From Tagaea sp. CACIAM 22H2 (GTDB lineage Bacteria; Pseudomonadota; Alphaproteobacteria; CACIAM-22H2): 64,000 nt of DNA. Shown one piece after another: positions 1-64,000 of the stretch. Location of the stretch: contig PVXE01000004.1 of the NCBI GenBank assembly GCA_014444615.1, positions 2,768 through 66,767 on the forward strand. The letters are read 5' to 3'. Below the pieces are notes generated by a model that had not been told where the DNA came from, searched no databases, and was given only the letters and a program-made list of their open reading frames with translations. The position numbers were made by a program, and so were the translations under genes. Numbering within the stretch: the first letter of the stretch is position 1; every line of letters starts with the position of its first letter.

Positions 1-2357
1 TCTGCGGCGGTATCTATGGCAAGACCAAGATCACCAAGCGCGGCAGTCCACTTATTCTGCCACTCCGCCAACGCGTTCGTCGCCGCCTCAAAGTTTCGCT
101 GTCGATGCGCAACGAGCTTGCCAGCTTCCACAATATCCTTTTCAAGCTGGGACTTCCTGTCGGCTTCGGCCTCATGAAGCCGCAGCTCTTCCGCCACTCG
201 CTCGACAACGATAGGCAGGCCGTCCAATTCCAGTGCACTCACATCGGCACCCAATGCAGCCAGCTCATTAATCAACTGCTGCCTTGCCAACTGCTCTTCA
301 CCACGAGCAGCCTCCAACACACTGTCGGCTTCATCCCGCGCTTCAATGGCCTCGAGCACCCCGTCGCGGCCTTCTAGCCATTCCAGCATTGTCTCAGGCG
401 CTTCCGGCTCAAACGGTGCCCCAGTCCATAGCGCAGTCCAATCGGCTTTCAGTTGCTTGCCTTCCTCCACCAGTCTCTTCTCGTTGTCCTGCACCTGACC
501 AAGAAGCGTTTCTCGCTCATCGACCTTTCGCTTGATCTCGGCGATGCGGCCGGCAGCTTCGGCATGGTCGAAGCGTCGGTCGGCCAGTTCGTCGGCCCTG
601 ACGACGGCAGGCTCGAAGGCACCTGCTAGATCCTCGATCTCGTGCTTGTACTGTACGGCTTGATCCGGCGGGATCGGCTGCCCCTTGATGTGCTTGAGCT
701 TTACCAGCTGCCACACAACGTCGCGGCGATCACGCGTGTCCTTCAGTTCTTCGGCGCTAACCACCAGCTCATCGCGCATCGCTCGCTCAAGGGCGGCAGC
801 GGCACCGTCCAGCTCCTGCTGAACGGAAGCAACCTGCTGCTGCGTTTCAGTCAGCCTCCGCCGCCAGTCATCCTGCCTTTCACGCTGCGCCTGCACCTTG
901 ACCCGCGCAGGTATATTCATGCCGGTCAGCGCCCCTTCATCGCCAACACTGGGTTCAAGTGAACTAAGCCGCCGGGCGACCCGGCTCCTCGCGCTCTTTA
1001 ACGCCTCTGCCGCAGCGCGCACCCGACCGGCGATGTCACCCTGTTCGCGCACACTCTTCAGTACGACGGTCATCCGTGACGCGTCACCCGGATCACCGGC
1101 CTTGGCAAGCTCATCCTTCAGTCCGGCGTGATCTTCCTTCGCTTCCTCCAATTGCCGTTCCTTGCCGGAAACATCGCCCTCCAACTCACCTTTCTGAATG
1201 AGCAGAGATCGCACGACACTAACCTTTGGCCGCGACGGAATGCGCCCGATTAGCGCGTTTGTGTCGCCATCCCGCCAGTCGAGTTCTGCGGCATCATCTT
1301 TCAACTTGCTTTGCGCAGCTTGAAGCTCAGCCTCACGTTTTGGCAGATCAGCCTTTTCAGCGCGAATCTCGATACGCCGTTCGCAGACTTGGCGAACATC
1401 CGCCGCGCGCTCGATAATCGTCGCGTCATAAGTCAGATTTTCCCGCACTTCTTCGGCGCGCCGAAGCTGTTCCCTCAATGTGCCGATACGCGTGGCCACC
1501 TCAGCATCCTTGCGCTCGGACTCGGCGACAAGCCCGGCCGCGTTCTCGGGCAGAGCGATCACGGCACCGAGCTCACCCAAAAGCATGTCTAGCTCTTGCT
1601 TTCGGCACACATCCCGAAACACCCGCCGAATCCGGCTCAGCCGGTTCCGATTAACTGTCGCTTCGCCGATAGCCTTGTCGATATTGCGATAGGCCTCTTC
1701 AGCATCTTCGTTCGTTTTCTTCAACTCGCTCCACTTTGCGGCGCTGAGCGTCTGCTCACGCAGTTCCCGCTGTGCGACCTCAAGCTTATCTTCGGCAACC
1801 GAGAACCTCCGGTGCTTCGCCCGCCGCCCCGGACTCCACAAGCCATCCGCCTCGGTGGACAGTTGGGTCAACCGCTCCCGCAACCCCCCGATACCGGCAC
1901 CCGCTGAGAACAGCACCTGGCCAACGTCGTCCTTGGCATCCAGGATTTCCCGGCCACCGGCCTCTAGGCGCGTATGGTCAAGGCTGAACATGCGCTCGAA
2001 GAACGCCCGGTCCGCGCCGGCAAGGTAGGGGCGAAGTATCGCCTCCCCTCCGGGAACCGACAAACCTTCCGGTCCCAGCAGCGTGTCCTTGTTACCTTTT
2101 CTCCGCAGCACCTCCAGCACATCGCCGTTGTTCTCCAGAACGGCGCCGATCCTCATGCTGCCGTAATCGTGCAAAAAGCCGTATGGCGTTTGCCCGTAGA
2201 TGCCAAACAAAAGATCCGCGATGGCTGACAGCGCCGTAGACTTACCGGCCTCATTCCGGCCGAAGATGATGTGGAAGTCCGACGTGTCGGCAGGCAACTC
2301 GAGCGCCCGCTCGGTGAAGTGGCCATAGCGCAGCAGATCGAGGCGTCGTATCCGCAT
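1..2357 (-). CDS. SbcC/YhaN-like P-loop ATPase (DNA-repair exonuclease ATPase subunit), 5-prime part only; gene runs off the left window edge
   Basis: Reverse-strand reading from ATG at 2357 stays open to position 1 (not in the ORF track because no in-window stop). N-terminus MRIRRLDLLRYGHFTERALELP...FHIIFGRNEAGKSTALSAIADLLFG carries a Walker A (GRNEAGKST) followed by a long coiled-coil-like, E/R/A/L-rich region typical of SbcC/Rad50/YhaN ATPases. Start overlaps the upstream nuclease stop by 4 bp (ATGA). Confidence 0.6.
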   Translation of the reverse strand, partial: MRIRRLDLLRYGHFTERALELPADTSDFHIIFGRNEAGKSTALSAIADLLFGIYGQTPYGFLHDYGSMRIGAVLENNGDVLEVLRRKGNKDTLLGPEGLSVPGGEAILRPYLAGADRAFFERMFSLDHTRLEAGGREILDAKDDVGQVLFSAGAGIGGLRERLTQLSTEADGLWSPGRRAKHRRFSVAEDKLEVAQRELREQTLSAAKWSELKKTNEDAEEAYRNIDKAIGEATVNRNRLSRIRRVFRDVCRKQELDMLLGELGAVIALPENAAGLVAESERKDAEVATRIGTLREQLRRAEEVRENLTYDATIIERAADVRQVCERRIEIRAEKADLPKREAELQAAQSKLKDDAAELDWRDGDTNALIGRIPSRPKVSVVRSLLIQKGELEGDVSGKERQLEEAKEDHAGLKDELAKAGDPGDASRMTVVLKSVREQGDIAGRVRAAAEALKSARSRVARRLSSLEPSVGDEGALTGMNIPARVKVQAQRERQDDWRRRLTETQQQVASVQQELDGAAAALERAMRDELVVSAEELKDTRDRRDVVWQLVKLKHIKGQPIPPDQAVQYKHEIEDLAGAFEPAVVRADELADRRFDHAEAAGRIAEIKRKVDERETLLGQVQDNEKRLVEEGKQLKADWTALWTGAPFEPEAPETMLEWLEGRDGVLEAIEARDEADSVLEAARGEEQLARQQLINELAALGADVSALELDGLPIVVERVAEELRLHEAEADRKSQLEKDIVEAGKLVAHRQRNFEAATNALAEWQNKWTAALGDLGLAIDTAA

Positions 2358-2359
2358 GC

Positions 2360-3631
2360 TCAATCCTCCTGTGCTGTAAGCCGTGCGGACAGATATGGCG
2401 AGACTTCACCGATCAGCGCGGCGTAATCGCCATCAACGGTAACCTTCAACACGCTATCGCCGATGTCGCCGCGAACCTCGTGGGGCAGCTGGCGCACGAG
2501 CTTGCCGATATCGTCCTTGATTCGCGCCAGTAGGTCTACGTCCCCCGTAGCATCCTGCAACAGGCGCTGTAGCTCACCGATCGCGTCTTCACGCTCGGCC
2601 AGCGTTTTTGCATCGACCTTAGGCTGGGTACGAGCGATCACCTTTTCCACCCATGCGACATCATCACCCAAGCGAAGGGCACCGGCACGGGCTTCGGCCA
2701 GCAGCCGGTCCTCGGAAGCAACAAGCTGACCATGAACAGCGGTCCGACCTTCCAAGACAATACGGCAGGCCAGAAGCCGCCCATCGGCTTCATCGGCAGC
2801 GACTTCCACGGCGGTGCGAATTCGATCGATCACCTCACCTAGGTTCTCGGCACTGTCCACTGGAACCGTCAGAACTGCCCACCGCACCACGTCACAGGGA
2901 ATCGTAGTCAGTTCGACGACGTCACGATTCTCGACGCTAACGAGGCATGCACCTTTGACACCGGTTTCGCGGGCATGGCGGCCCTGAAGATTGCCCGGAA
3001 AGACGACGTGGGGATCTTTGCGCAACACGCTCGCCTGATGGACGTGGCCCAAAGCCCAATAATCGTAGCCCTTGTTGATCAAGTCTTCGATGGCGCATGG
3101 AGCGTAGTTCTGGTGGCCCCCCATGCCGCCGAGACCCGTATGCAGCACACCGATGTTGAAGGCACCGGAAATGGGCGCTGGGTATTCGGGCACAAGATTG
3201 TCCGTAACGTCCCGCTGCCGGAAACTCTGCCCATGCAGCACGACCTGCAACTCGCGCAGTTCAAATGTCTGCGGCTTGCGTGTACCGAATACATGCACGT
3301 TATCGGGCAGTTCGAGCCGACGAGTTATCTGGCTTTCGGCATCATGGTTGCCGTGGAGTAGATAGACCGGGATACCCTCTTTGTTGAGTCGGCCCATCTG
3401 TGCAGCGAAGAACAACCCAGTCTTGTAGTCCCGCCAATCGCCGTCATATAGGTCCCCGGCGATAATGAGAAAATCGACCTTTTCCTCAATGGCCTGTCCG
3501 ACCAGCGTAACAAGCGCCTCGCGAGTCGCGGTCCGTACCCGCGCGGCAGCGTTACCTTCCTGGCTTGCAAGGCCCCGCAACGGGCTGTCGAGATGAATGT
3601 CGGCAGCATGGAGAAACCGAAAAGATGTCAT
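2360..3631 (-). CDS. SbcD/Mre11-family metallophosphoesterase nuclease (YhaO-like)
   Basis: 423-aa ORF with calcineurin-like phosphoesterase motifs in canonical order: FLHAADIHLD (motif I), IIAGDLYD (II), LLHGNHD (III), LGHVH (V). Paired with, and translationally coupled to, the downstream ATPase. Confidence 0.8.
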   Translation of the reverse strand: MTSFRFLHAADIHLDSPLRGLASQEGNAAARVRTATREALVTLVGQAIEEKVDFLIIAGDLYDGDWRDYKTGLFFAAQMGRLNKEGIPVYLLHGNHDAESQITRRLELPDNVHVFGTRKPQTFELRELQVVLHGQSFRQRDVTDNLVPEYPAPISGAFNIGVLHTGLGGMGGHQNYAPCAIEDLINKGYDYWALGHVHQASVLRKDPHVVFPGNLQGRHARETGVKGACLVSVENRDVVELTTIPCDVVRWAVLTVPVDSAENLGEVIDRIRTAVEVAADEADGRLLACRIVLEGRTAVHGQLVASEDRLLAEARAGALRLGDDVAWVEKVIARTQPKVDAKTLAEREDAIGELQRLLQDATGDVDLLARIKDDIGKLVRQLPHEVRGDIGDSVLKVTVDGDYAALIGEVSPYLSARLTAQED

Positions 3632-3639
3632 CGGGATAC

Positions 3640-4095
3640 ATCACCCTTTTGGCCGCTCATTGCCATCCCACAGACGATCCAATCTGCACGTTCAGGATCT
3701 AATTTCTTGGCCTATGAGATTCTGATTCTTGTATTTACAAAGCCATCCACGCGACAAAGCCTAAATCGATTGTCCGGCGAAAATTTTTTGAAATCAAGTT
3801 CTTGCTATCTTATACGACTCACTGTCCCGCCACTGACTTCCCAATTCGAGCATCTTCGCTGGTTTGGTAACTGGATCCCTCAAATAGCGTCCAACACCTG
3901 CATTACTGAGGCTGATGACCGTGGCGGTACAATCGACCAGCGGTTCTCGCTCACTTACATCAGCTGCAGCACGCCAAATTCCGTGTACTGATCGAGCGGG
4001 CTCGGTAGTTCTTAGTGGTATACACAAACACGACCAATAATAGTTAAGATCGCAAGGCTGTGAACTACGGCAGGGCGAGTTTCGTGATTTGAATC
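3640..4095. promoter_or_regulatory. AT-rich divergent intergenic/promoter region between the nuclease-ATPase operon and the Hhe-like gene
   Basis: About 450 bp visibly AT-rich compared with flanking coding DNA; no convincing ORF; lies between two divergently transcribed start codons (3631 minus, 4096 plus). Confidence 0.4.
3809..3827 (+). promoter_or_regulatory. T7-class (single-subunit RNAP) promoter-like motif, speculative
   Basis: cTTATACGACTCACTgtcc versus T7 consensus TAATACGACTCACTATAGGG: 13 of 14 contiguous identities in the recognition/specificity region but the +1 to +3 GGG is absent. About 270 bp upstream of the Hhe-like start, same strand. Confidence 0.15.
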
Positions 4096-7000
4096 TTGTC
4101 CAATTGCCTTGCCATTAACGATTCCCATAAACGCCTAGCGCAGTGCCCTCAAATGGATACGCCCCCATCTGCCACGCTCGATCGAATCCCCTCGTTGCTG
4201 GAGGAGGTTCGGCGGCGTCTTGTCGAGACCGGAACGCGAAACCGCCTCATTCATGTCAATCGCAAGGCCCTTAGGACCAATGCGTTAAACGTCGTGAATG
4301 AGCGATCAGATGACGTGTTTTCGATTCTACGAACCGAGGCACGCAGGATGCGATTCCGGGCTCTCGGCAAAGATCGGACGGAAGATGCGGATGGCCCGAT
4401 CCTAGCCGAGGAAACCGTCAACATCCAAATCGAAGCAAGACACCAGGACACGCTTCTCGATACACTTCTCGGTCCCGACGCCCTCCAGAAGCGCCTTCTC
4501 CGACTGGCAGACGAGGCGAAAGTCGCGGAGAATGAGCAAGGCGTAAATATCCTCTATCTCGCGCTCGGCTTCCTCACTTGGTACGAGGATGAGAAATCGA
4601 CGGTCGCGCGCGAAGCGCCGCTCATCCTCCTTCCGGTCGAGTTGGTGCGAAACGAGCGAGGATCAACGTTCGATATTCGCGCTCGCGACGACGATCTGTT
4701 CACGAACCTGCCACTGCAGGAACGACTAAAAGGCGATTTCGGGATACAGCTCCCGGAAATCGAAGAGAGCGACGCGTGGACGCCAGAAAGCTATTTCGAG
4801 CTTGTCGAGGATTGCATCGGCGAGAAGAAACGCTGGAAGATCGACCATGACGGAATCCAACTCGGATTCTTCTCGTTCGCCAAGTTGCTTATGCTCCGGG
4901 ATCTCGACCCCGCTAACTGGCCGGACGGCGCGCTGACCAAACTCGATATCGTCCGCCGGCTGTTGAAAGACGGCTTCGAGCAAGATGCGCCACTTTTCGG
5001 GCCGGAGGATCGGCTCGACGACAAGCTCGATCCCTGCGACATGCTACACGTCGTCGACGCCGACGCGTCGCAGACAAAAGTAATCGAAGAGGTGCGCAAA
5101 GGGCGCAATCTCGTCGTTCAAGGTCCGCCGGGAACGGGTAAGTCGCAGACCATCACGAACATCATCGCAGCTGCGGTCCACGATGGAAAATCGGTCCTGT
5201 TCATGGCCGAGAAAATGGCGGCGCTCGGGGTGGTCCACAACCGGCTCGTCAAGTCGGGGCTCCGGGACGTCTGCCTCGAGCTCCATTCGCGTAACGCCAA
5301 CAAGAAGCTCGTCCTGCAAGAACTGGCGCGAACGCTCAACGCGGCCGGATCGGTCGCTCAGTTGAACAACGATCCGACACAACTCCGCGAGCTCCGCGCC
5401 CAGCTCAACGAATGCGCCGAATTGCTCCATCGCGATGTGCCAGGTCGCGACTACACACCGTTCGAGGTGATTTCCCGGATTGTGAGCTTCATCGGAAAAG
5501 GCACAAGGCCGCCAACTCTGATACGCGAGGGGTTGGCGAGCCTGACGTCGGACGAAGTGGGGACTCTGGCAAAGACGATCCAAATTTACGTTGATCTGCT
5601 CGCCAAGTCCGGCCCTCGGCACGCACACCCGTTTGCCGGCGCGACCGCCGACGATATGCAGCCGACCGATCAACAGCGCCTCGCACTGGAACTGGATGCC
5701 GCCGCCGCCGCCTTCTCAAAATTCGACGCGACGCTCGCTCGGATCTTAGTGTCCGGTGGTTTGCCGCTGCCTTCGACCGTCGGCGACGCAGACCGTATTG
5801 CGGACCTTCTGGGGCGCCTCTCATCCTTGCCAGCGCGGCTAATGCCCTTGTGCGACGAACTCTTCGACAAGGCGGATGACAAACGCTTGCGCGAAGGGCT
5901 CGCCGCCGGTGCAGCTTGGCGTATGGCACGCGATGCAATCGAGAACATTTTCACCGATGCCGCTTGGACGCTTCCGGCGGCCGCGCTGCGGCCCTCGATC
6001 GCGAAAGGCACGTCCTCGTTCTTCGCTCGTGTGTTCGGCGGCTATCGCAGCGCGTGTGCCCAGCTAGCGAGCGTACTGCGGCAACCGCTTCCCAGGGCGT
6101 CGGGAGAGCGACTTCGACTTGTCGATCGCCTCCTCGAAGTCGAAAAACTGCGGACCGCACTGCGGGACGACGAAGACTATATTAAGACCTCGCTCGCCGA
6201 GCACTGGCGCGGCGAGCGCAGCGAATTCAGCGATCTCCACTTAGTCTTGAATTGGCTCACCGCGAACAAGAAAAGCGGTCTTGTGCTCACACGAGAGATG
6301 CTTACTGCGGTTCTGCGGCTTGCGACAGAATCGGCAAGCCATCGCGACGCGATCATGGCGGCCGCAAAGGACGTACGCGCCGCCGTCACAACGGTTCTCG
6401 ACCGTCTTGCCTTCGAACCGCCGATCGATGGCGATAGTTTCGACATTAAGCAAGTTGCCGCGCGTTTTACCTGCATGCGGCGCGAGCTCGCGCGCTATTC
6501 GGAGTGGACGGCCTTGCGCGGAGCGGTACGCCGCCTCGAACAATCCGAGCTTGGTACGCTCGTCGCGGCGATCGACGCGGGGAAGATCGCGCCTGACGAA
6601 GCCTCTGACGAGTTCCTCTATGCGACCGCTGAGGCGCGTTGGCGCGAAATCCGCAACACGATTCCGGCGTTGGCCGCTCTGCGAGAGACCGATCGCCACG
6701 GACTCGTCGCGCGCTTTCAGACTGCCGAACGCGATCGGATCGCCAGCGTCCAAAAGTTGATTCAGGCGAAGCATCTCGAGCAACTCCCGAGGGGTGCGGC
6801 GGGTGAGATGGCCGTCATCCGAGGCGAAATCGCTAAGAAGCGCTCGCATAAGCCAATCCGTAAGCTCTTCGAAGCGGCCGGTTCGATGGTTCGTCGCATC
6901 AAACCAGTCCTACTGATGAGCCCAATCTCGATTGCTCAATTCCTTCCGCCACAAAGGATCAATTTCGACCTACTCGTGATCGATGAGGCCAGTCAGGTCC

Positions 7001-8847
7001 GCCCAGAGGACGCGCTTGGTGCGGTCGCACGCGCCGCGCAGATCGTCGTCGTCGGCGACCAAAAGCAATTGCCGCCAACAAGCTTCTTTGACCGTCTCAC
7101 GGATGATGCGCCGGATGACGGATCAAGCGAGGAAGAAGAAAATGAGGCCCCCCAAGCGGCGAAAGCGACTGAGATGGAAAGCATCCTGACGCTCTGTGAA
7201 GCGCGGGGGCTCGGATCGCGAATGCTCGAGTGGCATTATCGATCGAGGGATCCTTCACTTATCAGCATCTCGAATGTCGAGTTCTACGAAAATCGTCTTG
7301 TCCTGCCACCCTCGCCGCTCCAGCTCGACAGAAACTATGGGCTTTCTTTCAGACGCGTTCCGGGCGCCTACAGCTCGAAGAGTCGCGGCGGTGGACGACC
7401 TGGGACCAATCGGATCGAAGCCGAGGAGATCACCAAGATGATCGCCGCGCATGCGCGGGACTGGCCAGAGCTTTCGCTTGGCGTTGTGGCTTTCTCGAAG
7501 GCGCAAAGCGACATGCTGAATGAGGCGATCGAAGTCGCGCGCCGCAAGGACGCCGTGCTGGACAGCTTCATTCGAGCGAGCACGGCTGAGGAATTCTTTG
7601 TCAAAAACATCGAAAACGTCCAGGGCGATGAGCGCGATGTGATCCTGATAAGCATCGGCTACGGACCCCACGAGCCCAACGGCCGCCTCGCCTCGATGCA
7701 TTTCGGACCGGTGAACGGCGAGGGTGGCGAGCGGCGACTGAATGTCCTATTCAGCAGGGCCCGTGTGCGGTGCATTGCAGTCGCATCGTTCGATCCGTCA
7801 GAAATTGACCCAAGTCGCGCGTCCCGCAACGGTCCGCGTGTACTCAAAAGGTTTCTCGACTTCGCCATCAGCGGGCACCTCGACGAGCGTATCGCAACGG
7901 GCGATGCTGCCGAAAGCCCATTCGAGGACGATGTTGCAGACGTAATCGTATCGCTCGGCTACTGCGCCGATGCTCAGGTTGGCAGCGCCGGCTTCAGGAT
8001 CGATATCGGCGCGCGCCATCCCGATCGGCCGGGGCAATACATCCTGGCCGTCGAATGCGACGGCGCGACATGGCACGGCGCGCTATGGGCGCGCGAACGC
8101 GATCGTCTACGTCAGGATGTTCTCGAGAATCTCGGGTGGCGCTTCCACCGCATCTGGAGCACCGATTGGTTCCATCGTCGCGATCAGGAAATTGCCCGAT
8201 TGCGCGCGGCGCTCGAATCCGCCAACGCCGAAGGCAAGAAGGGCACGTATGTCCGCGGCGCCAACGACCGGACGGATGTATCGATTGAGGATCAAGTTAC
8301 CGACGGCTCGAACGCATCAGAGGAATCTCCGGTGTCTGCTCTGCCACAGATCGAGGTTCCGGCTTATCGGCGCGCCGAAATCCCTGCACCCATCGGCGGT
8401 GAGCCACACGATGCGCCGATTGAAGTGCTAGCTGAGATGGCATTACGGATCATTGAGATAGAGGGGCCTATCCATACCGATGAGATTGCGCGGCGGGTGG
8501 CGGCTGGGTTTGGAAAGAGCAAGGCAGGAGGACGTATCCAGAAAGCCGCGACCGCGGCGCTCGACAAAGTAAGACGCAAGGGTGGAATCATCGCGTTTCA
8601 GGATTTTTGGATGACGCTATCCCAGCAAGCGTCACCGCCTGTGCGCAACCGTGCTGCCGAGTCCACGCCAACGACGAGAGCGATCCATATTTGTCCGCTG
8701 GAAATTCGCGCAGCTGCAGCCCTCATCTCAAGAGAGAGTGGGAATGTTCAAACGGACGAGATGATCCGATCAGTTGCACGTCTACTTGGATTTCAGCGAG
8801 TTGGCGCCGATCTCCAGGCCCAAATAAGTGACGCACTACAATCGTGA
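4096..8847 (+). CDS. Hhe-like defence protein: DUF4011 N-domain + Upf1/Dna2-like SF1 helicase (AAA_11/AAA_12) + Vsr/DUF559-like endonuclease + DUF3320 C-domain
   Basis: 1583 aa. Walker A VVQGPPGTGKSQT; motif II LLVIDEASQV; LEWHYRSRDPSLISISNVEFYENRL; NVQGDERDVILISIGYG; NVLFSRARVRCIAV (SF1 motifs in order, with the long insertion typical of AAA_11). Then GYCADAQVGSAGFRIDIGARHP...ILAVECDGATWHGALWARERDRLRQDVLENLGWRFHRIWSTDWF (DUF559/Vsr-fold endonuclease signature) and a C-terminal IRIIEIEGPIHTDEIARRV...IAFQDFWMT region resembling DUF3320. Alternative start at 4153 (MDTPPSATLDRIPSLLEEVRRRL). Confidence 0.8.
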   Translation: MSNCLAINDSHKRLAQCPQMDTPPSATLDRIPSLLEEVRRRLVETGTRNRLIHVNRKALRTNALNVVNERSDDVFSILRTEARRMRFRALGKDRTEDADGPILAEETVNIQIEARHQDTLLDTLLGPDALQKRLLRLADEAKVAENEQGVNILYLALGFLTWYEDEKSTVAREAPLILLPVELVRNERGSTFDIRARDDDLFTNLPLQERLKGDFGIQLPEIEESDAWTPESYFELVEDCIGEKKRWKIDHDGIQLGFFSFAKLLMLRDLDPANWPDGALTKLDIVRRLLKDGFEQDAPLFGPEDRLDDKLDPCDMLHVVDADASQTKVIEEVRKGRNLVVQGPPGTGKSQTITNIIAAAVHDGKSVLFMAEKMAALGVVHNRLVKSGLRDVCLELHSRNANKKLVLQELARTLNAAGSVAQLNNDPTQLRELRAQLNECAELLHRDVPGRDYTPFEVISRIVSFIGKGTRPPTLIREGLASLTSDEVGTLAKTIQIYVDLLAKSGPRHAHPFAGATADDMQPTDQQRLALELDAAAAAFSKFDATLARILVSGGLPLPSTVGDADRIADLLGRLSSLPARLMPLCDELFDKADDKRLREGLAAGAAWRMARDAIENIFTDAAWTLPAAALRPSIAKGTSSFFARVFGGYRSACAQLASVLRQPLPRASGERLRLVDRLLEVEKLRTALRDDEDYIKTSLAEHWRGERSEFSDLHLVLNWLTANKKSGLVLTREMLTAVLRLATESASHRDAIMAAAKDVRAAVTTVLDRLAFEPPIDGDSFDIKQVAARFTCMRRELARYSEWTALRGAVRRLEQSELGTLVAAIDAGKIAPDEASDEFLYATAEARWREIRNTIPALAALRETDRHGLVARFQTAERDRIASVQKLIQAKHLEQLPRGAAGEMAVIRGEIAKKRSHKPIRKLFEAAGSMVRRIKPVLLMSPISIAQFLPPQRINFDLLVIDEASQVRPEDALGAVARAAQIVVVGDQKQLPPTSFFDRLTDDAPDDGSSEEEENEAPQAAKATEMESILTLCEARGLGSRMLEWHYRSRDPSLISISNVEFYENRLVLPPSPLQLDRNYGLSFRRVPGAYSSKSRGGGRPGTNRIEAEEITKMIAAHARDWPELSLGVVAFSKAQSDMLNEAIEVARRKDAVLDSFIRASTAEEFFVKNIENVQGDERDVILISIGYGPHEPNGRLASMHFGPVNGEGGERRLNVLFSRARVRCIAVASFDPSEIDPSRASRNGPRVLKRFLDFAISGHLDERIATGDAAESPFEDDVADVIVSLGYCADAQVGSAGFRIDIGARHPDRPGQYILAVECDGATWHGALWARERDRLRQDVLENLGWRFHRIWSTDWFHRRDQEIARLRAALESANAEGKKGTYVRGANDRTDVSIEDQVTDGSNASEESPVSALPQIEVPAYRRAEIPAPIGGEPHDAPIEVLAEMALRIIEIEGPIHTDEIARRVAAGFGKSKAGGRIQKAATAALDKVRRKGGIIAFQDFWMTLSQQASPPVRNRAAESTPTTRAIHICPLEIRAAAALISRESGNVQTDEMIRSVARLLGFQRVGADLQAQISDALQS

Positions 8848-8850
8848 TGG

Positions 8851-9300
8851 CATGCTACGAGCTTTGTAGACACGCGGGTTAGCCAATCGCATCTTGGCCT
8901 CGAACACCATCGGGCTCACGTGGCCGATCGTCGAGTGGCGTCGTCACGGATTGTAGAAACGCTCGATTTAGTCGAACACGTCGTCCCTTGCGTCGTCGCG
9001 CGTCCGATAGTCCTTGCGCCCGATGCGTTCGGTCTTGCACGACGAGAAGAAGCTCTCCATCACCGCGTTATCCCAGACATTGCCCGTCCGGCTCATTGAA
9101 CAGACGATGCCCTGATCAGCGAGCAATCGCTGGAACGCTTCGCTGCCGTACTGGTTGCCGCGATTGGAGTGATTCAGCACCAACCTCAGGCGTCCTCGTC
9201 GTCATATCGCCGTCATCGGCGCGTCGATCAGCCGACCACCCGGCACGAGAACAGGCCGAGGACCACGGCCACGTGCCTCCCATCAGTCCCCATGGGACAG
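8851..9300 (-). pseudogene. IS3-family transposase (OrfB, DDE integrase core C-terminus) remnant, frameshifted
   Basis: Minus-strand ORF 8968-9183 reads LNHSNRGNQYGSEAFQRLLADQGIVCSMSRTGNVWDNAVMESFFSSCKTERIGRKDY.TRDDARDDVFD; other frames continue with YIERFYNP and RRHSTIGHVSPMVFEAKMRLANP, the canonical IS3 OrfB C-terminus broken by at least two frameshifts/stops. No intact OrfA/OrfB upstream. Left boundary approximate. Confidence 0.65.
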
Positions 9301-9692
9301 TTTACAAGCGTGCATTCGGCTCATCGTCACTGTGAAAGAGAAGAAGATCAAACTCATGAAACAGACCTCACTGAACGATTCGGCCTAAGAGAAGGTTGAG
9401 TTTGTCATCTCCGAGTTCTCGGTGCGATTCCTCGATCGTTGAGCGAGGCGCGCCTGAAGCGGATGAATTGGACAAATTTGTCCTGCTGCTTGTTGAGCCT
9501 AAGCGGTCGAGAAATAATCATTTTTATCAGATCATCGTCGCAGCACGACAAAAACGTCCAAATTCACTTTCTATTCTTTGGTGGTTTTCAGCCTCTAATT
9601 TCGTTTTTTATCTTTTGACCATGGAGTTTGCTCGATGTTTTCATGATTAGAGGCGCCTGCATTCCGGCGCATAATTTGAACGAGGTCCCAAA

Positions 9693-9932
9693 ATGGAATC
9701 CGATAAAGATAAATCTGAAAAGGTTCCTATCCAGATATGGGTGAAATCAGAAGACAAAGCCTATCTCATGTATTTGAAGCAGAAGCTCCGCTTTAAGCGG
9801 CTAGACGAGCTGTTTAATATCTTGCTTGATGATTTGTTTGAAAGCGAAGGCCTTGAAAGGATTTGTGGTACGAGCAAGGACGATTTGAAGAAACGAAAAG
9901 ATTTTGAATTGAATGTGAAAATAAAAGTTTGA
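9693..9932 (+). CDS. small hypothetical protein, possible ribbon-helix-helix (CopG/MobC-like) DNA-binding fold, in a strongly AT-rich patch
   Basis: 79-aa ORF with a GAGG about 6 nt upstream of the ATG. KVPIQIWVKSEDKAYLMYLKQKL..LDELFNILLDDLF fits a beta-strand then two helices (RHH-like). Codon usage/GC clearly foreign to the rest of the window. Weak call. Confidence 0.35.
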   Translation: MESDKDKSEKVPIQIWVKSEDKAYLMYLKQKLRFKRLDELFNILLDDLFESEGLERICGTSKDDLKKRKDFELNVKIKV

Positions 9933-10364
9933 ATGACTGCCCATAGCCTAATCTTGAGAGTTTTTTGGTTTTTATTTTCCAACCTAATTCTGAATAATTT
10001 TCATTGGCGCGTCGCACACTTGTCGAGATTGCTGGCTAATTGACTGATCGGTAGATTGATTGCGGTGGTCAATCCCGTTTTAGCGACAGTAAGTCGTCGG
10101 CGATAAGCGCATCGATACTGCTGTCCATCGCTATTGCGTTTCTTACTCCAGTCCTTCAGCGATGCCGAACTTGGGTTTGGTATTTGCCATTGTCGCGCAC
10201 GCATCCTCCCACCGGGAAAGCTGGCACCCATCTCGACTTCGCGATTCCATCGTGCATGGCGACGCTAAAGATCCTGCGTCGTACCTCTCGATGCCACAGC
10301 GCATGCTCGCGGATTCGCCAGAAGGCACGATCGCTCTCTTTGCCGGCGCTTCTTCGGCCGCTCT

Positions 10365-10808
10365 TCACGCCATCATAGAAGATGTAGCGGCTTCGATCTC
10401 TCGTACGAGTTCCGGGCGCTTGTCGAGCAAAGCCAGCAGGAGCGCCGCCGAATGGCGCTGGCGGAAATTGGTGTGGTCGAGCGCGTCGAAGCCGCCGGGC
10501 GTGCCCATGATCAACGCGCTCAGGCCGCGAAACGTGAGCGTCTCGTATCGCGCGGCCCGGAGCTTCTTCACGATCCGCCGCGCCGCACGCCGGAGGGCGC
10601 GGGCGTCAGCCGCTTTCATCTCCGCGAGCGCCCGGTCGGCGGCCGCGCCATCTTCGCGCCACATCAGCCCGTCATCGGCGCCTTCGGGAAACCAACCCTT
10701 CACCCTCGCGGTACGCGTCATCCCACCGTAAACGACGGTTATGTCGCGCTCGGCCCGGCGCAGCTTGACACCGGTTACCGGATGAACACGCGTGTGCGGT
10801 GTCCGCAT
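10365..10808 (-). CDS. MqsA-family antitoxin-like HTH protein (degenerate N-terminal zinc-ribbon-like domain + C-terminal XRE HTH)
   Basis: Trimmed from ORF 10365-10871 to internal MRTPHTRV start. C-terminus ...HTNFRQRHSAALLLALLDKRPELVREIE parallels E. coli MqsA ...GNAQPHPSTIKLLRVLDKHPELLNEIR. N-terminal region parallels the MqsA zinc-ribbon region but lacks the Cys ligands. No MqsR-like toxin ORF adjacent. Confidence 0.5.
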   Translation of the reverse strand: MRTPHTRVHPVTGVKLRRAERDITVVYGGMTRTARVKGWFPEGADDGLMWREDGAAADRALAEMKAADARALRRAARRIVKKLRAARYETLTFRGLSALIMGTPGGFDALDHTNFRQRHSAALLLALLDKRPELVREIEAATSSMMA

Positions 10809-10821
10809 TGCGACGCGCCTC

Positions 10822-11148
10822 TCACGCCGCTGTACGCGGTGCGGCGGCAATTCGCGAGAGATCCTTGGCAATGCGCCGCTTGGCGCGCCAAAGGTCGTGG
10901 GTTCCCTGCATGCGTAGAAACATCTCGGCCGAACCGCCGGCGACGGCGCTGAAGCGCAGCGCCATTTCCGGCGAGACCGCCCCCGCGCACGACAAGACGC
11001 GATGCAACGTCTGGCGCCTGACGCCCATCCGAGCCGCCGCGTCGGCCGTCGAGAGCTTCAAATGCTCGTGGACGATTTCATTTATCAACTCGCCTGGATG
11101 CGTCGGTTCGCGGGCGATCTCGCGGGTTTGGAATTTTGTCATCAGCAT
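10822..11148 (-). CDS. HigA-family antitoxin-like XRE-type HTH protein
   Basis: Trimmed to MLMTKF start (ORF track start at 11265 is probably an over-extension). THPGELINEIVHEHLKLSTADAAARMGVRRQTLHRVLSCAGAVSPEMALRFSAVAGGSAEMFLRMQGTHDLW matches the HigA/VapI consensus (xHPGEIL...LGxSxxxLAxxLGVxRxxxxxxxxGKRxITxxxALRLxxxFGxSxEFWLNLQxxYDL). No HigB/RelE-like ORF upstream on the minus strand (checked all frames for about 300 bp). Confidence 0.65.
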   Translation of the reverse strand: MLMTKFQTREIAREPTHPGELINEIVHEHLKLSTADAAARMGVRRQTLHRVLSCAGAVSPEMALRFSAVAGGSAEMFLRMQGTHDLWRAKRRIAKDLSRIAAAPRTAA

Positions 11149-11733
11149 AGCCTCGGCCTCAAGATTACTAGAAGCAGGATTGTGAAACGAGTCCGACACT
11201 GCGGACGGCGGGGCTCGCGCCCGCACCGGTTCTACGACGCCAATATGCATAGGCGCACTTAACATCCCGCGTCGCGGGCCGTCGAAACCCCGGTATCAGC
11301 CCCCTGCGCGGGCGTGTCGAACGGATGCGCGCGGACGCGGACGGGGTCGTCGCACCGGTAAGCCTGGCCGGCACGAAGACCCGGCACGCTCTTCCCGCTG
11401 ACGCCGGACAGGCGAAGCAGCGAAGGGCGAAACCGCACCCCGCACCGGTGCGGGAGATTTCCCAAAAGCCACCCAGCGAACCCCCTTGAGACCCAGCGGG
11501 ACCGTTGGGCGGGTGCCGCGCACCCGCACGCCATTTCCGAAAAAAAACGAGGCGGCGGCGGTTCGGGTCGGGTGGGGAAAAGGGGCGGAAGACCCGAACG
11601 GCGTCGACACGCGATTTTAAGTGCCGAGAGGTTAGCCTCCCGGGTGTTGGGTTCGGGAAACCCGTTCAGGGCGCAATAACGCATCCTGCACTTTTTTGGG
11701 GTGCACGATGCTTGCGAAAGGTCGATTTCGGCG

Positions 11734-12105
11734 ATGGCCAAACATGACCACGAACCCGACTGGGAGGAACTGAAACAGGGCTGGCTTGAGGAGGGTAACC
11801 ACGACGAATTGGGCCTGACCGGATCCGGACGCGGCGCGCGCCAATCCCCGTTCTATTTGCGTCTGTCGGTGCGTCCGGCCCGGCAGCTTGGCCAACTCGC
11901 CGACAAGCGGCCAGAGCCGCTGGACGCACCTGAGGTTCGAGTCGCCTTCTGCGCCCGACTTCCAGCCGAGACGGCGGTGGCGCAGCCGCGCCCGGCGCGC
12001 GAGTTGCGGTCTGTAGGTGCTGTAGGTGCGCGTGCGTGCATTCAATCGGCTTGCGGCCGCAGCATCTTCAGGTTCACCGGTAGCGCTGGGGCTGGCGAGG
12101 CATAA
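11734..12105 (+). CDS. hypothetical protein (123 aa), very uncertain
   Basis: Internal start MAKHDHEPDWEELKQGWLEEGNHDELGLTGSG...; no recognisable motif; high-GC region where spurious ORFs are common. Contains the tandem ctgtaggtg x2. Confidence 0.2.
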   Translation: MAKHDHEPDWEELKQGWLEEGNHDELGLTGSGRGARQSPFYLRLSVRPARQLGQLADKRPEPLDAPEVRVAFCARLPAETAVAQPRPARELRSVGAVGARACIQSACGRSIFRFTGSAGAGEA

Positions 12106-12192
12106 GGCCAGGGCGCTCGCCCGGGAAGGCGCGGAAGCGGTGCCCGATCGCCATCGCCTGGAATAGCCCTGGCGCGCGGCTGGGATGGCTAG

Positions 12193-12450
12193 GTGACGAT
12201 CCCAGCCCCGCAGGCGCGAAGGCGCAACGACGGCGTCGACGAGGCGGTCTGGATCGAACTCTCGGCCCGGCGGCGAATGGCCGAGTGCGCCGAGCTCGCG
12301 CGCATCTGGACGTCCGGTGCGCGCCCGGAAGCCGCGCTGTCGGTCGAGATCGGCGTGGCCGTCGGCATGGTCGCCGCCGCGCTCGACGCGCATGCCGAAA
12401 CTGCCGGAGCTCGGGTGCGGCGGGCCGCGAAAAGCCGCGAACGCGACTGA
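12193..12450 (+). CDS. hypothetical small protein (85 aa), very uncertain
   Basis: ORF MTIPAPQARRRNDGVDEAVWIELSARRRMAECAELARIW...; ends 12 bp before the direct-repeat array; no motif recognised. Confidence 0.15.
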   Translation: MTIPAPQARRRNDGVDEAVWIELSARRRMAECAELARIWTSGARPEAALSVEIGVAVGMVAAALDAHAETAGARVRRAAKSRERD

Positions 12451-12470
12451 TGCGGTAAGAAAGAGGGTTT

Positions 12471-12545
12471 GTCACCGATGTGAATCGGGTTGTCACCTTT
12501 GAATTCGCACGCAAATTCGATAGCGCGTGATTCGCGTTGTCACAG
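12471..12545. repeat. direct repeat copy A (75 bp) with three TTGTCAC motifs
   Basis: gtcaccgatgtgaatcgggttgtcacctttgaattcgcacgcaaattcgatagcgcgtgattcgcgttgtcacag; about 93 percent identical to copy B 152 bp downstream; followed 22 bp later by an inverted GTGACAAA. Confidence 0.8.
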
Positions 12546-12622
12546 GCTGGCGCCGGGTCGACCGCCGGCTGTGACAAATGCGAGGAAAGCCGCGCTTTTC
12601 GCACGCCCGAATTTCGGGTTCT

Positions 12623-12697
12623 GTCACCGATGTGAATCGGGTTGTCGTCATTGAATTCGCACGCAAATTCGATAGCGCATGAATCGCGTTGTCACAG
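12623..12697. repeat. direct repeat copy B (75 bp)
   Basis: gtcaccgatgtgaatcgggttgtcgtcattgaattcgcacgcaaattcgatagcgcatgaatcgcgttgtcacag; followed 22 bp later by GTGACAAA (12721-12728), as for copy A (12571-12578). Confidence 0.8.
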
Positions 12698-13029
12698 TGC
12701 GTTTTGATCGGGTCGCGCGGGTGACAAAGCGCGTATTTCGCGACCTCGGCGGTTTGAGCGGTGCCGGGCTCTTCTATTTTGTTAGTTTGGCGGGCTTGCC
12801 GGGCGATTTTTCGTAGTTCGCCCACATCTCAACCCGCTCGACAGTCATGAACCCAAGCTGAGACTGTGCGGTGGCGTTTTCGACATTCTGGCAATAAGCA
12901 TCACCGATGCGCCGTCCAAATTTTCGTAGTTTCATGTTTTCATAGTTTTTTCCGCCACCTGATCAGTGGTCTCGTGCACTCGACCTTGTTGTGAAGGTGC
13001 CCAAATCGCTGAACTAAAACACATTTAAA

Positions 13030-13057
13030 AGTGAAATTCCTAAAACCAGGAATTTCA
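13030..13057. promoter_or_regulatory. perfect 11-bp inverted repeat (candidate operator or recombinase/RDF binding site) in AT-rich leader upstream of the recombinase gene
   Basis: GTGAAATTCCT aaaacc AGGAATTTCAC; sits in a visibly AT-rich stretch (about 12840-13320) about 265 bp upstream of the recombinase ATG. Confidence 0.45.
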
Positions 13058-13320
13058 CGCGCAGCACGGCGATTTTAAGTCCCTCGGCTGCATGATTAAT
13101 CCATGACTAAGCGTGGAAACGAACTGCTGACTTCGCATCCTGTGGCGCTGCCGCAGGCCGAAGTTGCGGCGCGAGTCCGAAAAACCAGCAAAGATACCGC
13201 CGATCGGATCAATCCTATTGCCCAGAATCGGAAGGCCCGTCTTACCTTACACTCGTCTAATGCTCCCTCGGCTTTTGCGGCTGTGATTTTGGGCGAATTT
13301 CTGCTGAAGCGAATAAAGAG

Positions 13321-14838
13321 ATGATTAAGGCAGTCCTTTACATTCGATCTTCGAAAGATCGCGCGGATGCATCGCCTGCCGCACAGCGACGCGCTTTGCA
13401 GGAGCTTGCTCGACAGCGTCATTTCGCGATTGTTGGAGAATTTGTTGATACGGTCGTCTCCGGAAAGGATGACGACCGACCTGGCTTTCAATCTCTTCTT
13501 CGAGCGATGCGCTCCAAGGATCGAGGTTGGACCCATATTCTTGCTGTAGACACCGCGCGCATCGCTCGCCGCCGGTCGATTGCAATCATTTTTGAAGAAC
13601 AGGAGTGCAAGCGTCAGGGCGTGAGCGTCGTGTACAAGTCGTTGCCTGAAGCGGATCCCGCGATGGAGATGCTTTTAAAAAGCATCTTGCAGGCGATGGA
13701 CGAATGGCATTCGCTGACGTCCAGGGCGAAAGGCGTCGCCGGAATGGCCGAAAATGTTCGCCAAGGTTGGCGGGCGGGCGGCAGAGCGCCGAAAGGCTAC
13801 GTGCTAAAATATGTCAGCACTGGCGCCGTTCGAGATGGCGAACAAGTCATGAAGTCGGTCTTAACACCCGCCGACGATGCGCCTGCCGTCAGTCAATTCT
13901 TGAAGCACAGGTCGAGAGGCATCCGCCGCGGGCGAGCCCTTGCGCTCGCTGGATTGTCTTGGCCACCAACCACAGCAATCGAGGTTGAGCGCAACGCTCA
14001 ACTTTATGCTGGCCACACGACCTGGAATCGTACGGAAGAGCGTTTGAAGGACGGTTACGCAGGCGGCCGTAAATGGCGGCCAGAAGAAGAGTGGGTGACT
14101 AATCGGAACACTCACCCCGCACTAATTACCGATGCTGAAGCACGAGCTATCCTCGATGGATTGAACGCGCGACGCCGCAGCGGAGGCTACCCCGCCCGCC
14201 AGATCTATCTTTTCGGCGGCATGATGACTGCCCCATCGGGGGCGAGATGGTCCGGAGATAGTGGGTACTATCGGCTCGGAAAAACGTCCCGCATCTCCGC
14301 CAAAGCAGTGGAGCAAGCCGTAATGGGGCGGGTGATCGAAGACTTCAAATCCGAACGCATGGTTGATGCGATCATCAATTCGATCCGCCAGGCTTCCGTT
14401 ACCATCGATGTCGGGCAAGACACGTCGAAGATCGAGCGCAAACGTGTCGAGACAGATCGAAAGATCGCGCGACTTACCGAACTCGTCTCAGAGACGCGAA
14501 CACCTGCCCCTTTGCTTCGCCAAATTGAGACTTTGGAAGCCGAACGCGAAGTGATCCTATCGCAGATCGCGCAAGCGAAAGCCCCTAAGGGGCCATCGCT
14601 GGACCTGTCGCATCTCAGACCCAGCGATATTCGAGCAATGCTCGACGATCTTGCGACAGAGCTGACGACATCGACAGCGCCCGAAATGCGCGATCTCGTT
14701 CAGCAGGTGATTGAGAAAGTGGAGTTATGCGCCGAAAGCTTCGAGGCGACGATCCACTATCGACCGCTTCCACTCCCAGGCGAAAGCGGGGTACGGCTGG
14801 CGTCCCCACGGGGATTCGAACCCCGGTCTGCACCGTGA
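13321..14838 (+). CDS. large serine recombinase (resolvase/invertase N-domain + recombinase domain + C-terminal coiled coil)
   Basis: 505 aa; N-terminus MIKAVLYIRSSKD (catalytic Ser in Y-x-R-S-S context), ILAVDTARIARR (resolvase D-R-x-x-R motif); long C-terminal recombinase/coiled-coil region (IERKRVETDRKIARLTELVSETR..LLRQIETLEAERE). Last 41 nt overlap the tRNA-Glu gene on the opposite strand. Confidence 0.8.
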   Translation: MIKAVLYIRSSKDRADASPAAQRRALQELARQRHFAIVGEFVDTVVSGKDDDRPGFQSLLRAMRSKDRGWTHILAVDTARIARRRSIAIIFEEQECKRQGVSVVYKSLPEADPAMEMLLKSILQAMDEWHSLTSRAKGVAGMAENVRQGWRAGGRAPKGYVLKYVSTGAVRDGEQVMKSVLTPADDAPAVSQFLKHRSRGIRRGRALALAGLSWPPTTAIEVERNAQLYAGHTTWNRTEERLKDGYAGGRKWRPEEEWVTNRNTHPALITDAEARAILDGLNARRRSGGYPARQIYLFGGMMTAPSGARWSGDSGYYRLGKTSRISAKAVEQAVMGRVIEDFKSERMVDAIINSIRQASVTIDVGQDTSKIERKRVETDRKIARLTELVSETRTPAPLLRQIETLEAEREVILSQIAQAKAPKGPSLDLSHLRPSDIRAMLDDLATELTTSTAPEMRDLVQQVIEKVELCAESFEATIHYRPLPLPGESGVRLASPRGFEPRSAP

Positions 14839-14873
14839 GAGGGTGCCGTCCTGGGCCTCTAGACGATGGGGAC
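14798..14873 (-). tRNA. tRNA-Glu (anticodon CUC)
   Basis: Reverse complement GTCCCCATCGTCTAGAGGCCCAGGACGGCACCCTCTCACGGTGCAGACCGGGGTTCGAATCCCCGTGGGGACGCCA: 7-bp acceptor stem pairs perfectly, GTCTAGAGGCCCAGGAC D-arm as in bacterial tRNA-Glu, anticodon stem GCACC/GGTGC with loop CTCTCAC (anticodon CTC), T-arm CGGGG-TTCGAAT-CCCCG, encoded CCA. Confidence 0.85.
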
Positions 14874-14950
14874 AGGCCTTCGGAAGGGCTGAGCATGTAG
14901 CCCATCGGCGGGCGGGACGCAAGCCGCCGCCGGACCCCGCGATTTGCCCT

Positions 14951-15982
14951 TTAAATCGCGGCTTTGGCGGTGGCGATCAGGCGTTCGGCGTCGGCTTCCC
15001 GGCTGTTCCACGACGCGACGAGGCGCAAACGCCGCGTGCCCGGCCCGAACCAGCGATAGACGGCGAAGCCTGCTTGCTCGATCGCGGCGATGGCCGCCTC
15101 GGGCAGATCGACGAAAACCTCGTTGGCTTGCACCGGATGGGCGAGCTTCGCGCCCGGCAAGGCGGCGAGCCCGCTCGCGAGCTTCGCCGCGACCGCGTTC
15201 GACTGGCGCGCAAGGTCAAGCCACAAGCCGCCGTCGAGATAGCCCGCCATCTGTGCGGCGAGATAGCGGTGCTTGGAAAACAAATGCCCCGCGCGCTTGC
15301 GCCGGAAGGCGAGCGTGGCCGCCAGCGCGTCGTCGAACACGACGATCGCTTCGACCGCGAGGCAGCCGTTCTTCGTGCCGCCGAAGGACAGGATATCGAC
15401 GCCGGCTTTCCACGTCGCCTCGGCCGGCGTGCAATTGCTCGCGACCAGCGCGTTGGCGAAGCGCGCGCCGTCGAGATGGACCTTCAGCCCGTGCTTGCGC
15501 GCGATGGCCGACAAGGCCGCGATTTCGGCCGGCGAATAGATCGTGCCCGCCTCGGTCGCGTTGGTCAGCGACAAGGCGGCGGGCTGCACATGATGCACCC
15601 CCCCCGCCCCGGCCGCGTTCAACGCCGCGTCGAGATCGGCGGGTGCCAACTTGCCGTGTTCGCCGTCGAGCCCGACAAGCTTGGCGCCGCCCGTGTAGAA
15701 TTCCGGCGCGCCGCATTCGTCTTCCTCGATATGCGCCGCCGCGTGGCAATAGATCGAGCCCCACACCGGCGTCATCGCGGCAAGCGACAACGCGTTGGCC
15801 GCCGTGCCGGTGGATACGAGGAACACTTTCGCGGGCCGCTCGAAGATCGCGGCGATTTTCGCTTCCACGTCGCGCGACAGCGCATCGTTGCCGTAGGGCA
15901 TCGAGGGTGCCGCATTGGCGGCTTCCAGTGCCGCCATCACCTGCGGATGGACGGGGGCGGTGTTGTCGGAGGCGAAGTTCAT
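14951..15982 (-). CDS. ltaE: low-specificity L-threonine aldolase
   Basis: Trimmed from 698-aa track ORF to MNFASDNTAPVHPQVMAALEAANA... (343 aa); PLP-aldolase signature (FASDN N-terminus, KHGLKVHLDGARFANA, SFGGTKNG with the PLP lysine). Confidence 0.8.
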   Translation of the reverse strand: MNFASDNTAPVHPQVMAALEAANAAPSMPYGNDALSRDVEAKIAAIFERPAKVFLVSTGTAANALSLAAMTPVWGSIYCHAAAHIEEDECGAPEFYTGGAKLVGLDGEHGKLAPADLDAALNAAGAGGVHHVQPAALSLTNATEAGTIYSPAEIAALSAIARKHGLKVHLDGARFANALVASNCTPAEATWKAGVDILSFGGTKNGCLAVEAIVVFDDALAATLAFRRKRAGHLFSKHRYLAAQMAGYLDGGLWLDLARQSNAVAAKLASGLAALPGAKLAHPVQANEVFVDLPEAAIAAIEQAGFAVYRWFGPGTRRLRLVASWNSREADAERLIATAKAAI

Positions 15983-16311
15983 GGGCGCGCCCCCAGCAGA
16001 ATGCGGCCGGTCACGCGCCCGGCCTTCGGGTCGATCACGACCAGGAAGGGGGCGGCCGCCGGCGGGTTCACATGCACCACGACCTGATCGCCCGCCGCGA
16101 AGGCGCCCGCAATGACCGAGCCTTCGGGAGCCGAAATCGCGACATCGCCCCAGCCGAGCCCCGCAATCGGCGGGCGCGGTGCCGCGGCCGATGGCGGCGT
16201 CTCCGGCGATGAAGGCTTGCCCACACCGCCGATAACCACATAAATCAGAAAGGCGAACGCGGCGACGCACAGCACGCCGAGGAAAATCACGATCGTCTTC
16301 AAGGCGCGCAT
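15979..16311 (-). CDS. small membrane-anchored hypothetical protein, translationally coupled to ltaE
   Basis: MRALKTIVIFLGVLCVAAFAFLIYVVIGG (one TM helix) then Pro/Ala-rich linker and a small C-terminal domain; ATGA overlap with ltaE. Start uncertain: its ATG overlaps the divergent rluD start (CATG); a downstream TTG/GTG start is possible. Confidence 0.4.
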   Translation of the reverse strand: MRALKTIVIFLGVLCVAAFAFLIYVVIGGVGKPSSPETPPSAAAPRPPIAGLGWGDVAISAPEGSVIAGAFAAGDQVVVHVNPPAAAPFLVVIDPKAGRVTGRILLGARP

Positions 16312-17260
16312 GTCGGAATCCAGCGAAATCGAGATCGGACCGGAATTGGCGGGAACGCGGCTGGATCGCGTGCTGGCCGATGCGTCGGGCATCGGGGCCT
16401 CGCGCAGCCGCGTGAAGGCGTTGATCGAGGCGGGCCACGCCCGCATCGACGGCGCGACCGTACAAGACCCCTCCCGCAAGGTCAAAGCGGGCGAAACGGT
16501 GACGCTGGAAATCCCCGATCCGGTCGCTTCCAGCCAAGCGGCCGAGGAAATTCCGCTGACGATCCTCTACGAGGACGCGCATCTGATCGTGATCGACAAG
16601 CCAGCCGGCCTGGTCGTTCACCCCGCCCCCGGCCATTCCGGCGGCACGCTGGTCAATGCGCTCCTGGCGCATTGCAAAGGCTCGCTGTCGGGGATCGGCG
16701 GCGTGGAACGCCCCGGCATCGTCCATCGCCTGGACAAAGACACGAGCGGCCTGATGGTCGCGGCGAAAACCGACGCGGCGCATCGCGACCTCGCCGCGCA
16801 ATTCGCCGAACATTCGGTCGAGCGCGTCTACGCCGCGATCGTCAAGGGCGTGCCGCGCCCCGCATCGGGCGAAATCGAAGGCAATATCGGGCGCAATCCG
16901 CGCGACCGCAAAAAAATGGCCGTCGTGAAAAGCGGCGGCAAAGAAGCGCTGACCCGCTATCGCACGCTCGAGATTTTGGCGAAAAGCAGGGCTGCGCTGA
17001 TCGAATGCCGGCTGGCCACCGGCCGCACGCATCAAATCCGCGTGCATCTCGCGTCGATCAACTGCCCGCTGCTCGGCGACCCGACTTATGCCCGCAAAGT
17101 CGCGGGCTTACCCGATTTTGGCCGGCAAGCGTTGGACGCGTTCACGCTGGGGTTTCGCCATCCCGAAAGCGGAGAAACCTTACGGTTCGTGCGGCCATAT
17201 GCGCCGGATTTTCTGCGGTATCTCGCGCTATTGCGCGGGGCTTCGCGCGTGCAAGAATAG
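16310..17260 (+). CDS. rluD: RluA-family 23S rRNA pseudouridine synthase (RluD/RluC-like, N-terminal S4 domain)
   Basis: LDRVLADASGIGASRSRVKALIEAGHARIDG (S4), HRLDKDTSGLMVAAKT (catalytic Asp motif), GRTHQIRVHLA. Confidence 0.8.
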   Translation: MSESSEIEIGPELAGTRLDRVLADASGIGASRSRVKALIEAGHARIDGATVQDPSRKVKAGETVTLEIPDPVASSQAAEEIPLTILYEDAHLIVIDKPAGLVVHPAPGHSGGTLVNALLAHCKGSLSGIGGVERPGIVHRLDKDTSGLMVAAKTDAAHRDLAAQFAEHSVERVYAAIVKGVPRPASGEIEGNIGRNPRDRKKMAVVKSGGKEALTRYRTLEILAKSRAALIECRLATGRTHQIRVHLASINCPLLGDPTYARKVAGLPDFGRQALDAFTLGFRHPESGETLRFVRPYAPDFLRYLALLRGASRVQE

Positions 17261-17305
17261 CGCGGCGCGGGGCGCTCGACCCCGCGCTTCAGGAGCACAG
17301 CCCAC

Positions 17306-18199
17306 GTGAAGTCGCGATTGCCCGCGCCGGACGGGAACCTGACGCGATATCTGCAGGATATCCGCAAGTTTCCGCTGCTGGAGCCGGAAGAGGAATTCAT
17401 GCTCGCCAAGCGCTGGCGGGAAACCGGTGATGCCGATGCGGCGCACCGGCTGGTGACCGCGCATCTGCGCTTGGTCGCGAAAATCGCCATGGGCTATCGC
17501 GGCTACGGCTTGCCGCTGTCGGAACTCGTGTCCGAAGGCAATGTCGGCATGATGCAGGCGGTCAAGCGCTTCGATCCCGATCGCGGCTTCCGCCTATCGA
17601 CCTATGCGATGTGGTGGATCCGCGCCGCGATCCAGGAATACATCCTGCACTCCTGGTCGCTGGTGAAGATGGGCACCACGGCCGCGCAGAAGAAGCTGTT
17701 CTTCAATCTGCGCCGGATGAAGGCGCAGATGCGCCAACTCGACGAAGGCGATCTGCCGCCCGAAGCGGTCCAAAAGATCGCGACCCAGCTCGGCGTGCCC
17801 GAGCAGGACGTGGTGCAGATGAACCGGCGCCTGGCCGCTCCCGACCATTCGCTGAACGCGCCCGTTCGCAACGACGGCGACGGGGACGGCGAATGGCAGG
17901 ATTGGCTGGTCGACGAGGAGGACAATCAGGAAGTCCGCCTTGCCGAGGACGAGGAAGGCAAGCGCCGTCAAGCTTTGCTCGACAAGGCGCTGGTCACGCT
18001 GAACGCGCGCGAGCGCGATATCCTGACCGAGCGGCGCTTGAAGGACGAGCCCGCGACGCTCGAGGATCTCTCGCAGAAATTCGGCATCAGCCGCGAACGC
18101 GTGCGGCAGATCGAAGTGCGCGCGTTCGAAAAGCTTCAGCGCGCGGTGAAGCAGAACGTGCTGGACGAGGCGGGTGCCAAGGAAACCGCGTCGTCTTAG
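17306..18199 (+). CDS. rpoH: RNA polymerase sigma-32 (heat-shock sigma factor)
   Basis: GTG start; RpoH box-like QRKLFFNLRRMKAQM, region 2 (YGLPLSELVSEGNVGMMQAVKRFDPDRGFRLSTYAMWWIRAAIQEYI), region 4 HTH (LEDLSQKFGISRERVRQIEVRAFEKL). Confidence 0.85.
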   Translation: MKSRLPAPDGNLTRYLQDIRKFPLLEPEEEFMLAKRWRETGDADAAHRLVTAHLRLVAKIAMGYRGYGLPLSELVSEGNVGMMQAVKRFDPDRGFRLSTYAMWWIRAAIQEYILHSWSLVKMGTTAAQKKLFFNLRRMKAQMRQLDEGDLPPEAVQKIATQLGVPEQDVVQMNRRLAAPDHSLNAPVRNDGDGDGEWQDWLVDEEDNQEVRLAEDEEGKRRQALLDKALVTLNARERDILTERRLKDEPATLEDLSQKFGISRERVRQIEVRAFEKLQRAVKQNVLDEAGAKETASS

Positions 18200-18489
18200 T
18201 GCTTCTGCGCGTCGGCGAATTTCGCCTTCTGGTCGCTCGACGCTTCCTTCTGATGCTTCGCCTTCCATTCGTCGTAAGGCATGCCGTAGACGATTTCGCG
18301 CGCCTGCGGATCGGTGAGTTCCACGCCCTTGTCCTTCGCTGCGGCGAGATACCATTTGGACAGGCAGTTGCGGCAGAACCCGGCAAGATTCATCAGGTCG
18401 ATATTCTGCACGTCGGTGCGTTCGCGCAAATGCGACACCAGACGGCGGAACGCGGCGGCTTCGAGTTCGGTGCGGGTCTTGTCGTCCAT
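18196..18489 (-). CDS. DUF1244-family small protein
   Basis: 97 aa with CRNCLSKWY motif characteristic of DUF1244; convergent with and overlapping rpoH stop by 4 bp. Confidence 0.6.
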   Translation of the reverse strand: MDDKTRTELEAAAFRRLVSHLRERTDVQNIDLMNLAGFCRNCLSKWYLAAAKDKGVELTDPQAREIVYGMPYDEWKAKHQKEASSDQKAKFADAQKH

Positions 18490-18524
18490 GATCTTTCTCC
18501 CTGCCCCCTAATATAGGGTCGGGG

Positions 18525-19670
18525 TCACAGCCCCGCCACCGTGCCCGCGATCAAATCGTCCACGACCGCCGCCAAAGCCTGGGTCTTATCCGCCCCGGCG
18601 GCCACGGCCTTGGCATAGGCGCGGCGCTGGCGATGCGCCGAGGTGCCGTCGCGCAAGATGTTCCGCACGTTCTCGACTTCCGCGAGGCAGCCCAGGCGTT
18701 CGGCATCGGCGCGCACCAGCGCAATCAATTCCTCGACCAGATCGGCCATGGGCACGATCTGGCCCTTGCCGAAATCGACCAGGCCTTCGTCGGTGCCGTA
18801 GCGTTGCGCGCGCCAGCGATTTTCCTTCACCAGCATATGCGGATAGATGCGCCAGCGCTGATTCGCGGTCTTCAGGCGCCACAGCATCGAGATCAGCGAC
18901 CGGTAAAGCGCCGCGATCGAGATCGCGTGATCAAGCGACGTGCACATATCGGTCACGCGCATTTCCAGCGTCGGGAACCGCGCGGAAGGCCGTATGTCCC
19001 ACCACAGTTTCGACGCATCGTCGATCAATCCGGCCGCGACGAGGCGATCGACTTGGCGGCGATATTCGCCCCAGCTTTCGAAATGATCGGGCAAGCCGGT
19101 GCGCGGCAGTTCGTTGAAAATGGCGACACGATAGGACGCGAGGCCCGAATCCTCGCCGCGCCAGAACGGCGACGAGGTCGACAGCGCCAGAAGATGCGGC
19201 AGGAAATAGCCCGCCTGATTCATCAGATCGACGCGCAATTCCTCGTCCGCGATTCCGACATGAACATGCAGCCCGCAAATCACCAAGCGGCGGCCCACGC
19301 CCTGCAGATCGCGCTCCAACGCGCGATAGCGTTCGCGGTCGGTGGCGCCGATGCCGCGCCATTCGGCGAAAGGATGGGTCGACGCGGCGATGGGGGCGAG
19401 CCCATGCCGGCCGGCGACTTCCGCCACCGTTTTGCGCAACGTGACAAGCTGGGCGCGCGCATCGGCCACACTGGTACACACGCGCGTCTGCACTTCGATC
19501 TGCGCGCGCAGAAACTCGGGACTGACCTGCCCCGGCATGCCGCGCTTGGCGAGCGCTTCTTCCGTCTGCGCCACCAGATCGGCGGGCGGATCGCGCGCGA
19601 TATCGCGCGTGACGGGATCGACCAGGAGATACTCCTCCTCGATCCCGATGGTGAAATCCGGCGCGGTCAT
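18525..19670 (-). CDS. ybdK: carboxylate-amine ligase, glutamate-cysteine ligase family 2 (YbdK-like)
   Basis: Trimmed from 616-aa ORF to MTAPDFTIGIEEEYLLVD (381 aa); GCS2 hallmarks (IEEE, GLHVHVGI, FNELPRTGLP, TLEMRVTD). Confidence 0.8.
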   Translation of the reverse strand: MTAPDFTIGIEEEYLLVDPVTRDIARDPPADLVAQTEEALAKRGMPGQVSPEFLRAQIEVQTRVCTSVADARAQLVTLRKTVAEVAGRHGLAPIAASTHPFAEWRGIGATDRERYRALERDLQGVGRRLVICGLHVHVGIADEELRVDLMNQAGYFLPHLLALSTSSPFWRGEDSGLASYRVAIFNELPRTGLPDHFESWGEYRRQVDRLVAAGLIDDASKLWWDIRPSARFPTLEMRVTDMCTSLDHAISIAALYRSLISMLWRLKTANQRWRIYPHMLVKENRWRAQRYGTDEGLVDFGKGQIVPMADLVEELIALVRADAERLGCLAEVENVRNILRDGTSAHRQRRAYAKAVAAGADKTQALAAVVDDLIAGTVAGL

Positions 19671-20467
19671 GCGTAAACCCGCAGCCGGTCGAGATCGGGC
19701 GCTTTCAGCGCCTGCGCCAGCGCATCGCCGAAAATCGCCGCCCATTTCGCCACACCGGACGGCGTGTCGATCAAATCCTGGCGCAATTCGATCAGCGCAT
19801 GCGGAATGCCCGCCAATTCGCAATGCGTGCGCATCGTATAGCCGTGGCCGTCGCGCGCATCGTAAGGCTGGTTGTCGCCGACCGTCACGCCTGCCTGATC
19901 CGCGCAGGCCTTCATCAACGGCACGGGCAAGCGCGGATCGGATTTCCACAACACGCCGATATGCCAGGGCCGCTCGAAACCCTTGAACACCGGCGTGCAG
20001 GAATGGACCGACAGCACGACCGGCACGCGGCCGGCATCGCGATAACGCCGGATCGCCGCCGCGACCGCCGCGTGATAGGGCGCATGGAACGCCGCCAAAC
20101 GCTTGGCGCGCGCGTCGTCGGGCAGGCCCAAATTGCCGGGGATCGGCGTGCCGTCCGAAATCTCCGGCATGCAAGTCCGGTCGTCGGGCCGTCGGTTGCA
20201 GTCGACGACCAACCGCGAATAGCCCGAATGAACCAAGGGCGCATCGAAGCGTGCCGAAAGAATTCTGGCGACCGCTTCGGCGCCGATATCGAAGGCGATA
20301 TGCCGGTCCCATTCGGCGCGCGGCACGCCCAGATCGCCCAGCGCCTTGGGCACGTCGCGGCGCGCGTGATCGCACAGCAGCAAAAGATCGGCTTTACCGT
20401 CCGGGTTGACGGTTTGGGCGGCGGGGGCGTCGTCGACGCCCAACAAAGGCGAAGAATCGAGAGACAT
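19667..20467 (-). CDS. N-formylglutamate amidohydrolase family protein
   Basis: 266 aa; LLLLCDHARRDVP...GYSRLVVDCNRRP...SVHSCTP pattern of FGase/HutG-like zinc hydrolases; ATGA overlap with ybdK. Confidence 0.7.
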   Translation of the reverse strand: MSLDSSPLLGVDDAPAAQTVNPDGKADLLLLCDHARRDVPKALGDLGVPRAEWDRHIAFDIGAEAVARILSARFDAPLVHSGYSRLVVDCNRRPDDRTCMPEISDGTPIPGNLGLPDDARAKRLAAFHAPYHAAVAAAIRRYRDAGRVPVVLSVHSCTPVFKGFERPWHIGVLWKSDPRLPVPLMKACADQAGVTVGDNQPYDARDGHGYTMRTHCELAGIPHALIELRQDLIDTPSGVAKWAAIFGDALAQALKAPDLDRLRVYA

Positions 20468-20530
20468 GGCGGAAAACGACTATAGCCGCTTTTGCGATTT
20501 CGCCGCCAAAACTGCTAACCTGTCGCCAAG

Positions 20531-21766
20531 ATGAGTCCACAAGAACAACTGCGCGCCCTGTTCAAGGCCGCGATCGACGCCGCCCAGCCCTCGCTTCGGG
20601 TTCCCGCCTTCCTGCCGCCCCGCCCCAAGGGCCGCGCGGTCGTGATCGGTGCCGGCAAAGCCTCCGCCGCCATGGCCAAGGCGGTCGAAGATCATTGGGA
20701 CGCGGACATCTCGGGCCTCGTCGTCACGCGCTACGGCCATGGCGCGCCCTGCAAGAAGATCGAGATCGTCGAAGCCGCGCATCCCGTGCCCGACGCGGCC
20801 GGGATGAACGGTGCCGCGCGAATGCTCGACCTCGTGAAAGGTCTCGGCCCCGACGATCTGGTGCTGGCGCTGATTTCCGGCGGCGGTTCGGCGGTGTTGA
20901 GCCTGCCGGCCCCGCCCGTGACGCTCGAAGCCCTGCGCAGCGTCACGCAAGCCTTGCTGAAATCGGGCGCCAACATCGTCGAGATGAACACGGTGCGAAA
21001 GCATTTGTCCTCGATCGCCGGCGGGCGCTTGGCCCAGGCCGCCGCCCCGGCGCGCGTGCTGACGCTGGCGATATCGGACGTGCCCGGCGACGATCCCTCG
21101 ACCATCGGCTCCGGCCCCACGGTCGCGGACCCGACGACGCTCACCCAGGCGCGCGCCGTGCTGGCCAAATACAAAATCGACCCGCCGGCGGAAATCGCCG
21201 CGCGCTTGGCCGATCCGGCATCAGAAACGCCCAAGCATTTGCCCAATGCCGACTACAAGCTGATCGCGGCCCCGATCCAGTCGCTGGAGGCGGCGGCGGC
21301 ACTCGCGAAGAAATTCGGCTACGCGGTGCATTCGCTGGGGCCGGACCTCGAAGGCGAAAGCCGCGACGTGGCGCGCGATCAGGCCGATCTCGTCCGCGCG
21401 ATCCGTGCGGGCAAGGGCCCCGTGCCGGCGCCTTGCGTCATCCTGTCCGGCGGCGAAACCACCGTGACCGTGCGCGGCAAAGGCCGCGGCGGGCGCGACG
21501 CGGAATTCGCGCTGGGTCTCGCCGTCGCGCTCGACGGCATGCGGGGCGTTTGGGCGATCGCAGGCGATACCGACGGGATCGACGGCACCGAGGACAATGC
21601 CGGCGCCGTGGTCACGCCCGATACGCTGGCGCGCGGGCCCGACGCGGCCGCGTATCTGGCCAACAACGACGCCTATACGTATTTCGGAAAGATCGGCGAT
21701 CTGGTCGTGACCGGTCCGACGCATACGAACGTCAACGATTTTCGCGCTATACTGATCGAGAGATAA
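20531..21766 (+). CDS. glycerate 2-kinase (MOFRL family; hydroxypyruvate reductase-like)
   Basis: 411 aa; AVVIGAGKASAAMAKAVE, LISGGGSAVL, IGSGPT, GGETTVTVRGKGRGGR typical of GckA/TtuD. Confidence 0.7.
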   Translation: MSPQEQLRALFKAAIDAAQPSLRVPAFLPPRPKGRAVVIGAGKASAAMAKAVEDHWDADISGLVVTRYGHGAPCKKIEIVEAAHPVPDAAGMNGAARMLDLVKGLGPDDLVLALISGGGSAVLSLPAPPVTLEALRSVTQALLKSGANIVEMNTVRKHLSSIAGGRLAQAAAPARVLTLAISDVPGDDPSTIGSGPTVADPTTLTQARAVLAKYKIDPPAEIAARLADPASETPKHLPNADYKLIAAPIQSLEAAAALAKKFGYAVHSLGPDLEGESRDVARDQADLVRAIRAGKGPVPAPCVILSGGETTVTVRGKGRGGRDAEFALGLAVALDGMRGVWAIAGDTDGIDGTEDNAGAVVTPDTLARGPDAAAYLANNDAYTYFGKIGDLVVTGPTHTNVNDFRAILIER

Positions 21767-21773
21767 GAACCGG

Positions 21774-23204
21774 ATGGGAAGGAAAACGGCTTTGCGACGC
21801 ATGTGTGCCACCAAGATCGTCGCCACGCTGGGCCCGGCCACGTCGGACCCCGCGACGATTGAAGCCCTGTTCCGCGCGGGCGCAGACGTGTTCCGGCTGA
21901 ATTTCAGCCACGGCGCGCCCGAGGATCATCGCAAGCGTTACGACGCGCTGCGCGACGTCGAAAAGCGCACCGGACGGCCGGTCGCGATTCTGGCCGATCT
22001 GCAAGGACCCAAGCTGCGCGTCGGCACGTTCAAGGACGGGCCGGTCAAACTGCAGAAGGGCCAGAAATTCCGCTTCGAACTGGCCAAAGGTGACGGCAAC
22101 GCGGATCGCGTGACGCTGCCGCATCCCGAGATTTTCGCGGCGCTGTCGCCCGGCCAGGATCTGCTGGTCGATGACGGGCGCGTGCGCTTGCGCGCGCTCG
22201 AAACATCGCTGGAGCACGCGTTGTGCGAAGTGATCGTCGCGGGCACGATTTCCGACCGCAAGGGCGTGAACGTGCCGGGCACGGTGCTGCCGATCTCGGC
22301 GTTGACCGACAAGGATCGACGCGACCTCGCCTTCGCGCTGGAGCTGGGCGTGGACTGGGTGGCGCTGTCCTTCGTGCAGCGCCCCGACGACATCGCCGAA
22401 GCCAAGAAGCTGATCCAAGGCCGTGCCGGCGTTTGCGCGAAGCTCGAAAAGCCGTCGGCCATCGACCGATTGGACGAGATCGTCGAGTTGACCGATGCGG
22501 TGATGGTCGCGCGCGGCGATTTGGGCGTGGAAATGCCGCCCGAGGACGTGCCGACGCTGCAAAAGCGCATCGTGCGCAGCTGCCGGCGCTTCGGCCGCCC
22601 GGTGATCGTGGCCACGCAGATGCTGGATTCGATGATCCATTCGCCCACGCCCACGCGCGCGGAAGCGTCGGACGTCGCCACCGCCGTGTACGACGGTGCC
22701 GATGCCGTGATGCTCTCGGCGGAAACCGCGTCGGGTGACTATCCGTTGGAAGCGGTGGAGATGATGGGCCGCATCATCGCGCGCGTCGAACGCGATCCGT
22801 CCTATCGCCCGATCATGGACGCCGACCACGCCAAGCCGGAAGCGACCGCGTCGGACGCGATCACGGCGGCGGCGGCGCAAGTCGCCGCGACGATCAAGGC
22901 GGCGGCGATCGTCACCTTCACGACCTCGGGCTCGACCACCTTGCGCGCCGCGCGCGAGCGGCCGGAAGCGCCAATCCTGTGCCTGACCCAAAACACGCGC
23001 ACCGCCCGGCGCATGGTGCTGTGCTGGGGCACGCATTGCGTGGAGTCGGAGGAGTTTTCGGTATTCGACCACATGGTCGAAAAAGCCGTCGCCGTGGCGA
23101 AGGCCGAAGGTTTCGCCGATCCCGGCGAGACCATCGCGATCACCGCCGGCGTGCCGTTCGGCACGCCGGGGGCGACCAATATTTTGCGTATCGCGTGGGT
23201 GTGA
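21774..23204 (+). CDS. pyk: pyruvate kinase
   Basis: TKIVATLGPAT, FRLNFSHG, MVARGDLGVEMP, TQMLDSM, SAETASG; start may be the internal MCATKIV. Confidence 0.85.
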   Translation: MGRKTALRRMCATKIVATLGPATSDPATIEALFRAGADVFRLNFSHGAPEDHRKRYDALRDVEKRTGRPVAILADLQGPKLRVGTFKDGPVKLQKGQKFRFELAKGDGNADRVTLPHPEIFAALSPGQDLLVDDGRVRLRALETSLEHALCEVIVAGTISDRKGVNVPGTVLPISALTDKDRRDLAFALELGVDWVALSFVQRPDDIAEAKKLIQGRAGVCAKLEKPSAIDRLDEIVELTDAVMVARGDLGVEMPPEDVPTLQKRIVRSCRRFGRPVIVATQMLDSMIHSPTPTRAEASDVATAVYDGADAVMLSAETASGDYPLEAVEMMGRIIARVERDPSYRPIMDADHAKPEATASDAITAAAAQVAATIKAAAIVTFTTSGSTTLRAARERPEAPILCLTQNTRTARRMVLCWGTHCVESEEFSVFDHMVEKAVAVAKAEGFADPGETIAITAGVPFGTPGATNILRIAWV

Positions 23205-23214
23205 GCGCTGCGCC

Positions 23215-23703
23215 TTAGGACAGGTGTGCGCGCAGCATCCACGCGGTCTTGCCGTGTTCCTGCATACGGCCGACCATCAGGTCGCCCGTTTCGGTGTCGC
23301 CCAAATCTTCGACCGTTTCCTGCGTTTCGCGGGCGAGGCGCGTCAGCGCTTCGTGATCGGCCACGAGTTCGGCGATCATTTTCTGCGGCGGCAGGATTTC
23401 GGTCTGCTCGTCGATCACCGACAGCTTCTTGAATTGGGCGTAGGAGCCGGGGGCGGGTTCGCCCAAAGCGCGGATACGTTCGGCCAATTCGTCGATCGCG
23501 GCGGCGAGCTGGGCGTATTGCGCGCCGAACATCTCGTGCAGCTGGATGAATTGCGGGCCGGTCACGTTCCAGTGGAAGCCCTGCGTCTTCAGATACAGGA
23601 CATAGGTCGAGCCCAGAACCTTGCCCAACGCCGCGGCGGCGGCCTTGCGCGCATTGTCCTTCAATCCGATATCGACTTTCATTTTTCCATCTCCATCAGA
23701 CAT
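23215..23703 (-). CDS. dps: DNA starvation/stationary-phase protection protein Dps (ferritin-like)
   Basis: VLYLKTQGFHWNVTGPQFIQLHEMFGAQY...ERIRALGE ferroxidase-centre motifs; start probably MKVDIGL. Confidence 0.8.
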   Translation of the reverse strand: MSDGDGKMKVDIGLKDNARKAAAAALGKVLGSTYVLYLKTQGFHWNVTGPQFIQLHEMFGAQYAQLAAAIDELAERIRALGEPAPGSYAQFKKLSVIDEQTEILPPQKMIAELVADHEALTRLARETQETVEDLGDTETGDLMVGRMQEHGKTAWMLRAHLS

Positions 23704-23810
23704 TTAAACATATCCTTGGAATAATTCCGATTACCCCAAGCATATAAGGAGTCGAGCCCGGCGCGCCAAGGCGATCGGGGTAGCGCCGCTATGCGCGATC
23801 AGCATAGGCG

Positions 23811-24575
23811 TCAAATGAAGACGACTTCAACACTCCCCAAGGGCCCGTGATCGGCTTTCACGGTGCAAGGGCCTGGAACTTTTACGACGCCGGTGCACGA
23901 ACCGGTCGTGACGATCTGGCCCGCGCGCAGCACCGTCCAGGGCGGCGGCGCGTTGGCGAGATCGACGACCGCGAGCAGCGGATCGCCCTTGATCGCGGCA
24001 CCGGTCCCGCGCGCCGCTTCTTGGCCGTCGATGGTCAGCACGATTTCAGACGCGCCGAAATTCAGATCGCCGCCCGGCGTCACGGGCTTGCCGAACACGA
24101 AACCGCCGCTCGCCATGAAATCCGAGAAGGCTTCGACCGGCACCGCCGGCACGACGCGCTTGTCGATGAATTCGATCGCCGGGCGCACGCTGGCGATGCG
24201 CGCGACGATCTCGGCGCGCGTATAGGGCGTGGCGCGCGGCGGAATATCCACGCCCAGCTCGAACGCGAATTCGCATTCGACCATGAACGCGTCGGTGAAC
24301 GCGGCGCGCGGGAACTTTCCCGGCGAAGGTTGCGACCATTCGGCCATCAGCGGCGCGCAAACGGGGCGGCCGATGCCGCTGCCCTTCTGCTGCTGCGGCG
24401 TGATATTCGCGACCTTCCAGCCGGTGATCGGTTTGCCGGAGATGCGCGCGGCCGCGTCGTGAATCGCGTAAACGTCGGCGGGCGTGCCGGGTGCACCCCC
24501 CGGCCAGCCGGCAATGCGCTTGCCCGCAAGACGCGCGGTCCACAAGGCTTGGGCGTTGGCGAAGGCGTCGGTCAT
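23811..24575 (-). CDS. 2-keto-4-pentenoate hydratase / FAH-superfamily hydratase-like protein
   Basis: Trimmed from 773-aa ORF to MTDAFANAQALW (254 aa); DVYAIHD, GWKVANIT, motifs resembling MhpD/HpcG hydratases; ATGA-coupled to upstream ABC gene. Confidence 0.55.
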   Translation of the reverse strand: MTDAFANAQALWTARLAGKRIAGWPGGAPGTPADVYAIHDAAARISGKPITGWKVANITPQQQKGSGIGRPVCAPLMAEWSQPSPGKFPRAAFTDAFMVECEFAFELGVDIPPRATPYTRAEIVARIASVRPAIEFIDKRVVPAVPVEAFSDFMASGGFVFGKPVTPGGDLNFGASEIVLTIDGQEAARGTGAAIKGDPLLAVVDLANAPPPWTVLRAGQIVTTGSCTGVVKVPGPCTVKADHGPLGSVEVVFI

Positions 24576-26293
24576 GGGGTCACTCCCGTTTCTTTTGGCG
24601 TTTCGATCATTTCGACGATGCCGCCGCGCCGCACGCGGATCATCCGCGTGAACAGCGTGGCGACGTGTTTGCGGTGGGAAACGCAGATCACCGTTTTTTC
24701 GGCGTATTCGTCGAGCAAGCGGCCGAGCATGAACATCTCGGTATCCTCGTCGAGCGAGGCGAGCGTTTCGTCGAGGATCAGGCAGGGCGCATCGGTCAGC
24801 AACGCGCGCGCGAAGGCCACGCGCTGCTGCTCGCCGCCCGAAAACGGCTCGCCCTTGTCGCCCATGGCCATGTTCACGCCTTCGGGCTCGGCGGCGACGC
24901 GCTTGTCCATCTTCACCCGATCCAGCGTGCGGTCCCACGTTTCGCGATCGAGAACGCGATGGATCGCGATATTGTCGGCGACGGTGCCTTGCACGAAAGC
25001 GGTCGAGGCGCGGCCGAAGAAGAACAGCCGCTTGCGGTCGGTCAGCGATAACGTCGTCACGTCGCGCCCGTCGATCGTCACGCGGCCCGAGCTTGGCCGA
25101 TGCATGCCCAGCAGCAGGAACAGCACGGTCGTTTTGCCGGCGCCGGAATCGCCGAACAGGCCGATCTTGTCGCCGGGCCGGATTGTGAAGCTGAAGGGTT
25201 GCAGCAAAACTTCGCCGCGATCGGAGAGCAGCGACACGTCCTCGAAGCGGATCTCGCCCCAGGACGCGGGCGCGCGAGCCCCCTTCTCCGCCGTCACCTG
25301 ATCGAGCCCGTCGGTCGAGGCCGAAATGCGCTGCAAGGCGAGCCGCGCGTCGTTGATCATCGGCCAGGCTTCGCCGATGCGGCTCAAATTCGGGAAGATC
25401 AGCATCGTGTAATAGGCGAAAACGAGGAACTTGCCGATCGGCGGCGGACCGTCTTTCGACGTGACGATCAGCAGCACGAGGCAGATCGCCGCAGACATGC
25501 CGATCACGAATTCGATGATGCCGTGATAGGTGCCGTGACGGCGCCACAGCAGCAGATTCATCCCCATCAGTTTGCGCGCGGTCGTCAGCAGCCGCACGAG
25601 ATAGGCCGAACCCAGCCCCGTAAAGCGCAGATCGAGATTCTTGGAATAGAGCGACGCGAGATAGCCGAGATAGCCCTGATCCAGCGCCATCTTGGTCAGA
25701 TATTTCTTCTTGCGCCAATTGGCGTAGAGCGCGATGGCGCCGGCCAAAATCGCGATCTCGACCGCCAGAATATAGAACAGCCACTTCTCGACGAAGAAGA
25801 TGATCGTCAGCATCAGGCCGAGCTGCAACACGGCCACGCCCGCATGCACCAGCGCCTCGCGCAGCAAACGTTGCACGGCTTCCACGTCGCCCGACGCGGC
25901 GGCGAGCACGCCGCCCGCCCCCATCTTCGACAGTTTCTGATAGGGCCCGCGCAGCAGGTTCAGCGCGATCGAGCCGCGGATCGACCGGATGATCCGCTCC
26001 GACAGGCGCGAGGTCCGGTATTCGGACAACAGGAAGAAGGTCAGCACCACCGCTTCGGCGACGAAGACCAACGCCACATAGAACCAGACGCGATCGATGC
26101 CGCCCAGCGCCCAGGCTTCGACTTGGCCCCACCAGGAATCGGGCGGCGGCGGCGTGACGAGGGCGTTGATGGGCAGCGGCCGGGTGACCACCGCGATCGA
26201 CTGCACGCAGGCGATCAGAAAAATGATCAGCAGGCCCGTGCGCCAGCGCGGATCGTGTTTGCGGAGCAGTGCGTCGATCTCGCGCAGAAACAT
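24572..26293 (-). CDS. ABC transporter, fused permease/ATP-binding protein (type I exporter)
   Basis: 573 aa; six-TM N-domain then GDSGAGKTT (Walker A), LSGGEQQR (signature), LILDE (Walker B), SH (H-loop). Confidence 0.8.
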   Translation of the reverse strand: MFLREIDALLRKHDPRWRTGLLIIFLIACVQSIAVVTRPLPINALVTPPPPDSWWGQVEAWALGGIDRVWFYVALVFVAEAVVLTFFLLSEYRTSRLSERIIRSIRGSIALNLLRGPYQKLSKMGAGGVLAAASGDVEAVQRLLREALVHAGVAVLQLGLMLTIIFFVEKWLFYILAVEIAILAGAIALYANWRKKKYLTKMALDQGYLGYLASLYSKNLDLRFTGLGSAYLVRLLTTARKLMGMNLLLWRRHGTYHGIIEFVIGMSAAICLVLLIVTSKDGPPPIGKFLVFAYYTMLIFPNLSRIGEAWPMINDARLALQRISASTDGLDQVTAEKGARAPASWGEIRFEDVSLLSDRGEVLLQPFSFTIRPGDKIGLFGDSGAGKTTVLFLLLGMHRPSSGRVTIDGRDVTTLSLTDRKRLFFFGRASTAFVQGTVADNIAIHRVLDRETWDRTLDRVKMDKRVAAEPEGVNMAMGDKGEPFSGGEQQRVAFARALLTDAPCLILDETLASLDEDTEMFMLGRLLDEYAEKTVICVSHRKHVATLFTRMIRVRRGGIVEMIETPKETGVTP

Positions 26294-26302
26294 GGCGCTA
26301 TC

Positions 26303-29268
<2,966 letters not shown>

Positions 29269-29272
<4 letters not shown>

Positions 29273-30711
29273 ACGGCCTGCATTCTCACCTGCGGCAGAC
29301 GGATCGTCACGCTCGTCGCGGCGCCATCGATACCAGGGCTGGCGGCGGACGCCCCGCCGCCCAAGGCGCGCGCGATCCCGGCGACGATGGCAAGTCCAAG
29401 TCCCGTGCCATCGGCGTTCGTGCCAGGCGCGCGAAAGAACGGCTCGAACACATGCGCGAGATCGCCCGGCGCGATGCCCGGCCCGGAATCGTCGATGCGG
29501 AAGACGAGCCCTTCACGATCGGCGCGCACGACGACGCCGACCGCATCGCGCGAAAACTTCGCCGCGTTGTCGATCAGATTGAACAAAGCTTGTTCCAACA
29601 ATGTCGCGTCGGCCTTCACGAGCGGATGCTTCGGATCGGCGTTCAGATTTATCGCCCGATCCGGAAACGCGCGGCGCGCCCGCGCGACCGCGCCATGCGC
29701 GACGTCGTTGGCGTCGATCCAATCGGGGCGAAGATCCAGCCCCGCGCGCAGCCGCGTCATTTGCAAAAGATTATCGACATGGCGCGCGAGGCGTGCCGCT
29801 TCCTCGTCGATCGCGACCGCAAGGTCGAGGCGGGCGGCGGGCGGCAGCGCTTCGCCCAATTCGCGCAACGTCGAGGCCGCCCCCCTTATCGTCGCCAGCG
29901 GCGTGCGCAGATCGTGCGAAAGCGAGGACAGCAACGCCGCGCGCAGTTTCTCACGCTCGGCTTCGCCCGCCAGCGCCAACCGGTCGATGGCCGCATCGGC
30001 CTGGGCGGCGATCGCGGCGAGCATAGCGCCGCCGGCGGAATCGGCGCGGGCCCCCAGCACGCCGCCATGGATCGGCGCGAAATCGAAACGGCTGCCCGCC
30101 CAGCCGCGCGCGGCCCCTTCTTGCGTCACGTGCCGGCGATGAACGCGCTCGGCGGCGGCGAGATCGTCGGCGATCAATGCCGCGCCGTTCTGCACTTCCA
30201 GCCGGCCATCGCGCGCGAGCAGCAGCACCGGATCGGCCCCCGCCGCCGAAATATGCGCAAGCGCACGCGCGCGTATTCCGGCGGCATCGCGCGCGCGCCC
30301 GATCTCCTCGGCGAAGGCGGCGAGTTCGGCCAGCATCGCCGCCCGCGACTGGGCGCGGTTCGCCTGCTCGCGCGCGCGCCCCGCCAGCAAGCCGGTCGCG
30401 GCACCTGCGATCAGCAGAACGCCCAGCGCCAGCGCGTCGTGCGCGTGATCGACGCGCAGCGTGTAGCGCGGTTCGACGAACAGGAAATTGCACACGACGA
30501 AGCCGAGCAGCGCCGCGCCGATCCCGGCGCGCAAACCCAACTGCGCAGCCGCCGCGATCACCGCCACGAGGAACAGCATCGGCACGCTGGCCGACGGCAG
30601 CGCGTCGCCCGCCGCGAAAGCCGCCAGGGCCGCGAGCGCCACGTAAACGACCGAAAGTGCCGCAATGCGCGTCATCGGGGGATTTCGCCCGGTCGGGGGC
30701 CGGGAGTCCAT
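29269..30711 (-). CDS. kdpD: sensor histidine kinase, KdpD C-terminal half only (TM + HisKA + HATPase; no N-terminal KdpD/Usp sensor domains)
   Basis: FLFVEPRYTL and GVLLIAGAATGLLAGRAREQ match the KdpD membrane/linker region; HisKA LSSLSHDLRTPLATI; HATPase NLIDNAAKF, DDSGPGI, GTGLGLAIV. Start ambiguous (30798, 30711 or 30675). Confidence 0.7.
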
Positions 30712-30816
30712 CGTCTTTACGCGTTCCTTATGCGGATGCCCTTGCATCCCCATCGCGGCTTTATGCGCATCGGCGCGAGGGTGAACCCGCCACTTCACCC
30801 CAAGGCAGGTTCATCC

Positions 30817-32685
30817 ATGTCCGCGTCCGCTTCCGTCACCCCGAAAACCGGTTTCCTTGCGCTGTCGCTCGGCTCGATCGGCGTCGTCTACGGCGATATC
30901 GGCACCTCGCCGATTTACGCGCTGCGCGAAACGCTCGCCGTTGGCGGCCATACGGCGGGGCCGCTCGGTGCGGTCTCGCTCATCTTCTGGGCGCTGAGTT
31001 TCATCGTCACGCTGAAATACGTCGTGCTGCTGCTGCGCGCGGACAATGCGGGCGAAGGCGGCACGCTGTCGCTGCTGGCGCTGGCCAAGCGCGTCTCGGG
31101 CCCGCGCGCGGCGACGGGGCTTGCGATCCTGGGGGCGACCGGTGCGGCGCTGTTCTACGGCGATGCGATGATTACGCCCGCCATCTCCGTGCTGTCGGCG
31201 ATCGAAGGCTTGAATCTGGTGACACCGGCTTTCGAGCCTTACGTCGTGCCAATCACGCTCGCCATCATCGTGCTGCTGTTCGCCGCGCAAAGCCACGGCA
31301 CGGCGGCCGTCGCGGGCTGGTTCGGCCCGATCACGCTGGTGTGGTTCGCGGCCCTGGCGCTGGGCGGCATCGTTTCCATCGCGGCGGAGCCCGCGATTTT
31401 GGCGGCGATCGATCCGCGCCACGCGATCGCCTTCGCCAAGGAAGGCCCGATCGTCGCCTTCGCCATTCTGGGGGCCGCGTTCCTGGCGGTGACGGGCGCG
31501 GAGGCACTCTACGCCGATCTGGGACATTTCGGGCGCGGGCCGATCCGCTTCGCGTGGTCGAGCGTCGTGTTCCCGGCCTTGGCGCTGAATTATTTCGGCC
31601 AGGGCGCCTTGGTGCTGCGCGACCCGCAAGCCGCCGCGAATCCCTTCTTCCTGATGTATCCCGAATGGGCGCTGATCCCGGTCGTGGCGATCGCCACCGC
31701 CGCGACGATCATCGCCAGCCAAGCCGTAATCACCGGGGCCTACTCGCTCACGCGCCAGGCGATCCAGCTGAAACTTCTGCCGCGCATGGATGTGCGCCAC
31801 ACGTCGGAATCGCTGGAAGGCCAGATCTACATGCCGCTGGTGAACGGGCTGTTGCTCGCCGGCGTGATCGCGCTGGTCCTCGCCTTCCGCTCGTCCTCGG
31901 GGCTGGCCGCCGCCTACGGCATCGCGGTGACCGGCACGATGATCGTGACGGTACTGCTCGCCTTCGTCGTCGCGCGCGGGTTGTGGCGCTGGCCGCTTTG
32001 GGCCGCCGCCGCGGTGTTTCTGCCCTTCCTCGCCGTCGACACGATTTTCTTGGGAGCCAACATGACCAAGGTTCTGGAAGGCGGTTTCGTGCCGCTACTG
32101 GTCGCCGTGGCGCTGGTCGCGATCATGCGCACGTGGATGCGCGGCACGGCGGTGCTGGCGGCGAAGGACAAGGAAGCGTCGCTGCCGCTCGACACGCTGA
32201 TGCGTTCGATGCGCGAGCGCCCGCCGCTGACCGCGCCCGGCACGGCCGTCTATCTGACCGGCAACCCCGACGCCGCGCCGGTCGCCTTGCTGCACACGCT
32301 GAAGCACTTCAAATCGCTGCATGCGCGCGTGGTGATTTTGACCGTGGCGACCGCGTCGATTCCGCGCGTCGCGGCCGCCGACCGCGCGAAGGTCAAAATT
32401 CTCGACGACCGCTTCGCGTCGGTCACGCTGAATTTCGGCTTCATGGAGGCGCCCGACGTGCCCAAGGCGCTGGCCGAGCTTTCCGGCCACGGAATTGATT
32501 TCGACGTGATGACGACATCGTTCGTGCTGTCGCGCCGCGCGCTCACGGCCGCCGAGCGCGGGGCCCTGCCCGGCTGGCAGCGCAAGATTTTCATGTTCCT
32601 GTCGCGCAACGCCGTCGGCGCCACGGATTATTTCCGGATTCCGGCGGGGCGCGTGGTGGAAATCGGCGCGCAGGTCAGCTTGTAG
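30817..32685 (+). CDS. kup: KUP/HAK/KT potassium uptake transporter
   Basis: Trimmed from 1077-aa composite ORF; [27 protein letters not shown], multi-TM body and cytoplasmic C-domain typical of Kup. Confidence 0.85.
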
Positions 32686-32734
32686 AAAAGGACACGTTGA
32701 CCGGTGCGGCCCGGGGTTTAAATTCCCCGGGCCC

Positions 32735-34938
<2,204 letters not shown>

Positions 34939-34942
<4 letters not shown>

Positions 34943-36138
34943 ACGGCATCGTCGCGACCGTCGCGGTCACCTTCGCCATTCAAGTCGCCGTGTCGGCCGC
35001 CGGTATCGCCGGGCCGGTGCTCGCCCCATTCGCGGGCGCGCAGCTTTCGTTGAACGCCGCGCTGATCGGCATCTATGTCGCGTTCATGTACGCGACGGCC
35101 GCCATCGTCACCGCAACGTCGGGCGCGTGGCTGCAACGTTTCGGGCCGATGGGGACGAGCCAGCTCTGCCTGATGTTCGCCGGCCTTTCGCTGCTGGCGA
35201 TTTCGACCGGCACGTTGTGGGGCTTCGCGTTGGGCGGATTTCTTGCCGGGATCGGTTATGGCCCGACGACGCCCGCCTCGTCGGTCGTGTTGTCGCGCGT
35301 CGGCGCCAACCGATTCCGCAATCTGATTTTCTCGATCAAACAAACCGGCGTGCCCGGCGGCAACATGGCCGCCGCCGCGATTTTGCCCACGCTTGCCTTG
35401 ATGATCGGCTGGCAAGCCGCGGCCTTGACCTCGGGCGCCGCCGTGCTGGTGCTGGCGGCGGCGCTGACGCCCTTGCGCCGGGCGCTCGACGAAGGCGCGC
35501 AAGTCGCGCGCGCCGCGTCGCTGCGCGCGGCGTTGATCGGTCCGATGCGAACGATCTTCGCCACACCCAAGCTGCGCAATTTCGTGATGCTGTCGATGGC
35601 CTATTCGGGCCTGCAAGGCGTGTTGTCGACGACGATGATCGTGTTCCTGATCGAGGAGGCGAAGCTCGACGTGGTCGCCGCGGGGTTGATTCTGGCGGTC
35701 GCGCAAGGGGCGGGCGTGGGGGGCCGCGTTTTGTGGGGCATCGTCGCCGACCGCACCGGCCGCCCGACGCTGATCTTGGGATTGCTGGGCTTGGCGATGG
35801 GCGTGTTCGGCATCGCCACCGCCTATGGCGCGCCGCATTTGCCGCTGCCCGCCCTCGCCGCGCTGGCCGCCTGTTTCGGCGGCACGGCGGTCGCGTGGAA
35901 CGGCGTCTATCTTGCCGAACTGGCCGGCTTGGTCGAGCCCGCCCAAGCGGGCGAGATCGTCGGTGCGGGCGGCTTGTTCACCTTCGGCGGTGTCGCCCTG
36001 CTGCCCTTCGCCTTTACGCTGATCGTACTGGCCGCAGGCAGCTATGCCGCCGCCTTGGCGATTTTGTCGCTGCCGGCGATGGCGGGCGGCGCTTGGTTGT
36101 TGCATGGCTTGCGAACGCAGGCTAATCCCGGCGCATGA
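34939..36138 (+). CDS. MFS transporter
   Basis: 399 aa, about 12 predicted TM segments; GTG start overlapping the uvrB stop (GTGA). Confidence 0.65.
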
Positions 36139-36893
36139 TTTCCCCCGCCATCCCCCGAACGGCTCTCGTCACCGGTGCTGCCAAGCGCCTGGGTGCGGTT
36201 TTCGCGCGCACGCTGGCGCAAGACGGCTTCAAGGTCGCCGTCCATTATTCGACCAGCCGCGCGGAGGCCGAAGCGTTGGCACGCGAGATCGGCGGCGTGG
36301 CGCTGCAAGCCGACCTCGCCAAGGAATCCGACGTTCAGGCGCTCGCCAACGCCGCGCAAGACGCGCTGGGACCGCTCGGCGTCGTGGTCAACAACGCCTC
36401 GCTGTTCGAGCGCGACGAGATCGGCGATGCGACGCGGGCCAGCTGGGACGCGCATCTCGAAGCCAATTTGCGCGCGCCCTTCGTGCTGATCCAAGAACTC
36501 GCCGGCCGCCTGCCGCACGGGTCCGAGGGCGTGGCGATCAATCTGCTGGATCAGCGCGTATGGAACCTCACGCCGCATTTCGTCAGCTACACGCTGTCGA
36601 AAGCGGGCCTGTGGACGCTGACGCAAACTTTGGCGCTGGCGCTGGCCCCGCGCGTGCGCGTCGCAGCGATCGGTCCGGGCCCGACCTTGCCGTCGCCACG
36701 CCAAAGCCAGGCGCAATTCGACGCGCAAGTCGCCTCGGTGCCGTTGAAGCGCGGCGCCACGCTCGACGAAATGGCGGCGGGGTTGCGCTTCATCCTGGCG
36801 AGCCCGTCCTTCACCGGGCAAATGCTGGCGCTGGACGGCGGCCAGCATTTGAATTGGAGCCCGGTTTCGGAGAAGGCGGGTCTCGACGAATGA
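36135..36893 (+). CDS. short-chain dehydrogenase/reductase, pteridine-reductase-like (FolM/PTR1-like)
   Basis: ALVTGAAKRLGAVFARTL (TGxxxRLG cofactor motif), YTLSKAGL (YxxxK); ATGA-coupled to folB, hence pteridine reductase guess. Confidence 0.65.
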   Translation: MISPAIPRTALVTGAAKRLGAVFARTLAQDGFKVAVHYSTSRAEAEALAREIGGVALQADLAKESDVQALANAAQDALGPLGVVVNNASLFERDEIGDATRASWDAHLEANLRAPFVLIQELAGRLPHGSEGVAINLLDQRVWNLTPHFVSYTLSKAGLWTLTQTLALALAPRVRVAAIGPGPTLPSPRQSQAQFDAQVASVPLKRGATLDEMAAGLRFILASPSFTGQMLALDGGQHLNWSPVSEKAGLDE

Positions 36894-37249
36894 ACACGCG
36901 CCTGCTGCTGATCCGCGATCTGGTGCTGCAAGCGAATATCGGCGTGTTCCGCCGCGAGAAGACCGGCAATCGCCAACGTGTGCGGATCAATGTCGAACTC
37001 GCGGTTGTCGATCATCCGATCGCCGACGACAAAATCGGCGAGGTCGTGCGGTACGATTTCTTGATCGACGAAATCCGGGCTTTCGTCGATGCCGGGCATA
37101 TCAATCTGGTCGAAACGCTGGCCGAACGGGTGGCGGCGATCTGCCTAGCACCCGCAGATGCGCGCAATGTTCGCGTCCGGGTCGAGAAACTGGATATCGT
37201 CCCCGACGCGGCCGCGGTGGGCGTAGAAATCCAGCGTAAACGTGGATAA
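36890..37249 (+). CDS. folB: dihydroneopterin aldolase
   Basis: 119 aa; LLIRDLVLQANIGVFRREKTGNRQRVRINVEL..YDFLIDEIRAF typical FolB fold sequence. Confidence 0.7.
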   Translation: MNTRLLLIRDLVLQANIGVFRREKTGNRQRVRINVELAVVDHPIADDKIGEVVRYDFLIDEIRAFVDAGHINLVETLAERVAAICLAPADARNVRVRVEKLDIVPDAAAVGVEIQRKRG

Positions 37250-37468
37250 TACCGCCCCCCTGCAGTTGTGCACACGGAGCGGCGGCTGTCACAAAAACGG
37301 CGGAAAACCGCCGATTCCGAATCAAAGGTTACCGTTTATTGACGTAATTTTCAGTCAGTATCTAGGAATTTCAAAGACTTAAAAATTACTGCCTAAAAAC
37401 GTGGCAAGCCGTTGAGAGCCGTTGAGAATCGCTGATTCGACGGGTTCGGGACGCCATTCTCCACAAAC

Positions 37469-37492
37469 TTATCCACAGGTTCCGTGGATAGC
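37469..37492. promoter_or_regulatory. DnaA-box-like inverted pair (TTATCCACA ggttc CGTGGATAg) next to an AT-rich stretch, about 100 bp upstream of uvrC
   Basis: TTATCCACA is a perfect match to the reverse complement of the DnaA box consensus TGTGGATAA; the partner is 7/9. Adjacent 37320-37400 is AT-rich. Confidence 0.3.
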
Positions 37493-37589
37493 AAAAAGCC
37501 CCAAGATTCGGCTGCTTTCGGAACGGGCAGGACTGCGGCCCATCGGCCACAGCTTGAACCAAGTCTCTGAGAAGGCTAACGCAAGCGCC

Positions 37590-39497
37590 ATGCGCGAAAC
37601 CGACGCCGACGACATCGTCTTCGACGAGCCGCCCGCCGCCGCCGCCCAAGGGGCGACGGTGCTGCGCGATGCGTTGACGACGATGCCCGGCGCGCCGGGC
37701 GTCTATCGCATGCTCGACGCCAAGGGCGACGCGCTTTACGTCGGCAAGGCGCGCAATCTCAAACGCCGCGTCTCGCAATATCTCCAATTCCACCGCATGC
37801 CGCACCGTCTGCTGCGCATGGTGGCGGAGACGCGCAAGATGGAGATCGTCTCGACCCATACGGAGGTCGAGGCGCTGCTGCTGGAAAGCAACCTCATCAA
37901 GCGCCTGAAGCCGCGCTTCAACGTGCTGCTGCGCGACGACAAATCGTTCCCTTATATCGCGCTGATCGAGGATCACGATTTTCCGCAAGTGACCAAGCAT
38001 CGCGGCAGCCGCGATCGCAAGGGCAGCTATTACGGCCCCTTCGCCTCGGCCGGGTCGGTCAATCAAACGCTGACGGCGATGCAGCGCGCGTTTCTTTTGC
38101 GCAGCTGCAACGATTCGATCTTCACCACGCGCACGCGGCCGTGCTTGCTCTATCAGATCAAGCGCTGCTCCGCGCCGTGCGTGGGCCGCATCAGCAAAGA
38201 GGATTACGCCGGGCTGATGGCGGAGGCGAAAGCCTTCCTGGAAGGCCGCAGCCGCGACGCGCAAGAGAAGCTCGCCGCGCGCATGCAGGCCGCCAGCGAC
38301 GCGATGGATTTCGAAACGGCCGCGATGTATCGCGACCGTATCCGCGCGCTGACCGCCGTGCAGGCGCGCCAGGATATCAATGTCGACGATCTGGGCGATT
38401 GCGACGTGATCGCGCTGGCGTCGGAGGGCGGGCAGACCTGCTTGCAGGTGTTCTTCTTCCGCGGCGGGCGCAATTACGGCAACCGCGCCTATTTCCCGCG
38501 CCACGACAAATCGCAGGACGAGGCCGATATCGTCCAGGCGTTCCTGGGCCAGTTCTACGACGACAAGCCGCCCCCGCCTTTGCTGGCGTTAAGCCACGAG
38601 CCGCCCGAGCGCGAATTGATCGAAGAAGCGCTGAGCGAGAAGGCCGGGCGGCGCGTGCGCATTCTGGTGCCCGAGCGCGGGACCAAGCGCAAACCCGTGG
38701 AACACGCGCTGGCCAACGCGCGCGAAGCCTTGGCCCGGCGCCTGGCGGAGACGGGCGCCCAAGCCAAACTGCTGGCCGGTGTGGCCGAAGTCTTCGGCCT
38801 GGACGCCCCGCCCAAGCGGATCGAGGTCTACGACAACTCGCATATCCAAGGGGCCCATGCGATCGGCGGCATGGTCGTCGCCGGGCCCGAAGGCTTCATC
38901 AAAAACCAGTACCGGAAATTCAACATCAAGGGCGACGGCAAGTCGGACGTCGCGGCCGGCGGCGACGATTTCGCGATGATGCGCGAAGTATTCGAACGAC
39001 GCTTCGGCCGTGCCTTGCGCGAAGACCCGGACCGTTCGGGCGGCACTTGGCCCGATCTCGTGCTGATCGACGGCGGCGAAGGCCAGCTGAACGCCGCGAT
39101 CGGCGTGCTGACCGAACTCGGCATCGACGATCTGAATCTGGTCGGCGTCGCCAAGGGTCCTGACCGCAACGCCGGGCGCGAGCGCTTCTTCGTGCCGGGC
39201 CGGGCGCCCTTCCAGCTCGAACCGCGCGATCCCGTTCTTTACTATCTGCAACGCTTGCGTGACGAAGTGCATCGTTTCGCCATCGGCGGCCACCGCACGC
39301 GCCGGGCGGGGGCGATCCAGCGCTCCGCCCTCGACGAGATCCCGGGTATCGGCCCGCGCCGCAAAAAAGCCCTTTTGCTGCATTTCGGCTCGTCCGCGGC
39401 GGTCAAACGCGCCGGTTTGGCCGATCTTGCCGCCGTGCCGGGTGTGGGGCCTGACGCCGCCAAAAAAATCTATGACCACTTCCATAGCGGCGGGTAA
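37590..39497 (+). CDS. uvrC: excinuclease ABC subunit C
   Basis: Trimmed to MRETDADD; GIY-YIG ([28 protein letters not shown]), UvrBC-interaction, RNaseH-like endonuclease and C-terminal HhH ([16 protein letters not shown]). Confidence 0.85.
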
Positions 39498-39530
39498 ACT
39501 CCCGGCCGTCGAATTTCCGGAACCCGCACG

Positions 39531-40154
39531 ATGTATTATTCGCTGCCCATGTGGCTGACCTTCTCGCGGATCGCCGCGATTCCGGTCATTGCCGCGTTGT
39601 TCTGGGTCGATGGCGACGAGTGGCGCTATGTCGCTTGCGCGATCTACGGCGTCGCGGCCGCGACCGATTGGCTCGACGGCTATCTGGCGCGCGCTTGGGC
39701 GCAGCAATCGAAGCTCGGCCGGATGCTCGACCCAATTGCCGATAAGCTGCTGGTCGCGGCGGTGATCCTGCTGCTGGTCGCGTTCGGCCGGATGAGCCAT
39801 ATCACCGTCGCCGCCGCGCTGATCATCCTGCTGCGCGAGGTCCTCGTCTCGGGTTTGCGCGAATTCCTGGCCGAGTTGCGCGTGGGCTTGCCCGTGTCGG
39901 CCCTCGCCAAATGGAAGACCGGCGCGCAGATGGTGGCGCTGGGTTTCCTGATCGTGTCGGACGCCAAGGCGACGGCGTTCATTCCGTCGCAGGCGATCGG
40001 CGAAGTGCTGCTGTGGCTCGCGGCAGCCCTCACGCTCTATACCGGCTACGACTATCTGCGCATCGGCCTGAAACACGCCGACGACACGCCCGCGCCCCAA
40101 CAGGATACGAAGCTCGAGTCCGGTCCGGACGTCGCCCGGCGCCGTTCGGCGTGA
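39531..40154 (+). CDS. pgsA: CDP-diacylglycerol--glycerol-3-phosphate 3-phosphatidyltransferase
   Basis: CDP-alcohol phosphatidyltransferase motif DWLDGYLAR...G...DPIADK. Confidence 0.8.
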   Translation: MYYSLPMWLTFSRIAAIPVIAALFWVDGDEWRYVACAIYGVAAATDWLDGYLARAWAQQSKLGRMLDPIADKLLVAAVILLLVAFGRMSHITVAAALIILLREVLVSGLREFLAELRVGLPVSALAKWKTGAQMVALGFLIVSDAKATAFIPSQAIGEVLLWLAAALTLYTGYDYLRIGLKHADDTPAPQQDTKLESGPDVARRRSA

Positions 40155-40162
40155 GGGCGCAA

Positions 40163-40660
40163 ATGCGCGTGTTCGGCCTGGCGGGCTGGAGCGGTGCGGG
40201 AAAAACGACGCTGCTGTCGAAGCTGATCCCGGCGCTGACCGCGCAGGGTTTGCGCGTCTCCACGCTCAAACACGCGCATCACGCATTCGACCTCGACACG
40301 CCGGGCAAGGATTCCTGGGTGCATCGCCAATCCGGCGCCACCGAAGTCGCGATCGTGTCGGCCAATCGCTACGCGATCATGCATGAGCTTCGCGGCGCCG
40401 CCGAACCGACGATCGAGGAATTGCTGCCGCGCCTGGCGCCGGTCGATCTGCTGCTGATCGAAGGCTTCAAGCGCCACAAGCACGACAAGCTGGAAATCCA
40501 TCGCCCGGCTTTGGGCAAGGCGCTGCTGTCGCCCGACGATCCCGATATCGTCGCGGTCGCGTCGGATTCGAAGATCGACGGGCTTGCCGTACCGCTGCTC
40601 GATTTGAACGATATCGCCGCGATCGCCGAATTCGTGCGGCAACGCACGGGGCTCGGCTGA
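40163..40660 (+). CDS. mobB: molybdopterin-guanine dinucleotide biosynthesis adapter protein MobB
   Basis: Trimmed to MRVFGLAGWSGAGKTTLLSKLIPAL (P-loop); 165 aa. Confidence 0.75.
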   Translation: MRVFGLAGWSGAGKTTLLSKLIPALTAQGLRVSTLKHAHHAFDLDTPGKDSWVHRQSGATEVAIVSANRYAIMHELRGAAEPTIEELLPRLAPVDLLLIEGFKRHKHDKLEIHRPALGKALLSPDDPDIVAVASDSKIDGLAVPLLDLNDIAAIAEFVRQRTGLG

Positions 40661-41916
40661 TGGGCCGTCTTGCCAATGATTGCTTCGCCACGGGCGGCGA
40701 AACGTTGCGCGCCGACGAAGCGCTGCGCATCCTGTCGGCGCGAATTCATCCCATCGCGGCGATCGAGGCGTTGCCGTTGCGGCGATTGCGCGGCCGCGTG
40801 CTGGCCGCGGACATCGTGTCGCCGCGCAACGTGCCGCCGCACGACAACGCCGCCGTCGATGGTTACGCGGTCCATTTCGACGATTTGTCGCCCGACGGCG
40901 AAACGCGGCTGAAGATCGGCCCGCGCATCGCCGCCGGGCATCCGCATAGCGGCGAAATTCCGCGCGGGATTGCCGCGCGCATCTTCACCGGCGCCGCGAT
41001 GCCGCAAGGCCCCGACACGGTGTTCATGCAGGAAGACGTGCGCATCGCGGGCGACGTGGCAATCTTCCCGCCGGGCCAGAAGCGTTTCGCCAATCGCCGC
41101 CAAGCGGGCGAGGACGTCCACGCCGGCAAAACGATCCTGCGCGCCGGGCGTCGTTTGCGGGCCGCCGATATCGGCCTGATCGCCTCGGTCGGCCTGACGC
41201 AAGCGCAAGTCTTCGCGCCGTTGAAGATCGCCGTGTTTTCGACCGGCGACGAATTGCGCGAACCCGGCACGGCGACGCCGCCGGGGGCGGTCTACGATTC
41301 CAACCGCTTCGCGCTAATGGCACTGCTGGAACAGGCGGGTGCCATCGTTTCCGATCTCGGCATTCTGCCCGACAAGGCGGAAATTCTGCGCGATGCGCTG
41401 GCCAACGCCGCCGCGGATCACGACGCGATCGTCACCTCGGGCGGCATGTCGACCGGCGAGGAGGATCACGTGCGCGCGGCCGTGACCGCCAACGGCGCGC
41501 TGGATTTCTGGCGCTTGGCCATCCGTCCCGGCCGCCCGGTGGCGCTGGGCAACGTGAAAGGTAAGGCCTTCGTTGGTTTGCCCGGCAATCCGGTCGCGAT
41601 GATCGTGACCTATCTGCGCTTCGCCCTTCCCGTGCTTGCGCGCCTGGGCGGGGCGGCGGACGCGGCCCCGCTGCGCTTCAAACTAGCATGCGAAACGGCG
41701 ATCAAGAAAAAGCCCGGGCGGCGCGAATGGGTGCGCGCGTCGGTTACATACGCCGCCGATGGCTCGCCGATTTTGCGTCCCTTCCCGCTCGACGGGGCGG
41801 GTATATTGACCTCGCTGGTCGAAAGCGACGGGTTGATCGAACTCGCCGAAAACACCGCCGACGTCGCCCCCGGCACGCGCGTCGAGTTCCTGCCCTTCTC
41901 GGAGCTGCTGGCATGA
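40660..41916 (+). CDS. moeA: molybdopterin molybdotransferase
   Basis: 418 aa MoeA/gephyrin-E fold (TGDEL, IVTSGGMSTGEEDH, GLPGNPVA). Confidence 0.8.
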   Translation: MGRLANDCFATGGETLRADEALRILSARIHPIAAIEALPLRRLRGRVLAADIVSPRNVPPHDNAAVDGYAVHFDDLSPDGETRLKIGPRIAAGHPHSGEIPRGIAARIFTGAAMPQGPDTVFMQEDVRIAGDVAIFPPGQKRFANRRQAGEDVHAGKTILRAGRRLRAADIGLIASVGLTQAQVFAPLKIAVFSTGDELREPGTATPPGAVYDSNRFALMALLEQAGAIVSDLGILPDKAEILRDALANAAADHDAIVTSGGMSTGEEDHVRAAVTANGALDFWRLAIRPGRPVALGNVKGKAFVGLPGNPVAMIVTYLRFALPVLARLGGAADAAPLRFKLACETAIKKKPGRREWVRASVTYAADGSPILRPFPLDGAGILTSLVESDGLIELAENTADVAPGTRVEFLPFSELLA

Positions 41917-42164
41917 AGGTCTTGTGGTTCGCATGGTTGCGCACGCGCGTCGGCACGGGCGAGGAAACCATCGCCCTGCCCGACGGTGTGACCGACGTGG
42001 GCGGATTGCTCGACTTCCTCGCCCAGCGTTCGCCGGGCCATGCCGAAGCGCTAAAGAACCGCAACGTCGTGCGCGTCGCGGTCAACCAGACCTATGTGAA
42101 ACCCGATCACGCGATCACCGACGGCGACGAGGTCGCGATCTTCCCGCCGGTGACGGGGGGCTGA
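41913..42164 (+). CDS. moaD: molybdopterin synthase sulfur-carrier subunit MoaD
   Basis: 83 aa ending in GG (VAIFPPVTGG); ATGA overlap with moeA. Confidence 0.7.
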   Translation: MKVLWFAWLRTRVGTGEETIALPDGVTDVGGLLDFLAQRSPGHAEALKNRNVVRVAVNQTYVKPDHAITDGDEVAIFPPVTGG

Positions 42165-42165
42165 C

Positions 42166-42624
42166 ATGGCCGTGCGGGTCCAACGCGAGGATTTCGATAT
42201 CGGCGCCGAGCTCGACGCGCTGACGCGCGGCCGCCACGATATCGGCGCGGTCACCAGCTTCGTCGGGTTGGTGCGCGACATCGCGGGCGATTCCAAAATC
42301 GGCGCGATGACGCTGGAGCATTATCCCGGCATGACGGAGAAGGAGCTCGCGCGCGTCGAGGCCGAGGCAAATGCGCGCTGGCAGCTTTCCGCCACGCTGA
42401 TCGTGCATCGCTTCGGGCGCTTGGAGCCGGGCGACCGGATCGTGCTGTGCGCTGCGGCGTCGCCCCATCGCGAACAGGCGTTCGAGGCGTGCCATTTCCT
42501 GATCGATTGGCTGAAGACCAGCGCGCCGTTCTGGAAGCTGGAAGATACCGACAACGGCCCGCAATGGGTCGCCGCCAAAGATTCCGACGACGCGGCCGCC
42601 GCGCGCTGGAACAATTCCCGATAG
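42166..42624 (+). CDS. moaE: molybdopterin synthase catalytic subunit MoaE
   Basis: 152 aa; GAVTSFVGLVRD, LEHYPGM, LIVHRFGRLEPGD motifs. Confidence 0.8.
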   Translation: MAVRVQREDFDIGAELDALTRGRHDIGAVTSFVGLVRDIAGDSKIGAMTLEHYPGMTEKELARVEAEANARWQLSATLIVHRFGRLEPGDRIVLCAAASPHREQAFEACHFLIDWLKTSAPFWKLEDTDNGPQWVAAKDSDDAAAARWNNSR

Positions 42625-42634
42625 GAGTCCCTCA

Positions 42635-43105
42635 ATGCCCGCCGGAGTCTCGTTCGCGCCGCGCACGCTGCTGATCGGTTTCGCCGCCGCCTATTTGTCG
42701 GTGCTGACCTTCCACCAGGGCACGATCCTGGTGCTGCATCTGCTGGGCTTCGCGCCGAACTTCCCGTGGAGCACCCGCCCGGTGCCCGCGTTCGGCCTGC
42801 CGGCGATCGTGCAACTCGCCTTCTGGGGCGGGTTGTGGGGCTGCCTGATCGCGGCGTTCCGCGGCATGTTCAAGCCGGGCCGCCCGCGCTTGATCTACGG
42901 CTTCCTGTTCGGCGCGATCATCTGCAACATCGTCGGCTGGTATGTCGTCGCACCCTTGAAGGGCAATCCGTCGCCGGCCTTCGGCCTTGCCACGATGTGG
43001 CGCGGGGTGACGATCAACGGGATTTTCGGTCTGGGAACGATCGTGTTCCTCGACCTGTTCGACATCTATTTCCGCAAGCGCGCCCCGGCGTCTCACGACG
43101 CCTGA
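42635..43105 (+). CDS. hypothetical small integral membrane protein
   Basis: 156 aa, 3-4 hydrophobic segments, follows moaE by 10 bp. Confidence 0.45.
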   Translation: MPAGVSFAPRTLLIGFAAAYLSVLTFHQGTILVLHLLGFAPNFPWSTRPVPAFGLPAIVQLAFWGGLWGCLIAAFRGMFKPGRPRLIYGFLFGAIICNIVGWYVVAPLKGNPSPAFGLATMWRGVTINGIFGLGTIVFLDLFDIYFRKRAPASHDA

Positions 43106-43122
43106 ACAAGGGCGAGCGGCGT

Positions 43123-43917
43123 TTAGAATAGCCGGTAGCTGATCCCAAGCCCGACGCGGAACTGGTTCGCCGCCCCGCGATCCTTGACCAGCGGCGAGTC
43201 AGCCGCGTCGCCGATCAGGCGCTTATAGCCGCCGAAGCCGGTCAGCGCCCAATTGCCGCCGAGCGGATGCATCGCGTTGGCGGACAGGCCGACATCCTTG
43301 AAGCCCGACGACGGCGAATAGGCGCGCATACCCGACGCCGTCGCTTGCGCGGCCGTCACACCGAAATAGCTTTGCATGTAATCGGAGTCGGCCCAGGTCA
43401 CGCTGGGACCGAAGCCGACGACAGTGCGGCCGATCGGCGGCAGACGATAGCGCAGGCCCAAATCGATCGTGCCGCCGAGTTCCGAATGCGACACGTTGCG
43501 CCGCCCGGCGACGCGCAAAGCCAGCGGTCCGAATTCGTAGCTGGCGAAAGCGCCGAGATCGACGCCGCCCTTCACGTCGCCCATGCCGCGCAGATCGTCA
43601 TCGTCGCCTTCGTCGCGCGCGAAGCGATAATTGACGAACGGACCCGCCCGGAAGGCGCCGCGTCCGCCCGGATCGCGCAAAGTGACGACATTGGCGCCCA
43701 GCCCGCGCTCCGCGCTCAAAAACACCGTGTCGCGCCAATCGACCTCGACCAGCGGCAAGGCGCGCGCTTTGTAGCTGTTCGATCCTTCATAAGACGGCGT
43801 GGCGAAGCCGATCGCCCCGAGATTGACGCGCCAATCGCCGCGCGTTTCGGCCGGCGCCTGCGCGAAGGCAGGCGTGGCGGCAGCGGCGAAAATTACGGCG
43901 GCGAACAAACGGCGCAT
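43123..43917 (-). CDS. MipA/OmpV-family outer-membrane protein
   Basis: Trimmed to MRRLFAAVIFAAAATPAFA signal peptide; ends in aromatic beta-barrel terminus YRLF. Confidence 0.65.
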   Translation of the reverse strand: MRRLFAAVIFAAAATPAFAQAPAETRGDWRVNLGAIGFATPSYEGSNSYKARALPLVEVDWRDTVFLSAERGLGANVVTLRDPGGRGAFRAGPFVNYRFARDEGDDDDLRGMGDVKGGVDLGAFASYEFGPLALRVAGRRNVSHSELGGTIDLGLRYRLPPIGRTVVGFGPSVTWADSDYMQSYFGVTAAQATASGMRAYSPSSGFKDVGLSANAMHPLGGNWALTGFGGYKRLIGDAADSPLVKDRGAANQFRVGLGISYRLF

Positions 43918-44013
43918 GAAGGGAAACCTCAATCTGGAAAGACAACCGGAATATGGCGCCGGGGATTTCGCCTTCAAGGCGAAATCCGCAAAACAGCGGC
44001 GAATCACAAATCG

Positions 44014-44283
44014 TTACGCTGGCGGGGCGCCCTGCAGTTCCGCCACGCGGACCTCGGCCTCGGCCGGCGTCATGCCTTCGGCGACCAATTCGGCTTTGAG
44101 ATAGGCCCGCGCGCTGTTGGCGATTTCGCGCTTTCGCTCGGCCTCGGCCAGCGTGCCGGAATCGAGGCCGAAAATCCGCCACAGCGGATCGAGCACCCGG
44201 CCGCCTTTCGCCGCCGGGGCGGTGGCCGCCGTCAGCGCCGCGACGCGCGCTTCATAACGCGCACGCAGCGCTTCCGGCGTCAT
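44014..44283 (-). CDS. hypothetical small protein
   Basis: Trimmed to MTPEALRARYEARV; no motif recognised. Confidence 0.3.
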   Translation of the reverse strand: MTPEALRARYEARVAALTAATAPAAKGGRVLDPLWRIFGLDSGTLAEAERKREIANSARAYLKAELVAEGMTPAEAEVRVAELQGAPPA

Positions 44284-44287
44284 CGTT

Positions 44288-45175
44288 TTACGAGATGGGA
44301 ACGTCGATTTCGCCGCGCGTCGCCCGGCCGAAATCATCCATCAACGCGCTGGTGATCGCACCCGGCGTGAATTTGTATTCGCCGATTTCCGACACCGGCG
44401 TGATTTCGGCCGCCGTGCCCGTCAGGAACACTTCCTGGGCACGGGCGAGTTCGTCCGGCCAAATCGCGCGTTCGACGACCTGGATCTGGCGGTTCTTGGC
44501 AAGGCCGATCACCGTGCGGCGCGTGATGCCGTCGAGGAAGCAATCGGGCTTGGGCGTGTGCAGCACGCCGTCGATGGCGAGGAACACGTTCGCCCCCGTG
44601 GCTTCGGCCACTTGGCCGCGCCAATCGAGCATCAGTGCGTCGGCGTAGCCGGCCCCTTCCGCTTCGTGCTTCGAGATCGTGCAGATCATGTAAAGCCCGG
44701 CGGCCTTCGACTTGGTCGGCGCGGTGTTGGGCGCGGGGCGCGAATATTTCGCCCAGGTCAGGCGAATGCCCTTGTCCTTGTCGGCGAAGTAATTGCCCCA
44801 GGCCCAAGTCGCGATCGCGAGATGGATCTTCGATTGCTGGGCGGACACGCCCATCATTTCCGACCCGCGCCAGGCGATCGGGCGGACATAGCAATCCGGC
44901 GCGCCGTTGGCGGCGACGACTTCGTTGGTCGCGGCGTCGATCTCGTCGACCGTGTAGGGAATCTCGAAGCCCAGGATGCGGCCGGAATCGATCAAGCGCT
45001 GCGAGTGCTCGCGCAGCTTGAAGACCTTGCCGCCATAGGCGCGCTCGCCCTCGAACACGGCCGACCCGTAATGGATGGCGTGGGTCAGAACGTGGAACTT
45101 GGCATCGCGCCACGGAATCATTTTGCCGTCGTACCAGATCCAGCCGTCGCGATCGTCGAAGGGCACGAGTGCCAT
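44288..45175 (-). CDS. ilvE: branched-chain amino acid aminotransferase
   Basis: 295 aa; class IV PLP aminotransferase (HYGSAVFEGERAY, TKSKAAGLY with PLP Lys, GTAAEITPV). Confidence 0.85.
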   Translation of the reverse strand: MALVPFDDRDGWIWYDGKMIPWRDAKFHVLTHAIHYGSAVFEGERAYGGKVFKLREHSQRLIDSGRILGFEIPYTVDEIDAATNEVVAANGAPDCYVRPIAWRGSEMMGVSAQQSKIHLAIATWAWGNYFADKDKGIRLTWAKYSRPAPNTAPTKSKAAGLYMICTISKHEAEGAGYADALMLDWRGQVAEATGANVFLAIDGVLHTPKPDCFLDGITRRTVIGLAKNRQIQVVERAIWPDELARAQEVFLTGTAAEITPVSEIGEYKFTPGAITSALMDDFGRATRGEIDVPIS

Positions 45176-45316
45176 GGGTCACTCCCGATATTGGTAACTT
45201 CGTTGCGTTCCGCCCTTATGCTACGCAATGGAGCGTATATTCAGGCTTGCGCTAAGAAACACTCTTGCGTCATATATGTCAACATCACTGTCGTATCTTC
45301 TTCATGCCGAGTGGTC

Positions 45317-45826
45317 ATGCCTGAATTGCGCCCCGGAATGCAGCATCTCTTTCTGCGCGACGAAGATCTTCGCCTTGGGATCGAGCTGCTGTTCTACGCC
45401 TATCGCGATTTCACCGGCGAGCCGGACCGGATGCTGGCGCAGATCGGGCTGGGCCGGGCGCATCACCGCGTCGTCTATTTCGTCGGACGCTATCCGGGGA
45501 TCAATGTCGGCGAATTGCTGGCGATTTTGCGTATCACCAAGCAAAGCCTGTCGCGCGTGCTGGGCGAATTGGTGCGCGAAGGCTATATCGCGCAGAAGCA
45601 AGGTCCGGTCGACCGCCGCCAGCGCCGCCTGGAATTGACCGAAAAGGGCGCCGATTTGGAGCGCCGCTTGACGGAAAGCCAGCGCCGGCGCTTCGCCGCC
45701 GCGTATCGCGCGGCCGGGGCCGGGGCGGTCGACGGATTCAAGCGGGTGATGCAGAACCTGATCGACGAGCGCGACCGCGCCAAAGTCGCGGATATCGACA
45801 CCGCCAAGCCGCCCAAGCGGCCATGA
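45317..45826 (+). CDS. MarR-family transcriptional regulator
   Basis: wHTH GINVGELLAILRITKQSLSRVLGELVREGYIAQKQGPVDRRQRRLELTEKG. Confidence 0.65.
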   Translation: MPELRPGMQHLFLRDEDLRLGIELLFYAYRDFTGEPDRMLAQIGLGRAHHRVVYFVGRYPGINVGELLAILRITKQSLSRVLGELVREGYIAQKQGPVDRRQRRLELTEKGADLERRLTESQRRRFAAAYRAAGAGAVDGFKRVMQNLIDERDRAKVADIDTAKPPKRP

Positions 45827-45862
45827 CCGCGACACCGGAAGCGTAGTATCCTCGATTCGCAA

Positions 45863-46549
45863 ATGAGCGAAGGTGCCCATCTCCTCGTCGTCGACGACGA
45901 CACGCGAACCCGCGAATTGCTGCGGCGGTTCCTGGCCGATCGCGGCTATCGCGTGGCCACGGCCGCCGACGCGAAGGAAGCGCAAGCCCAGCTCGACGCC
46001 GTGGAATTCGACTTGGTCGTGCTCGACGTGATGATGCCCGGCGAAGACGGAATGAGCTTCACCAAACGCCTGCGCGACGCCAAACGCCAAACGCCGATCG
46101 TGTTGCTGACCGCGCGCGCGGAATCGGCCGACCGCATCGCCGGTCTGTCGATCGGCGCCGACGATTATCTGCCGAAACCTTTCGAGCCGGAGGAGCTGCT
46201 GCTGCGCGTGCGCAACGTGCTGCGCCGTGCCCCCCCGCCCGGCCCGCCCGCGCCCAAAAGCGTCACCTTCGGCCCATTCAAATTCGACCTGACGCGCGAC
46301 GAACTGACGCGCGGGGACGAAGTGGTGCGATTGACCACGGCCGAAATCTCGCTTCTCGAAGTGCTCGCCGCGTCGCCCAACGTGCCCGTCGCGCGCGAGG
46401 AATTGCTGCGCCGCTCGCGCCTGACCGGCGGCGCGCGCGCGGTCGACGTCACGGTGACGCGCCTGCGCCCGAAGATCGAGGACGATCCGCGCAACCCGCG
46501 CCATCTGCAAACGGTGCGCGGTGCGGGCTATGTGTTGAGGGCCGAATAA
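45863..46549 (+). CDS. OmpR-family response regulator
   Basis: LLVVDDD...LVVLDVMMPGEDG receiver; C-terminal winged helix (RGAGYVL). Confidence 0.8.
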   Translation: MSEGAHLLVVDDDTRTRELLRRFLADRGYRVATAADAKEAQAQLDAVEFDLVVLDVMMPGEDGMSFTKRLRDAKRQTPIVLLTARAESADRIAGLSIGADDYLPKPFEPEELLLRVRNVLRRAPPPGPPAPKSVTFGPFKFDLTRDELTRGDEVVRLTTAEISLLEVLAASPNVPVAREELLRRSRLTGGARAVDVTVTRLRPKIEDDPRNPRHLQTVRGAGYVLRAE

Positions 46550-47874
46550 TGGGGCCGCTCAGCCAAGCCATCCGCCGCTATCTGCCGCGCACGCTTTACG
46601 CGCGCACGCTGATCATCATCGTGGCACCGCTGATCCTGGTGCAGATCGTCGCCGGTTTCGTGTTCTACGAGCGCGTATGGCAGACCGTGTCGCGGCGCCT
46701 GTCCAACGCCGTGGCGGGCGAAGTGGCGACCGTCGTGCAGGCGATGGGCCGCTATCCGGGCGATGCCGACCGGCGCTGGCTGTTCGACACGATGCATCTG
46801 GCCACCGGATCGGTCTATACCTGGAAGCCCGGCGCTATTCTGGAGCGCAAGGGCCCGACCGAACCCGAAACGATCCTCGAGGATTATCTGGTGCGCGCGC
46901 TGGACGAGCGCGTGCGCCGGCCCTATTGGCTCGACGCGTGGGGCCAGCCCGCCGACATCCATATCGAAGTGCAGCTTCCCGGCGGCGTGCTGGTGCTGGA
47001 AACGACGCGCCAGCGCGTGTTCACCACCAATGTCTACGTCTTCCTGCTGTTCATGAGCGGAAGCTCGCTGATCCTGATCGCGATCGCGTCGATCTTCATG
47101 CGCAACCAAGTGCGCCCGATCAAGCGCCTGGCCGAAGCGGCCGAGGCTTTCGGCAAGGGCCGCGAGGACGCCGATTTCCGCCCGCATGGCGCCGCCGAAG
47201 TGCGCCAGGCCGCCGCCGCGTTCATGACGATGCGCGAGCGCATCCGCCGCCATATCGCGCAGCGCACGGAAATGCTCGCGGGCATCAGCCACGATCTGCG
47301 CACGCCGCTCACGCGCATGAAGCTGGAACTCGCCATGCTGGGCGACCATCCGTCGGGGCCGGGTTTGAAATCCGACGTCGACGACATGGCGCGCATGGTC
47401 GAATCCTATCTCGCCTTCGTGCGCGGCGAGGGCGAGGAGAAGATCGAGGCGATCGACCTTGAACCCACGCTGCGGGAAATCGTCGAAAGCCATCGCCGGG
47501 CGGGCAACGCCGTCGCCTATCAAAGCCCGGGCCCGCTCGCCTGCGCGGGCCGGCCGCACGCGCTCAAACGCAGCCTCAACAACATGATCGCCAACGCCGC
47601 GCGCCACGCCGCCCAGGTGCGCGTAACCGCCGAACGGCGCGAGACCGACATCGAGATCGTCATCGACGACGACGGTCCCGGCATTCCCGCCGAATCGCGC
47701 GAGGACGTGTTCAAGCCCTTCTTCCGCCTGGACCCGTCGCGCAACGCCGAAACGGGCGGCGTGGGCCTCGGCCTCACCATCGCGCGCGACGTCGTGCGCG
47801 GCCATGGCGGCGATATCCGTTTGGAAGAATCGCCGATGGGCGGCTTGCGCGCCCGCATTCGCATCCCAGTTTAA
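46549..47874 (+). CDS. EnvZ-like sensor histidine kinase
   Basis: Two TM segments, HAMP, HisKA GISHDLRTPLTRM, HATPase (NMIANAARHA, DDDGPGIP, GGVGLGLTIAR). Confidence 0.8.
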   Translation: MGPLSQAIRRYLPRTLYARTLIIIVAPLILVQIVAGFVFYERVWQTVSRRLSNAVAGEVATVVQAMGRYPGDADRRWLFDTMHLATGSVYTWKPGAILERKGPTEPETILEDYLVRALDERVRRPYWLDAWGQPADIHIEVQLPGGVLVLETTRQRVFTTNVYVFLLFMSGSSLILIAIASIFMRNQVRPIKRLAEAAEAFGKGREDADFRPHGAAEVRQAAAAFMTMRERIRRHIAQRTEMLAGISHDLRTPLTRMKLELAMLGDHPSGPGLKSDVDDMARMVESYLAFVRGEGEEKIEAIDLEPTLREIVESHRRAGNAVAYQSPGPLACAGRPHALKRSLNNMIANAARHAAQVRVTAERRETDIEIVIDDDGPGIPAESREDVFKPFFRLDPSRNAETGGVGLGLTIARDVVRGHGGDIRLEESPMGGLRARIRIPV

Positions 47875-47878
47875 GATC

Positions 47879-48517
47879 ATGACGCCCGAACAAATCTTCG
47901 ACTTCGCCAAGCTCGACGCCACGCCGAAAAATCCCGTGCCGTTCGACCACGCGCTCGTTCCCGCTTTCGTGAATGCGCCGGCACTCGACGCGATCAACGC
48001 GGATTGGCCGGATATCGGCAAGCCGGGCTCGTTTCCGCTGTCGGAAGTCGGGCCGCTCAAACCCGCAGTGAAGGATTTCGTTGCCGCCCTTGAATCCGAC
48101 GCGTTCCGGTCGGCGATCGAGGCGAAGTTCGATCTGAACCTGAAGCCGCACCCGACGATCATCACCTTCCGCGACCGCTGCCGCGCGCGCGACGGCAAGA
48201 TCCATACGGATTCGAAGGACAAGGTCGTGACGGTGCTGGTTTATATGAACAAGCGCACCGGCGGCTGGCAGGACAAGGGCGGCAAGTTGCGCCTGCTGCG
48301 CGGGCCCGAAACGCTGGAGAACTACACCAGTGAAATCGAGCCGGTGGACGGCAATATGCTGGTCTTCCGCTGCACGCGCGACGCGTGGCACGGCCACGAA
48401 AGCTACGAAGGCCCGCGCCACGTGATGCAGATGAACTGGCTGGTCAACGACGCGGCCTTGCGCAAGAACGCGACGCGTCACCGCGTCTCGGCATTCTTCA
48501 AGAAACTGTTCGGCTAA
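47879..48517 (+). CDS. 2OG-Fe(II) oxygenase-superfamily protein (hypothetical)
   Basis: Trimmed to MTPEQIF; HTD...WHGH arrangement consistent with an HxD...H iron triad in a PhyH/P4H-like fold. Confidence 0.45.
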   Translation: MTPEQIFDFAKLDATPKNPVPFDHALVPAFVNAPALDAINADWPDIGKPGSFPLSEVGPLKPAVKDFVAALESDAFRSAIEAKFDLNLKPHPTIITFRDRCRARDGKIHTDSKDKVVTVLVYMNKRTGGWQDKGGKLRLLRGPETLENYTSEIEPVDGNMLVFRCTRDAWHGHESYEGPRHVMQMNWLVNDAALRKNATRHRVSAFFKKLFG

Positions 48518-48855
48518 AAAAGCTTCCCGCCGTTGGGCACGGCCAGCGTCGGGCCGATCAGCACGACGGCGCCGTTCGCGTCGGGGAAGCCGAGCGTCAG
48601 CACTTCGCTCATGAACGGGCCGATCTGGCGCGGCGGGAAATTCACCACCGCCGCGACCTGACGGCCGACCAGCGTGTCGGGCGCGTAATGCACGGTGATC
48701 TGCGCCGAGGATTTCTTGACGCCGAGCTCGGGCCCGAAATCGATCTTCAGCTTGATCGCGGGCTTGCGCGCTTCGGGAAACGGCGCCGCCTCGACGATCG
48801 TGCCCACCCGAATGTCGACGCGTTCGAAATCGCCGTATGTGATCGTATCGCCCAT
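48514..48855 (-). CDS. csaA: tRNA-binding protein (CsaA/EMAP-domain)
   Basis: 113 aa; DIRVGTIVEA...KIDFG...G oligonucleotide-binding fold sequence of CsaA/YgjH. Confidence 0.65.
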   Translation of the reverse strand: MGDTITYGDFERVDIRVGTIVEAAPFPEARKPAIKLKIDFGPELGVKKSSAQITVHYAPDTLVGRQVAAVVNFPPRQIGPFMSEVLTLGFPDANGAVVLIGPTLAVPNGGKLF

Positions 48856-48868
48856 CGCTTCGCTCCAA

Positions 48869-48903
48869 CGAAAAACCCCGGCCGCGCGCGGCGACCGGGG
48901 TTC
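48869..48903 (-). terminator. Rho-independent terminator downstream of the phasin gene (bidirectional-looking hairpin)
   Basis: aaaaa CCCCGG ccgcgcgcggcga CCGGGG tt; on the minus strand the hairpin is followed by a U-run. Confidence 0.5.
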
Positions 48904-48939
48904 ATTCGTTAGCCTGCCGGGCGCTTGCGCGCCAGGGGC

Positions 48940-49386
48940 TTACTTCTTCTTCGCGATCAGCGTCTTGATCTCGTCCAGGCTTTCCAGCACGCGCTTCTGG
49001 ACGACATCCAAAGCTTCGTACTGCGACTTGGCGAGCAGCTCGCTCATTTCGCGGGTGTTCGAAATCGCGCGCTGGAAGGCGTCCTTCATCAGGTCGGCCT
49101 GCTTGGCGGCCTTTTCTTCCGGCGAGCCGGCGGCCATCACTTCGCGCGCGGCGACCGAGGCTTCCTCGAGCACCGAGCGGAAGATTTCCGACTGGCGGCG
49201 CGCGACGGCCTGGAAGCTTTCGACGGCGAGCTGATTGGCCTGGGCCAAGGCTTCCATGTTCTTGCGCTGGGCGGCGACGAGACCTTCCATATCCAGCGGC
49301 GCGAACTTGAAGTCGCCCATCTGCTTGGGCATCTCGAACATCTTGGCGAGATCGAATTCACCGAACGGCATTTTGGTTCCCTTCAT
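48940..49386 (-). CDS. phasin-family protein (PHA granule-associated)
   Basis: Trimmed to MKGTKMPFGEFDLAKMFEMPKQM; low-complexity A/E/K/Q-rich helical sequence typical of alphaproteobacterial phasins. Confidence 0.65.
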   Translation of the reverse strand: MKGTKMPFGEFDLAKMFEMPKQMGDFKFAPLDMEGLVAAQRKNMEALAQANQLAVESFQAVARRQSEIFRSVLEEASVAAREVMAAGSPEEKAAKQADLMKDAFQRAISNTREMSELLAKSQYEALDVVQKRVLESLDEIKTLIAKKK

Positions 49387-49577
49387 GTTGTCCCCCCTCC
49401 TTATCCCAAGCAGCGCGAGGCTGCGGATCGGGCCGGCCCGGTCCAGAGCACGTGGCCCAGAGCGCAAAGGAGGCAAACCCGTTTCTGTCGCAGCGGCGGA
49501 AACGCCGTTGCAATGGCCGAATTCTGTCCGGCGGAATAACGTAAGTCAAGTGAATTTGTGCGCCGCAAAAAGACAAA

Positions 49578-50231
49578 TCAGCTTTTGGCGGGCTCCATCC
49601 GGCGCTTCAGAAATGCCGGAAAACTCGATGCTAAAGCCTCGAGACGACCGAGGGATTTATCGAGGGCGGCCATGGTTTTTGCTGCATCTGCGCTGTCATC
49701 GTCCAGCCAGATGCGCAAGGCGGCGAGATAAGCGGCGGCTAGCGCGTTGATCTTCAACGGCGCCAGCGGCGAGGCGGTGCGGATACCCGCCGCCTCGGCC
49801 GCCCAGCGCATCGACCGCAACAATGACGGCAGCGCGCAGAGTGCCGCGACCGGCGCGCGCGGCAAATCGGCGAGCATGTTTTTCACTGCGGCCTTGTGGG
49901 GGGCGAGCGCGTCGAAGCGCCGCATCAGGATTTCGAAGAGTTTGTCCTTCACCGAACCGTCGGCGTCGATTTTGACGGCCAACATCGTGCTGTCGATCCG
50001 CCGCGCGAAGGCCGCCATCAAGGCGGGCTTCGATGGGGCCGCGCGCAGCATGTCGGCCAGCGACAGCCCGGCTTCTTCGGCGATTTCGGGCAGCGCGATC
50101 TCCGACCATTTGCGCGTTTCGGCCAACCGCAACGCGGCATCCAGCGCCGCGTCTTCGGGCGACGCGGGTTGAGCGGCGTCGATCTTTTTGCGCTTGGCGG
50201 CCATGGCGGTCTCCATCCGGGGGAACGCCAA
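49578..50231 (-). CDS. COQ9-like / TetR-fold protein (hypothetical)
   Basis: 217 aa; N-terminal HTH-like SEIALPEIAEEAGLSLADMLRA and helical C-domain; resembles the bacterial COQ9 family but not verified. Confidence 0.4.
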   Translation of the reverse strand: MAFPRMETAMAAKRKKIDAAQPASPEDAALDAALRLAETRKWSEIALPEIAEEAGLSLADMLRAAPSKPALMAAFARRIDSTMLAVKIDADGSVKDKLFEILMRRFDALAPHKAAVKNMLADLPRAPVAALCALPSLLRSMRWAAEAAGIRTASPLAPLKINALAAAYLAALRIWLDDDSADAAKTMAALDKSLGRLEALASSFPAFLKRRMEPAKS

Positions 50232-50276
50232 TTAGGTAGGCGCCCCGGCGGCGATGTCAAACCCGGCGCGCGATGA

Positions 50277-51125
50277 TCATTTCGGCGCGACGCGGTTGCG
50301 TTCGACGATTTCGCGGATCGCTTCGGCCGAGGCGGCGGCGATCTGGAACGAAATCTCGGCCCATTGGCGTTCGATCATGCGCAGCGGCAAGGGGTTGGCC
50401 ATATCGACGCGGCCGAGTTCGTCCGCCCCATTCGCCACGCGCCAGACGACGGCAAGGCGCCGCGTCTCTTGCCCTTGCACGGGCGGGACAGGCGTTTGCG
50501 TCACCTGCCCCGTCACGTCCAGCGCCGCGACACGCTTGTCGTCGGTGACTTTCACGCCCGCGCGCTCGAGGTGAAAGGTCAAGGCCTGCGCCAGCGCCAA
50601 ACCGCCTTGGCCGGGCGCGCCTTCCGGTGTTGCGATGCGCACCGGCAGCAACTCGCGCTGGGCCAGCGTTTCGGGCTTGATCGCCTGGACGATGGCGCTC
50701 GCCACGCGCTTGGCGATGCCCATCCAATCGGCGGGCGCTTCGCCGCCGCGCGGGCGCGCATCGGTCAGCGTGCCGTCGCTCAGCGTTTTGCCGTCGGGAT
50801 CGACGAGATGCGTTTCGACGGCCACGCTGGCCCCCGGCTTGTCGGCGACGAGCAGATCGAGGATCAGGCTGTGCCGGTTGCCGAGCCGCGTATTGGCGGG
50901 AATGTCGTTGGCGCGCAACGCCTCCGCCACCGCGTCGGCAAGGGCGCGCGCTTGCGCGTCGGGCAAGCCCGCCGCCGGCGGCACGACGATTCCGCCTTGA
51001 TCGGGAAGGCGCAGCAGCGGATTGCTGGCAATGTCCTTCTCGTCCTGCCGGAACGGGCGCGGGATCGGCCCGCACGCGGCGAGCAACACGGCGAAGCCTA
51101 GCAGCAAGGCGAGGACGCGTTTCAT
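50277..51125 (-). CDS. hypothetical lipoprotein
   Basis: Trimmed to MKRVLALLLGFAVLLAACGP (lipobox LAAC); 282 aa. Confidence 0.5.
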   Translation of the reverse strand: MKRVLALLLGFAVLLAACGPIPRPFRQDEKDIASNPLLRLPDQGGIVVPPAAGLPDAQARALADAVAEALRANDIPANTRLGNRHSLILDLLVADKPGASVAVETHLVDPDGKTLSDGTLTDARPRGGEAPADWMGIAKRVASAIVQAIKPETLAQRELLPVRIATPEGAPGQGGLALAQALTFHLERAGVKVTDDKRVAALDVTGQVTQTPVPPVQGQETRRLAVVWRVANGADELGRVDMANPLPLRMIERQWAEISFQIAAASAEAIREIVERNRVAPK

Positions 51126-51895
51126 TTTTCGAGCGCGATCGCCGACAGGCCGCGGCCGTAATCCGTCTCCCCGCGCAAACACGCGCGGCGGTAGGAGAAG
51201 AAGCGATCCGCCTCGCCGCACGTATCGTTCGGCATGGCCTGAATGTCGCCGATGCCCACGCGGCGCAAACGCTCGCCGACATAGCCGCGCAGATCGAACA
51301 TGTGATGCCCGTCTTTGCGCGACGGCGCGAAGAAGCGCGCATTGGCTTCGTCTTCCGCCAGGAAAGGCGCGGGGAATTCGGGGCCGACTTCGTAGGAGCG
51401 TTGCGCGATGCACGGGCCGATGCCCGCGACGATGCGCGAGGGCACGGCACCCAGCTTCGTCATCGCCTCGACGGTCGCGTCGAGCACGCCGCCGATGGCG
51501 CCCTTCCAGCCCGAATGCGCGGCGCCGATCACCTTGGCGTGGCGATCGCAAAATAGTACCGGCACGCAATCGGCCGACAACACGCCCAGCGCCACGCCCG
51601 GCGTGCGGGTCACCAGCGCATCGGCTTGCGGGCGCGCGCCTTCCGGCAAGGGTGCATCGAGTTCGACGACCTTGCGGCCGTGGACTTGATAGAGCGTCGT
51701 CAGCGCCGTTTCGGGCAGATCGATCGCCGCCATCGCGCGTTTGCGGTTTTCCCGCACGGCGTCGGGGGAATCGCCCGAGCCGAGGCCGCAATTCAGCGAC
51801 GCATAGAGACCTTCGCTGACGCCGCCCTGGCGCGTGAAAAACGCGTGGCGCACGCCTTCGATGTCGTTGAACGCGCCGATCGTGATCGGGGCCAT
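51122..51895 (-). CDS. pgeF: peptidoglycan editing factor PgeF (YfiH/DUF152, purine nucleoside phosphorylase-like)
   Basis: Trimmed to MAPITIG (257 aa); LSADCVPV, AAHSGWKG, GPCI motifs. Confidence 0.75.
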   Translation of the reverse strand: MAPITIGAFNDIEGVRHAFFTRQGGVSEGLYASLNCGLGSGDSPDAVRENRKRAMAAIDLPETALTTLYQVHGRKVVELDAPLPEGARPQADALVTRTPGVALGVLSADCVPVLFCDRHAKVIGAAHSGWKGAIGGVLDATVEAMTKLGAVPSRIVAGIGPCIAQRSYEVGPEFPAPFLAEDEANARFFAPSRKDGHHMFDLRGYVGERLRRVGIGDIQAMPNDTCGEADRFFSYRRACLRGETDYGRGLSAIALEK

Positions 51896-51897
51896 TT

Positions 51898-52893
51898 TCA
51901 GTGTCCGTCCATCGGTATCGGCGGCGCCGAACCCTTCGGCAGCAGCAGCAGAACGCGGAAGAGCGTGCCCATTTCCGTGGGCTCGATCAAGCGCCGCAGC
52001 GCCGTTTCGATCGTCGTCCGCGCGGCGGGGTTGGCCGCACTCAACGCGGCCGCGCGCGCATGCGCCCCGGCGCGGCGCAGGAAATCGCCCTGCCCCAATG
52101 CGCCATGGGCCGCACAACCGCCTTGTTGGGCGGCGCGTGCCAAAGCGGTGAAATCGACATGGGCGGTCAAATCGGTTTCGCCTGGGCGGTCGAACACATC
52201 GACTTTCTTATGATCGCGCACGGCTTGAATCGTGTCGCCCCAGCCGGACACGGGCGATCCGTAATCGACGATCAGCGCCGCCCCGCCATGCTGGGCGATA
52301 CGCGACCCGATCGCGCGCGCGACGCTTTCGCCCGCCGGACAGGTCTCGACGATCGCGCCGTCGGGCACGTCATGCGCGACCGGCGTCGCGACTTCGGCGC
52401 CATCGGCGAACTGGAAATCGGGCGTCACGATGCGCTCGAACCATTTGGCGCCGACACGCCGGAACTGGCGTACCGGCAGCGCATCGAAGAACTCGTTGGC
52501 GAGCAGCAATATCGGCGCATCGGGCAGCGTCGCGATATCGTCGTGCCAGGTCGGCGCATACGCGGCGAGCTTCGCCGCTTGCGCCGCGCGGAAACTCTCG
52601 TTGATCTCGACCAGATGCACGGGCAGACGCGCTTTCGTCGCCTTGGCGAAAGCGCGCGCCGCGTCGTGCATCAACGTGCCGCGCCCCGGCCCCAATTCTG
52701 CGAGGATCGCGTTCGGGTCGGCGCCCTGATCGAGCCAGATTTGCGCGAGGACGAGGCCCAGCATTTCGCCGAAGATTTGCGAGATTTCGGGCGCGGTCGT
52801 GAAATCGCCGGCCGCCCCCACGCGCACGCCCTTGCGGTAATAGCCGTGATCGGGATCGGCGAGGCAGGCATGCATCCAATCATGCACCGTCAT
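51898..52893 (-). CDS. class I SAM-dependent methyltransferase (DUF185/MidA family)
   Basis: Trimmed to MTVHDWMHACLADPDHGYY (331 aa); FTTAPEISQIFGEMLG, LVEINES, LANEFFDALP motifs. Confidence 0.65.
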   Translation of the reverse strand: MTVHDWMHACLADPDHGYYRKGVRVGAAGDFTTAPEISQIFGEMLGLVLAQIWLDQGADPNAILAELGPGRGTLMHDAARAFAKATKARLPVHLVEINESFRAAQAAKLAAYAPTWHDDIATLPDAPILLLANEFFDALPVRQFRRVGAKWFERIVTPDFQFADGAEVATPVAHDVPDGAIVETCPAGESVARAIGSRIAQHGGAALIVDYGSPVSGWGDTIQAVRDHKKVDVFDRPGETDLTAHVDFTALARAAQQGGCAAHGALGQGDFLRRAGAHARAAALSAANPAARTTIETALRRLIEPTEMGTLFRVLLLLPKGSAPPIPMDGH

Positions 52894-52928
52894 CGGACAG
52901 CGCTTGGAAAGGATGTCGCGGAAGCCGC

Positions 52929-53717
52929 TCACGCGGGCTTGGGCGGGCGCGACATCAGCCACGCCCCGGCCGCCAGCATCGGCAGCGACAGCACCATGCC
53001 CATCGTGATGGGGCCGAGCAGATAGCCCAGATGCGCGTCCGGCTCGCGGAAGAACTCGCCGATGATGCGCGCCACGCCATAGCCCGCGAGGAAAGCGCCC
53101 GCCACGAACCCGTCGCGCGCGCGCGCGTATTGCGTGCGGCCCACGACGAACAGCACGGCGAACAACGCCAAACCTTCCAGCGAGGCTTGATAAAGCTGGC
53201 TGGGGTGGCGCGGTTCCGGCCCGCCATGCGGGAAGACCATCGCCCAGGCGACGTCGCCGGGTCGTCCGAACAACTCCCCGTTCACGAAATTGGCGAGACG
53301 GCCGAAGAACAACCCGATGGGCACGGCTTGCGTGACCAGATCGCCGAGGCGGAAGAGCGAGATTTTCTCTTTCCGCGCGAACAGCACGATCGCGACGATC
53401 ACGCCCAACGCGCCGCCATGGAAACTCATCCCGCCCTTCCACAGATACAGCGCTTCCAGCGGCGCGGTGATGTAGTAGCCGGGCTTGTAGAACAGCACAT
53501 AGCCCAGGCGTCCGCCGGCGATCACGCCGAACGTGACCCAGACGACGAAATCGTCGAGCTTCTCCTTCGTCACCAGCGCCCAGGGCCCGGCGTTGAGATA
53601 GCCCGCATAACGCCAGCCGCCGAGAATGCCGGCGATATAGGCAAGCGCGTACCAGCGGATCGCGATCGGACCGATGGCGATGGCGACGGGATCGATATCG
53701 GGAAAGGCGAGCGCCAT
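52929..53717 (-). CDS. lgt: prolipoprotein diacylglyceryl transferase
   Basis: Trimmed to MALAFPDIDPVAI (262 aa); Lgt signature GGALGVI...GRLANFVNGELFGRP. Confidence 0.85.
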   Translation of the reverse strand: MALAFPDIDPVAIAIGPIAIRWYALAYIAGILGGWRYAGYLNAGPWALVTKEKLDDFVVWVTFGVIAGGRLGYVLFYKPGYYITAPLEALYLWKGGMSFHGGALGVIVAIVLFARKEKISLFRLGDLVTQAVPIGLFFGRLANFVNGELFGRPGDVAWAMVFPHGGPEPRHPSQLYQASLEGLALFAVLFVVGRTQYARARDGFVAGAFLAGYGVARIIGEFFREPDAHLGYLLGPITMGMVLSLPMLAAGAWLMSRPPKPA

Positions 53718-54706
53718 CAGACGTACGGATCTTCTTTGACGAGATGATCGAGCACGTATTTTCGCACGCCGTCTTCCAGCGACGTAAATTGCCGCGTGTA
53801 ACCGGCGGCGCGCAGCCGCTCCATCTTCGCTTCGGTGAAATACTGATACTTGTCGCGGATCGCTTCGGGCGTGTCGCGCCACGCGATCTGCGCGTTCTTG
53901 CCCAGGGCTGCGTAAACGGCGGTCGCGAGGTCGAGGAAGCTGCGCGCGTGGCCCGTACCTAGATTGAACAGGCCCGAGACCTTCGGATGGTCGCGCAGCC
54001 ACAACATCACGTCGACCACGTCGCCGACCCAAATGAAGTCGCGCTGCTGCCCGCCATCGGGAATGCCTTCGCGGTGCGAGCGGAACAGCGGGAACGCTTC
54101 GCCCTTCGCGGCGACCGGCTGCACTTGATGCACGACCGAGCGCATGCCGCCTTTATGGCCTTCATTGGGGCCGTAGACGTTGAAGAACTTCAAGCCCACA
54201 TGCTGGCGCGGGCGCGCGGCGTTCTTGTCGCGCAGCAGATCGGCGACGCGCCGGTCGACCATATGCTTCGACCAGCCATAGGGGTTCAACGGCTGCAGCT
54301 TCGCGAGGGCGGCGGGCGACGGATCGTCGTCGAACCCGTTTGTGCCATCGCCATAGGTCGCGGCCGAGGACGCGTAGATGAACGCCGCCCCGTTCGCCGA
54401 ACACCAATCCCACAGATCGAGAGTGGCGCGGATATTGGTCCGTATGATCGAGTCCACGTCGGTTTCGGTGGTCGCCGAATTGGCGCCCATATGGAAGATC
54501 GTCTCGATCTTGCCTTTGCGCGCGGCGAGGAAATCGGCGAGATCGTCGGGGCGCACCACATCGGCCAGCACGCGCTTGGCCACGTTCTTCCATTTGTCGC
54601 CAGTACCAAACCAGTCGACGCAGACAAGCTCGCGCGCCCCTTGCGCTTCCAAGCCAGCGAGAAGATTCGAACCGATGAAGCCGGCGCCGCCGGTGACCAC
54701 GATCAT
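53717..54706 (-). CDS. hldD: ADP-L-glycero-D-manno-heptose-6-epimerase
   Basis: Trimmed to MIVVTGGAGFIGSN; near-colinear with E. coli HldD (FHMGANS, YASSAATYG, YGWSK, FFNVYGPNEGHKG, FNLGTG). Confidence 0.85.
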   Translation of the reverse strand: MIVVTGGAGFIGSNLLAGLEAQGARELVCVDWFGTGDKWKNVAKRVLADVVRPDDLADFLAARKGKIETIFHMGANSATTETDVDSIIRTNIRATLDLWDWCSANGAAFIYASSAATYGDGTNGFDDDPSPAALAKLQPLNPYGWSKHMVDRRVADLLRDKNAARPRQHVGLKFFNVYGPNEGHKGGMRSVVHQVQPVAAKGEAFPLFRSHREGIPDGGQQRDFIWVGDVVDVMLWLRDHPKVSGLFNLGTGHARSFLDLATAVYAALGKNAQIAWRDTPEAIRDKYQYFTEAKMERLRAAGYTRQFTSLEDGVRKYVLDHLVKEDPYV

Positions 54707-54771
54707 GGGCCGCTTATAGGCGCGACACGATGGGCGTTGCAACGGCGCGGGGCCCTCGCCATATTCCGATC

Positions 54772-55044
54772 ATGCAGACCGACAACAAAATCCTCGACGA
54801 TCTGTCGCGCGCGGCCACCGGCGCCCTTTCCGCCTTCACGGCGATGCGCCAAGAAGTGGAAGGCCAGATGCGCCTGGTGCTCGAGCGCTGGCTGCAAACG
54901 CAAAATCTCGTGGCGCGCGAGGAATTCGAGGCCGTGAAGGAAATGGCGTCGAACGCGCGCATCGAAAACGAGCGCTTGGCGGCGCGTTTGGCCGAATTGG
55001 AATCCGAAATCAATCGGTTGAAGAGCGGTACGCCGTCGGCGTGA
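54772..55044 (+). CDS. ubiK: UbiK/BMFP-family accessory factor
   Basis: Trimmed to MQTDNKILDDLSRAATGALS; about 90-aa coiled-coil protein of UbiK type. Confidence 0.6.
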   Translation: MQTDNKILDDLSRAATGALSAFTAMRQEVEGQMRLVLERWLQTQNLVAREEFEAVKEMASNARIENERLAARLAELESEINRLKSGTPSA

Positions 55045-55259
55045 GCCCCCCGCGACTTGCTAGATTTTGCGTTCGAGGCGCCGGACCCTGCGCAAGAATT
55101 CAAAATCTTGTGGGTCGTCCGGGCAAAGTGCTTGATCCCTTGACTCTCGTTTGGCACCCTAACCCTAGTGGTTGAACGTCGAGTCGCAAGCCCCCTCCAT
55201 CGCGGACTTGCGCCTGACGGACGCCGAAAGGGTAAATCCCGATTGGGAGTCTACAGGGC

Positions 55260-55763
55260 ATGGTCGACGTCTCGGTACAGACTTCCGAATACGCAGCTAA
55301 CCCCCTGGATATCATCGAAGAAATCGTCACCGCCAACGAATGGCCGTTCGATCGTTCGGCCGAGGAAGAGTTGGTGGCCCAGGTTCCCGGGCGCTGGTGC
55401 GACTACCGCATCTACTTCGCCTGGAACGAGGATATGAGCGCGCTGCACTTTTCCTGCGCGCTGGACCTCAAACTGCCCAAACATCGCCGCGGCGTGGTCG
55501 CGGAGCTGCTGGCGCTGGCCAACGAGCGCCTGTGGCTCGGCCATTTCGACCTGTCGGGCGACGAAGGCCTGCCGACCTTCCGGCATGCGGTTCCGTTGCG
55601 CGGGGCGCGCGGCGCCACGGTCGAACAGATCGAAGATCTGGTCGATGTCGCCCTGTCGGAATGCGAGCGCTTCTACCCGGCGTTCCAATACGTCGTGTGG
55701 GGCGGCAAGGATCCGGCCGAAGCGGTCGCCGCCGCGTGCCTCGATCCCATGGGAGAAGCGTAA
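55260..55763 (+). CDS. YbjN-domain protein (putative sensory transduction regulator)
   Basis: 167 aa; NPLDIIEEIVTANEWPFDR...SCALDLKLP pattern of YbjN family. Confidence 0.6.
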   Translation: MVDVSVQTSEYAANPLDIIEEIVTANEWPFDRSAEEELVAQVPGRWCDYRIYFAWNEDMSALHFSCALDLKLPKHRRGVVAELLALANERLWLGHFDLSGDEGLPTFRHAVPLRGARGATVEQIEDLVDVALSECERFYPAFQYVVWGGKDPAEAVAAACLDPMGEA

Positions 55764-55860
55764 AGCTTCGACCCTCGAAAGCACGCGAAGCCTAAGTTCG
55801 ACGATTGATTTTCGCGTCTGCCTCGGCCACACCCGTTCCGCACGGAACGGGAGTGAAGCG

Positions 55861-56661
55861 ATGCGCACCAGCATTCTGTTGATCGGCTGCGGCAAGATGG
55901 GCGGCGCCATGCTCGAAGGCTGGCGCGCCGATCCCGCGTTGGGGCCGTTCGTGACGGTGGAACCGGGCGACGGCGATGCGCCGTTTCGCGGCAAGAAAGA
56001 CATTACGTGCGTGAAGCGCATCGACGAAATCCCGGCGGGTTTCGCGCCCGACGCGATCATCGTCGCGACCAAGCCGCAAGTGATGGAAACGGTGCTGCCG
56101 CCCTATCGCGCGATGGCCGCGAAGGCGCTGGTGCTGTCGATCGCCGCCGGCCGGCGGATCGAGTTTCTTGAAAAGCATCTGGGCGATGTCGCGGTCATCC
56201 GCACGATGCCCAACACGCCCGCCGCGATCGGGCGCGGCATTTCGGTTTGCGTCGCCAATGCGCGCGCCAGCCAAGCGCAGCGCGACCTCGCGACCAAGCT
56301 GATGGGTGCCGTCGGCGAAGTCGGCTGGGTCGACGACGAAACGTTGATCGACGCGGTGACCGCCGTATCCGGCTCGGGCCCGGCCTATGTGTTTCTGCTG
56401 GCCGAGGCGATGGCGGCGGCGGGCGTCAAAGCCGGCCTCTCCGAAGACCTCGCCACGCGGCTTGCGCGCGCCACCGTGTCGGGCGCGGGTGAATTGCTGC
56501 GCCAGTCGACGGAAAGCGCGGCACAATTGCGCAAGAACGTCACCTCGCCCGGCGGCACAACCCAGGCGGCGCTGGACGTTCTCATGGGGCCGGGCGGCCT
56601 GCCGGACCTCCTGGAAAAGGCGGTCGCCGCCGCCCAGCGCCGGGGCCGGGAATTGGCCTAG
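55861..56661 (+). CDS. proC: pyrroline-5-carboxylate reductase
   Basis: Trimmed to MRTSILLIGCGKMGGAML (Rossmann); IRTMPNTPA, GSGPAYVF, TSPGGTT motifs. Confidence 0.85.
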   Translation: MRTSILLIGCGKMGGAMLEGWRADPALGPFVTVEPGDGDAPFRGKKDITCVKRIDEIPAGFAPDAIIVATKPQVMETVLPPYRAMAAKALVLSIAAGRRIEFLEKHLGDVAVIRTMPNTPAAIGRGISVCVANARASQAQRDLATKLMGAVGEVGWVDDETLIDAVTAVSGSGPAYVFLLAEAMAAAGVKAGLSEDLATRLARATVSGAGELLRQSTESAAQLRKNVTSPGGTTQAALDVLMGPGGLPDLLEKAVAAAQRRGRELA

Positions 56662-56738
56662 AAATTCGGCAAAAACCCCCGTTACACCGGCGTTAAACCG
56701 GCGGTGGACAGGCCGCCCCCTCGCTGTTATTTTCCCGC

Positions 56739-56788
56739 CGCCCGCGTACCGAGGGAGTCTCCTCGGGTCGCGGGCGTGTCATTTTTTC
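56739..56788 (+). terminator. Rho-independent terminator after proC
   Basis: CCCGCG ta CCGAGG gagtct CCTCGG gt CGCGGG cgtgtc ATTTTTT. Confidence 0.5.
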
Positions 56789-56828
56789 GACGGTTTTTCA
56801 ACGCCTTAAAGGGCTCGGTCCGGTCGTC

Positions 56829-57761
56829 ATGAAACTCCTCGCCGGGAATTCCAATCGCCCGCTCGCCGAGCAGGTGGCCAAAAGCCTGGATCTGCAGCTG
56901 ACGCACGCCAATGTGCGACGCTTCGCCGACCAGGAGGTGTTCGTCGAAATTCTGGAAAACGTGCGCGGCGAGGACGTGTTCGTCCTGCAATCGACCTCGT
57001 ACCCCGCCAACGACAATCTGATGGAATTGCTGGTCGCGATCGATGCGCTGCGGCGCGGTTCGGCGCGGCGCATCACCGCGGTGCTGCCCTATTACGGCTA
57101 TGCCCGCCAGGACCGTAAGTCCGGCCCGCGCACGCCGATCTCGGCCAAGCTGGTCGCGAACCTGATTACCGAAGCCGGCGCCAATCGCGTCGTGACGCTC
57201 GACCTGCATGCGGGTCAGATCCAGGGCTTCTTCGATATTCCGCTCGACAATCTGTTCTCGGCCCCCACCTTCACCAAGGACATCCGCGAGCGTTTCCACG
57301 GCAAGGACCTCGTGATGGTCTCGCCGGACGTCGGCGGTGTGGTGCGCGCGCGCGCCGTCGCCAAGCGCCTGGAAGCCGATCTCGCCATCATCGACAAGCG
57401 CCGCGAGCGTGCCGGCGTGTCGGAAGTGATGAACATCATCGGCGACGTGAAGGGCCGCACCTGCATCCTGATCGACGACATCGTCGATTCCGCCGGCACG
57501 CTGTGCAACGCGGCCGTCGCGTTGATGGAAGAAGGGGCGACCGAAGTGTGGGCCTATGTGGTCCACGGCGTGTTGTCGGGCGGTGCGGTTCAGCGCGTCG
57601 CCGCTTCGCCGCTCAAGGAACTCGTCATCACCGATTCGATCGTCGCGACCGACGCGGTCAAGGCGACCAAGAATATCCGTCAGATTCCGATCGCGCCGCT
57701 GCTGGCGGAAGCCATGCGGCGCATCAACGAAGAGCGTTCGGTCTCCAGTCTTTTCGACTGA
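56829..57761 (+). CDS. prs: ribose-phosphate pyrophosphokinase
   Basis: 310 aa; PRPP-binding loop [27 protein letters not shown]. Confidence 0.9.
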
Positions 57762-57836
57762 GGACCGGACATCCCGGCGCTTGGGACAACCCTGGAGGTC
57801 CGGCGCCGGCAACCGAGAGAGAAGGAAGAGAAAACG

Positions 57837-58556
57837 ATGGCTACCATCAACAAGCTCGCGGCCGAGCCGCGTGAAGGGGCTGGAAAAGGGGCCGCCCGAG
57901 CTGTGCGTCGCGCGGGCCGCGTGCCCGCCGTGATCTACGGCGAAAAGACGACCCCGACCCTGATTTCGCTCGACCCGCGCGACGTGATGCGCGAAGCGTC
58001 GAAGACCGGGTTCTTCACCCGTCTTTACGAAGTCGAAGTCGCGGGCAAAACCCATCGCGTGCTGCCGCGCGATATCCAGTTCCATCCGGTCAACGACCGT
58101 CCGGAACATGTCGACTTCCAGCGCGTGGGCTCGGCCAGCCGCGTGCGCGTCGAAGTGCCGGTCAAGGTCGAGAACGCGGAAAAGTCGCCGGGCCTGAAGC
58201 GCGGCGGCGTCGTCAACCTCGTGCGCCATACGATCGAATTGTGGTCGCATCCCGAGAAGATCCCGTCGAAGATCGTCATCGATCTCGGCAGCCTCGACAT
58301 CGGCGATTCGGTGCACATCAACGCGATCAAGCTGCCCGAAGGCGTGAAGCCGACGATCGCGCGCAACTTCACCGTCTTGGCGCTGCGCGCCCCGTCGGTG
58401 CAGAAGGAAGCGGAAGCCGCCCCGACCGCCGCCGCGGCGGAAGGTGCCGCCGCCGCCCCGGCCGCGGGTGCCGCCGCACCGGCCGCCAAGGCCGGCGATG
58501 CGAAGGCCGCCGCACCGGCCGCCGCCGCCGCCGCCAAGCCCGCCGCCAAGAAGTAA
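57837..58556 (+). CDS. rplY: 50S ribosomal protein L25 / general stress protein Ctc, with Ala/Lys-rich C-terminal tail
   Basis: N-terminal L25 5S-rRNA-binding beta-barrel (RAGRVPAVIYG) plus Ctc extension; low-complexity AAAP/K tail. Confidence 0.85.
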   Translation: MATINKLAAEPREGAGKGAARAVRRAGRVPAVIYGEKTTPTLISLDPRDVMREASKTGFFTRLYEVEVAGKTHRVLPRDIQFHPVNDRPEHVDFQRVGSASRVRVEVPVKVENAEKSPGLKRGGVVNLVRHTIELWSHPEKIPSKIVIDLGSLDIGDSVHINAIKLPEGVKPTIARNFTVLALRAPSVQKEAEAAPTAAAAEGAAAAPAAGAAAPAAKAGDAKAAAPAAAAAAKPAAKK

Positions 58557-58592
58557 GGCGGCGCGGTTCGCGCACGTATCGGGGTCCGGGCC

Positions 58593-59177
58593 ATGAAGCT
58601 CCTGGTCGGGCTCGGCAACCCGGGCCCCGAATACGCGCGAAACCGGCACAATATCGGCTTCATGGCGCTGGACGCGGTCGCGTCCGCCTTCAGTTTCGGG
58701 CCGTGGAAGCGCCGCTTCCAGGGCGAGACCTGCGAAGGTCTGATCGGCGGCGACAAAGTCGTTGCGCTGAAGCCGCTGACCTACATGAACCTGTCCGGCC
58801 AATCCGTGGGCGAGGCCGCGCGGTTCCTGAAGATTCCGCCGAGCGACATCGTGGTGATCCACGACGAGCTCGATTTGCCGCCCGCCAAACTGCGCACCAA
58901 AATCGGCGGCGGGCATGGCGGGCATAACGGATTGAAGTCGATCGACGCCCATCTCGGCACCAAGGATTACGTCCGGGTGCGCTTGGGTATCGGCCATCCT
59001 GGCGACAAGAATCTCGTCGCCGATTACGTGCTCCACGATTTCGGCAAGGGCGACATGGCCTGGGTGCACGACATGGTCGACGCGATCGCCGACAACCTGG
59101 CCACGCTGCTGAAAGGCGACGAGGCCGGCTTCATGAACAAGATCGTGCGCGCCCTCGAGCCGCCGAAAACGAAATAG
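58593..59177 (+). CDS. pth: peptidyl-tRNA hydrolase
   Basis: [31 protein letters not shown] signatures. Confidence 0.9.
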
Positions 59178-59185
59178 AGGACGAG

Positions 59186-60286
59186 ATGGGTTTCCGTTGC
59201 GGCATTGTGGGTCTTCCCAACGTCGGCAAGTCGACGCTGTTCAACGCGCTGACGGCGACCGCCGCGGCCGCCGCCGCCAACTATCCCTTCTGCACGATCG
59301 AGCCGAATGTGGGCCGCGTGCCCGTGCCCGATCCGCGCCTCGACAAGCTCGCGGAGCTCGGCAAGTCGCAGAAGATCCTGCCCACGCAGCTTGAGTTCGT
59401 CGATATCGCGGGCCTCGTGCGCGGCGCCTCGAAGGGCGAAGGGCTCGGCAACCAGTTCCTGGGCCATATCCGCGAGGTCGACGCCATCGCGCATGTGCTG
59501 CGCTGCTTCGAAGGCGGGGACATCACGCATGTGGAAGGCTCGATCGATCCGATCCGCGACGCGGAGACGGTCGAGACCGAATTGATGCTCGCCGATATGG
59601 ACAGCCTCGAAAAGCGCCTGCCGAATTTGCAAAAGAAGGCCAAGACCGGCGACAAGGAAGCCAAGGCGGCGCTCGAAGTGGTCGAGCCCGTGCTGGCGGC
59701 GCTGCGCGACGGCAAGCCCGCGCGCACCGTGAAGCCCTCGGCCGAACTCGCCGAGACCTATCGCCAGCTTCAGCTCATCACCTCGAAGCCCGTGCTTTAC
59801 GTGTGCAATGTCGAGGAAGCATCGGCCGACAAGGGCAATTCGCTCAGCGCCAAGGTCGCCGAGATGGCGGCCAAGCAAGGCGCCAGCTCGGTCGTGATTT
59901 CGGCGGCGATCGAAGCCGAGATTTCGCAATTGCCGACCGACGAGGAGCGCAAGGAATTCCTCGCCTCGCTGGGCCTCGAAGAAACAGGCTTGGCGCGCGT
60001 GATCCGCGCGGGCTACGGGTTGCTGGGTTTGCAGACCTTCTTCACCGTTGGCCCGAAGGAAGCGCGCGCCTGGACCGTGCGCAAAGGCGCCAAGGCGCCC
60101 GAAGCCGCCGGCGCCATCCACACCGATTTCGAGCGCGGCTTCATCGCGGCCGAAACCATCGCCTATGACGACTACGTGAAGCTCGGCGGCGAGCAAGGCG
60201 CCAAAGAAGCGGGCAAGGCGCGCACCGAAGGGCGCGACTACCTCGTCCAGGACGGCGACGTGTTCCTGTTCCGCTTCAACGTGTGA
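59186..60286 (+). CDS. ychF: redox-regulated ribosome-binding ATPase YchF (Obg-family GTPase fold, TGS domain)
   Basis: [28 protein letters not shown]-terminal TGS ([13 protein letters not shown]). Confidence 0.9.
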
Positions 60287-60370
60287 TTTCCGTCACAGCT
60301 TGACCGCACAATTTTCATTTAGCATCCTTCGAGCAACGAATGATAATTCGATGTTCGGGGTGCTTTCGCC

Positions 60371-61072
60371 ATGGTGGTGTCCGCTCTACGGCTGGGATTC
60401 GTTCTGGGCCTTGCCGCGCTGCTTGCCGGTTGCGTTCAAAATCACCATCGGCTGACCGAGAACCTGGTTCGCGCCGCCGATAAACCGCCGGTCATTCTCG
60501 TGTTGCCCGTCGACGCCGAGTTGTCGGAGTTGTCGTTCGGCGGCGCGCCGACGATCCGGCAGGATTGGACCGTTGCCGCGCGCGAAAACATGAATCAGGC
60601 GCTCCACGCGAGCTTCGCCGACAAGAACGCCAACATCGCCTTTCATAACGGCGACGTCGACGACGACGATCTGGCCAAGATTCTCCGCCTGCATGCGGCC
60701 GTCGGCCGTTCGATCTTGATCCACCAATACGAGGGTCCGAGCAAACTGCCGACGAAGCAGGGGAAGTTCGAGTGGACGCTGGGGCCTTCGATCGGACGTC
60801 TGGCCGACAAGACAAGCGCCGACTACGTGCTTTTCGTCCATGTCCGCGATTCCTATTCCGGCCCGGGGCGCGTCGCCGCCCAGGTTATCGCGGCCGCGGT
60901 CTTCGGCGTGGCGATTCAGGGCGGAGCGCAGATCGGCTTCGCTTCGTTGGTCGATCTGAAGTCCGGCGACTTCGTCTGGTACAATCGTTTGGTACGCGGC
61001 GCCGGCGATCTTCGCACGGCCGAACCGGCGAAGGAGACCGTCGCCGCGCTGCTGACCGGCCTGCCCCAATGA
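60371..61072 (+). CDS. hypothetical lipoprotein
   Basis: Signal peptide + lipobox LAGC; 233 aa. Confidence 0.5.
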   Translation: MVVSALRLGFVLGLAALLAGCVQNHHRLTENLVRAADKPPVILVLPVDAELSELSFGGAPTIRQDWTVAARENMNQALHASFADKNANIAFHNGDVDDDDLAKILRLHAAVGRSILIHQYEGPSKLPTKQGKFEWTLGPSIGRLADKTSADYVLFVHVRDSYSGPGRVAAQVIAAAVFGVAIQGGAQIGFASLVDLKSGDFVWYNRLVRGAGDLRTAEPAKETVAALLTGLPQ

Positions 61073-62280
61073 ATCTCGCGCGCCGCGGTTTCCTGACCGG
61101 CGGCTGCGCGTTTTGCGCCGGCGGATTGCTGGCCTGTACCCCGACAGCGCCTGACGGCGCACAACCGCAAACCGGCGGAATGGGTGCCCACAGCGACCTT
61201 GCCGCGCGCAATACGCCGGGCGTGCGGACCGGCGTTTCCGCCGATGCCGACGACGGTTTGCGCGCGACGATGGATCAGATGGAAGCCCGGCTGCGCACAT
61301 CGCGCTTCCTGATCCGCGAGCCGAAGGCGAACGCCTATGTCCGCCGTATCGTGCGGGATTTGGCCGGTGACTACGCTGGCGATATCCGCGCGTATTTGGT
61401 CCGCGTGCCGTTCTTCAACGCCAGCCAGGCCCCCAACGGCATGATGCAGATCTATTCCGGCCTGCTGCTGCGTTGCACGAACGAAGCCCAGATGGCCGCC
61501 GTGCTCGGGCACGAGATCGGCCACTATTTGCGCGCGCATAGTCGCCAAAGAATGCAGGACGCGCGCAATGCGGCGGATATGGCGCAGGTTTTCGCGTTCA
61601 TCTTCGCGGGCCTGGGCGCGCCGCAGTTGAACAGCGCGACCGATATCATCCTGACGGCAAGCTTCTTCGCCTATGGCCGCGACCAGGAACGCGAATCCGA
61701 CGAGATCGGCATGCGTCTTTTGTCCCAGCACGGCCTTTCGCCGATCGAAGCGGCGCGCAATTGGGAGAACCTGATCGCGGAAGACCAGGCGACCGGCATA
61801 TCGAAGTATCGCGACGTGCTGCGCGCGAGCCACCCCGATCAATCCGAACGCGCCGAAACGTTGCGGCGACGGGCCGGCGAATTGCCGACGGGCGTTACGC
61901 GGGCCGATGAATACCGCGAGGGCATCGGCGCGCTGCGCGAGGTCATGTTCGAGGACCAAATCCGTACCGGCTCGCACGCCGTGACGATGCTGATCGCCGA
62001 CCGCTGGCTAGCCGCCGATTCCAAGGACGGTTTGCCGCTCTACGCCAAAGGTGAGGCTTTGCGCCAGCGGGCGGGCGACGGCGACGATACGAAAGCCGTC
62101 GAATCGTTGGCCGCCGCCGTCGCCGATTCGCGTGCACCCGCCGTTGCTTGGCGGTCGTTGGCTCTGGTTCAGCGTAAACTCGGCCGGGAAGGCGAAGCGC
62201 GCGAAGCCTTTCGCGAGTATCTGCGGCTTGCTCCCGATGCGCCCGATCGCGAGATCGTGCGCCGCAATCTACAAGGATGA
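61069..62280 (+). CDS. M48-family zinc metalloprotease with Tat-type signal and C-terminal TPR-like region
   Basis: MNLARRGFLTGGCAFCAG (twin-arginine-like), HEXXH LGHEIGHYL, downstream E (ESDEIG); ATGA overlap with upstream lipoprotein gene. Confidence 0.65.
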   Translation: MNLARRGFLTGGCAFCAGGLLACTPTAPDGAQPQTGGMGAHSDLAARNTPGVRTGVSADADDGLRATMDQMEARLRTSRFLIREPKANAYVRRIVRDLAGDYAGDIRAYLVRVPFFNASQAPNGMMQIYSGLLLRCTNEAQMAAVLGHEIGHYLRAHSRQRMQDARNAADMAQVFAFIFAGLGAPQLNSATDIILTASFFAYGRDQERESDEIGMRLLSQHGLSPIEAARNWENLIAEDQATGISKYRDVLRASHPDQSERAETLRRRAGELPTGVTRADEYREGIGALREVMFEDQIRTGSHAVTMLIADRWLAADSKDGLPLYAKGEALRQRAGDGDDTKAVESLAAAVADSRAPAVAWRSLALVQRKLGREGEAREAFREYLRLAPDAPDREIVRRNLQG

Positions 62281-62882
62281 AGATGCCCCGTATCCGTATT
62301 CTGCTTTGCGCCATCGCCGTCGCATTGTCGCTGACGGCTTGTCAGCACTACGCATCGATCGGCCCTGGCGATTACGACGTGCAGCAAAAGCTTGCCGTCA
62401 CGCTCGACCGCGCCTGGAACCGGCAGGTCGAAGGAGCGGGCCGGATATGCGCCGAATCCTGGACCAGCAACGGCCCGCTGCTCGATATGCTGTGTATCGT
62501 GCCGGGCGTCGCCGAAGGCAGTCCGGTCATCGGCAGCGGCGCGGAGGCGCCGCGTTTTCGCAACGGCATGACCGCGGCCGACATCGTCGAACTCGTGCAA
62601 ACCGGTCTCGCGCGATCGATGCAGGCGAGCGACTTCGTCCCGATCTCGATCGCGCCCGCGACGATCGCCGGACGCGAAGGGTTCCGCTTCGAATTCAAGT
62701 TCGGCGCCGGCCAATCGGCGATGGAGACCGATCGTCACGCGCTGGGCTACGCCTTTGAGGAGGAGAAGCGCCTCTATCTGATCCTCTTCCACGCCGCGGA
62801 GATTCATTATTTTCCGCAGATGAAGCCCATCGTGGAAGAAGTGGCGGCCTCCGCCCGGCTTCCCCGTCAGCGCCGGACCTGA
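62277..62882 (+). CDS. hypothetical lipoprotein
   Basis: Signal + lipobox LTAC; 201 aa; ATGA-coupled to the M48 protease gene. Confidence 0.45.
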   Translation: MKMPRIRILLCAIAVALSLTACQHYASIGPGDYDVQQKLAVTLDRAWNRQVEGAGRICAESWTSNGPLLDMLCIVPGVAEGSPVIGSGAEAPRFRNGMTAADIVELVQTGLARSMQASDFVPISIAPATIAGREGFRFEFKFGAGQSAMETDRHALGYAFEEEKRLYLILFHAAEIHYFPQMKPIVEEVAASARLPRQRRT

Positions 62883-62997
62883 ACCCGACCGTCCTTGCCA
62901 ATTCGCGCGTCCGCAAGCCATAGTCGTAGGCGACGAATATCGGACGCGCGCAAGGTAAGCCTGCGCGCTGCGCTGTACGGCGCCGAAGGAAACGGTC

Positions 62998-63654
62998 ATG
63001 CGACGTTTTAAACTCGCCTTAATTGCCGCCGCGGCGATGGCGCTTGCCGGATGCGGCATCAGCATCGAAGAAAACAATCGCGCCATAATGGCGATCGACT
63101 CGGAATGGGCGTCCGAGAATCACGCCATTTTCGAGAACGAAGCGCGCCGCAATTACGCCGTCGACAGTGACGTCGCGTTCACGGCATTGAATGCCGCCTT
63201 CGTCAAACTCTCGCTTCAGGTCCGTCAACGCGACAGGCAAAGCGGCGCGCTGATCGGCCGCGCGGTCGCGCCGCGCCCGCTCAGCGACGCCGAATGGCGG
63301 GCCGTCTCGGAGATCGAGTTGCCGCGCGTGAAGGAAGTCGTCTCGCGCGAAGTCGGCCCGGTCGCGGGGATGGTCGTGACGCTCTCGCCGTCCCAATATT
63401 TTCTGCAATTCGCCGCCAGCGTGACCGGCGACGAGGCACGCGCGCAGATCGCGTTCACGGGACGGATGGCCTCGATCGCGCCGATCCGCGGCTACTACTA
63501 CAACGAATTCATGCCCCCCGAGGCCTTACGGCGCGGCGTCGAGAAAATTTGGGCCGCTTTCGAGACGGAGTTGCGGGCGCAGGGCGTCGAGCCCCGGCAA
63601 ATACCCCGGCAAGCGGCGCCGAGCCGCCGATCCAACCCCGGCACCGCGCTGTAA
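62998..63654 (+). CDS. hypothetical lipoprotein
   Basis: Signal + lipobox LAGC; 218 aa. Confidence 0.45.
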   Translation: MRRFKLALIAAAAMALAGCGISIEENNRAIMAIDSEWASENHAIFENEARRNYAVDSDVAFTALNAAFVKLSLQVRQRDRQSGALIGRAVAPRPLSDAEWRAVSEIELPRVKEVVSREVGPVAGMVVTLSPSQYFLQFAASVTGDEARAQIAFTGRMASIAPIRGYYYNEFMPPEALRRGVEKIWAAFETELRAQGVEPRQIPRQAAPSRRSNPGTAL

Positions 63655-63800
63655 AACGGCAAATACGCCGCCCGAAATGCCGTAAAGCCCGATTCCGGCG
63701 GCGAAAAACCTCCCCGCCCTTGCCCGACTCGGGGCCGGACCGCCATAGTCTTGGACGGTGAATCCTGCGCGGAATGCCGCGCAAGAACAACGGGGAAACG

Positions 63801-64000
63801 GATGGGTCATCCGATCGAGCTTCAGGCGGCGGACGGGCATAGGTTCCAGGCGTGGCGTTCCGACCCGCCCGGCAAGCCCAAGGCCGGCCTGGTGATCCTC
63901 CAGGAGATTTTCGGGCTCAACGAGCACATCCGCAAAACCACGGATTCCTACGGGTATGACGGGTATTTGGCGATCGCCCCGGCGCTGTTCGACCGGGTGA
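63801..64000 (+). CDS. dienelactone hydrolase-family protein, 5-prime partial (runs off right edge)
   Basis: MGHPIELQAADGHRFQAWRSDPPGKPKAGLVILQEIFGLNEHIRKTTDSYGYDGYLAIAPALFDR matches the N-terminus of DLH family (ILQEIFGLN..., APALF). Confidence 0.5.

Follow-up and report, generated by a model that had tools for sequence, protein, structure and literature searches.

A horizontally mobile YhaO/YhaN-type nuclease–ATPase cassette in a Tagaea genomic island is a candidate barrier to foreign DNA

Introduction

The Mre11–Rad50/SbcCD complex is the textbook housekeeping machine for DNA-end processing. At the left end of a 64,000-nucleotide stretch of the Tagaea sp. CACIAM 22H2 genome (hereafter the window), a nuclease gene and an ATPase gene that recall this machine lie next to a gene for an Hhe-like helicase-nuclease. 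Does the pair belong to the core repair equipment of the host, or does it form a composite locus together with the Hhe-like gene? A previous reading of the locus, made from its sequence only, left the choice undecided. Here we reject the core assignment and find that an obligate composite is not supported.

Results

The two genes encode a distinct clade of the YhaO/YhaN family

The features of the locus are collected in Table 1. The first gene of the pair encodes a predicted Mn-dependent nuclease of the Mre11/SbcD fold, which matches Pfam Metallophos with an E-value of 1.1e-15 and is laid out as a phosphoesterase domain, a capping domain and a C-terminal helical region (~aa 341–419). As the sequence-only reading had claimed, the calcineurin-like phosphoesterase motifs I–V (DxH, GD, GNHD/E, H and GHxH) are all present. 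Their residues align to motifs I–V of Mre11 in an alignment with the P. furiosus protein, and 37 homologues all retain D11, H13, D60, N95, H96, H164, H196 and H198. When an AF2 model of the nuclease (pLDDT 78) was searched with Foldseek, the top 50 PDB matches were all Mre11/SbcD (probability 1.0, target TM-score ~0.5–0.6); sequence similarity to PDB Mre11/SbcD chains is weak (E 1e-9 to 4e-3). The protein stayed below the NCBIfam cut-offs for SbcD, scoring 54.1 against 77.65 for TIGR00619 and 35.7 against 450 for NF008206, and also below those of NF041753 (24 against 480) and NF041754 (19 against 750). In NCBI annotation, the nuclease is called 'DNA repair exonuclease' and the ATPase 'DNA double-strand break repair Rad50 ATPase'.

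Table 1 Features of the locus, numbered from the first nucleotide of the window
Feature	Position	Strand	Remarks
SMC/Rad50-like ABC ATPase (YhaN family), codons 1–785 of 1182	1..2357	-	translation, AAA_27
Coupling junction	2355..2371	-	AGGAGG 2370-2365, stop TGA 2362-2360, GC gap, ATG 2357-2355
Nuclease gene, YhaO/SbcF-like, 423 aa	2360..3631	-	Mre11/SbcD fold, Pfam Metallophos
Leader, ~70 nt, 5' of nuclease ATG	3632..3700	-	partly conserved among cassette copies
AT-rich spacer between nuclease and Hhe-like gene	3632..4152	.	GC 0.478
DUF4011/SF1 helicase/MTES_1575 REase/DUF3320 gene (Hhe-like)	4153..8847 (TTG start 4096)	+	best model PADLOC PDC-S37
Large serine recombinase, island right edge	13321-14838	+	Pfam Resolvase and Recombinase
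tRNA-Glu, island right edge, overlapped by recombinase	14798-14873	-	ARAGORN

The left window edge cuts the ATPase ORF, as had been recognised before, leaving 785 codons inside. A size check found the full-length protein of the source genome (P0121), which is 1182 aa long and whose first 785 aa are 100% identical to the windowed part. The windowed part matches Pfam AAA_27, the YhaN-type head (E 1.7e-75), with AAA_27 scores of 250–254 bits against a cut-off of 22, and NCBIfam has no family for this fragment. It contains the Walker A motif GRNEAGKST (aa 33–41), the coiled-coil arms and a conserved central region (~aa 540–660), and the C-terminal head half with the signature, Walker B and H-loop lies beyond the window. 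G33/K39/S40/T41, S1089/G1091/Q1095, D1120 and H1152–1153 are invariant. In an AF2 model, residues 183–1053 are all-helical and separate the two head halves, and Foldseek matched the model to SMC, MukB, JetC and Rad50. A PDB sequence search with the ATPase returned no match, and no solved structure of any YhaN-family ATPase was detectable by sequence. Close homologues are labelled 'YhaN' by JGI, UniRef and NCBI. We assign the second product, on these predicted features, to the SMC/Rad50-like ABC ATPases of the YhaN (AAA_27) family. The earlier assignment to an SbcD-type nuclease with an SMC/Rad50-like ATPase was thus right, and is specifically of the YhaO/YhaN type.

The only characterised relatives are SbcE and SbcF (YhaN and YhaO) of B. 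subtilis, which have roles in double-strand-break repair and competence (PMC2811018). Firmicutes share the gene order of the window, nuclease then ATPase; the window nuclease is 35% identical to S. aureus YhaO over 280 aa (E 1e-51), and firmicute YhaN has the same AAA_27 head and alignable C-terminal heads. The CxxC zinc hook is likewise lacking in both groups (PMC2811018), the motif being absent from P0121 and 7 other family members. The window ATPase is, however, ~200 aa longer (1182 aa versus 907–981 aa) and lacks the hydrophobic central domain. That domain, with its hydrophobic first half, is conserved in all Gram-positive SbcE homologues (PMC2811018). Firmicute proteins reach a maximal 19-residue hydropathy of 2.6–3.0, and those of S. 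aureus and Listeria have 21–28 windows at or above 1.6 in mid-protein, whereas no 19-residue window attains 1.6 in P0121 and 7 relatives, with a maximum of 1.36 in P0121. An HD/OB-fold exonuclease gene, yhaM, follows yhaN in S. aureus and Listeria but not the ATPase gene of the window clade. Finally, firmicute yhaO/yhaN form a chromosomal core operon, whereas the window clade is mobile and patchy. The pair thus represents a distinct 'long, soluble, hook-less' clade within the YhaO/YhaN (SbcF/SbcE) family.

The nuclease and ATPase genes are translationally coupled. This had been proposed on the basis of an ATGA overlap between stop and start, which does not exist: the minus strand reads ...AGGAGGAT TGA GC ATG CGG, with a gap of 2 nt. 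What upholds the coupling is the tight spacing, with stop and start −4 to +8 nt apart in 80/80 loci and a purine-rich tract preceding the stop. In the window, AGGAGG lies 7 nt 5' of the ATPase ATG. Starting the ATPase at an in-frame TTG (2363-2361) would make it overlap the nuclease stop; gene callers choose the ATG in near-identical loci.

The pair moves as a self-contained cassette

Relatives at 58–86% protein identity span at least seven phyla and were found in Alpha-, Beta- and Gammaproteobacteria, Acidobacteriota, Nitrospirota, Rhodothermales, Poribacteria, Methylomirabilis and Thermodesulfobacteriota; those at 70–86% also cross phyla. The two genes are adjacent in each of the 80 loci, which represent 57 distinct flank contexts. 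Cassettes at 79–94% nucleotide identity have only the 4.8-kb two-gene unit in common, and homology stops at its borders. The sole flanking DNA that travels with the genes is the leader, as homology blocks begin 0–62 bp upstream of the nuclease ATG. No conserved third gene was found in the 80 loci, the best cluster being present in 7 of them within a single clade. Homologues also occur in 233 plasmid records, 66 of them on conjugative plasmids. Instead of the core synteny that the sequence-only reading had considered, we thus found a pair scattered over phyla, unrelated contexts and plasmids. Collectively, the two genes make up a horizontally mobile cassette of ~4.8 kb that is self-contained and comes with a ~70-nt leader.

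Searching IMG/VR yielded 6 loci, the closest being the same DNA as one locus of our set (L005), and we rejected the pair as a typical phage gene on this count. Staphylococcus and Listeria 'phage' records are unverified contigs with the host-type yhaO-yhaN-yhaM operon and served as firmicute references only. A tRNA lies within ~10 kb in 9/57 contexts, a figure that has no background control and is not clearly above expectation. In one close copy (L098), a 20-nt inverted repeat with 85% complementarity flanks the cassette; it is probably due to chance, because conservation among other copies does not extend that far. In three clades the pair is syntenic between several species, which looks like stable retention, and some copies are pseudogenised, which suggests that the pair is dispensable.

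The cassette lies within a low-GC island beside an Hhe-like gene

GC content is 0.587 for positions 1–14800 versus 0.655 for 14900–64000. The pair itself has a GC of 0.59–0.60; in GC and GC3 it equals the Hhe-like gene and lies under core values. Rather than abutting the island, as had been thought, the pair sits within it, as indicated by GC and by comparison with L098, and the left edge of the island falls outside the window. We detected no direct or inverted repeat of at least 12 nt derived from tRNA-Glu in window positions 1–14600; the left att site therefore lies outside the window. Exact-sequence look-ups with the window nuclease and with P0001 matched no record. The left flank was reconstructed from two loci with 97–98% identity, L084 and L098, and in the latter the island runs ~6 kb beyond the ATPase, up to a core gene.

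The pair is indeed divergent from the Hhe-like gene, across a spacer that is AT-rich as described (GC 0.478 versus 0.64 for the window); its length, given previously as 450 bp, is 464 bp if the Hhe-like gene starts at the TTG or 521 bp if it starts at the ATG at 4153, the start chosen by gene callers in L084 and L098. Scanning the spacer for promoters and terminators gave one site each, equal to the shuffle expectation, and an Rfam scan of spacer and leader gave no match. We regard the divergent spacer as context, with a shared regulatory role only putative.

The Hhe-like protein scored 1739 bits with PADLOC PDC-S37, 652 bits with Hhe and 1285 with NCBIfam ProA, for which the cut-off of 1500 was not reached. 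In L084, L098 and L099, its gene and the pair make up one block of ~97.5% nucleotide identity; between the window and L098 this block stops exactly at 8847, where the Hhe-like gene has its 3' end, and the flanks beyond differ. Co-inheritance with the helicase-nuclease, which the sequence-only reading thought would speak for a linked system, thus holds among these nearly identical copies only and fails at 79–94% identity, where just the pair is common. The Hhe-like gene is outside the cassette proper, and an obligate composite of the two is not supported. A loose association of the pair with DUF4011-type helicase-nucleases is possible, because such a gene adjoins it in four independent contexts (the window, L004, L020 and L063), though in varying orientation.

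Neighbours are rich in defence and mobile-element genes

We surveyed two genes per side of the pair, without a matched background control. Nine of the ten contexts at 79% protein identity or above had defence or mobile-element neighbours. The window and L004 have an Hhe-like gene and a recombinase. The neighbours elsewhere are Gabija and AbiE; an AAA_13 ATPase, a STAND protein, a type II restriction-modification (R-M) system and a PLD nuclease; an OLD-family nuclease and an integrase fragment; a WYL regulator and three IS3 copies; type I R-M and a serine recombinase; ArdC, the MobA relaxase and the TraG coupling protein (L008); and an IMG/VR-predicted viral region. Among plasmid copies at 45–47% identity, the pair lies between BREX-1/Shedu and an ATPase–helicase pair, or, on another plasmid, downstream of Shedu, a Gabija-like system and AbiE. 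On a conjugative Sphingobium plasmid, a copy is near an ArdC-like zincin protein and ParB. umuD is nearby in one context and an IMS-family polymerase in another, and the neighbours of relatives at 58–66% identity are often ordinary metabolic genes. We rejected Gabija and OLD neighbours as constant partners of the pair: those of different loci show no homology to each other, which indicates co-location and no conserved module. An SF1 helicase or helicase-nuclease flanks the pair in 9/57 contexts, at most 1.6 kb away in 7 of the 9, and ~85% of contexts have none; one such neighbour, an M78-UvrD-PD-(D/E)XK fusion, is conserved in a 7-species clade.

The PADLOC check proposed earlier did not place the pair in a known defence system: no significant system-specific match was obtained with PADLOC-DB 2.0.0 or the NCBIfam 20.0 anti-phage models. 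The best PADLOC matches were weak and partial, namely an Effector model (3.6e-5), LmuB (1.1e-8) and PtuA (1e-4 to 1e-5, the best at 2.8e-5), the last two being marginal and confined to the head domain. Like Gabija, OLD, PARIS, Septu, Lamassu and Wadjet, the pair combines an ABC/SMC-type ATPase sensor with a nuclease and is found in defence islands and mobile elements, often beside these very modules. Unlike them, its nuclease is a calcineurin-like phosphoesterase, where the known modules use TOPRIM, HNH or Cap4, and no kleisin or LmuC-like third subunit accompanies it. Our search of the literature on YhaN/YhaO, AAA_27, SbcD anti-phage activity, PDC-S37 and ProA/DUF4011 found no link of the YhaN/YhaO family to defence.

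Discussion

The genomic context makes an accessory barrier to foreign DNA the most likely role of the pair. In full, we propose that the cassette is an accessory barrier to incoming foreign DNA and a candidate defence system, independent of the Hhe-like gene and not a housekeeping SbcCD, a proposal to which we give an even chance. Core SbcCD is itself a barrier to conjugation (bioRxiv 10.64898/2026.07.06.735840). Mechanistically, ATPase dimers joined via the conserved central region would bind ATP and clamp DNA ends or hairpins, which would position a nuclease dimer for cutting; the targets may be phage or plasmid ends, hairpins or replication intermediates. This scheme is suggested by Mre11–Rad50/SbcCD biochemistry and the intact catalytic residues. 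More tentatively, and with confidence falling short of even, the whole clade may constitute a previously unrecognised Mre11–Rad50-type anti-phage or anti-plasmid immune system, passed from phylum to phylum as an exact 4.8-kb two-gene cassette. A weaker extension of this immune-system reading would have the cassette work together with SF1 helicase-nucleases beside it, such as Hhe.

That the pair is the ordinary SbcCD/YhaON of the host chromosome is already contradicted and retains almost no probability. The NCBI product names would fit it, and the pair does share the Mre11 fold, motifs I–V and coupled genes with SbcCD/Mre11–Rad50, as well as, presumably, an ATP-gated nuclease mechanism on DNA ends and hairpins. 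It differs in lacking a zinc hook, in scoring far under the SbcD equivalog cut-offs and in its accessory genomic behaviour; its GC is under the genome level, and the pair is horizontally mobile, with close relatives across phyla, unrelated flanks and plasmid-borne homologues.

A stronger rival, although we consider it unlikely, is that the cassette is accessory repair or recombination cargo, whose SbcEF-like end processing benefits the host or the carrier element without attacking foreign DNA, for example by mending restriction-induced breaks or by processing incoming DNA while a conjugative element establishes. The roles of B. subtilis SbcE/SbcF in repair and competence (PMC2811018), the mostly housekeeping neighbours of relatives at 58–66% identity and the synteny held in three clades would agree with such cargo, and umuD, the IMS-family polymerase and the conjugation genes beside ArdC, as in L008 and on the Sphingobium plasmid, fit a function serving the mobile element itself. 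Yet many copies reside in non-conjugative islands flanked by Gabija, AbiE, R-M, BREX, Shedu and OLD, precise two-gene shuffling between islands is typical of defence genes, and the pseudogenised copies suggest dispensability. Distinctly improbable, in our view, is a composite in which the Mre11–Rad50-type complex starts end cutting and an adjacent SF1 helicase-nuclease, here the Hhe-like protein, degrades processively. The ~97.5% identical block with its border at the Hhe-like 3' end, the four DUF4011-type contexts, the close SF1 helicases and the retained M78-UvrD-PD-(D/E)XK fusion would be expected of it. Most contexts, however, have no such helicase; where present, the helicases belong to different, non-orthologous families and may be divergent, co-directional or convergent, homology at 79–94% ends at the cassette borders, and PADLOC and NCBIfam model Hhe-type proteins as single-protein actors.

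An accessory barrier to foreign DNA thus remains our preferred reading. The clade behaves like a defence gene, being patchy, cross-phylum, plasmid-borne and lodged among Gabija, BREX, Shedu, R-M and AbiE systems. Annotators should not read core repair into the names 'DNA repair exonuclease' and 'Rad50 ATPase' where such genes lie in islands. If the cassette restricts phages or plasmids, it would add an Mre11–Rad50-type branch beside the SMC-based immunity of Wadjet and Lamassu and offer a tractable two-protein model for the discrimination of foreign from self DNA by an end-sensing nuclease. A repair-type DNA-end or hairpin nuclease would then have been repurposed as mobile immunity.

The nuclease and ATPase genes

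The junction between the nuclease and ATPase genes reads AGGAGG-AT-TGA-GC-ATG, with 2 nt between stop and start in place of the ATGA overlap claimed by the sequence-only reading. An in-frame TTG would overlap the nuclease stop, and ATG is the start chosen by gene callers in near-identical loci. The spacer to the divergent Hhe-like helicase-nuclease gene has a GC content of 0.478; Rfam scanning of this spacer returned no family, and no excess of promoter-like sites was found in it.

The Mre11/SbcD motifs noticed earlier in the nuclease were confirmed: D11/H13, D60, N95/H96, H164 and H196/H198 are invariant and align with the metal ligands of Mre11. All top 50 PDB matches of its AF2 model (pLDDT 78) were Mre11 or SbcD. 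Because its scores against the NCBIfam SbcD models fell far below the cut-offs, the nuclease is a distant superfamily member rather than SbcD proper. Helices form its C-terminal part (aa 341–419).

The ATPase, truncated by the window edge, could be sized through a protein search, which identified its full-length form in the source genome (P0121, MBC8790516.1; Tagaea sp. CACIAM 22H2, Rhodospirillaceae) as a protein of 1182 aa with 100% identity across the 785 residues in the window; MBC8790516 and MBC8790517 lie on one contig of that genome. Walker A (GRNEAGKST) occupies aa 33–41, and the signature (S1089, G1091, Q1095), Walker B (D1120) and H-loop (H1152–1153) are invariant among 39 homologues. 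In the AF2 model of P0121 (pLDDT 74), head halves 1–180 and 1060–1172 flank an all-helical region (183–1053); Foldseek matched the model to condensin, Smc5/6, MukB, JetC and Rad50. Neither a CxxC hook nor a hydrophobic segment is present in the ATPase. Its invariant coiled-coil residues are densely clustered in the central region (~aa 540–660), which may take over from the hook as the dimerisation point.

Features of the window and of homologous loci (L numbers) in other genomes and plasmids
Feature	Locus	Coordinates	Strand	Description
ATPase ORF	window	ATG at 2357–2355, exits left edge	minus	785 codons within window; Pfam AAA_27 (YhaN-type head), 1.7e-75
Nuclease ORF	window	2360–3631	minus	423 aa; Pfam Metallophos
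Hhe-like gene	window	4096 (TTG) or 4153 (ATG) to 8847	plus	1564–1583 aa; DUF4011, SF1 helicase core, MTES_1575 REase, DUF3320
Island segment absent from L098	window	8848–13300		GC falls to 0.47 at 9–10 kb
MqsA_antitoxin match	window	10365–10871	minus	Weak Pfam match, below curated cut-off
HTH_31 match	window	10822–11265	minus	Weak Pfam match, below curated cut-off
Island right boundary	window	13321–14873		Serine recombinase, 505 aa (Resolvase + Recombinase domains), ending inside tRNA-Glu(CTC)
Gabija-like pair	L001/L007	4042–9593		Directly adjoins cassette; AbiEi/AbiEii alongside
Gabija-like pair	L096	625–8001		Directly adjoins cassette; AbiEi/AbiEii alongside
Gabija-like pair	L097	12907–16376		Directly adjoins cassette
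IS3-bracketed region	L091	4331–21205		Three IS3-family copies bracket cassette, WYL/WCX regulator and two unannotated genes (430, 1085 aa)
Recombinase module	L004	14980–16787	opposite to cassette	After cassette; small ORF + serine recombinase
Recombinase module	L093	15043–17206	opposite to cassette	After cassette; small ORF + serine recombinase; additional DUF2924 gene
Conserved neighbourhood	L071	8665–19862		Bradyrhizobium/Rhodospirillales clade

A distinct clade of the YhaO/YhaN family

The firmicute reference was the host-type yhaO-yhaN-yhaM operon of S. aureus and Listeria on unverified 'phage' contigs. These two records (L094 and L095; INPHARED OR845005.1 and OR846761.1, UNVERIFIED_ORG, labelled Staphylococcus/Listeria phages) look like host-DNA contigs, not phage genomes. 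S. aureus YhaO is 35% identical to the window nuclease (E 1e-51), and firmicute YhaN, which shares the AAA_27 domain with the window ATPase, can be aligned with it at the heads only. B. subtilis SbcE (YhaN) likewise has no CxxC, and its conserved central domain is hydrophobic in the first half; together with SbcF (YhaO) it acts in DSB repair and competence (PMC2811018). Unlike firmicute YhaN, ATPases of the window clade have no hydrophobic centre and are ~200 aa longer, and the clade lacks the yhaM gene of the firmicute operon. The pair is a member of the known YhaO/YhaN family and falls in a clade of its own, which is soluble, hook-less and mobile.

The pair lies within a low-GC island

GC content is 0.587 over positions 1–14800 and 0.655 in the remaining window, and that of the pair (0.59–0.60) is close to that of the Hhe-like gene (0.597). 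The low-GC island spans at least 14.8 kb, with its left end outside the window; no tRNA-derived repeat was found in the window to the left of the recombinase/tRNA-Glu boundary. Three near-identical copies were identified: L084 (98% nucleotide identity) and L098 and L099 (97.5%). L098 aligns with the window from position 8847 down to position 1. The homology breaks at window 8847/L098 4785, exactly where the stop codon of the Hhe-like gene ends, indicating a recombination or insertion junction precisely at the gene end. Past this gene, L098 carries HTH, NERD, SNase and IMS polymerase genes unrelated to the window. PADLOC returned no matches for the ORFs of window 8848–13300.

On the other side, past the ATPase, L098 continues for ~6 kb in low-GC DNA (ORFs of 356, 93, 262, 296 and 125 aa and an rve_3 fragment) before a mannitol dehydrogenase gene at core GC. 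Together with the GC match, this places the pair inside the island, and not abutting it as first proposed. Apart from this point and the ATGA overlap, the initial description was borne out.

An autonomous cassette that moves horizontally

A survey of one genome per species yielded at least 453 relatives. The best 80 of 453, with 58–85% protein identity, span Alpha-, Beta- and Gammaproteobacteria, Terriglobia and other Acidobacteriota, Nitrospirales, Rhodothermales, Poribacteria, Methylomirabilis and Thermodesulfobacteriota. In all 80 loci the nuclease (~424 aa) precedes the ATPase, with −4 to +8 nt between stop and start, and the ATPase measures ~1175–1190 aa in every complete, intact copy. 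The identity, integrity and coupling of the two genes are established. A few broken copies occur (L010, L021, L049, L056 and Bradyrhizobium plasmids).

The best 80 loci fall into 57 unrelated flank contexts, and no conserved third gene was found across them. DNA comparison with cassettes of 79–85% identity (L004, L005, L007, L008, L085, L089, L091 and L093) showed that only the two genes are shared with the window lineage, homology beginning no more than 62 bp before the nuclease ATG and ending at the ATPase stop; the sole flanking DNA with partial conservation is an upstream leader of ~70 nt. Over exactly this two-gene unit, L005 is 94% identical in nucleotides to L004 and 92% to Oceanicaulis. 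Homologues (35–55% identity) were also carried by 233 plasmid records, of which 66 are conjugative. The cassette is thus an autonomous, horizontally moving unit.

Neighbouring genes

The cassette is frequently associated with defence genes and mobile elements. Among 112 pooled neighbours from 29 contexts, GmrSD/PDC-S06 and AAA_13/PrrC-like genes occurred three times each, and two matches each were recorded for GajB, PDC-S37/Hhe, HEC-05 and a DRT-type model, alongside about seven transposases or integrases and several housekeeping genes. In the 28 contexts that are more distant, housekeeping genes made up most of the neighbours, with a few OLD, UvrD and DUF4143 genes.

Neighbours of the cassette in relatives with at least 79% protein identity and in plasmids
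Context	Neighbours
Window	Hhe-like gene, serine recombinase, tRNA-Glu
L004	Different Hhe-like gene (1815 aa), serine recombinase
Oceanicaulis	GajA/GajB, AbiEi/AbiEii, HicB
L085	AAA_13 ATPase, AAA_16 (STAND-like) protein, MvaI/BcnI+Vsr+Dcm R-M, PLD nuclease
L089	OLD-family nuclease, rve_3 fragment, DUF927
L091	WYL/WCX protein, three IS3 copies
L093	Type I R-M system, serine recombinase
L008	ArdC, MobA relaxase, TraG
L005	IMG/VR-predicted viral region; N6_N4 methylase nearby
L009	Uninformative
Plasmid	Upstream BREX-1 with Shedu inside it; downstream ATPase+helicase pair
Plasmid	Upstream Shedu, ATP-dependent endonuclease + UvrD helicase, AbiE
Plasmid	Upstream methylase, DEAD helicase, ATPases
Plasmid	Nearby ParB, zincin (ArdC-like) protein, RelE/ParE toxin

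The Gabija-like pairs (ATP-dependent endonuclease + UvrD-type helicase) beside the cassette sit on unrelated replicons, and across the tested contexts no close homology links the Gabija proteins. The arrangement in L091 resembles a composite transposon. The modules of L004 and L093 are homologous, their serine recombinases being 66% identical.

Function and alternative explanations

The possibility that the pair is core, an ordinary SbcCD or YhaON, had been left open; the unrelated contexts, two-gene-only homology and plasmid copies lead us to reject it. A composite locus with the Hhe-like gene had also been considered. This gene scored 1739 bits with the PADLOC candidate model PDC-S37, 652 bits with Hhe, and 1285 with the NCBIfam 'anti-phage protein ProA' (cut-off 1500); judged by these matches, it is probably a PDC-S37/ProA-type relative, not Hhe proper. 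DUF4011-type genes adjoin the pair in four independent contexts (window, L004, L020 and L063), in different subfamilies and orientations, and an SF1 helicase or helicase-nuclease flanks it in 9 of the 57 contexts. One of these nine is an M78-UvrD-PD-(D/E)XK fusion, conserved beside the pair together with a DprA/SLOG-like gene in a seven-species clade. Such adjacency fits clustering of genes in defence islands and is too weak as proof of a composite system; with the Hhe-like gene co-inherited only at ~97.5% nucleotide identity, an obligate composite is unsupported. In a Bradyrhizobium/Rhodospirillales clade (L071, L072, L078, L079, L081 and L082) the wider neighbourhood of the pair is conserved: a DprA/SLOG-like gene is found upstream, and the downstream side carries genes for a sigma70-region-4 HTH protein, a protein of 218 aa and a 1142-aa M78 peptidase/UvrD helicase/PD-(D/E)XK nuclease fusion.

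A serious rival to a defence role is that the cassette serves repair or benefits the mobile element. By analogy with SbcCD and Mre11-Rad50, the complex would be an ATP-gated nuclease acting on DNA ends or hairpins. We infer that the cassette may form a barrier to foreign DNA, for which there is precedent: core SbcCD is reported to be a conjugation barrier (bioRxiv 10.64898/2026.07.06.735840), and phage N15 reportedly requires TelN for inhibiting Mre11-Rad50 (10.1101/2025.06.15.659773). Neither PADLOC 2.0.0 nor NCBIfam 20.0 models the YhaO/YhaN-type family as a defence system, and no paper in the literature searched treats it as one. The pair makes a good candidate, cheap to test, for a defence system of a new kind.

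Follow-up and report, generated by a model that had tools for sequence, protein, structure and literature searches.

The window, i.e. the whole 64-kb stretch of DNA that was analysed, begins with a series of genes that runs up to a tRNA-Glu(CTC) gene. Every element that an earlier, sequence-only reading had listed was found at or near where it had been placed, and the features are as follows:

1-2357, minus strand: AAA_27 (SbcC/YhaN-like) ATPase gene, cut by the window's left edge (Pfam AAA_27, 253.6 bits)
2360-3631, minus strand: SbcD/Mre11-like metallophosphoesterase, 423 aa (Pfam Metallophos)
3632-4152: AT-richer divergent intergenic spacer, GC ~0.51-0.54 (composition profile)
4153-8847, plus strand: PDC-S37/ProA-like protein, DUF4011 - SF1 helicase - MTES_1575 nuclease - DUF3320 (Pfam, PADLOC)
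8850-9226, minus strand: IS3-family remnant, 3' ~350 nt of the transposase gene and element terminus (last ~370 bp of the element)
9230-10360: AT-rich patch of unassigned origin
10365-10871, minus strand: MqsA-like HTH protein (weak match)
10822-11150, minus strand: HigA-family antitoxin-type HTH regulator (TIGR02607, 79.4 bits vs cut-off 47.7; phrog_1381)
11631-11730, plus strand: conserved region with GCATCCTGCA, 5' of the relaxase gene (83% nucleotide identity to L098 8-264)
11731-12450, plus strand: MobA/MobL relaxase pseudogene, N-terminal ~50 aa and degraded C-terminal third left
12420-12745: two tandem ~152-nt units
13321-14838, plus strand: intact large serine recombinase (LSR, integrase), 505 aa (Pfam Resolvase and Recombinase; phrog_95 integrase)
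14783-14809, plus strand: attR, element-derived arm GAAAGCGGGGTACGGC and element-borne last 11 nt of the tRNA (TGGCGTCCCCA)
14798-14873, minus strand: tRNA-Glu(CTC) (ARAGORN; Rfam, 57.6 bits)

The tRNA-Glu gene is intact and matches Tagaea relatives at 76/76 positions. Directly to its right the expected housekeeping genes follow, ltaE-rluD-rpoH, in the same order as in these relatives. GC content is 0.587 over positions 1-14808 compared to 0.655 ± 0.017 (minimum 0.623; 2-kb windows) in the remainder of the 64 kb, and GC3, measured in five island genes, is 0.59-0.67 in four and 0.78 in the MqsA-like one, versus 0.77-0.86 for ltaE, rluD and rpoH. Low GC and foreign-looking genes extend left past position 3640 to position 1. 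A segment at 10.2-12.5 kb is genome-like (GC 0.64-0.69), which counts against an island reading. The order rpoH-rluD-ltaE-tRNA-Glu is kept in six relatives (L001-L005, L072), which beyond the tRNA have no gene in common with the window and none among themselves. In the closest relative, L081 (90% nucleotide identity), homology is seen only from the recombinase start codon rightwards; L001, L002 and L081 carry other defence-type genes beyond tRNA-Glu. Instead of the same genes without an indel, the alignment to relatives showed DNA beyond the tRNA that differs in every genome, and the region is therefore a variable accessory island.

The left boundary had been placed tentatively at the AT-rich spacer around 3.6 kb, or alternatively outside the window should the nuclease-ATPase pair belong to the island, and the data favour the latter. 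The SbcD-like nuclease shares 83-86% amino acid identity with proteins from other orders and classes (one from Oceanicaulis, one from a Betaproteobacteria MAG), indicating horizontal spread of the pair, whereas the core protein LtaE, adjoining the tRNA, reaches at best 71%, in the nearest genus. GC3 of the nuclease is 0.64, and that of the pair (0.64-0.67) lies below the core values. Homologues of the pair sit amid Gabija-like, AbiE, WYL and IS3 genes, and in L091 and L093 the ATPase homologues (1174-1180 aa) come after the nuclease gene. These observations, together with the spacer having no att-like sequence, make it unlikely that the island stops at the spacer and that the pair is ordinary core DNA-repair machinery, even though the pair is annotated as DNA repair exonuclease and matches no catalogued defence system (PADLOC matches of the ATPase are weak only), and AT content on the left side peaks in the spacer. 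Because there is no left attachment site in the window (neither attL nor a tail-coding remnant in 1-14797), and low GC and foreign-type genes are found on either side of the spacer as far as position 1, we reject 3.6 kb as the boundary. The spacer is a divergent intergenic region between two foreign-looking modules. Since the left end was not found, the island may be larger, its modules may not form a single unit, and those on the left may have come by other routes.

The protein at 4153-8847 matches PADLOC PDC-S37 over its full length (1738.8 bits) and PADLOC Hhe partially (651.5 bits), and stays under both NCBIfam equivalog cut-offs, with 1283.7 of the required 1500 bits for ProA and 930.2 of 2000 for Hhe. 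With these three it shares the domain order DUF4011 - SF1 helicase - Vsr-like nuclease - DUF3320, but it has no counterpart to the first ~354 positions of ProA, and of the Hhe models only ~530-590 C-terminal residues align. The "defence cargo" proposed earlier thus stands as a full-length PDC-S37 match but is reduced to a candidate, PDC-S37 itself being a candidate system; the gene is a candidate anti-phage gene, and any defence function is predicted from homology. A point against counting it as island cargo is that in P. aeruginosa one of the core genes beside a hotspot is a large DUF4011 gene (PMC10250203).

The decayed IS consists of an IS3 transposase 3' end and the element terminus. It holds rve_3/rve fragments (Pfam), its match to the IS3 reference is limited to the 3' end of the transposase CDS, and blastn matches to 173 plasmid records (71-77% identity) all fall within 8850-9226. 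The adjacent AT-rich patch is compositionally alien as described before, with a GC minimum of 0.376 at 9501-10000, and contains a 79-aa ORF (9693-9932); neither had a Pfam, NCBIfam, PHROG or PADLOC match, and a search of the patch for plasmid DNA matches found none. The regulators to its right agree with the description as orphan antitoxin-type genes. The HigA-family protein scores above cut-off and no HigB-like toxin ORF was found in the three upstream frames examined, while its neighbour is weakly MqsA-like (Pfam MqsA_antitoxin E 3.2e-4 and TIGR03830 E 1.7e-5, both under cut-off; 24.6 bits vs cut-off 61.8) and is a real coding frame (GC3 frame signal 0.72-0.90).

The relaxase pseudogene is absent from the earlier gene list. 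The relaxase P0241 has 755 aa, with Pfam MobA_MobL at residues 209-296. Its residues 1-49 match 11734-11880 at 84% identity and its residues 485-755 match 11812-12447 at 40% (75% over the last 85 aa); in the pseudogene the catalytic domain is deleted and internal stops are present. The N-terminus of the L081 relaxase matches the remnant at 56%. The upstream region with GCATCCTGCA is a possible oriT, as a lead only, and its hairpin is no better than shuffled sequence (z -0.98). Of the "iteron-like array" the repeats were confirmed: the units share an 81-nt core (91% identical), each has three direct and one inverted TTGTCAC-type motif, and together they hold six of the seven TTGTCAC sites of the window. 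An iteron set beside a Rep gene was rejected, as no Rep gene adjoins the array, which follows the relaxase pseudogene and is conserved in a conjugative-element contig (L098) with a homologous two-unit array 3' of an intact relaxase (72% nucleotide identity over window 12177-12727). The array is inherited from a conjugative backbone.

The recombinase reported at the tRNA is an LSR that overlaps tRNA-Glu, its last 13 codons being the antisense of the tRNA 3' half; this overlap of the two genes is an addition to the sequence-only reading. The ORF is complete, the catalytic N-terminus is conserved, and dN/dS versus L081 is 0.11. The LSR is intact and under purifying selection, and its protein is 100% identical to one of Tagaea sp. 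CACIAM 22H2. Its AF2 model (pLDDT 79) aligns over the full length to the phiC31, Bxb1 and A118 integrases. The same geometry is present in 9/9 loci (window, L081, L082, L083, L084, L086, L088, L089, L090; 47-93% identity), with the ORF ending ~40 nt inside tRNA-Glu (CTC or TTC), hence on two isoacceptors, and in several bacterial classes. A tRNA-antisense tail forms the C-terminus in 42 of the best 120 LSR homologues, and unintegrated phage copies are longer with a conserved ...PHRRRA tail. These proteins form an uncharacterised family of serine integrases, with the integrase gene ending inside the tRNA that would be its target.

The attR arm is conserved in the nine loci and attR is intact. 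We place the probable crossover dinucleotide, AC, at 14808-14809, and with it the island's right end. In the phage contigs L095 and L096, TGGCGTCCCCA/CGG with 12-16-nt inverted arms lies inside the LSR 3' end, and the attP dyad centre is seen in both and in many viral contigs. Arm symmetry is 17 of 19 in L095 and 13 in L096, mostly 9-14 (range 6-14) at LSR 3'-end sites of long-tail (class B) viral loci, and 1-7 at sites in tRNA-tail loci. In L089 the element is complete, measures 5.4 kb and has matching attL and attR that share a 15-nt direct repeat; in the LSR frame its attL encodes LASPRLAELIPAFEDPRPISIPHRRRSRAAS, the long-tail class. In the tRNA half-site a CCCCG motif is 5 bp closer to the centre than it is in the attP arms, which agrees with the A118 attB/attP rule (PMC3783163). 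Since phage copies have attP inside the LSR gene and a longer tail, integration would rebuild the tRNA and swap the integrase C-terminus.

An old fixed chromosomal region, with a domesticated recombinase or an unrelated resolvase/invertase and a coincidental ORF overlap with the tRNA, would fit the LSR dS, which equals that of ltaE, the host-like dN/dS, and L090, where the LSR stands alone with a decayed attL. It is already contradicted by the comparative data and has hardly any probability: relatives are wholly different beyond the tRNA, the overlap is identical in all nine loci despite their divergence, isoacceptors and classes, phage genomes carry this gene together with a dyad attP, the L089 ends match, and the predicted fold is that of full-length serine integrases.

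With its modules confirmed and the relatives variable, the composite-island reading is supported, and positions 1-14808 probably belong to a decayed accessory island of composite make-up, at least 14.8 kb long, which occupies an integration hotspot at tRNA-Glu(CTC) in a Tagaea-type alphaproteobacterium. The island's right end would have been made by the LSR, with its attP inside the 3' end of its own gene, by recombination with the tRNA gene at the T-stem/acceptor stem boundary. The element would bring a new copy of the tRNA's last 11 nt, the last ~22-30 integrase codons would stay at the far end, and the prophage-form ORF would end in tRNA antisense (...ASPRGFEPRSAP). The incoming element was probably an integrative mobilizable element (IME; LSR and MobA/MobL relaxase) like L088 and L081. 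A temperate phage remnant as the right-hand module is very unlikely: 95 IMG/VR contigs encode LSR family members and L095 and L096 are phage genomes, but the window has no phage genes, a relaxase remnant precedes the LSR by 870 bp, and the nearest LSR loci whose flanks are long enough (L081, LSR 93%; L088, 59%) have MobA/MobL relaxases beside the LSR. After arrival of the mobilizable element, the relaxase would have lost its catalytic domain, the IS3 element would have been reduced to a stump and the antitoxin gene would have lost its toxin; the PDC-S37-type helicase-nuclease and the SbcCD-like pair further left are unrelated modules.

Because of these three losses the island is probably no longer mobilizable, though its integrase is intact and under purifying selection. 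An intact IME or prophage still able to excise and transfer, for which the complete, conserved LSR, the intact attR and a left end possibly outside the window could be cited, is quite unlikely given the damaged relaxase, the IS stump, the orphan antitoxin, the lack, over 1-14.8 kb, of genes for a T4SS, for replication or for phage structure, and the lack of attL in 14.8 kb where related complete elements measure about 5.4 kb (L089) and about 9 kb (L088). The LSR dS versus L081 (0.34-0.36, vs 0.37 for ltaE) and the start of L081 homology at the LSR ATG fit an integrase that has long been passed on vertically while the DNA upstream of it was exchanged. Simple acquisition of one element does not predict this pattern, which speaks against the composite-island reading given above.

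The island itself is ordinary, and the integrase family is its most interesting part. Like tRNA-associated genomic and defence islands such as P. aeruginosa cDHS1/2 (PMC10250203), it is a variable low-GC defence/mobile mosaic beside a tRNA, with conserved core flanks and content varying between relatives; unlike these, it is anchored by a large serine integrase. At tRNA sites tyrosine integrases prevail (t(m)RNA genes are used by 44.5% of Y-Int vs 4.9% of S-Int elements), and S-Int use of t(m)RNA sites was called previously unreported (PMC7192596). The modelled fold suggests the catalytic, recombinase and ribbon/coiled-coil architecture of the phiC31, Bxb1, A118 and SPbeta integrases, and the dyad-symmetric ~50-bp attP and the outer motif 5 bp inward in the attB half-site are as in large serine integrases (PMC3783163). 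In contrast to these four, the zinc-ribbon segment has no cysteines, the best identity among 50,697 GenBank phages is ~32% and covers part of the protein, the integrase ORF contains attP, and the target is a tRNA gene that would be restored rather than a protein-coding gene that is disrupted.

The small serine recombinase of the Ralstonia filamentous phage phiRSM uses a 13-nt core at one end of tRNA-Ser, given as 5' in the text and 3' in the table of the source (PMC4471427). The LSR is likewise a serine recombinase at a tRNA end, with a shared core of 14-15 nt of the tRNA-Glu 3' end; phiRSM Int, however, is a resolvase/invertase-size S-Core with attP between two genes, whereas here a 505-aa LSR has attP in its own gene. 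In SSV1-type archaeal integrases attP lies inside the coding sequence and the int gene is broken in two. In the integration-dependent immunity of mycobacteriophages (BPs and others), which are tyrosine integrase systems, attP lies inside the repressor coding sequence (PMC3694055). Viral and prophage protein forms differ at the C-terminus in both cases as in the LSR, but in this serine integrase the exchange would be limited to the last ~22-30 aa. As small elements with a serine recombinase and a relaxase, L088, L081 and the window remnant resemble Tn4451 and streptococcal IMEs; while the reviewed serine-recombinase IMEs belong to Firmicutes, are bounded by very short repeats and interrupt genes that the host can spare (PMC5704250), these three are proteobacterial, target tRNA-Glu and would restore it.

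The sole tRNA gene of the window, detected by ARAGORN and Rfam, is a tRNA-Glu(CTC), and Rfam families other than tRNA are absent from 1-20 kb. To its right ltaE (a threonine-aldolase-type gene), rluD and rpoH are found, in line with the sequence-only reading that housekeeping genes resume there. On the left, 1-14808 has a GC of 0.587 as against 0.655 +/- 0.017 in 2-kb windows of the remaining 49 kb (minimum 0.623), and GC3 amounts to 0.59-0.67 in four of the five island genes measured, with 0.78 in the MqsA-like gene and 0.77-0.86 in three housekeeping genes. Both profiles, which that reading had proposed as a check, give 1-14808 the atypical composition characteristic of a genomic island at a tRNA gene. 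Further right, within housekeeping DNA of 0.65-0.69, GC dips locally to 0.58 with negative AT skew at 23250-23750. The main features of the island and its tRNA border are:

1-3631: an AAA_27 ATPase gene (Pfam) running off the left window edge, and adjoining it the gene for an SbcD/Mre11-like metallophosphoesterase of 423 aa
PDC-S37-like protein of 1564 aa, with DUF4011, SF1 helicase, MTES_1575 nuclease and DUF3320 domains
8850-9226: remnant of an IS3-family element, comprising ~350 nt from the 3' end of the transposase gene and the terminus
AT-rich patch: GC 0.376, no recognisable gene
11734-12447: relaxase pseudogene
13321-14838, plus strand: large serine recombinase (LSR), 505 aa
14798-14873, minus strand: tRNA-Glu(CTC)

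The nearest genomes are those of Tagaea spp., with LtaE identities of 69-71%. Six relatives keep the order rpoH-rluD-ltaE-tRNA-Glu, the tRNA being identical at 76/76 positions in four of them, and past the tRNA nothing is common to the window and these relatives, nor among the relatives themselves. The flank is thus conserved and the content polymorphic; the same genes in the same order without an indel at tRNA-Glu, which would have spoken against a mobile island, were not observed. From our own reading of translations, one relative (L002) carries past the tRNA a large putative methyltransferase/restriction-like ORF together with ATPase-like ORFs, a second (L001) ORFs resembling an AbiE-type pair, and L081, a metagenome contig of a close relative, three ORFs of possible defence type beside a relaxase. 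L081 shows 90% identity to the window over a stretch that begins at the recombinase start codon, spans the tRNA and reaches into ltaE; upstream of the start codon it is unrelated. Together with the lack of shared DNA past the tRNA this indicates a variable hotspot, and the claim of an accessory island is borne out by low GC, GC3 and the variable content beyond the tRNA. The nucleotide homology sets in no more than ~25 nt from the start of the LSR (window 13321, L081 10001). In the cargo of the L081 element, at 1412-5030, consecutive minus-strand ORFs of 669, 163 and 392 aa resemble a three-component ATPase-type defence cassette. In L003, a Tagaea MAG, the same locus holds tandem tRNA-Glu(CTC) genes at 11079-11154 and 11219-11294, 140 nt apart.

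The recombinase that had been noted at the tRNA is an LSR that ends inside tRNA-Glu; it is intact and 100% identical to a Tagaea sp. CACIAM 22H2 protein. The catalytic domain (Pfam Resolvase, 68.3 bits, residues 4-149) contains the serine nucleophile motif, with Y7, R9, S10 and S11 invariant in 35 homologues. Sequence matches in the PDB are the catalytic domains of TP901-1 and TnpX, and Pfam Recombinase scores 23.4 bits (cut-off 21.1). The whole of the AF2 model (pLDDT 79) can be aligned, across 550-600 columns, with phiC31, Bxb1 and 9dxh, a third complex of a full-length serine integrase; the alignment with A118 CTD-DNA covers 376 columns (E-values of 1e-17 to 1e-8 over the alignments). The model comprises a β-ribbon at ~311-326 and long helices at 327-420, and predicts disorder for the tRNA-encoded tail. 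The zinc-ribbon-like segment (residues ~296-326, LFGGMMTAPSGARWSGDSGYYRLGKTS) contains no cysteines in 35 aligned members and gives no Pfam Zn_ribbon_recom match, so that the C-terminal architecture that defines serine integrases, a recombinase domain plus a zinc ribbon with an inserted coiled coil, is only partly present; C96 is the sole invariant Cys of the 35 homologues. Nevertheless, the predicted fold aligns over its full length with integrases that bear a zinc ribbon. Between the window and L081 the LSR has a dN/dS of 0.11 and a dS of 0.34-0.36, indistinguishable from ltaE (0.10 and 0.37). A 73-aa basic ORF on the plus strand (13103-13324) overlaps the LSR start by ATGA, resembling translational coupling. 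It matches no family, and it was rejected as a directionality factor, being conserved in none of the related loci.

The LSR reading frame runs 41 nt into the tRNA gene, to 14838, and its final 13 codons (LASPRGFEPRSAP) read the acceptor and T arms in antisense. In eight further loci, complete homologues of 47-93% identity end inside tRNA-Glu (CTC or TTC) with the same geometry. These overlap loci include alpha- and betaproteobacterial contigs, and in most of them the arm (A)AAGCGGGG(T/A)... abuts the tRNA. The tRNA-antisense tail ends 42 of the 120 best database homologues, about 48 have a longer tail after ASPR, typically ...ELIPGF...VIPHRRRA, and a sister group of 10 reads the same DNA in another frame, as does an unrelated LSR beside tRNA-Glu in the relative L004. 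The L004 protein (4298-5977; 23% identity, normal Cys-rich ribbon) runs antisense through the whole tRNA-Glu (WRPHGDSNPG...) and adjoins a 1224-aa relaxase-like protein (6811-10485).

Long-tail LSRs are encoded on unintegrated phage genomes, the contigs L095 (Mu-like baseplate and tail genes) and L096 (RecT, YqaJ, SSB), where the 3' end of the gene reads TGGCGTCCCCA/CGG between inverted arms. The arms of L095 form a perfect 16-nt pair (AAAAGCGGGGAACTGT and ACAGTTCCCCGCTTTT) with a 22-nt spacer. Arm symmetry is 17 of 19 in L095 and 13 of 19 in L096, 9-14 of 19 at most LSR-3'-end sites of IMG/VR long-tail loci (range 6-14), and 1-7 in loci with the tRNA tail. In L089, one of the loci overlapping tRNA-Glu, the element is complete at 5.4 kb and encodes Rep_3, the LSR and an HTH_17 protein; a 15-nt direct repeat gTGGCGTCCCCACGG is present at both ends, and the left junction encodes, in the LSR frame, LASPRLAELIPAFEDPRPISIPHRRRSRAAS, i.e. 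the long tail. The dyad in the phage genes and the L089 junctions thus place attP, the site of the element, inside the integrase gene. The arrangement typical of serine integrases, with a dyad attP, a small core and left and right junctions (attL/attR), is found in L095, L096, viral contigs and L089, and the window holds attR only.

The dyad centre falls on AC of CCCA/CGG, at the T-stem/acceptor-stem junction (14808/14809 in the window) and the predicted crossover point, and the final 11 nt of the tRNA would come from the element. Measured from the centre, the motif (A/T)(A/T)CCCCG(G/C) begins at 18 nt in the attP arms and at 13 nt in the tRNA half-site. The same 5-bp inward shift in attB (here the tRNA-Glu site) relative to attP has been described for the zinc-ribbon-domain motif of A118 (PMC3783163). 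Taken together, the sequence comparison predicts attP x attB integration as the activity of the LSR family, which probably targets and restores the 3' end of tRNA-Glu, a tRNA conserved across the loci examined.

In the window the att repeat marks the right end of the island only. No attL, tRNA fragment, inverted attR arm or tail-coding remnant was found in 1-14797, the matches being the tRNA itself or chance; a match at 8936-8949 was discarded, as it lies within IS3 coding sequence. In other LSR loci, a tRNA-like stretch of 19 nt in L086 (2005-2023), taken at first for attL, was dropped since it lacks an inverted arm, and in L088 an inverted match of 10 nt is too weak to place attL. The true left end of the island is beyond the window or lost. 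Looking up the SbcD-like, LSR, PDC-S37 and P0001 proteins of the window by exact sequence gave no record by which it might be extended to the left. To the left of the window, attL would be expected as TGGCGTCCCCA-CGG, followed within ~10 nt by GCCGTACCCCGCTTTC, with an in-frame ...PHRRRA-type tail. Two left boundaries had been proposed. As low GC extends to window position 1, the spacer at 3.6 kb does not bound the island. The nuclease-ATPase pair is included in it, in keeping with the low GC3 and cross-class identity of that pair, and the end would lie beyond the window unless it has been lost.

The LSR family comprises 788 database proteins at E<=1e-10 and occurs on 95 IMG/VR contigs; it is absent from 50,697 GenBank phages and 72,556 plasmids (tblastn, E<=1e-20), the best GenBank phage match having at most 32% identity over part of the protein. 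Islands linked to tRNA genes are commonplace and the domain of tyrosine integrases. A systematic survey of 2020 puts the share of elements with a t(m)RNA target at 44.5% for Y-Int and at 4.9% (14/297) for S-Int; t(m)RNA use by S-Int, it states, ‘has not been reported previously’ and is in need of proof (PMC7192596). In a large catalogue of LSRs tRNA is not mentioned (PMC10083194), and a review of IMEs places serine-recombinase IMEs only in Firmicutes, where the genes disrupted are dispensable (PMC5704250). Closest among known cases is phiRSM, which uses a 13-nt core of tRNA-Ser (PMC4471427); its enzyme, however, is a small serine recombinase. In our view the LSR family matters more than the island itself and merits experimental attention, as a natural test of an LSR reading the tRNA T-arm as an attB half-site and as a source of candidate recombinases for genome engineering, with a target nearly invariant in the proteobacterial loci examined.

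With attP inside the gene, integration may create an isoform switch in this family. The free form (phage or circular) would encode an LSR with the conserved basic tail ...ELIPGF...VIPHRRRA, and the integrated form one ending in the tRNA-antisense residues ...GFEPRSAP. The long tail lies beyond the ~25-bp attP half-site and looks selected as protein, its arginine codons differing among L095 (AGA/AGG/CGC), L096 (CGG/CGT) and L089 (CGG/AGA). Such a switch would be analogous to integration-dependent immunity; in mycobacteriophage repressors attP lies in the coding sequence and the C-terminus is altered upon integration (PMC3694055). That the two integrase isoforms differ in stability or reaction direction, and that integration switches between them, seems to us a rather improbable reading.

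The LSRs may also be long-lived anchors, with attR keeping the tRNA-Glu half-site and the DNA upstream being exchanged. This would fit the divergence of the LSR, which equals that of the host, and the break of L081 homology at the ATG, which suggest a long-resident integrase with turnover of upstream DNA; an LSR-only remnant in L090 points the same way. In this Methylotenera genome (~9600-11494) an intact LSR stands alone as a 1.8-kb integrase-only remnant, with a decayed attL (TGATGTCCC-A...GATCCCCGCTTTTGAA) ~370 nt upstream of its start.

The remaining content makes the island an ordinary, eroded defence-type mosaic. In contrast to the intact LSR, the relaxase pseudogene, the IS stump, the orphan antitoxin and the missing attL all speak for decay. 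The SbcD-like protein is 83-86% identical to a Betaproteobacteria MAG protein and an Oceanicaulis protein, far above the 71% that LtaE, the adjacent core protein, reaches in the nearest genus, and in two loci with homologues of the pair (L091, L093) the Metallophos and AAA_27 genes stand among AbiE, Gabija-like, WYL and IS3 genes. Cross-class identity, these neighbours and low GC3 thus place the pair inside the accessory region. PADLOC matched it to no catalogued defence system, and it is possibly an uncatalogued defence or anti-plasmid module. The suspected defence cargo holds as a candidate gene: the helicase-nuclease matches the PADLOC candidate PDC-S37 over its full length (1738.8 bits; residues 30-1582 versus model positions 5-1531 of 1550). 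Its assignment to named anti-phage families fails, since NCBIfam ProA (1283.7 bits, cut-off 1500) aligns only at model positions 355-1903 and Hhe (930.2 bits, cut-off 2000) only in its C-terminal part; a literature origin of the NCBIfam name ‘ProA’ was not found.

The decayed IS and the alien AT-rich patch were both recognised correctly from sequence. A complete IS3 element has orfA/orfB transposase and two ends, and here a ~377-bp 3' terminus is left. Small ORFs in 9.3-13.3 kb have no match in Pfam, NCBIfam, PHROG or PADLOC scans, and 9300-14800 gives no blastn match to plasmids. As to the orphan antitoxin-type regulators, HigA stands (TIGR02607, 79.4 bits, equivalog cut-off 47.7), with no toxin-like ORF in three frames upstream that could be HigB and neighbouring ORFs devoid of Pfam matches. 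The MqsA identity does not, the protein scoring below both cut-offs (Pfam 21.2 bits against 30, TIGR03830 24.6 bits against 61.8) and having no MqsR partner gene.

When the 85-aa frame at 12193-12447 was used as query, exhaustive searching with HMMER retrieved P0241, a 755-aa MobA/MobL relaxase. Window 11734-11880 matches residues 1-49 of P0241 at 84% identity, and 11812-12447, in the same frame, can be aligned with the final third of the protein. The window copy lacks residues ~50-485, and with them the MobA_MobL catalytic domain (209-296), and its frame is interrupted by stops; a functional relaxase, as an integrative mobilizable element would need, is thus not present in the window. An oriT-like hairpin upstream of the relaxase, scoring no better than shuffled sequence, was rejected, and oriT is a lead only. 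The contig encoding P0241 (L098) also encodes primase, TrbC and VirB4, and shares 83% nucleotide identity with the window at 11631-11892 and 72% at 12177-12727. The closest LSR loci with flanking DNA (L081, L088) pair LSR with a full MobA/MobL relaxase, and on this ground we take the right-hand 3 kb for what is left of an integrative mobilizable element, and the remainder for unrelated modules, accreted or left behind. The resident relaxases are distantly related (44% between P0241 and the L081 protein).

In the array taken for iterons, a unit of ~152 nt occurs twice, and each copy carries four TTGTCAC-type motifs, three of them direct and one inverted. The tandem motif array is real; a Rep-dependent replicon was rejected, because Pfam and NCBIfam scans detect no Rep gene in the window and the L098 stretch matching 12177-12727 holds a homologous two-unit array downstream of the relaxase. 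L089, a family member with Rep_3, has no sequence in common with the array. By homology, the array is best assigned to a conjugative or mobilizable backbone, as an inherited feature downstream of the relaxase gene. Upstream of the LSR, a 21-nt direct repeat (..TTTTCGTAGTT) occurs in AT-rich DNA at 12798-12818 and 12911-12931, 113 nt apart, and may be an operator or promoter element.

Follow-up and report, generated by a model that had tools for sequence, protein, structure and literature searches.

The large helicase-nuclease gene at the left end of this window (the whole 64,000-nucleotide stretch of Tagaea sp. CACIAM 22H2 DNA that was analysed) raises the question of whether it encodes the anti-phage protein Hhe, as the earlier note had proposed, or a relative with a name and role of its own. 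The maximal open reading frame in the ORF listing spans 4096..8847 on the + strand, is initiated by TTG and encodes 1583 aa. These limits are exactly those of the earlier note, but sequence comparison makes ATG 4153 a more probable start than TTG 4096, which shortens the product to 1,564 aa. The ATG start is favoured because GenBank MBC8790518.1 (from a Tagaea sp. MAG) is identical to the product read from it, and because the three closest homologues each have 1564 codons, with zero indels relative to this gene. The coding sequence and the region upstream of it are:

4153..8847, + strand: helicase-nuclease coding sequence, 1564 aa plus stop codon, exact match to MBC8790518.1
3632..4152, no strand: divergent intergenic region upstream of the helicase-nuclease gene, 521 bp

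The gene's own promoter is presumed to lie within this intergenic region. A consensus scan of 3500-9400 for promoters and terminators gave no signal exceeding shuffled expectation, and no sigma-70-like site on the + strand of the intergenic region. The open reading frame is real and intact. The gene is under purifying selection, with dN/dS values of 0.12-0.13 against the three same-length homologues and of 0.13 against a 98%-identical copy. Similarity to PDC-S37, to ProA and to more than 6500 homologues is far past chance (E-value 0).

All Pfam matches to the protein exceed their gathering thresholds. They give the domain order DUF4011, split Upf1-like SF1 helicase (AAA_11/AAA_12), MTES_1575 nuclease of the Vsr family and DUF3320, so that the helicase-plus-Vsr-fold-nuclease architecture proposed earlier was recovered by domain search. 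The parts of the protein, with residues counted from ATG 4153, are:

4216..4728, + strand: DUF4011 N-terminal alpha/beta domain (residues 22-192; 127 bits)
5122..5145, + strand: Walker A motif GPPGTGKS of helicase lobe RecA1 (residues 324-331)
5248..6927, + strand: all-alpha-helical insertion splitting RecA1 (residues 366-925, about 560 residues)
6982..7077, + strand: Walker B motif DEASQ (residues 944-948) and motif III GDQKQLPP (residues 968-975)
7210..7788, + strand: RecA2 lobe, AAA_12 (residues 1020-1212; 43 bits; mean identity 74%)
7921..8214, + strand: MTES_1575 Vsr-family PD-(D/E)xK nuclease (residues 1257-1354; 117 bits; 80% identity)
8404..8844, + strand: DUF3320 (residues 1418-1464, 61 bits; Pfam) and C-terminal tail

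The DUF4011 domain, a candidate sensor or DNA-engaging module, contains the invariant motif EQGxNxLYLAxGFLxW at 4534-4581. The motor has the hallmarks of an Upf1-like SF1B helicase, namely Walker A, Walker B (DExx), motif III and the arginines of motifs V and VI. AAA_11 is matched with 61 bits, and RecA2 carries YRSR (1029-1032), FY (1044-1045), QGDERDVILIS (1157-1167) and FSRAR (1200-1204). Among the large domains of the protein, the helical insertion varies most (mean identity 41%). The helicase and nuclease motifs quoted in the earlier note are all present in the translation and invariant among homologues; in alignments of 17-50 homologues this holds for Walker A, Walker B, motifs III-VI and the D...ExD of the nuclease. 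The invariant acidic residues of the nuclease are D1284 (in FRIDIG) and E1301 and D1303 (in ECDG), and the region includes the motifs ILAVECDGATWHG (1297-1309) and LENLGWRFHRIWSTDWF (1324-1340). MTES_1575 (PF18741, gathering threshold 38.2 bits) is defined as a Vsr-family restriction-endonuclease fold (PMC3710099). The nuclease was correctly placed in the Vsr family; for the alternative label DUF559, PF04480 gave zero matches at E<=0.01. The predicted DUF3320-like tail was borne out by the Pfam match, and the DUF3320/tail region has been described as winged-helix domains (PMC3710099).

Hhe resembles this protein in being a single-gene product with DUF4011, an Upf1-like SF1 helicase bearing a large insertion and an MTES_1575 Vsr-family nuclease. 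In BLASTP comparison the two are 35% identical over DUF4011/RecA1 and 40% over RecA2/nuclease, with the ECDG motifs aligned; only these cores align, the central insert and the C-terminal tail being unalignable. The NCBIfam equivalog model for Hhe (NF042953) scores 930.2 bits against a cutoff of 2000, and its best stretch falls short of the full length, pairing residues 778-1363 with model positions 1114-1689 of 1797. The PADLOC model for Hhe (PDLC02194) gives 651 bits over residues 820-1348 only. As a positive control, the genuine Klebsiella Hhe WP_021314612.1 (1911 aa) scores 2735 bits with the NCBIfam model and 4299 bits over 1-1911 with the PADLOC model. Pfam detects no DUF3320 in genuine Hhe, which has instead a weak DUF559 match that the present protein lacks. 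Strict identity with Hhe is ruled out by the sub-cutoff, core-only scores and by the absence of DUF3320 from genuine Hhe. It follows from that absence that the DUF4011-SF1-Vsr-DUF3320 fusion, which the earlier note took for the Hhe architecture, is that of the PDC-S37/ProA branch.

PDC-S37 is the best PADLOC family for the protein, with Hhe the runner-up. Its model (PDLC05009) matches with 1738.7 bits, full-length and collinear, residues 11-1563 corresponding to positions 5-1531 of 1550. A member on a Paraburkholderia plasmid scores alike (1796 bits); like the present gene, PDC-S37 is a single-gene family with no conserved partner, and no tested feature differs. The helicase-nuclease is an ordinary member of this catalogued candidate family, which is related to but distinct from Hhe. 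Within the DUF4011/SF1/MTES_1575 superfamily, PDC-S37 forms the sister branch of Hhe that bears DUF3320. To call it an already described system type was an overstatement: PDC-S37 is a candidate family by name, and defence by members of the 1,560-residue subfamily is putative. Full-text literature searches found no paper that mentions PDC-S37 or describes ProA, and no experiment on any member of the 1,560-residue subfamily.

The relation to ProA is close. The NCBIfam equivalog model (NF058533) has the same domain order, including DUF3320, and aligns as one collinear stretch, in which residues 11-1549 correspond to model positions 355-1903. It differs in that model positions 1-354 have no counterpart, the alignment opening at residue 11 against position 355, and the score of 1283.7 bits lies below the cutoff of 1500. 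Five other subfamily members also fall below it (1291-1345 bits). A Ralstonia protein passes the ProA cutoff (1521.7 bits) and scores 1800 bits with PDC-S37; over its entire length it is 37-38% identical to the helicase-nuclease, and its Pfam domains are the same. An AlbA_2 domain (PF04326), missing here, occurs in some ProA-side relatives that are about 2040 aa long.

Upf1-like SF1B helicases (Upf1, IGHMBP2/SMUBP-2) share only the motor core, matched by AAA_11 and AAA_12 and, with 72.8 bits, by the IGHMBP2-family model TIGR00376; they differ in that RecA1 is here split by the 560-residue insert and the motor is fused to DUF4011, nuclease and winged-helix domains. The giant conflict proteins of the HEPN-transglutaminase-SF1 helicase-Vsr REase-wHTH type (Anantharaman et al. 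2013, PMC3710099) have in common with the helicase-nuclease the module of SF1 helicase, MTES_1575 and DUF3320/wHTH, but they carry HEPN and transglutaminase domains, neither of which was detected here by Pfam search. CnuH of CoCoNuT type III-B likewise combines a UPF1-like helicase, a helical insertion and a directly fused Vsr-like PD-(D/E)xK domain (PMC11090510); unlike that system, the helicase-nuclease has no McrB/McrC (CnuB/CnuC) partners and no SmpB-like or cold-shock domains, and it has a wHTH that type III-B CnuH lacks. Targeting of RNA or RNA-DNA hybrids, as proposed for CnuH, would fit the insertion in the ATPase that the two proteins share (PMC11090510) and a core whose best PDB sequence matches, in the Walker A/RecA1 region, are IGHMBP2 and Upf1. 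It is nevertheless very unlikely here, given that Vsr/MTES_1575 is a DNase fold, that DUF3320 is described as a winged-helix and thus typically DNA-binding domain, and that McrBC, HEPN and cold-shock partners are absent. The PDB sequence search matched the Walker A region alone, to IGHMBP2, Upf1 and RecA, and returned no solved structure of any relative.

The gene stands among the following features:

1-2357, - strand: AAA_27 SMC-like ATPase gene, extending beyond the window edge
2360-3631, - strand: SbcD/Mre11-like metallophosphoesterase gene, in a divergent operon with the AAA_27 gene
8850..9190, - strand: IS3-family transposase (rve) pseudogene fragment with two in-frame stops, starting 3 nt past the helicase-nuclease stop codon
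10365..10871, - strand: MqsA-like ORF, weak match below curated cutoffs
10822..11265, - strand: HigA-family antitoxin (HTH), 79.4 bits against a cutoff of 47.7
13321..14838, + strand: large serine recombinase at the island edge
14798..14873, - strand: tRNA-Glu(CTC), overlapping the recombinase ORF by 41 nt

The tRNA-Glu(CTC) gene is the probable integration site of the island; an Rfam search of 1-16000 found nothing besides this tRNA. The G+C content of the island is 0.53-0.60, against 0.64-0.69 elsewhere. Of the island components proposed earlier, the IS remnant (IS3), the recombinase (of the large serine type) and one antitoxin-like regulator (HigA) hold, whereas the MqsA-like ORF stays below cutoff. 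The helicase-nuclease gene helps to delimit about 15 kb at the left end of the window as a tRNA-Glu-associated mobile island.

Comparison with the 98%-identical relative shows that the upstream side alone is shared, with the same layout. Similarity stops exactly at the helicase-nuclease stop codon; the IS3 remnant marks this end, and the downstream side is rearranged. Both the pseudogene abutting the stop codon and the downstream rearrangement would suit a gene that the IS insertion had left stranded as a dead remnant. Such an outcome is extremely improbable in view of the uninterrupted 1564-codon frame, the retention of every invariant catalytic residue, the dN/dS against the 98%-identical copy and the upstream layout identical to that of the relative; a pseudogene was rejected on the intact frame and this dN/dS.

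The SbcD-like/AAA_27 pair was found by tblastn at only two loci (L001 and L002), beside the 98%-identical copies, and is absent from 80 other loci; PADLOC models recognise neither gene. A three-gene system comprising the helicase-nuclease and this pair was rejected as a general partnership, the pair being missing in those 80 loci. The pair is co-inherited with the helicase-nuclease in the only close relative. As immediate neighbours, these SbcCD-like genes could point to DNA repair.

The family is very large. It has thousands of members across Proteobacteria. Among 8,000 candidates scored, more than 6500 are matches, and a genome scan confirmed at least 574 loci among 185,579 species-representative genomes, with a patchy taxonomic distribution. 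Public records label the members solely as 'DUF3320 domain-containing protein'. Neighbour families recur in at most 7 of 81 loci, so no conserved partner gene was found and the description of a single-protein system holds. Homologues at 76-81% identity have wholly different neighbours. The known defence genes that adjoin members include restriction-modification, MADS, Dsr1, DRT and DUF4297-HerA. Of the 127 genes that lie no more than two positions from a homologue, at least about 14 (a raw count) match PADLOC models at E<=1e-15. Restriction genes among them encode methyltransferase and specificity subunits of type I, a methyltransferase of type II and a restriction enzyme of type IV; the others include MADS mad2/mad3, Dsr1 and DRT.

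In 542 plasmid records tblastn gives superfamily matches, of which 91 span 80% or more of the query; most are to Hhe and to relatives further removed. Only one same-family plasmid match is listed; it is 52% identical, is carried by a conjugative plasmid of Paraburkholderia and adjoins DUF4297 and HerA-like genes. At one locus (L038) the homologue is the final gene of a 12.2-kb island that is flanked by identical tRNA-Ser copies and has an integrase. A tRNA lies within 10 kb at 16 of 52 loci and a tmRNA at one further locus, and at a few loci a tRNA is immediately adjacent; tRNA proximity was dropped as a general signature of the family, these counts not being clearly above background. The gene is not typically phage-borne, because a collection of 50,697 phage records yielded only 5 matches, all weak or partial. 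These data support the grouping of the helicase-nuclease with mobile relatives beside defence genes rather than with housekeeping helicases, in agreement with the earlier note.

The same data weigh on a role as a housekeeping or accessory DNA-repair enzyme, Dna2- or AddAB-like, that would process broken or stalled host ends and might cooperate with the SbcCD-like pair. Such a role would account for the adjoining divergent SbcD/Mre11-like and AAA_27 operon and its conservation in the 98%-identical relative, for AddAB-like genes beside 4-5 other loci and for the strong purifying selection. A large DUF4011 gene is moreover core and non-variable in Pseudomonas aeruginosa (PMC10250203), and therefore not every member of the superfamily need be a defence gene. 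Repair is distinctly unlikely, however, for a family whose SbcCD-like pair is missing from all 80 more distant loci, whose neighbourhoods are unrelated even between close homologues, which travels on conjugative plasmids and in tRNA-bounded islands, whose spread is patchy and whose closest named relatives are anti-phage proteins.

The reading that we favour, and hold to be probable, is that of a stand-alone, single-polypeptide, ATP-dependent helicase-nuclease of the PDC-S37 family, carried as cargo of the tRNA-Glu island and most probably protecting its host from invasion by phages or other DNA. A weapon serving the mobile element itself, excluding competing plasmids or islands or stabilising the island rather than acting against phages, would suit cargo of islands and plasmids found near a recombinase, an IS remnant and a HigA antitoxin, as well as the scarcity of phage-borne copies. 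It is considered unlikely, the closest validated relatives having been scored by phage plaque assays; sequence cannot separate anti-plasmid from anti-phage activity, and therefore the two readings overlap.

By analogy, the helicase-nuclease probably works in the same general way as Hhe. Hhe defends against lambda, T3, T7 and PhiV-1, and its nuclease mutant E1731A is inactive (10.1101/2022.06.16.496414). A possible counterpart of this E. coli Hhe glutamate is E1301, which is invariant and lies in the ECDG motif that lines up with the ECDG of Hhe. The candidate triggers of Hhe are T7 class II DNA-metabolism genes (10.1101/2024.10.10.617714); a full-text literature search found no mechanism for Hhe.

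In the mechanism proposed for protection by PDC-S37, the Upf1-like SF1B motor, all of whose ATPase and helicase motifs are intact, would load onto nucleic acid and translocate along it. The C-terminal Vsr-family PD-(D/E)xK domain, with its acidic triad D1284/E1301/D1303 intact, would then cleave the nucleic acid. Gating or targeting of this activity may fall to the variable DUF4011 domain together with the helical insert of 560 residues and the winged-helix tail. By analogy with Hhe, the cue might be intermediates of replication or recombination, or other activities that the invader brings about. We infer the defence role, a 5'-3' polarity, a DNA substrate and the trigger alike; the assignment of a trigger is a guess, because structural comparison of the putative sensor domains gave no informative match. 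One improbable variant is that the subfamily forms a distinct single-gene immune sensor, not simply another Hhe, in which the fast-evolving insert and the wHTH tail would set a different trigger or target specificity, or that it is in this lineage part of a composite module with the SbcD-like/AAA_27 pair.

The main value of these results is the accurate bookkeeping of a very large family, which should not carry the name Hhe and forms a separate branch, scoring under the curated cutoffs for Hhe and ProA alike. Should any member of the subfamily prove to defend its host, a function would be assigned to a widespread alphaproteobacterial gene, and one could then ask what is sensed by the variable helical insert and by the winged-helix tail.

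The helicase-nuclease gene lies in a maximal open reading frame at 4096..8847 (+) with 1583 codons and a TTG start, which ORF calling on the window returned at exactly the coordinates of the earlier note. ATG 4153 is the likely biological start and gives a product of 1564 residues. This product is identical to GenBank MBC8790518.1, annotated as 'DUF3320 domain-containing protein' in the metagenome-assembled genome of Tagaea sp. CACIAM 22H2, and the three nearest homologues are each exactly 1564 codons long. All of the Pfam matches listed here exceed the gathering thresholds.

Features of the helicase-nuclease protein
Residues 22-192, DUF4011 (Pfam)
Residues ~304-361 (Walker A) and 936-977 (Walker B), split AAA_11/AAA_30 (Pfam)
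Residues 324-331, Walker A, GPPGTGKS
Residues ~366-925, insertion of ~560 residues splitting RecA1
Residues 944-948, Walker B, DEASQ, after the insertion
Residues 968-975, motif III, then an acidic linker
Residues 1020-1212, RecA2, matched by AAA_12 (Pfam)
Residues 1257-1354, MTES_1575 (PF18741; Pfam)
D1284, E1301 and D1303, acidic residues of the nuclease
Residues 1418-1464, DUF3320 (Pfam)
C-terminal last part, winged-helix tail

Every motif quoted in the earlier note is present in the translation, and its observation of the reading frame, motifs and domains was confirmed. The nuclease had been described as Vsr/DUF559; the domain matched is PF18741 (MTES_1575) and not PF04480 (DUF559). The description as Vsr-fold stands because MTES_1575 is defined as a restriction-endonuclease fold of the Vsr family; DUF3320 is defined as overlapping winged-helix domains (PMC3710099). 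As judged from its motifs, the protein is shown to combine, within one polypeptide, an SF1B-type motor and a Vsr-family nuclease, both of them intact. The RecA1 insertion is entirely alpha-helical in the predicted structure (pLDDT 85), and its structural matches were generic helical bundles only. The solved structures with detectable sequence similarity were IGHMBP2 and Upf1 only, at RecA1.

The earlier note likened the protein to the anti-phage system Hhe, reportedly first described by Gao et al. in 2020. Profile searches gave a different assignment, to PDC-S37, a single-gene candidate phage-defence family of PADLOC.

Profile scores of the helicase-nuclease
PADLOC PDC-S37, 1738.7 bits, no cutoff given, residues 11-1563 against 5-1531 of 1550
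PADLOC Hhe, 651 bits, no cutoff given, residues 820-1348 only
NCBIfam ProA (a named anti-phage relative), 1283.7 bits, cutoff 1500, model positions 355-1903
NCBIfam Hhe, 930.2 bits, cutoff 2000, best stretch residues 778-1363

As positive control, a PGAP-annotated Hhe (1911 aa) from a Klebsiella IncFIB plasmid, whose gene adjoins type I restriction and DUF262 genes, scored 2735 bits on NCBIfam Hhe and 4299 bits on PADLOC Hhe. It shares DUF4011, AAA_11/12 and MTES_1575 with the helicase-nuclease but, unlike it, lacks a DUF3320 match; the two proteins are 40% identical across RecA2 and the nuclease and 35% identical across DUF4011 and RecA1, whereas the central insert and the tail are not alignable. 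The second control, a Ralstonia megaplasmid protein of 1881 aa, barely passed the ProA cutoff (1521.7 bits), scored 1800 bits on PDC-S37, contains DUF3320, and is collinear with the helicase-nuclease from N- to C-terminus at 37-38% identity. Five other members of the protein's own subfamily reached 1291-1345 bits on ProA, all under the cutoff. By these profiles, on which three libraries concur, the protein is strictly speaking no Hhe, and its proper label is 'PDC-S37-family, Hhe/ProA-related'. Profile similarity places Hhe as one branch of a DUF4011/SF1/MTES_1575 superfamily, with the DUF3320-bearing branch corresponding to PDC-S37 and including ProA, and assigns the helicase-nuclease to a ~1,560-residue subfamily of the latter branch. 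Longer forms were also observed: P0013, P0027 and P0056 (~1840 aa) are homologues of the same subfamily with extra sequence, and the ~2040-aa relatives P0163-P0243, which fall on the ProA side, have an AlbA_2 (PF04326) domain.

Regional identities were averaged among 14 homologues with ~53-61% overall identity. The enzymatic parts are conserved (ATPase lobes 74-87%, nuclease domain 80%) and the accessory parts variable (N-terminal region 59%, DUF3320 tail 48%, helical insert 41%). The catalytic residues are all invariant. Values of dN/dS were 0.13, 0.13 and 0.12 against homologues with 98%, 81% and 76% protein identity, respectively. The gene is under purifying selection, and the intact reading frame together with these values excludes an inactive relic.

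The surroundings of the gene in the window are as follows.

Features of the window around the helicase-nuclease gene
Within 1-3631 (-), AAA_27 SMC-like ATPase, running off the window
2360-3631 (-), SbcD/Mre11-like metallophosphoesterase, upstream of and divergent from the helicase-nuclease gene
8850-9190 (-), IS3-family transposase pseudogene with two in-frame stops, beginning 3 nt past the helicase-nuclease stop
10365-10871 (-), MqsA-like ORF, weak and below cutoffs, overlapping the HigA gene and downstream of it
10822-11265 (-), HigA-family antitoxin, NCBIfam 79 bits against a cutoff of 47.7
13321-14838, large serine recombinase ORF, its last 41 nt overlapping tRNA-Glu(CTC)
14798-14873, strand opposite to the recombinase, tRNA-Glu(CTC), overlapped in its 3' part

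The IS remnant, antitoxin-like regulator and recombinase reported near the gene were thus recovered. Most of 2-14 kb has a G+C fraction of 0.53-0.60, versus 0.64-0.69 beyond. Low GC, the recombinase and the tRNA-Glu context indicate that the left 15 kb of the window is the right-hand part of a tRNA-Glu-integrated island, whose integration junction is marked by the recombinase/tRNA overlap and whose left end is outside the window. Positions 9350-10050 are markedly AT-rich and include a 79-aa ORF (9693-9932) without Pfam or NCBIfam match; no obvious HigB toxin ORF lies beside the antitoxin. Between the HigA region and the recombinase, in what looks like non-coding sequence, are two direct repeats (12465-12545 and 12617-12697; 81 nt each, 91% identical, 152 nt apart), each with GTTGTCAC/GTGACAA-type motifs, which could be binding sites or iterons.

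A 98%-identical copy occurs on a 620-kb metagenomic contig (L001), whose match to window positions 1-8847 is 97.5% identical in nucleotide sequence. This match breaks off exactly at the helicase-nuclease stop codon (8847/8848), and the IS3 remnant begins 3 nt further on; an IS-mediated rearrangement has thus replaced the downstream cargo. At 14879-24695 of L001, 3' of the copy, the cargo differs from that of the window: an HTH regulator and NERD protein, an SNase-domain protein, UmuD/UmuC-like genes and a 1119-aa M78 peptidase-UvrD-PDDEXK_1 fusion, possibly further defence or SOS-type cargo. The SbcD-like/AAA_27 pair, an operon (the ATPase is 1183 aa in L001), accompanies the gene only in near-identical (98%) copies. 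The other 80 loci lack it, PADLOC recognises neither gene, and the pair was not counted as a component of the system; no NCBIfam model matches the ATPase.

The family is large, with more than 6,500 matches among 8,000 candidates scored. A genome scan confirmed at least 574 loci among species-representative genomes, in Alpha-, Beta- and Gammaproteobacteria, Binatia and others. Neighbours were clustered from ORFs called at 81 loci, with flanking sequence of at most 10 kb. No conserved partner gene was found, each neighbour family occurring in at most 7 loci; recurrent neighbours were tyrosine integrase (7), HsdR (5), HsdM (4) and AddAB-like pairs (4-5). The 81%- and 76%-identical homologues have completely different neighbours, one adjoining a WYL regulator and the other a MoxR/DUF2201 pair. 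Of the 127 genes lying no more than two positions from a homologue (37 loci), at least about 14 matched PADLOC models at E<=1e-15, an uncontrolled raw count; among them are MADS mad2/mad3, type I methyltransferase and specificity subunits, Dsr1, a DRT reverse transcriptase, a type II methyltransferase and a type IV restriction enzyme.

Superfamily matches were found by tblastn in 542 plasmid records, mostly Hhe and more distant relatives; one same-family match among those listed (52% identity), on a conjugative Paraburkholderia plasmid, adjoins a DUF4297 protein, a DUF87 (HerA-like) protein and an IS5 element. Phage genomes are essentially without the gene. In a Rhizobium MAG (L038, 2655-14918), a 12.2-kb island has the homologue as its last gene and lies between two full-length, identical copies of tRNA-Ser(CGA) (135-nt repeat, 99% identical), with a tyrosine-integrase-like gene beside the first tRNA copy, at the opposite end from the homologue. 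At several other loci (L053 9606-9957, L045 14784-14874, L065 14935-15011), the homologue has a tmRNA or tRNA gene no more than ~300 bp away; tRNA identities differ across such loci, which suggests independent integrations. The surroundings of the family are mobile and rich in defence genes. Lack of synteny and carriage on plasmids and islands argue against a repair helicase-nuclease, a role to which the SbcCD-like neighbour, the AddAB-like neighbours at other loci and the core status of a DUF4011 gene in P. aeruginosa (PMC10250203) would point. A factor in inter-element competition would overlap with the defence reading.

For the relative hhe, protection of E. coli against lambda, T3, T7 and PhiV-1 is abolished by the nuclease mutation E1731A (10.1101/2022.06.16.496414). 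Its candidate T7 triggers are several class II DNA-metabolism genes, which suggests that what it responds to is an activity and not a single protein (10.1101/2024.10.10.617714). By analogy with the UPF1-like CnuH of CoCoNuT systems, for which RNA targeting has been proposed (PMC11090510), the protein might act on RNA, but its nuclease fold is DNase-type and McrBC and HEPN partners are absent. The defence reading of the earlier note is reasonable, and the gene probably encodes a stand-alone anti-invader helicase-nuclease. The enzyme would load on invader DNA, possibly replication or recombination intermediates, translocate 5'-3' by ATP hydrolysis and cut with its C-terminal nuclease, while DUF4011, the helical insert and the winged-helix tail may control loading or release from autoinhibition; the trigger and the details of the substrate are much less certain.

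The family is already catalogued (PDC-S37), and the searchable literature yielded neither a paper describing ProA nor a mention of PDC-S37. Its interest rests mainly on a very common subfamily, for which no experimental test was found in the literature, and on sensor domains that are structurally uninformative.

Follow-up and report, generated by a model that had tools for sequence, protein, structure and literature searches.

The array of TTGTCAC-type heptamers in the Tagaea island is shown by sequence comparison to be the 3'-terminal, non-coding part of a conserved mobilisation cassette, in which a putative MOBQ-type oriT is followed by a MobA/MobL relaxase gene and two tandem units of ~152 bp. 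As judged from its neighbours in five loci, the array is part of this relaxase/oriT DNA-transfer cassette and not of the recombinase of the island, and it most likely represents a DNA signal that acts in cis in transfer or strand replacement. For mobilisable genomic islands, the catalogue of non-coding cis signals is poor beyond a few model plasmids and ICEs, and the present comparison defines a conserved sequence family together with its boundaries (the oriT, the relaxase gene and the twin hairpin units). All positions given below refer to the window, which is the whole stretch of 64,000 nucleotides that was analysed.

Organisation of the array

A repeat search identified two direct repeats of 81 nt on the plus strand, core A (12465-12545) and core B (12617-12697), that are 91% identical and spaced by 152. 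In blastn, 76 nt of these copies aligned at 93.4% identity (12470-12545 versus 12622-12697), and the 75-bp copies of ~93% identity and the 152-bp period of the original prediction were thereby recovered. The full repeat unit measures ~152 nt (12426-12577 and 12581-12730). In the comparison with other loci, unit A spans 12455-12606 and contains three direct heptamers (12469, 12490 and 12537), a conserved leader of 70 nt, hairpin A and a short GAAA..TTTTC hairpin, while unit B spans 12607-12757, likewise on the plus strand. Exact TTGTCAC copies start at 12469, 12490, 12537 and 12689 on the plus strand, and the minus-strand copies (GTGACAA) lie at 12571-12577 and 12721-12727. It had been claimed that each copy carries three TTGTCAC motifs; this is exactly true for copy A, whereas copy B has CTGTCAC (12621), a degenerate TTGTCGT (12642) and TTGTCAC (12689), followed by GTGACAA (12721).

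Direct and inverted copies of one heptamer do form the backbone of the array, as had been proposed, with eight heptamer sites in a fixed arrangement across the two units and an extended 15-mer, GAWTCGSGTTGTCAC, that can be read directly from the sequence at four of them. The distance of 21 bp between the first two motifs was confirmed, but it occurs only between sites 1 and 2, and the subsequent spacings are 47 and 32-34 bp. The inverted pair of copy A reads TTGTCACAG-N23-CTGTGACAA (41 nt, 12537-12577) rather than having the N22 spacer assigned to it earlier, and its stem extends inward. The corresponding pair of copy B is TTGTCAC-N25-GTGACAA (12689-12727), with a loop motif, GCGTTTTGATC, that is conserved among B units. 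The 64-kb window contains 11 TGTCAC/GTGACA hexamers, seven of which fall within 12470-12726, against a Poisson expectation of 0.045 per 260 bp.

Conservation between the two units is concentrated in the cores, where 74 of 81 positions (or 74 of 84 core alignment columns) are the same in A and B, compared to 43 of 79 in the flanks (Fisher p = 1.8e-6). The array was found to be non-coding, as claimed before: there is no frame-specific GC3 signal over 12460-12760, the period, 152, cannot be divided by three, and the variable columns across 10 homologous units are distributed as 13/17/11 over the codon phases, i.e. without 3-periodicity. The minus-strand ORFs that span the array are artefacts, also in agreement with the earlier reading.

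Neither the repeat search nor blastn found a further copy of the unit within the window, where both copies are located at this locus, and blastn of the array against plasmid and phage collections gave no match. Since the array was encountered in other genomes only behind a relaxase gene, the sequence data indicate that it is a locus-specific cis element and not a dispersed MITE/REP, the alternative by which the original prediction could have failed. Searching the literature for motif strings yielded primers and nothing else. Several known elements were also considered and rejected on spacing, orientation or missing partner genes, namely the Pho box, CRP, sigma-54, resolvase res, integron attC, Tn7-end and heptad (omega-type) sites.

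A relaxase pseudogene and a putative oriT precede the array

The functional context that had been assumed for the array was wrong. The ORFs just upstream of it (11734-12450) are the wreck of a relaxase gene that is itself preceded by a putative MOBQ-type oriT. The two called ORFs, ORF134 and ORF85 (11701-12105 and 12193-12450, plus strand), are on alignment evidence the two ends of a 755-aa MobA/MobL relaxase, and the annotation of the locus is corrected accordingly to a relaxase pseudogene (11734-12450). In tblastn with P0122, a 755-aa reference relaxase with PF03389, residues 1-49, 507-539, 540-591 (in a different frame) and 637-755 mapped to 11734-12447, and ORF85 matched the C-terminus of P0122 with E = 2e-24. 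Residues ~50-506, including the catalytic domain, have been deleted, and the remainder contains frameshifts and in-frame stops. Searches with ORF134 and ORF85 against plasmids (tblastn) gave no match, and no relatives of ORF134/P0121 were found in metagenomes. The predicted structure of ORF85 is an uninformative two-helix hairpin and ORF134 is predicted to be disordered, as both are pseudogene fragments.

The putative oriT (11660-11711, minus strand) consists of an inverted repeat, GCATCCTGCAC (11681-11691) and GTGCACGATGC (11701-11711), beside a nick-like core at 11668-11680 that reads GTTATTGCG/CCCT on the minus strand and AGGG/CGCAATAAC on the plus strand (the slash marks the predicted nick, the position of which we take to be that of RSF1010/R1162). 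This layout is that of the IncQ oriT CCAGTTTCTCGAAGAGAAACCGGTAAGTGCGCCCT, in which an inverted repeat is followed ~8-9 nt later by TGCG/CCCT; the IncQ sequence was checked and is present at 100% identity in 80 IncQ plasmids. The block GCATCCTGCAC-N9-GTGCACGATGC beside AGGG/CGCAATAAC does not vary between the window and three other contigs (L127, L128 and L129), while blastn of the block against plasmids and phages gave no match. In the Tagaea island the relaxase gene has thus been gutted, and the putative oriT and the array survive.

The array follows the relaxase gene in five loci

Intact homologues of the relaxase, 73-84% identical to P0122, are encoded in four other contigs, all from alphaproteobacterial elements (L127-L130), and in all four a two-unit array with a period of 152-154 begins ~15 bp after the relaxase stop codon, as it does after the pseudogene in the window. 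Both units have the same orientation in all five loci. The genes downstream of the array vary between a primase, a type I restriction-modification system and, in the window, a serine recombinase, and in L127 and L128 a DnaG-like primase is encoded ~2 kb past the array. The window, L129, L130 and the P0121 contig also have an MqsA-like gene alongside the module. No MqsA-like Pfam match was recorded among the genes called in the L128 locus, and L127, which has only 110 bp upstream of the relaxase gene, is uninformative in this respect.

Across the five loci, conservation is 0.72-0.83 in the cores and 0.71-0.88 in the 3' coding region of the relaxase gene, so that cores and relaxase coding sequence are conserved to about the same degree, and the value falls to 0.35-0.46 right past 12740. 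The identity of core A to the cores of the four other loci is 76-94%, versus 16-88% for loops and flanks.

Covariation supports a stem between sites 3 and 4

Comparison of the aligned sequences shows that the two units evolve in concert and that the stem has undergone compensatory change. This stem is formed by sites 3 and 4, in which TTGTCAC/GTGACAA is exchanged for TTGGCAC/GTGCCAA. The pairing of these sites is retained in 10/10 units, with 94% of cells paired, and two stem positions have changed on both sides (UA:7/GC:3 and AU:6/CG:2); the covariation score was reached by none of 500 shuffles. The inner stems of the A-type units consist of three unrelated sequences (GCTGGCG.., TCGCGC.. and CTCAAGG..), all of which are complementary to their partners.

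Folded as DNA, hairpin A has a predicted energy of -15.7 kcal/mol on the plus strand and -13.2 kcal/mol on the minus strand. As single-stranded DNA of the plus strand, 8 of the 10 units folded better than shuffled sequences (z -1.4 to -3.8), while unit B of the window did not (z = +0.4 and 0.0). The mean z was ~ -2.3 for the plus strand versus -2.0 for the minus strand, values by which the two strands cannot be told apart. The sequence of the 70-nt leader is conserved, but no helix within it is supported by covariation, and this suits recognition by a protein as well as structure.

In three of four cases the switch from T to G affects site 1 as well as sites 3 and 4, namely in both units of L127 and in unit A of L130. 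In unit B of L130, site 1 has G and sites 3 and 4 have T/A.

A possible single-strand signal of the mobilisation module

We tentatively favour the explanation that the array is a cis element of the mobilisation module that probably acts as folded single-stranded DNA, namely as a single-strand origin or priming signal of the sso/ssi type. Each unit consists of the ~70-nt conserved leader with two direct TTGTCAC-type heptamers, and of a third heptamer that pairs with the inverted fourth to give a stem-loop. The units would act in cis on the DNA of the element while this is single-stranded, a state that would arise after the relaxase has nicked oriT and the nicked strand has been displaced or transferred. 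The stem-loops and the leader together could constitute the single-strand origin or priming signal, at which RNA polymerase or a primase might begin the complementary strand, and this synthesis would be needed before a double-strand-specific integrase can re-insert the element. The surviving oriT and array could still permit mobilisation by a relaxase in trans.

The same orientation of both units fits such a strand-specific signal, and the DnaG-like primase gene downstream of the array in L127 and L128 also speaks in favour of this explanation. The geometry of the putative oriT, in contrast, counts against it, since the minus strand would be the one nicked and transferred, with the array as the last part to be displaced. 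The covariation between the half-sites, moreover, could also have arisen from a dimeric protein that changed its specificity.

A close parallel in layout is sso1 of ICEBs1, an orientation-specific stem-loop region of ~200 bp that is intergenic and located immediately downstream of the relaxase gene nicK (PMC4595007). With sso1, and with the sso/ssi signals of rolling-circle and conjugative plasmids, the array has in common that a non-coding region of ~200-260 bp comes right after a relaxase gene and contains stem-loops in a fixed orientation within the transfer module; the likeness is one of layout, and it extends to an element that needs second-strand synthesis before integration. The array differs in having two tandem units that are built on a repeated heptamer. 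The relaxases differ as well, that of ICEBs1 being of the NicK type and the one considered here MobA/MobL (MOBQ), and the sso1 of ICEBs1 lies early in the direction of replication, unlike an array that would be displaced last. A second parallel is offered by IncQ plasmids of the RSF1010 type, which share with the cassette a MobA/MobL-family relaxase and the inverted repeat of oriT followed by TGCG/CCCT, and whose origin uses hairpin ssi sites for the plasmid primase. There, ssiA and ssiB are on opposite strands, whereas the array has two 152-bp units on the same strand, and genes for RepA, RepB' and RepC were not detected.

If the single-strand reading is correct, it would help to predict which relaxase-less islands still move, and the sso finding of ICEBs1 would extend to Gram-negative MOBQ elements. 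A more far-reaching version, to which we attach rather little weight, is that the twin 152-bp TTGTCAC modules are an undescribed sso/primase-loading family of alphaproteobacterial MOBQ mobilisable islands that has remained functional together with oriT after loss of the relaxase, such that 'dead' islands would be mobilisable in trans, and that the pairing of either heptamer 1 or heptamer 3 with heptamer 4 would serve as a conformational switch.

A possible landing pad for a DNA-binding protein

A possible, if somewhat doubtful, alternative is that the array is read as duplex DNA by an accessory DNA-binding protein of the mobilisation module, with a role in the relaxosome, in regulation or in a partition-like process. 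Such a protein would recognise direct and inverted copies of TTGTCAC, and the presence of two units would enable it to bind cooperatively or to loop the DNA. Candidate binders could be the MqsA-like zinc-ribbon HTH protein, the gene of which accompanies the module in four loci as described above, or a protein of 136-157 aa that is encoded divergently from oriT. The fixed arrangement of the eight heptamer sites, the 15-mer present in four of them and the conserved leader without supported helices all agree with this alternative, and the joint T-to-G switch in sites 1, 3 and 4 is what is expected if the specificity of one protein had changed. TTGTCAC-type heptamers also serve winged-helix initiators elsewhere, namely F RepE, IncQ RepC (iterons with a GTGACAG core) and the lambda-O-like origins. 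In addition, the TraM and TraY sites of F-like plasmids consist of multiple short sites, direct and inverted, that are bound by small RHH or HTH proteins within a transfer module, but these sites flank oriT, while the entire relaxase gene lies between oriT and the array.

What argues against a duplex platform is that the spacer between sites 3 and 4 has been selected for self-complementarity in A units of unrelated sequence, which a protein dimer does not need. Unit B of L130, with its discordant site 1, does not follow the joint switch either, and none of the candidate proteins changes in step with the sites: between L129, in which all sites have T, and L130, in which the sites are mixed, the MqsA-like proteins are 92% identical. 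The absence of a recorded MqsA-like Pfam match among the L128 genes points in the same direction, and the known operators of MqsA and HigA are different palindromes.

An unlikely role as an RNA-level element of the relaxase transcript

It appears unlikely that the array functions in the relaxase transcript, where its hairpins would be terminators lacking a U-tract, stabilisers of the 3' end or small RNAs derived from the 3'UTR. Consistent with such a role, the array begins on the sense strand 15 nt past the stop codon, its hairpin A is strong, and in the window and in L128 folding is slightly better for the plus strand; one helix (pair 68/84) also has one-sided changes from A-U to G-U that only the plus strand tolerates. 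However, neither hairpin is followed by a U-tract on either strand, the sequences after hairpins A and B being ATGCGAGG and AGCGCGTA, and a scan for intrinsic terminators gave only a weak 7-bp stem at 12685-12701. Rfam returned no match at the gathering threshold and only noise at E <= 10. An RNA reading would furthermore leave the conservation of the 70-nt leader and the repeated heptamers unexplained, and nearly all sites of the array are intact, with site B2 having degenerated, in two lineages with a dead relaxase (the window and the layout of the P0121 contig). A promoter was also considered, since TTGTCA resembles a -35 hexamer, and was rejected because there is no -10 at a suitable distance and a promoter scan was empty.

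A very unlikely relic of an iteron-type origin

We regard as very unlikely that the array is what is left of an iteron-type origin or incompatibility array (oriV or incC-like), or an orphan of this kind, the initiator of which, of the Rep_3, TrfA or RepC type, is absent from the window. The case for it starts from plasmid F, in which the operator is an inverted pair of TGTGACAA and the iteron core of ori2 is CTGTGACAAAT (PMC13028717); the latter is identical to positions 12569-12579 of the array. With the ori2 iterons, the repE operator and incC of F (RepE, Rep_3 family), the array shares an identical 8-mer, TGTGACAA/TTGTCACA, in direct and inverted orientation and in two clusters (PMC13028717). 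Rep_3 or TrfA, together with iterons, is also present in sister islands that share the recombinase family, and in IncQ plasmids a MOBQ relaxase occurs together with GTGACAG iterons at the nearby oriV.

A motif-architecture pattern was run on genome, metagenome and viral collections and gave 39 matches, none of them homologous to the array and none with shared flanking proteins; the 185,579 species genomes yielded no related match. Essentially all of the 39 are phased TTGTCAC-type arrays that lie in or beside initiator genes wherever the neighbours could be identified, but having been selected by the search pattern itself, they show what such arrays can be and not homology. Among them, the lambda-O-type origins in HTH_36 initiator genes (L005, L018, L019, L029, L030 and L034) have 3-5 direct TTGTCACC repeats followed by an inverted TTGTCAC..GTGACAA with a spacer of ~20 nt. 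These arrays are coding, are located inside the initiator gene beside DnaB and keep a strict period of 21-22 bp; only the heptamer is common with the array.

The spacing does not resemble that of iterons. In F, units of 19-22 bp recur regularly every ~22 bp and are adjoined by DnaA boxes, an AT-rich region and repE, and IncQ has 3.5 regular 22-bp repeats that are bound by RepC. In the array, by contrast, the sites are spaced irregularly (21, 47 and 33 bp), a motif of just 7-15 nt is shared, and the inverted pair faces inward over a spacer of 23-25 nt that is self-complementary or conserved. No initiator gene or relic was detected in the window with Pfam, phmmer or a small Rep_3 HMM, and comparison of RepE, two Rep_3 proteins, TrfA and an O-like protein with its six-frame translation (phmmer, HMM) found nothing; no initiator is annotated in L127-L130 either. 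Within 11500-13400 there is no DnaA box TTATCCACA at <=1 mismatch, and the flanks are only moderately AT-rich, without a strong unwinding element. Judged by the regularity of the spacing, by a cognate initiator and by DnaA boxes, the 'vestigial plasmid-type origin' of the original prediction does not hold.

Arm sites or antitoxin operators are highly improbable

The leading idea of the original prediction, an arm-site array for the recombinase or its RDF or else an operator for a HigA-like or MqsA-like antitoxin, is highly improbable: the array does lie 0.6-0.85 kb upstream of the serine recombinase gene of the window, but none of 86 loci of this recombinase family (6 contexts found by exact look-up and 80 IMG/VR loci) has more than two TGTCAC/GTGACA per 300 bp, versus seven in the window, and the att sites on which large serine recombinases act are minimal and have no arm sites. 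The operator of a toxin-antitoxin system is located at its promoter, here >1.2 kb from the array, and the HigA-like and MqsA-like genes are at least 1.2 kb away, beyond the relaxase pseudogene and oriT. The closest islands at the same tRNA-Glu site (L012 and L014) are without the array, and L127-L129 have the array but not this recombinase nearby. By this comparison of loci, the array is not specifically linked to the tRNA-Glu-targeting serine recombinase and follows a MobA/MobL relaxase instead.

The array is a non-coding pair of 152-nt units

The array predicted at 12462-12735 was present as described, small corrections apart. Repeat finding placed an 81-nt direct repeat at 12465-12545 and again, 152 nt on and 91% identical, at 12617-12697, and blastn aligned 76 nt of the two copies at 93.4%, in agreement with the 75-bp copies of about 93% identity in the original prediction. 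TTGTCAC heptamers start at 12469, 12490, 12537 and 12689 on the plus strand and occupy 12571-12577 and 12721-12727 on the minus strand. Seven of the 11 TGTCAC/GTGACA hexamers in the whole 64-kb window fall inside 260 bp, where 0.045 were expected. Three TTGTCAC motifs had been assigned to each copy; this holds for copy A, while copy B has a single exact plus-strand motif, its first site being CTGTCAC and its second a degenerate TTGTCGT. In copy A the inverted pair, given with a 22-nt spacer, actually reads TTGTCACAG-N23-CTGTGACAA. The true repeat unit spans ~152 nt, with cores identical at 74 of 81 positions and flanks at 43 of 79 (Fisher p = 1.8e-6 for aligned columns). We could confirm that the array does not encode protein, since no frame-specific GC3 signal was found across the region, the period of 152 is not divisible by three, and the variable columns of ten homologous units lack codon periodicity.

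The array forms the 3' end of a relaxase cassette

Two ORFs lie to the left of the array, ORF134 (11701-12105) and ORF85 (12193-12450). Neither had a match in Pfam, PHROG or NCBIfam, and their structure models were uninformative or disordered. In an exhaustive HMMER search, ORF85 matched P0122, a 755-aa reference relaxase with a MobA/MobL domain, at its C-terminus (residues 668-755, E = 2e-24). P0122 shares its N-terminus with ORF134 and with P0121, the only homologue of ORF134, which is encoded on a metagenomic contig. With tblastn, P0122 residues 1-49 mapped to 11734-11880, 507-539 to 11908-12009 and 637-755 to 12133-12447, all in frame 1, and residues 540-591 to 12020-12163 in frame 2. The plus-strand segment 11734-12450 is therefore a MobA/MobL relaxase pseudogene without the catalytic domain, and the two ORFs are fragments of it. 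Residues 1-49 at the N-terminus and a C-terminal stretch (~507-755) remain, with one frameshift and two in-frame stops. As judged from gene layout, the P0121 contig has the same order as the window: a truncated relaxase, a 53-aa C-terminal fragment, a 600-bp gap without a called gene, a 72-aa ORF and the recombinase. The presence of this truncation on a second metagenomic contig means that the deletion is shared and is no assembly error.

Directly upstream of the relaxase start, a candidate MOBQ-type oriT on the minus strand (11660-11711) is invariant in four loci. It contains an 11-bp inverted repeat, GCATCCTGCAC (11681-11691) and GTGCACGATGC (11701-11711), adjoined on the minus strand by GTTATTGCG|CCCT (11668-11680). 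This layout matches that of the IncQ oriT, CCAGTTTCTCGAAGAGAAACCGG-TAAGTGCG|CCCT, a sequence that 80 IncQ plasmids were confirmed to carry (100% identity). We take the nick position to be the one established for RSF1010/R1162. Since the candidate oriT is intact despite the dead relaxase, the Tagaea island may still be mobilisable in trans.

Full-length relaxase homologues were 73-84% identical to P0122. Four relaxase genes, including that of P0122 itself, could be placed on contigs (L127, L128, L129 and L130), and in all four the two-unit array, with a period of 152-154, begins ~15 bp past the relaxase stop codon. The genes 3' of the array are a 154-aa gene and a DnaG-like primase gene in L127 and L128, a type I restriction-modification system in L129 and L130, and the serine recombinase in the window. 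Mean pairwise identity across the five loci was 0.71-0.88 for the last 230 nt of the relaxase gene, 0.72-0.83 for the two array cores and 0.53-0.69 for the loops and linker, and only 0.35-0.46 beyond 12740. This linkage and the drop in conservation after 12740 identify the array as the 3' end of a cassette consisting of oriT, relaxase and twin units. Our analysis shows the array to be a conserved, structured, non-coding cis element of the MOBQ mobilisation module. It makes up a new family within a known class of DNA, the cis-acting accessory DNA of conjugative mobilisation modules. Its architecture is unusual in its twin units of 152 bp, in having three heptamers in direct and one in inverted orientation, and in the concerted evolution of the two units.

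Unit anatomy and evolution

Alignment of ten units from the five loci revealed a conserved order of site 1 (TTGKCAC), GATGTGAAT, site 2 (GTGTCACC), TTGAATTCGCACGCAAATTCGATAGCGCG, site 3 (CGCGTTGKCAC), a variable spacer, and site 4 (GTGMCAA). Sites 3 and 4 are paired in 94% of the alignment cells. The pair at heptamer position 4 is U-A in seven units and G-C in three, its neighbour is A-U in six and C-G in two, and none of 500 shuffles reached the covariation score of this stem. It was the single supported helix in the ten-unit alignment. In 9/10 units site 1 can likewise pair with site 4, a pairing that is the minimum-free-energy fold of some B units. When folded as single-stranded DNA, eight of the ten plus-strand units beat their shuffles (z from -3.8 to +0.4, mean about -2.3; minus strand -3.4 to 0.0, mean about -2.0).

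In B-type units the stem is shorter and the loop, GCGTTTTGATC, is kept in sequence. Across loci, each type (A or B) keeps its own loops and 3' flanks, which marks the duplication as old. Inside each locus the cores have been homogenised by concerted evolution (A versus B identity 0.97 in L127 and L128, 0.91 in the window, 0.76-0.77 in L129 and L130), which accounts for the core/flank contrast between the two copies in the window. Homogenised units with type-specific loops indicate that gene conversion is confined to the 81-nt core.

Possible functions of the array

We tentatively infer that the array is a signal of the sso/ssi type (single-strand origin or priming site) acting on the single-stranded form of the element. 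The precedent is sso1 of ICEBs1, an orientation-specific, intergenic stem-loop region of ~200 bp immediately downstream of the relaxase gene, which helps recipients to acquire the element stably (PMC4595007). The island would exit as a nicked single strand, and its second strand would be needed before the serine recombinase could integrate it; the nearby DnaG-like primase genes of L127 and L128 may also count toward this reading. Against it, the plus- and minus-strand fold scores are too alike to name the acting strand, the oriT geometry would have the minus strand transferred and the array exposed last, and the conserved leader resembles a recognition sequence more than a folded structure.

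The main rival, which we consider rather unlikely, is that an accessory protein reads the heptamers and uses the array as a platform on duplex DNA. In its favour, sites 1, 3 and 4 switch together from T to G in both units of L127 and in unit A of L130 (site 1 switched alone in L130 unit B, and site 2 is invariant for this switch in all ten units). However, no co-varying protein was found, and the A-type stem extends inward through three unrelated yet self-complementary spacers (GCTGGCG../..CGCCGGC in the window and L128, TCGCGC/GCGCGA in L129, CTCAAGG../..CTTGAG in L130), which a protein dimer alone does not readily explain. An element acting at the RNA level is improbable, as the array has no U-tract and no Rfam match and persists where the relaxase gene is dead.

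A relic iteron origin is more improbable still, despite shared heptamers. The ori2 iterons of the F plasmid, TGTGACAAATTGCCCT, contain the same heptamer as the array, and related F sequences are the repE operator, TGTGACAA-N9-TTGTCACA, and the incC repeats, TTTGTCACAG (PMC13028717). The IncQ1 oriV iterons, CGTGACAGTTATTGCAGGGG, also have it in common. The array has no regular period, no DnaA box was found at it, and no initiator gene or relic was found in the window, which leaves the vestigial oriV of the original prediction unsupported. A search with a pattern of our own choosing, based on the site architecture, matched 11 loci in genomes, 24 in metagenomes and 4 in viruses. Virtually all of these are regular arrays of 21-22-bp period ending in an inverted copy; the exception, L125, consists of contiguous CTTGTCA heptads (7 bp) that run in both orientations. 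Matches with identifiable neighbours lay inside lambda-O-like (HTH_36) initiator genes beside DnaB, next to a Rep_3 gene or, in small gut plasmids, next to the SF3-helicase Rep. No partner was obvious for several matches in Bacteroidota, and no flanking protein common to the matches was found. These arrays are analogies and no relatives of the window array. TTGTCAC-type iteron arrays with this period and a terminal inverted copy (L001-L011, L016-L039, L123-L126) recur in Bacteroidota, Treponema, Methylotenera and phages, and several on Bacteroidota chromosomes have no initiator nearby and several copies per genome.

The serine recombinase and the remainder of the island

The large serine recombinase (505 aa, 13321-14838; Resolvase and Recombinase domains), which is 100% identical to an NCBI entry for a Tagaea sp., had been proposed as a partner of the array, as had an RDF and HTH antitoxins. 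The antitoxins found no support. The TTGTCAC cluster is absent from L012 and L014, islands at the same chromosomal site with the nearest recombinase relatives (59% identical), which bear another short repeat, ATAGATACATATCGTATC. Among 86 recombinase loci there were at most 2 TGTCAC/GTGACA hexamers per 300 bp, versus 7 in the window. On these counts we rejected a recombinase, RDF or arm-site function; the recombinase context of the array is incidental.

The recombinase gene ends inside a minus-strand tRNA-Glu(CTC) gene (14798-14873), to the right of which lie core genes. Its last ~40 nt (14798-14838) are the 3' half of the tRNA gene, so that the attachment site is embedded in the 3' end of the recombinase gene itself. 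The C-terminal peptide ..ASPRGFEPR..P is kept across the whole family (window, L012, L014, L040, L041, L042). In two sister islands, further relatives accompany plasmid-type initiators with their own iterons: Rep_3 with three GGCGACARATTTAYGGT copies at 20-21 bp in L041 (1035-1094), and TrfA with six irregularly spaced CTACTCAAACCAC repeats (42, 33, 22, 85 and 23 bp) in L042 (1486-1711). Others are prophage-borne (L013 and 80 IMG/VR loci). Phages, mobilisable islands and integrative replicons therefore all make use of this family.

A 73-aa ORF (13103-13324, plus strand) overlaps the recombinase start (ATGA) and has a 72-aa counterpart on the P0121 contig; its product may be a recombinase partner or directionality factor. 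By eye, L012 and L014 encode a weakly similar C-terminal peptide upstream of their recombinase (tblastn not significant). Just upstream of this ORF and the recombinase, 13031-13083 contains a perfect 12-bp inverted repeat, GTGAAATTCCTG-N4-CAGGAATTTCAC, and after it the box GCGATTTTAAGTCCC. This box recurs as GCGATTTTAAGTGCC at 11611-11625, on the upstream side of the oriT block, and in L012 and L014 related boxes precede the recombinase by ~415 bp. Between the array and the recombinase operon, where the DNA is richer in AT, TTTCGTAGTT or TTTCATAGTT occurs three times (12809-12818, 12922-12931, 12937-12946); these copies may have an operator or promoter role.

Farther left, an AT-rich segment (9400-10000, GC 0.38 versus about 0.62) contains a 79-aa ORF (9693-9932), ribbon-helix-helix-like by eye, with a 79-aa gene at the same relative place on the P0121 contig. 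An apparent IS-type integrase-core fragment was noted by eye on the minus strand (~8968-9183). The left part of the island (1-8847) looks like defence-type cargo, with a long coiled-coil P-loop ATPase running past the window start and a 423-aa protein (2360-3631), both on the minus strand, and a 1583-aa helicase-like protein (4096-8847).
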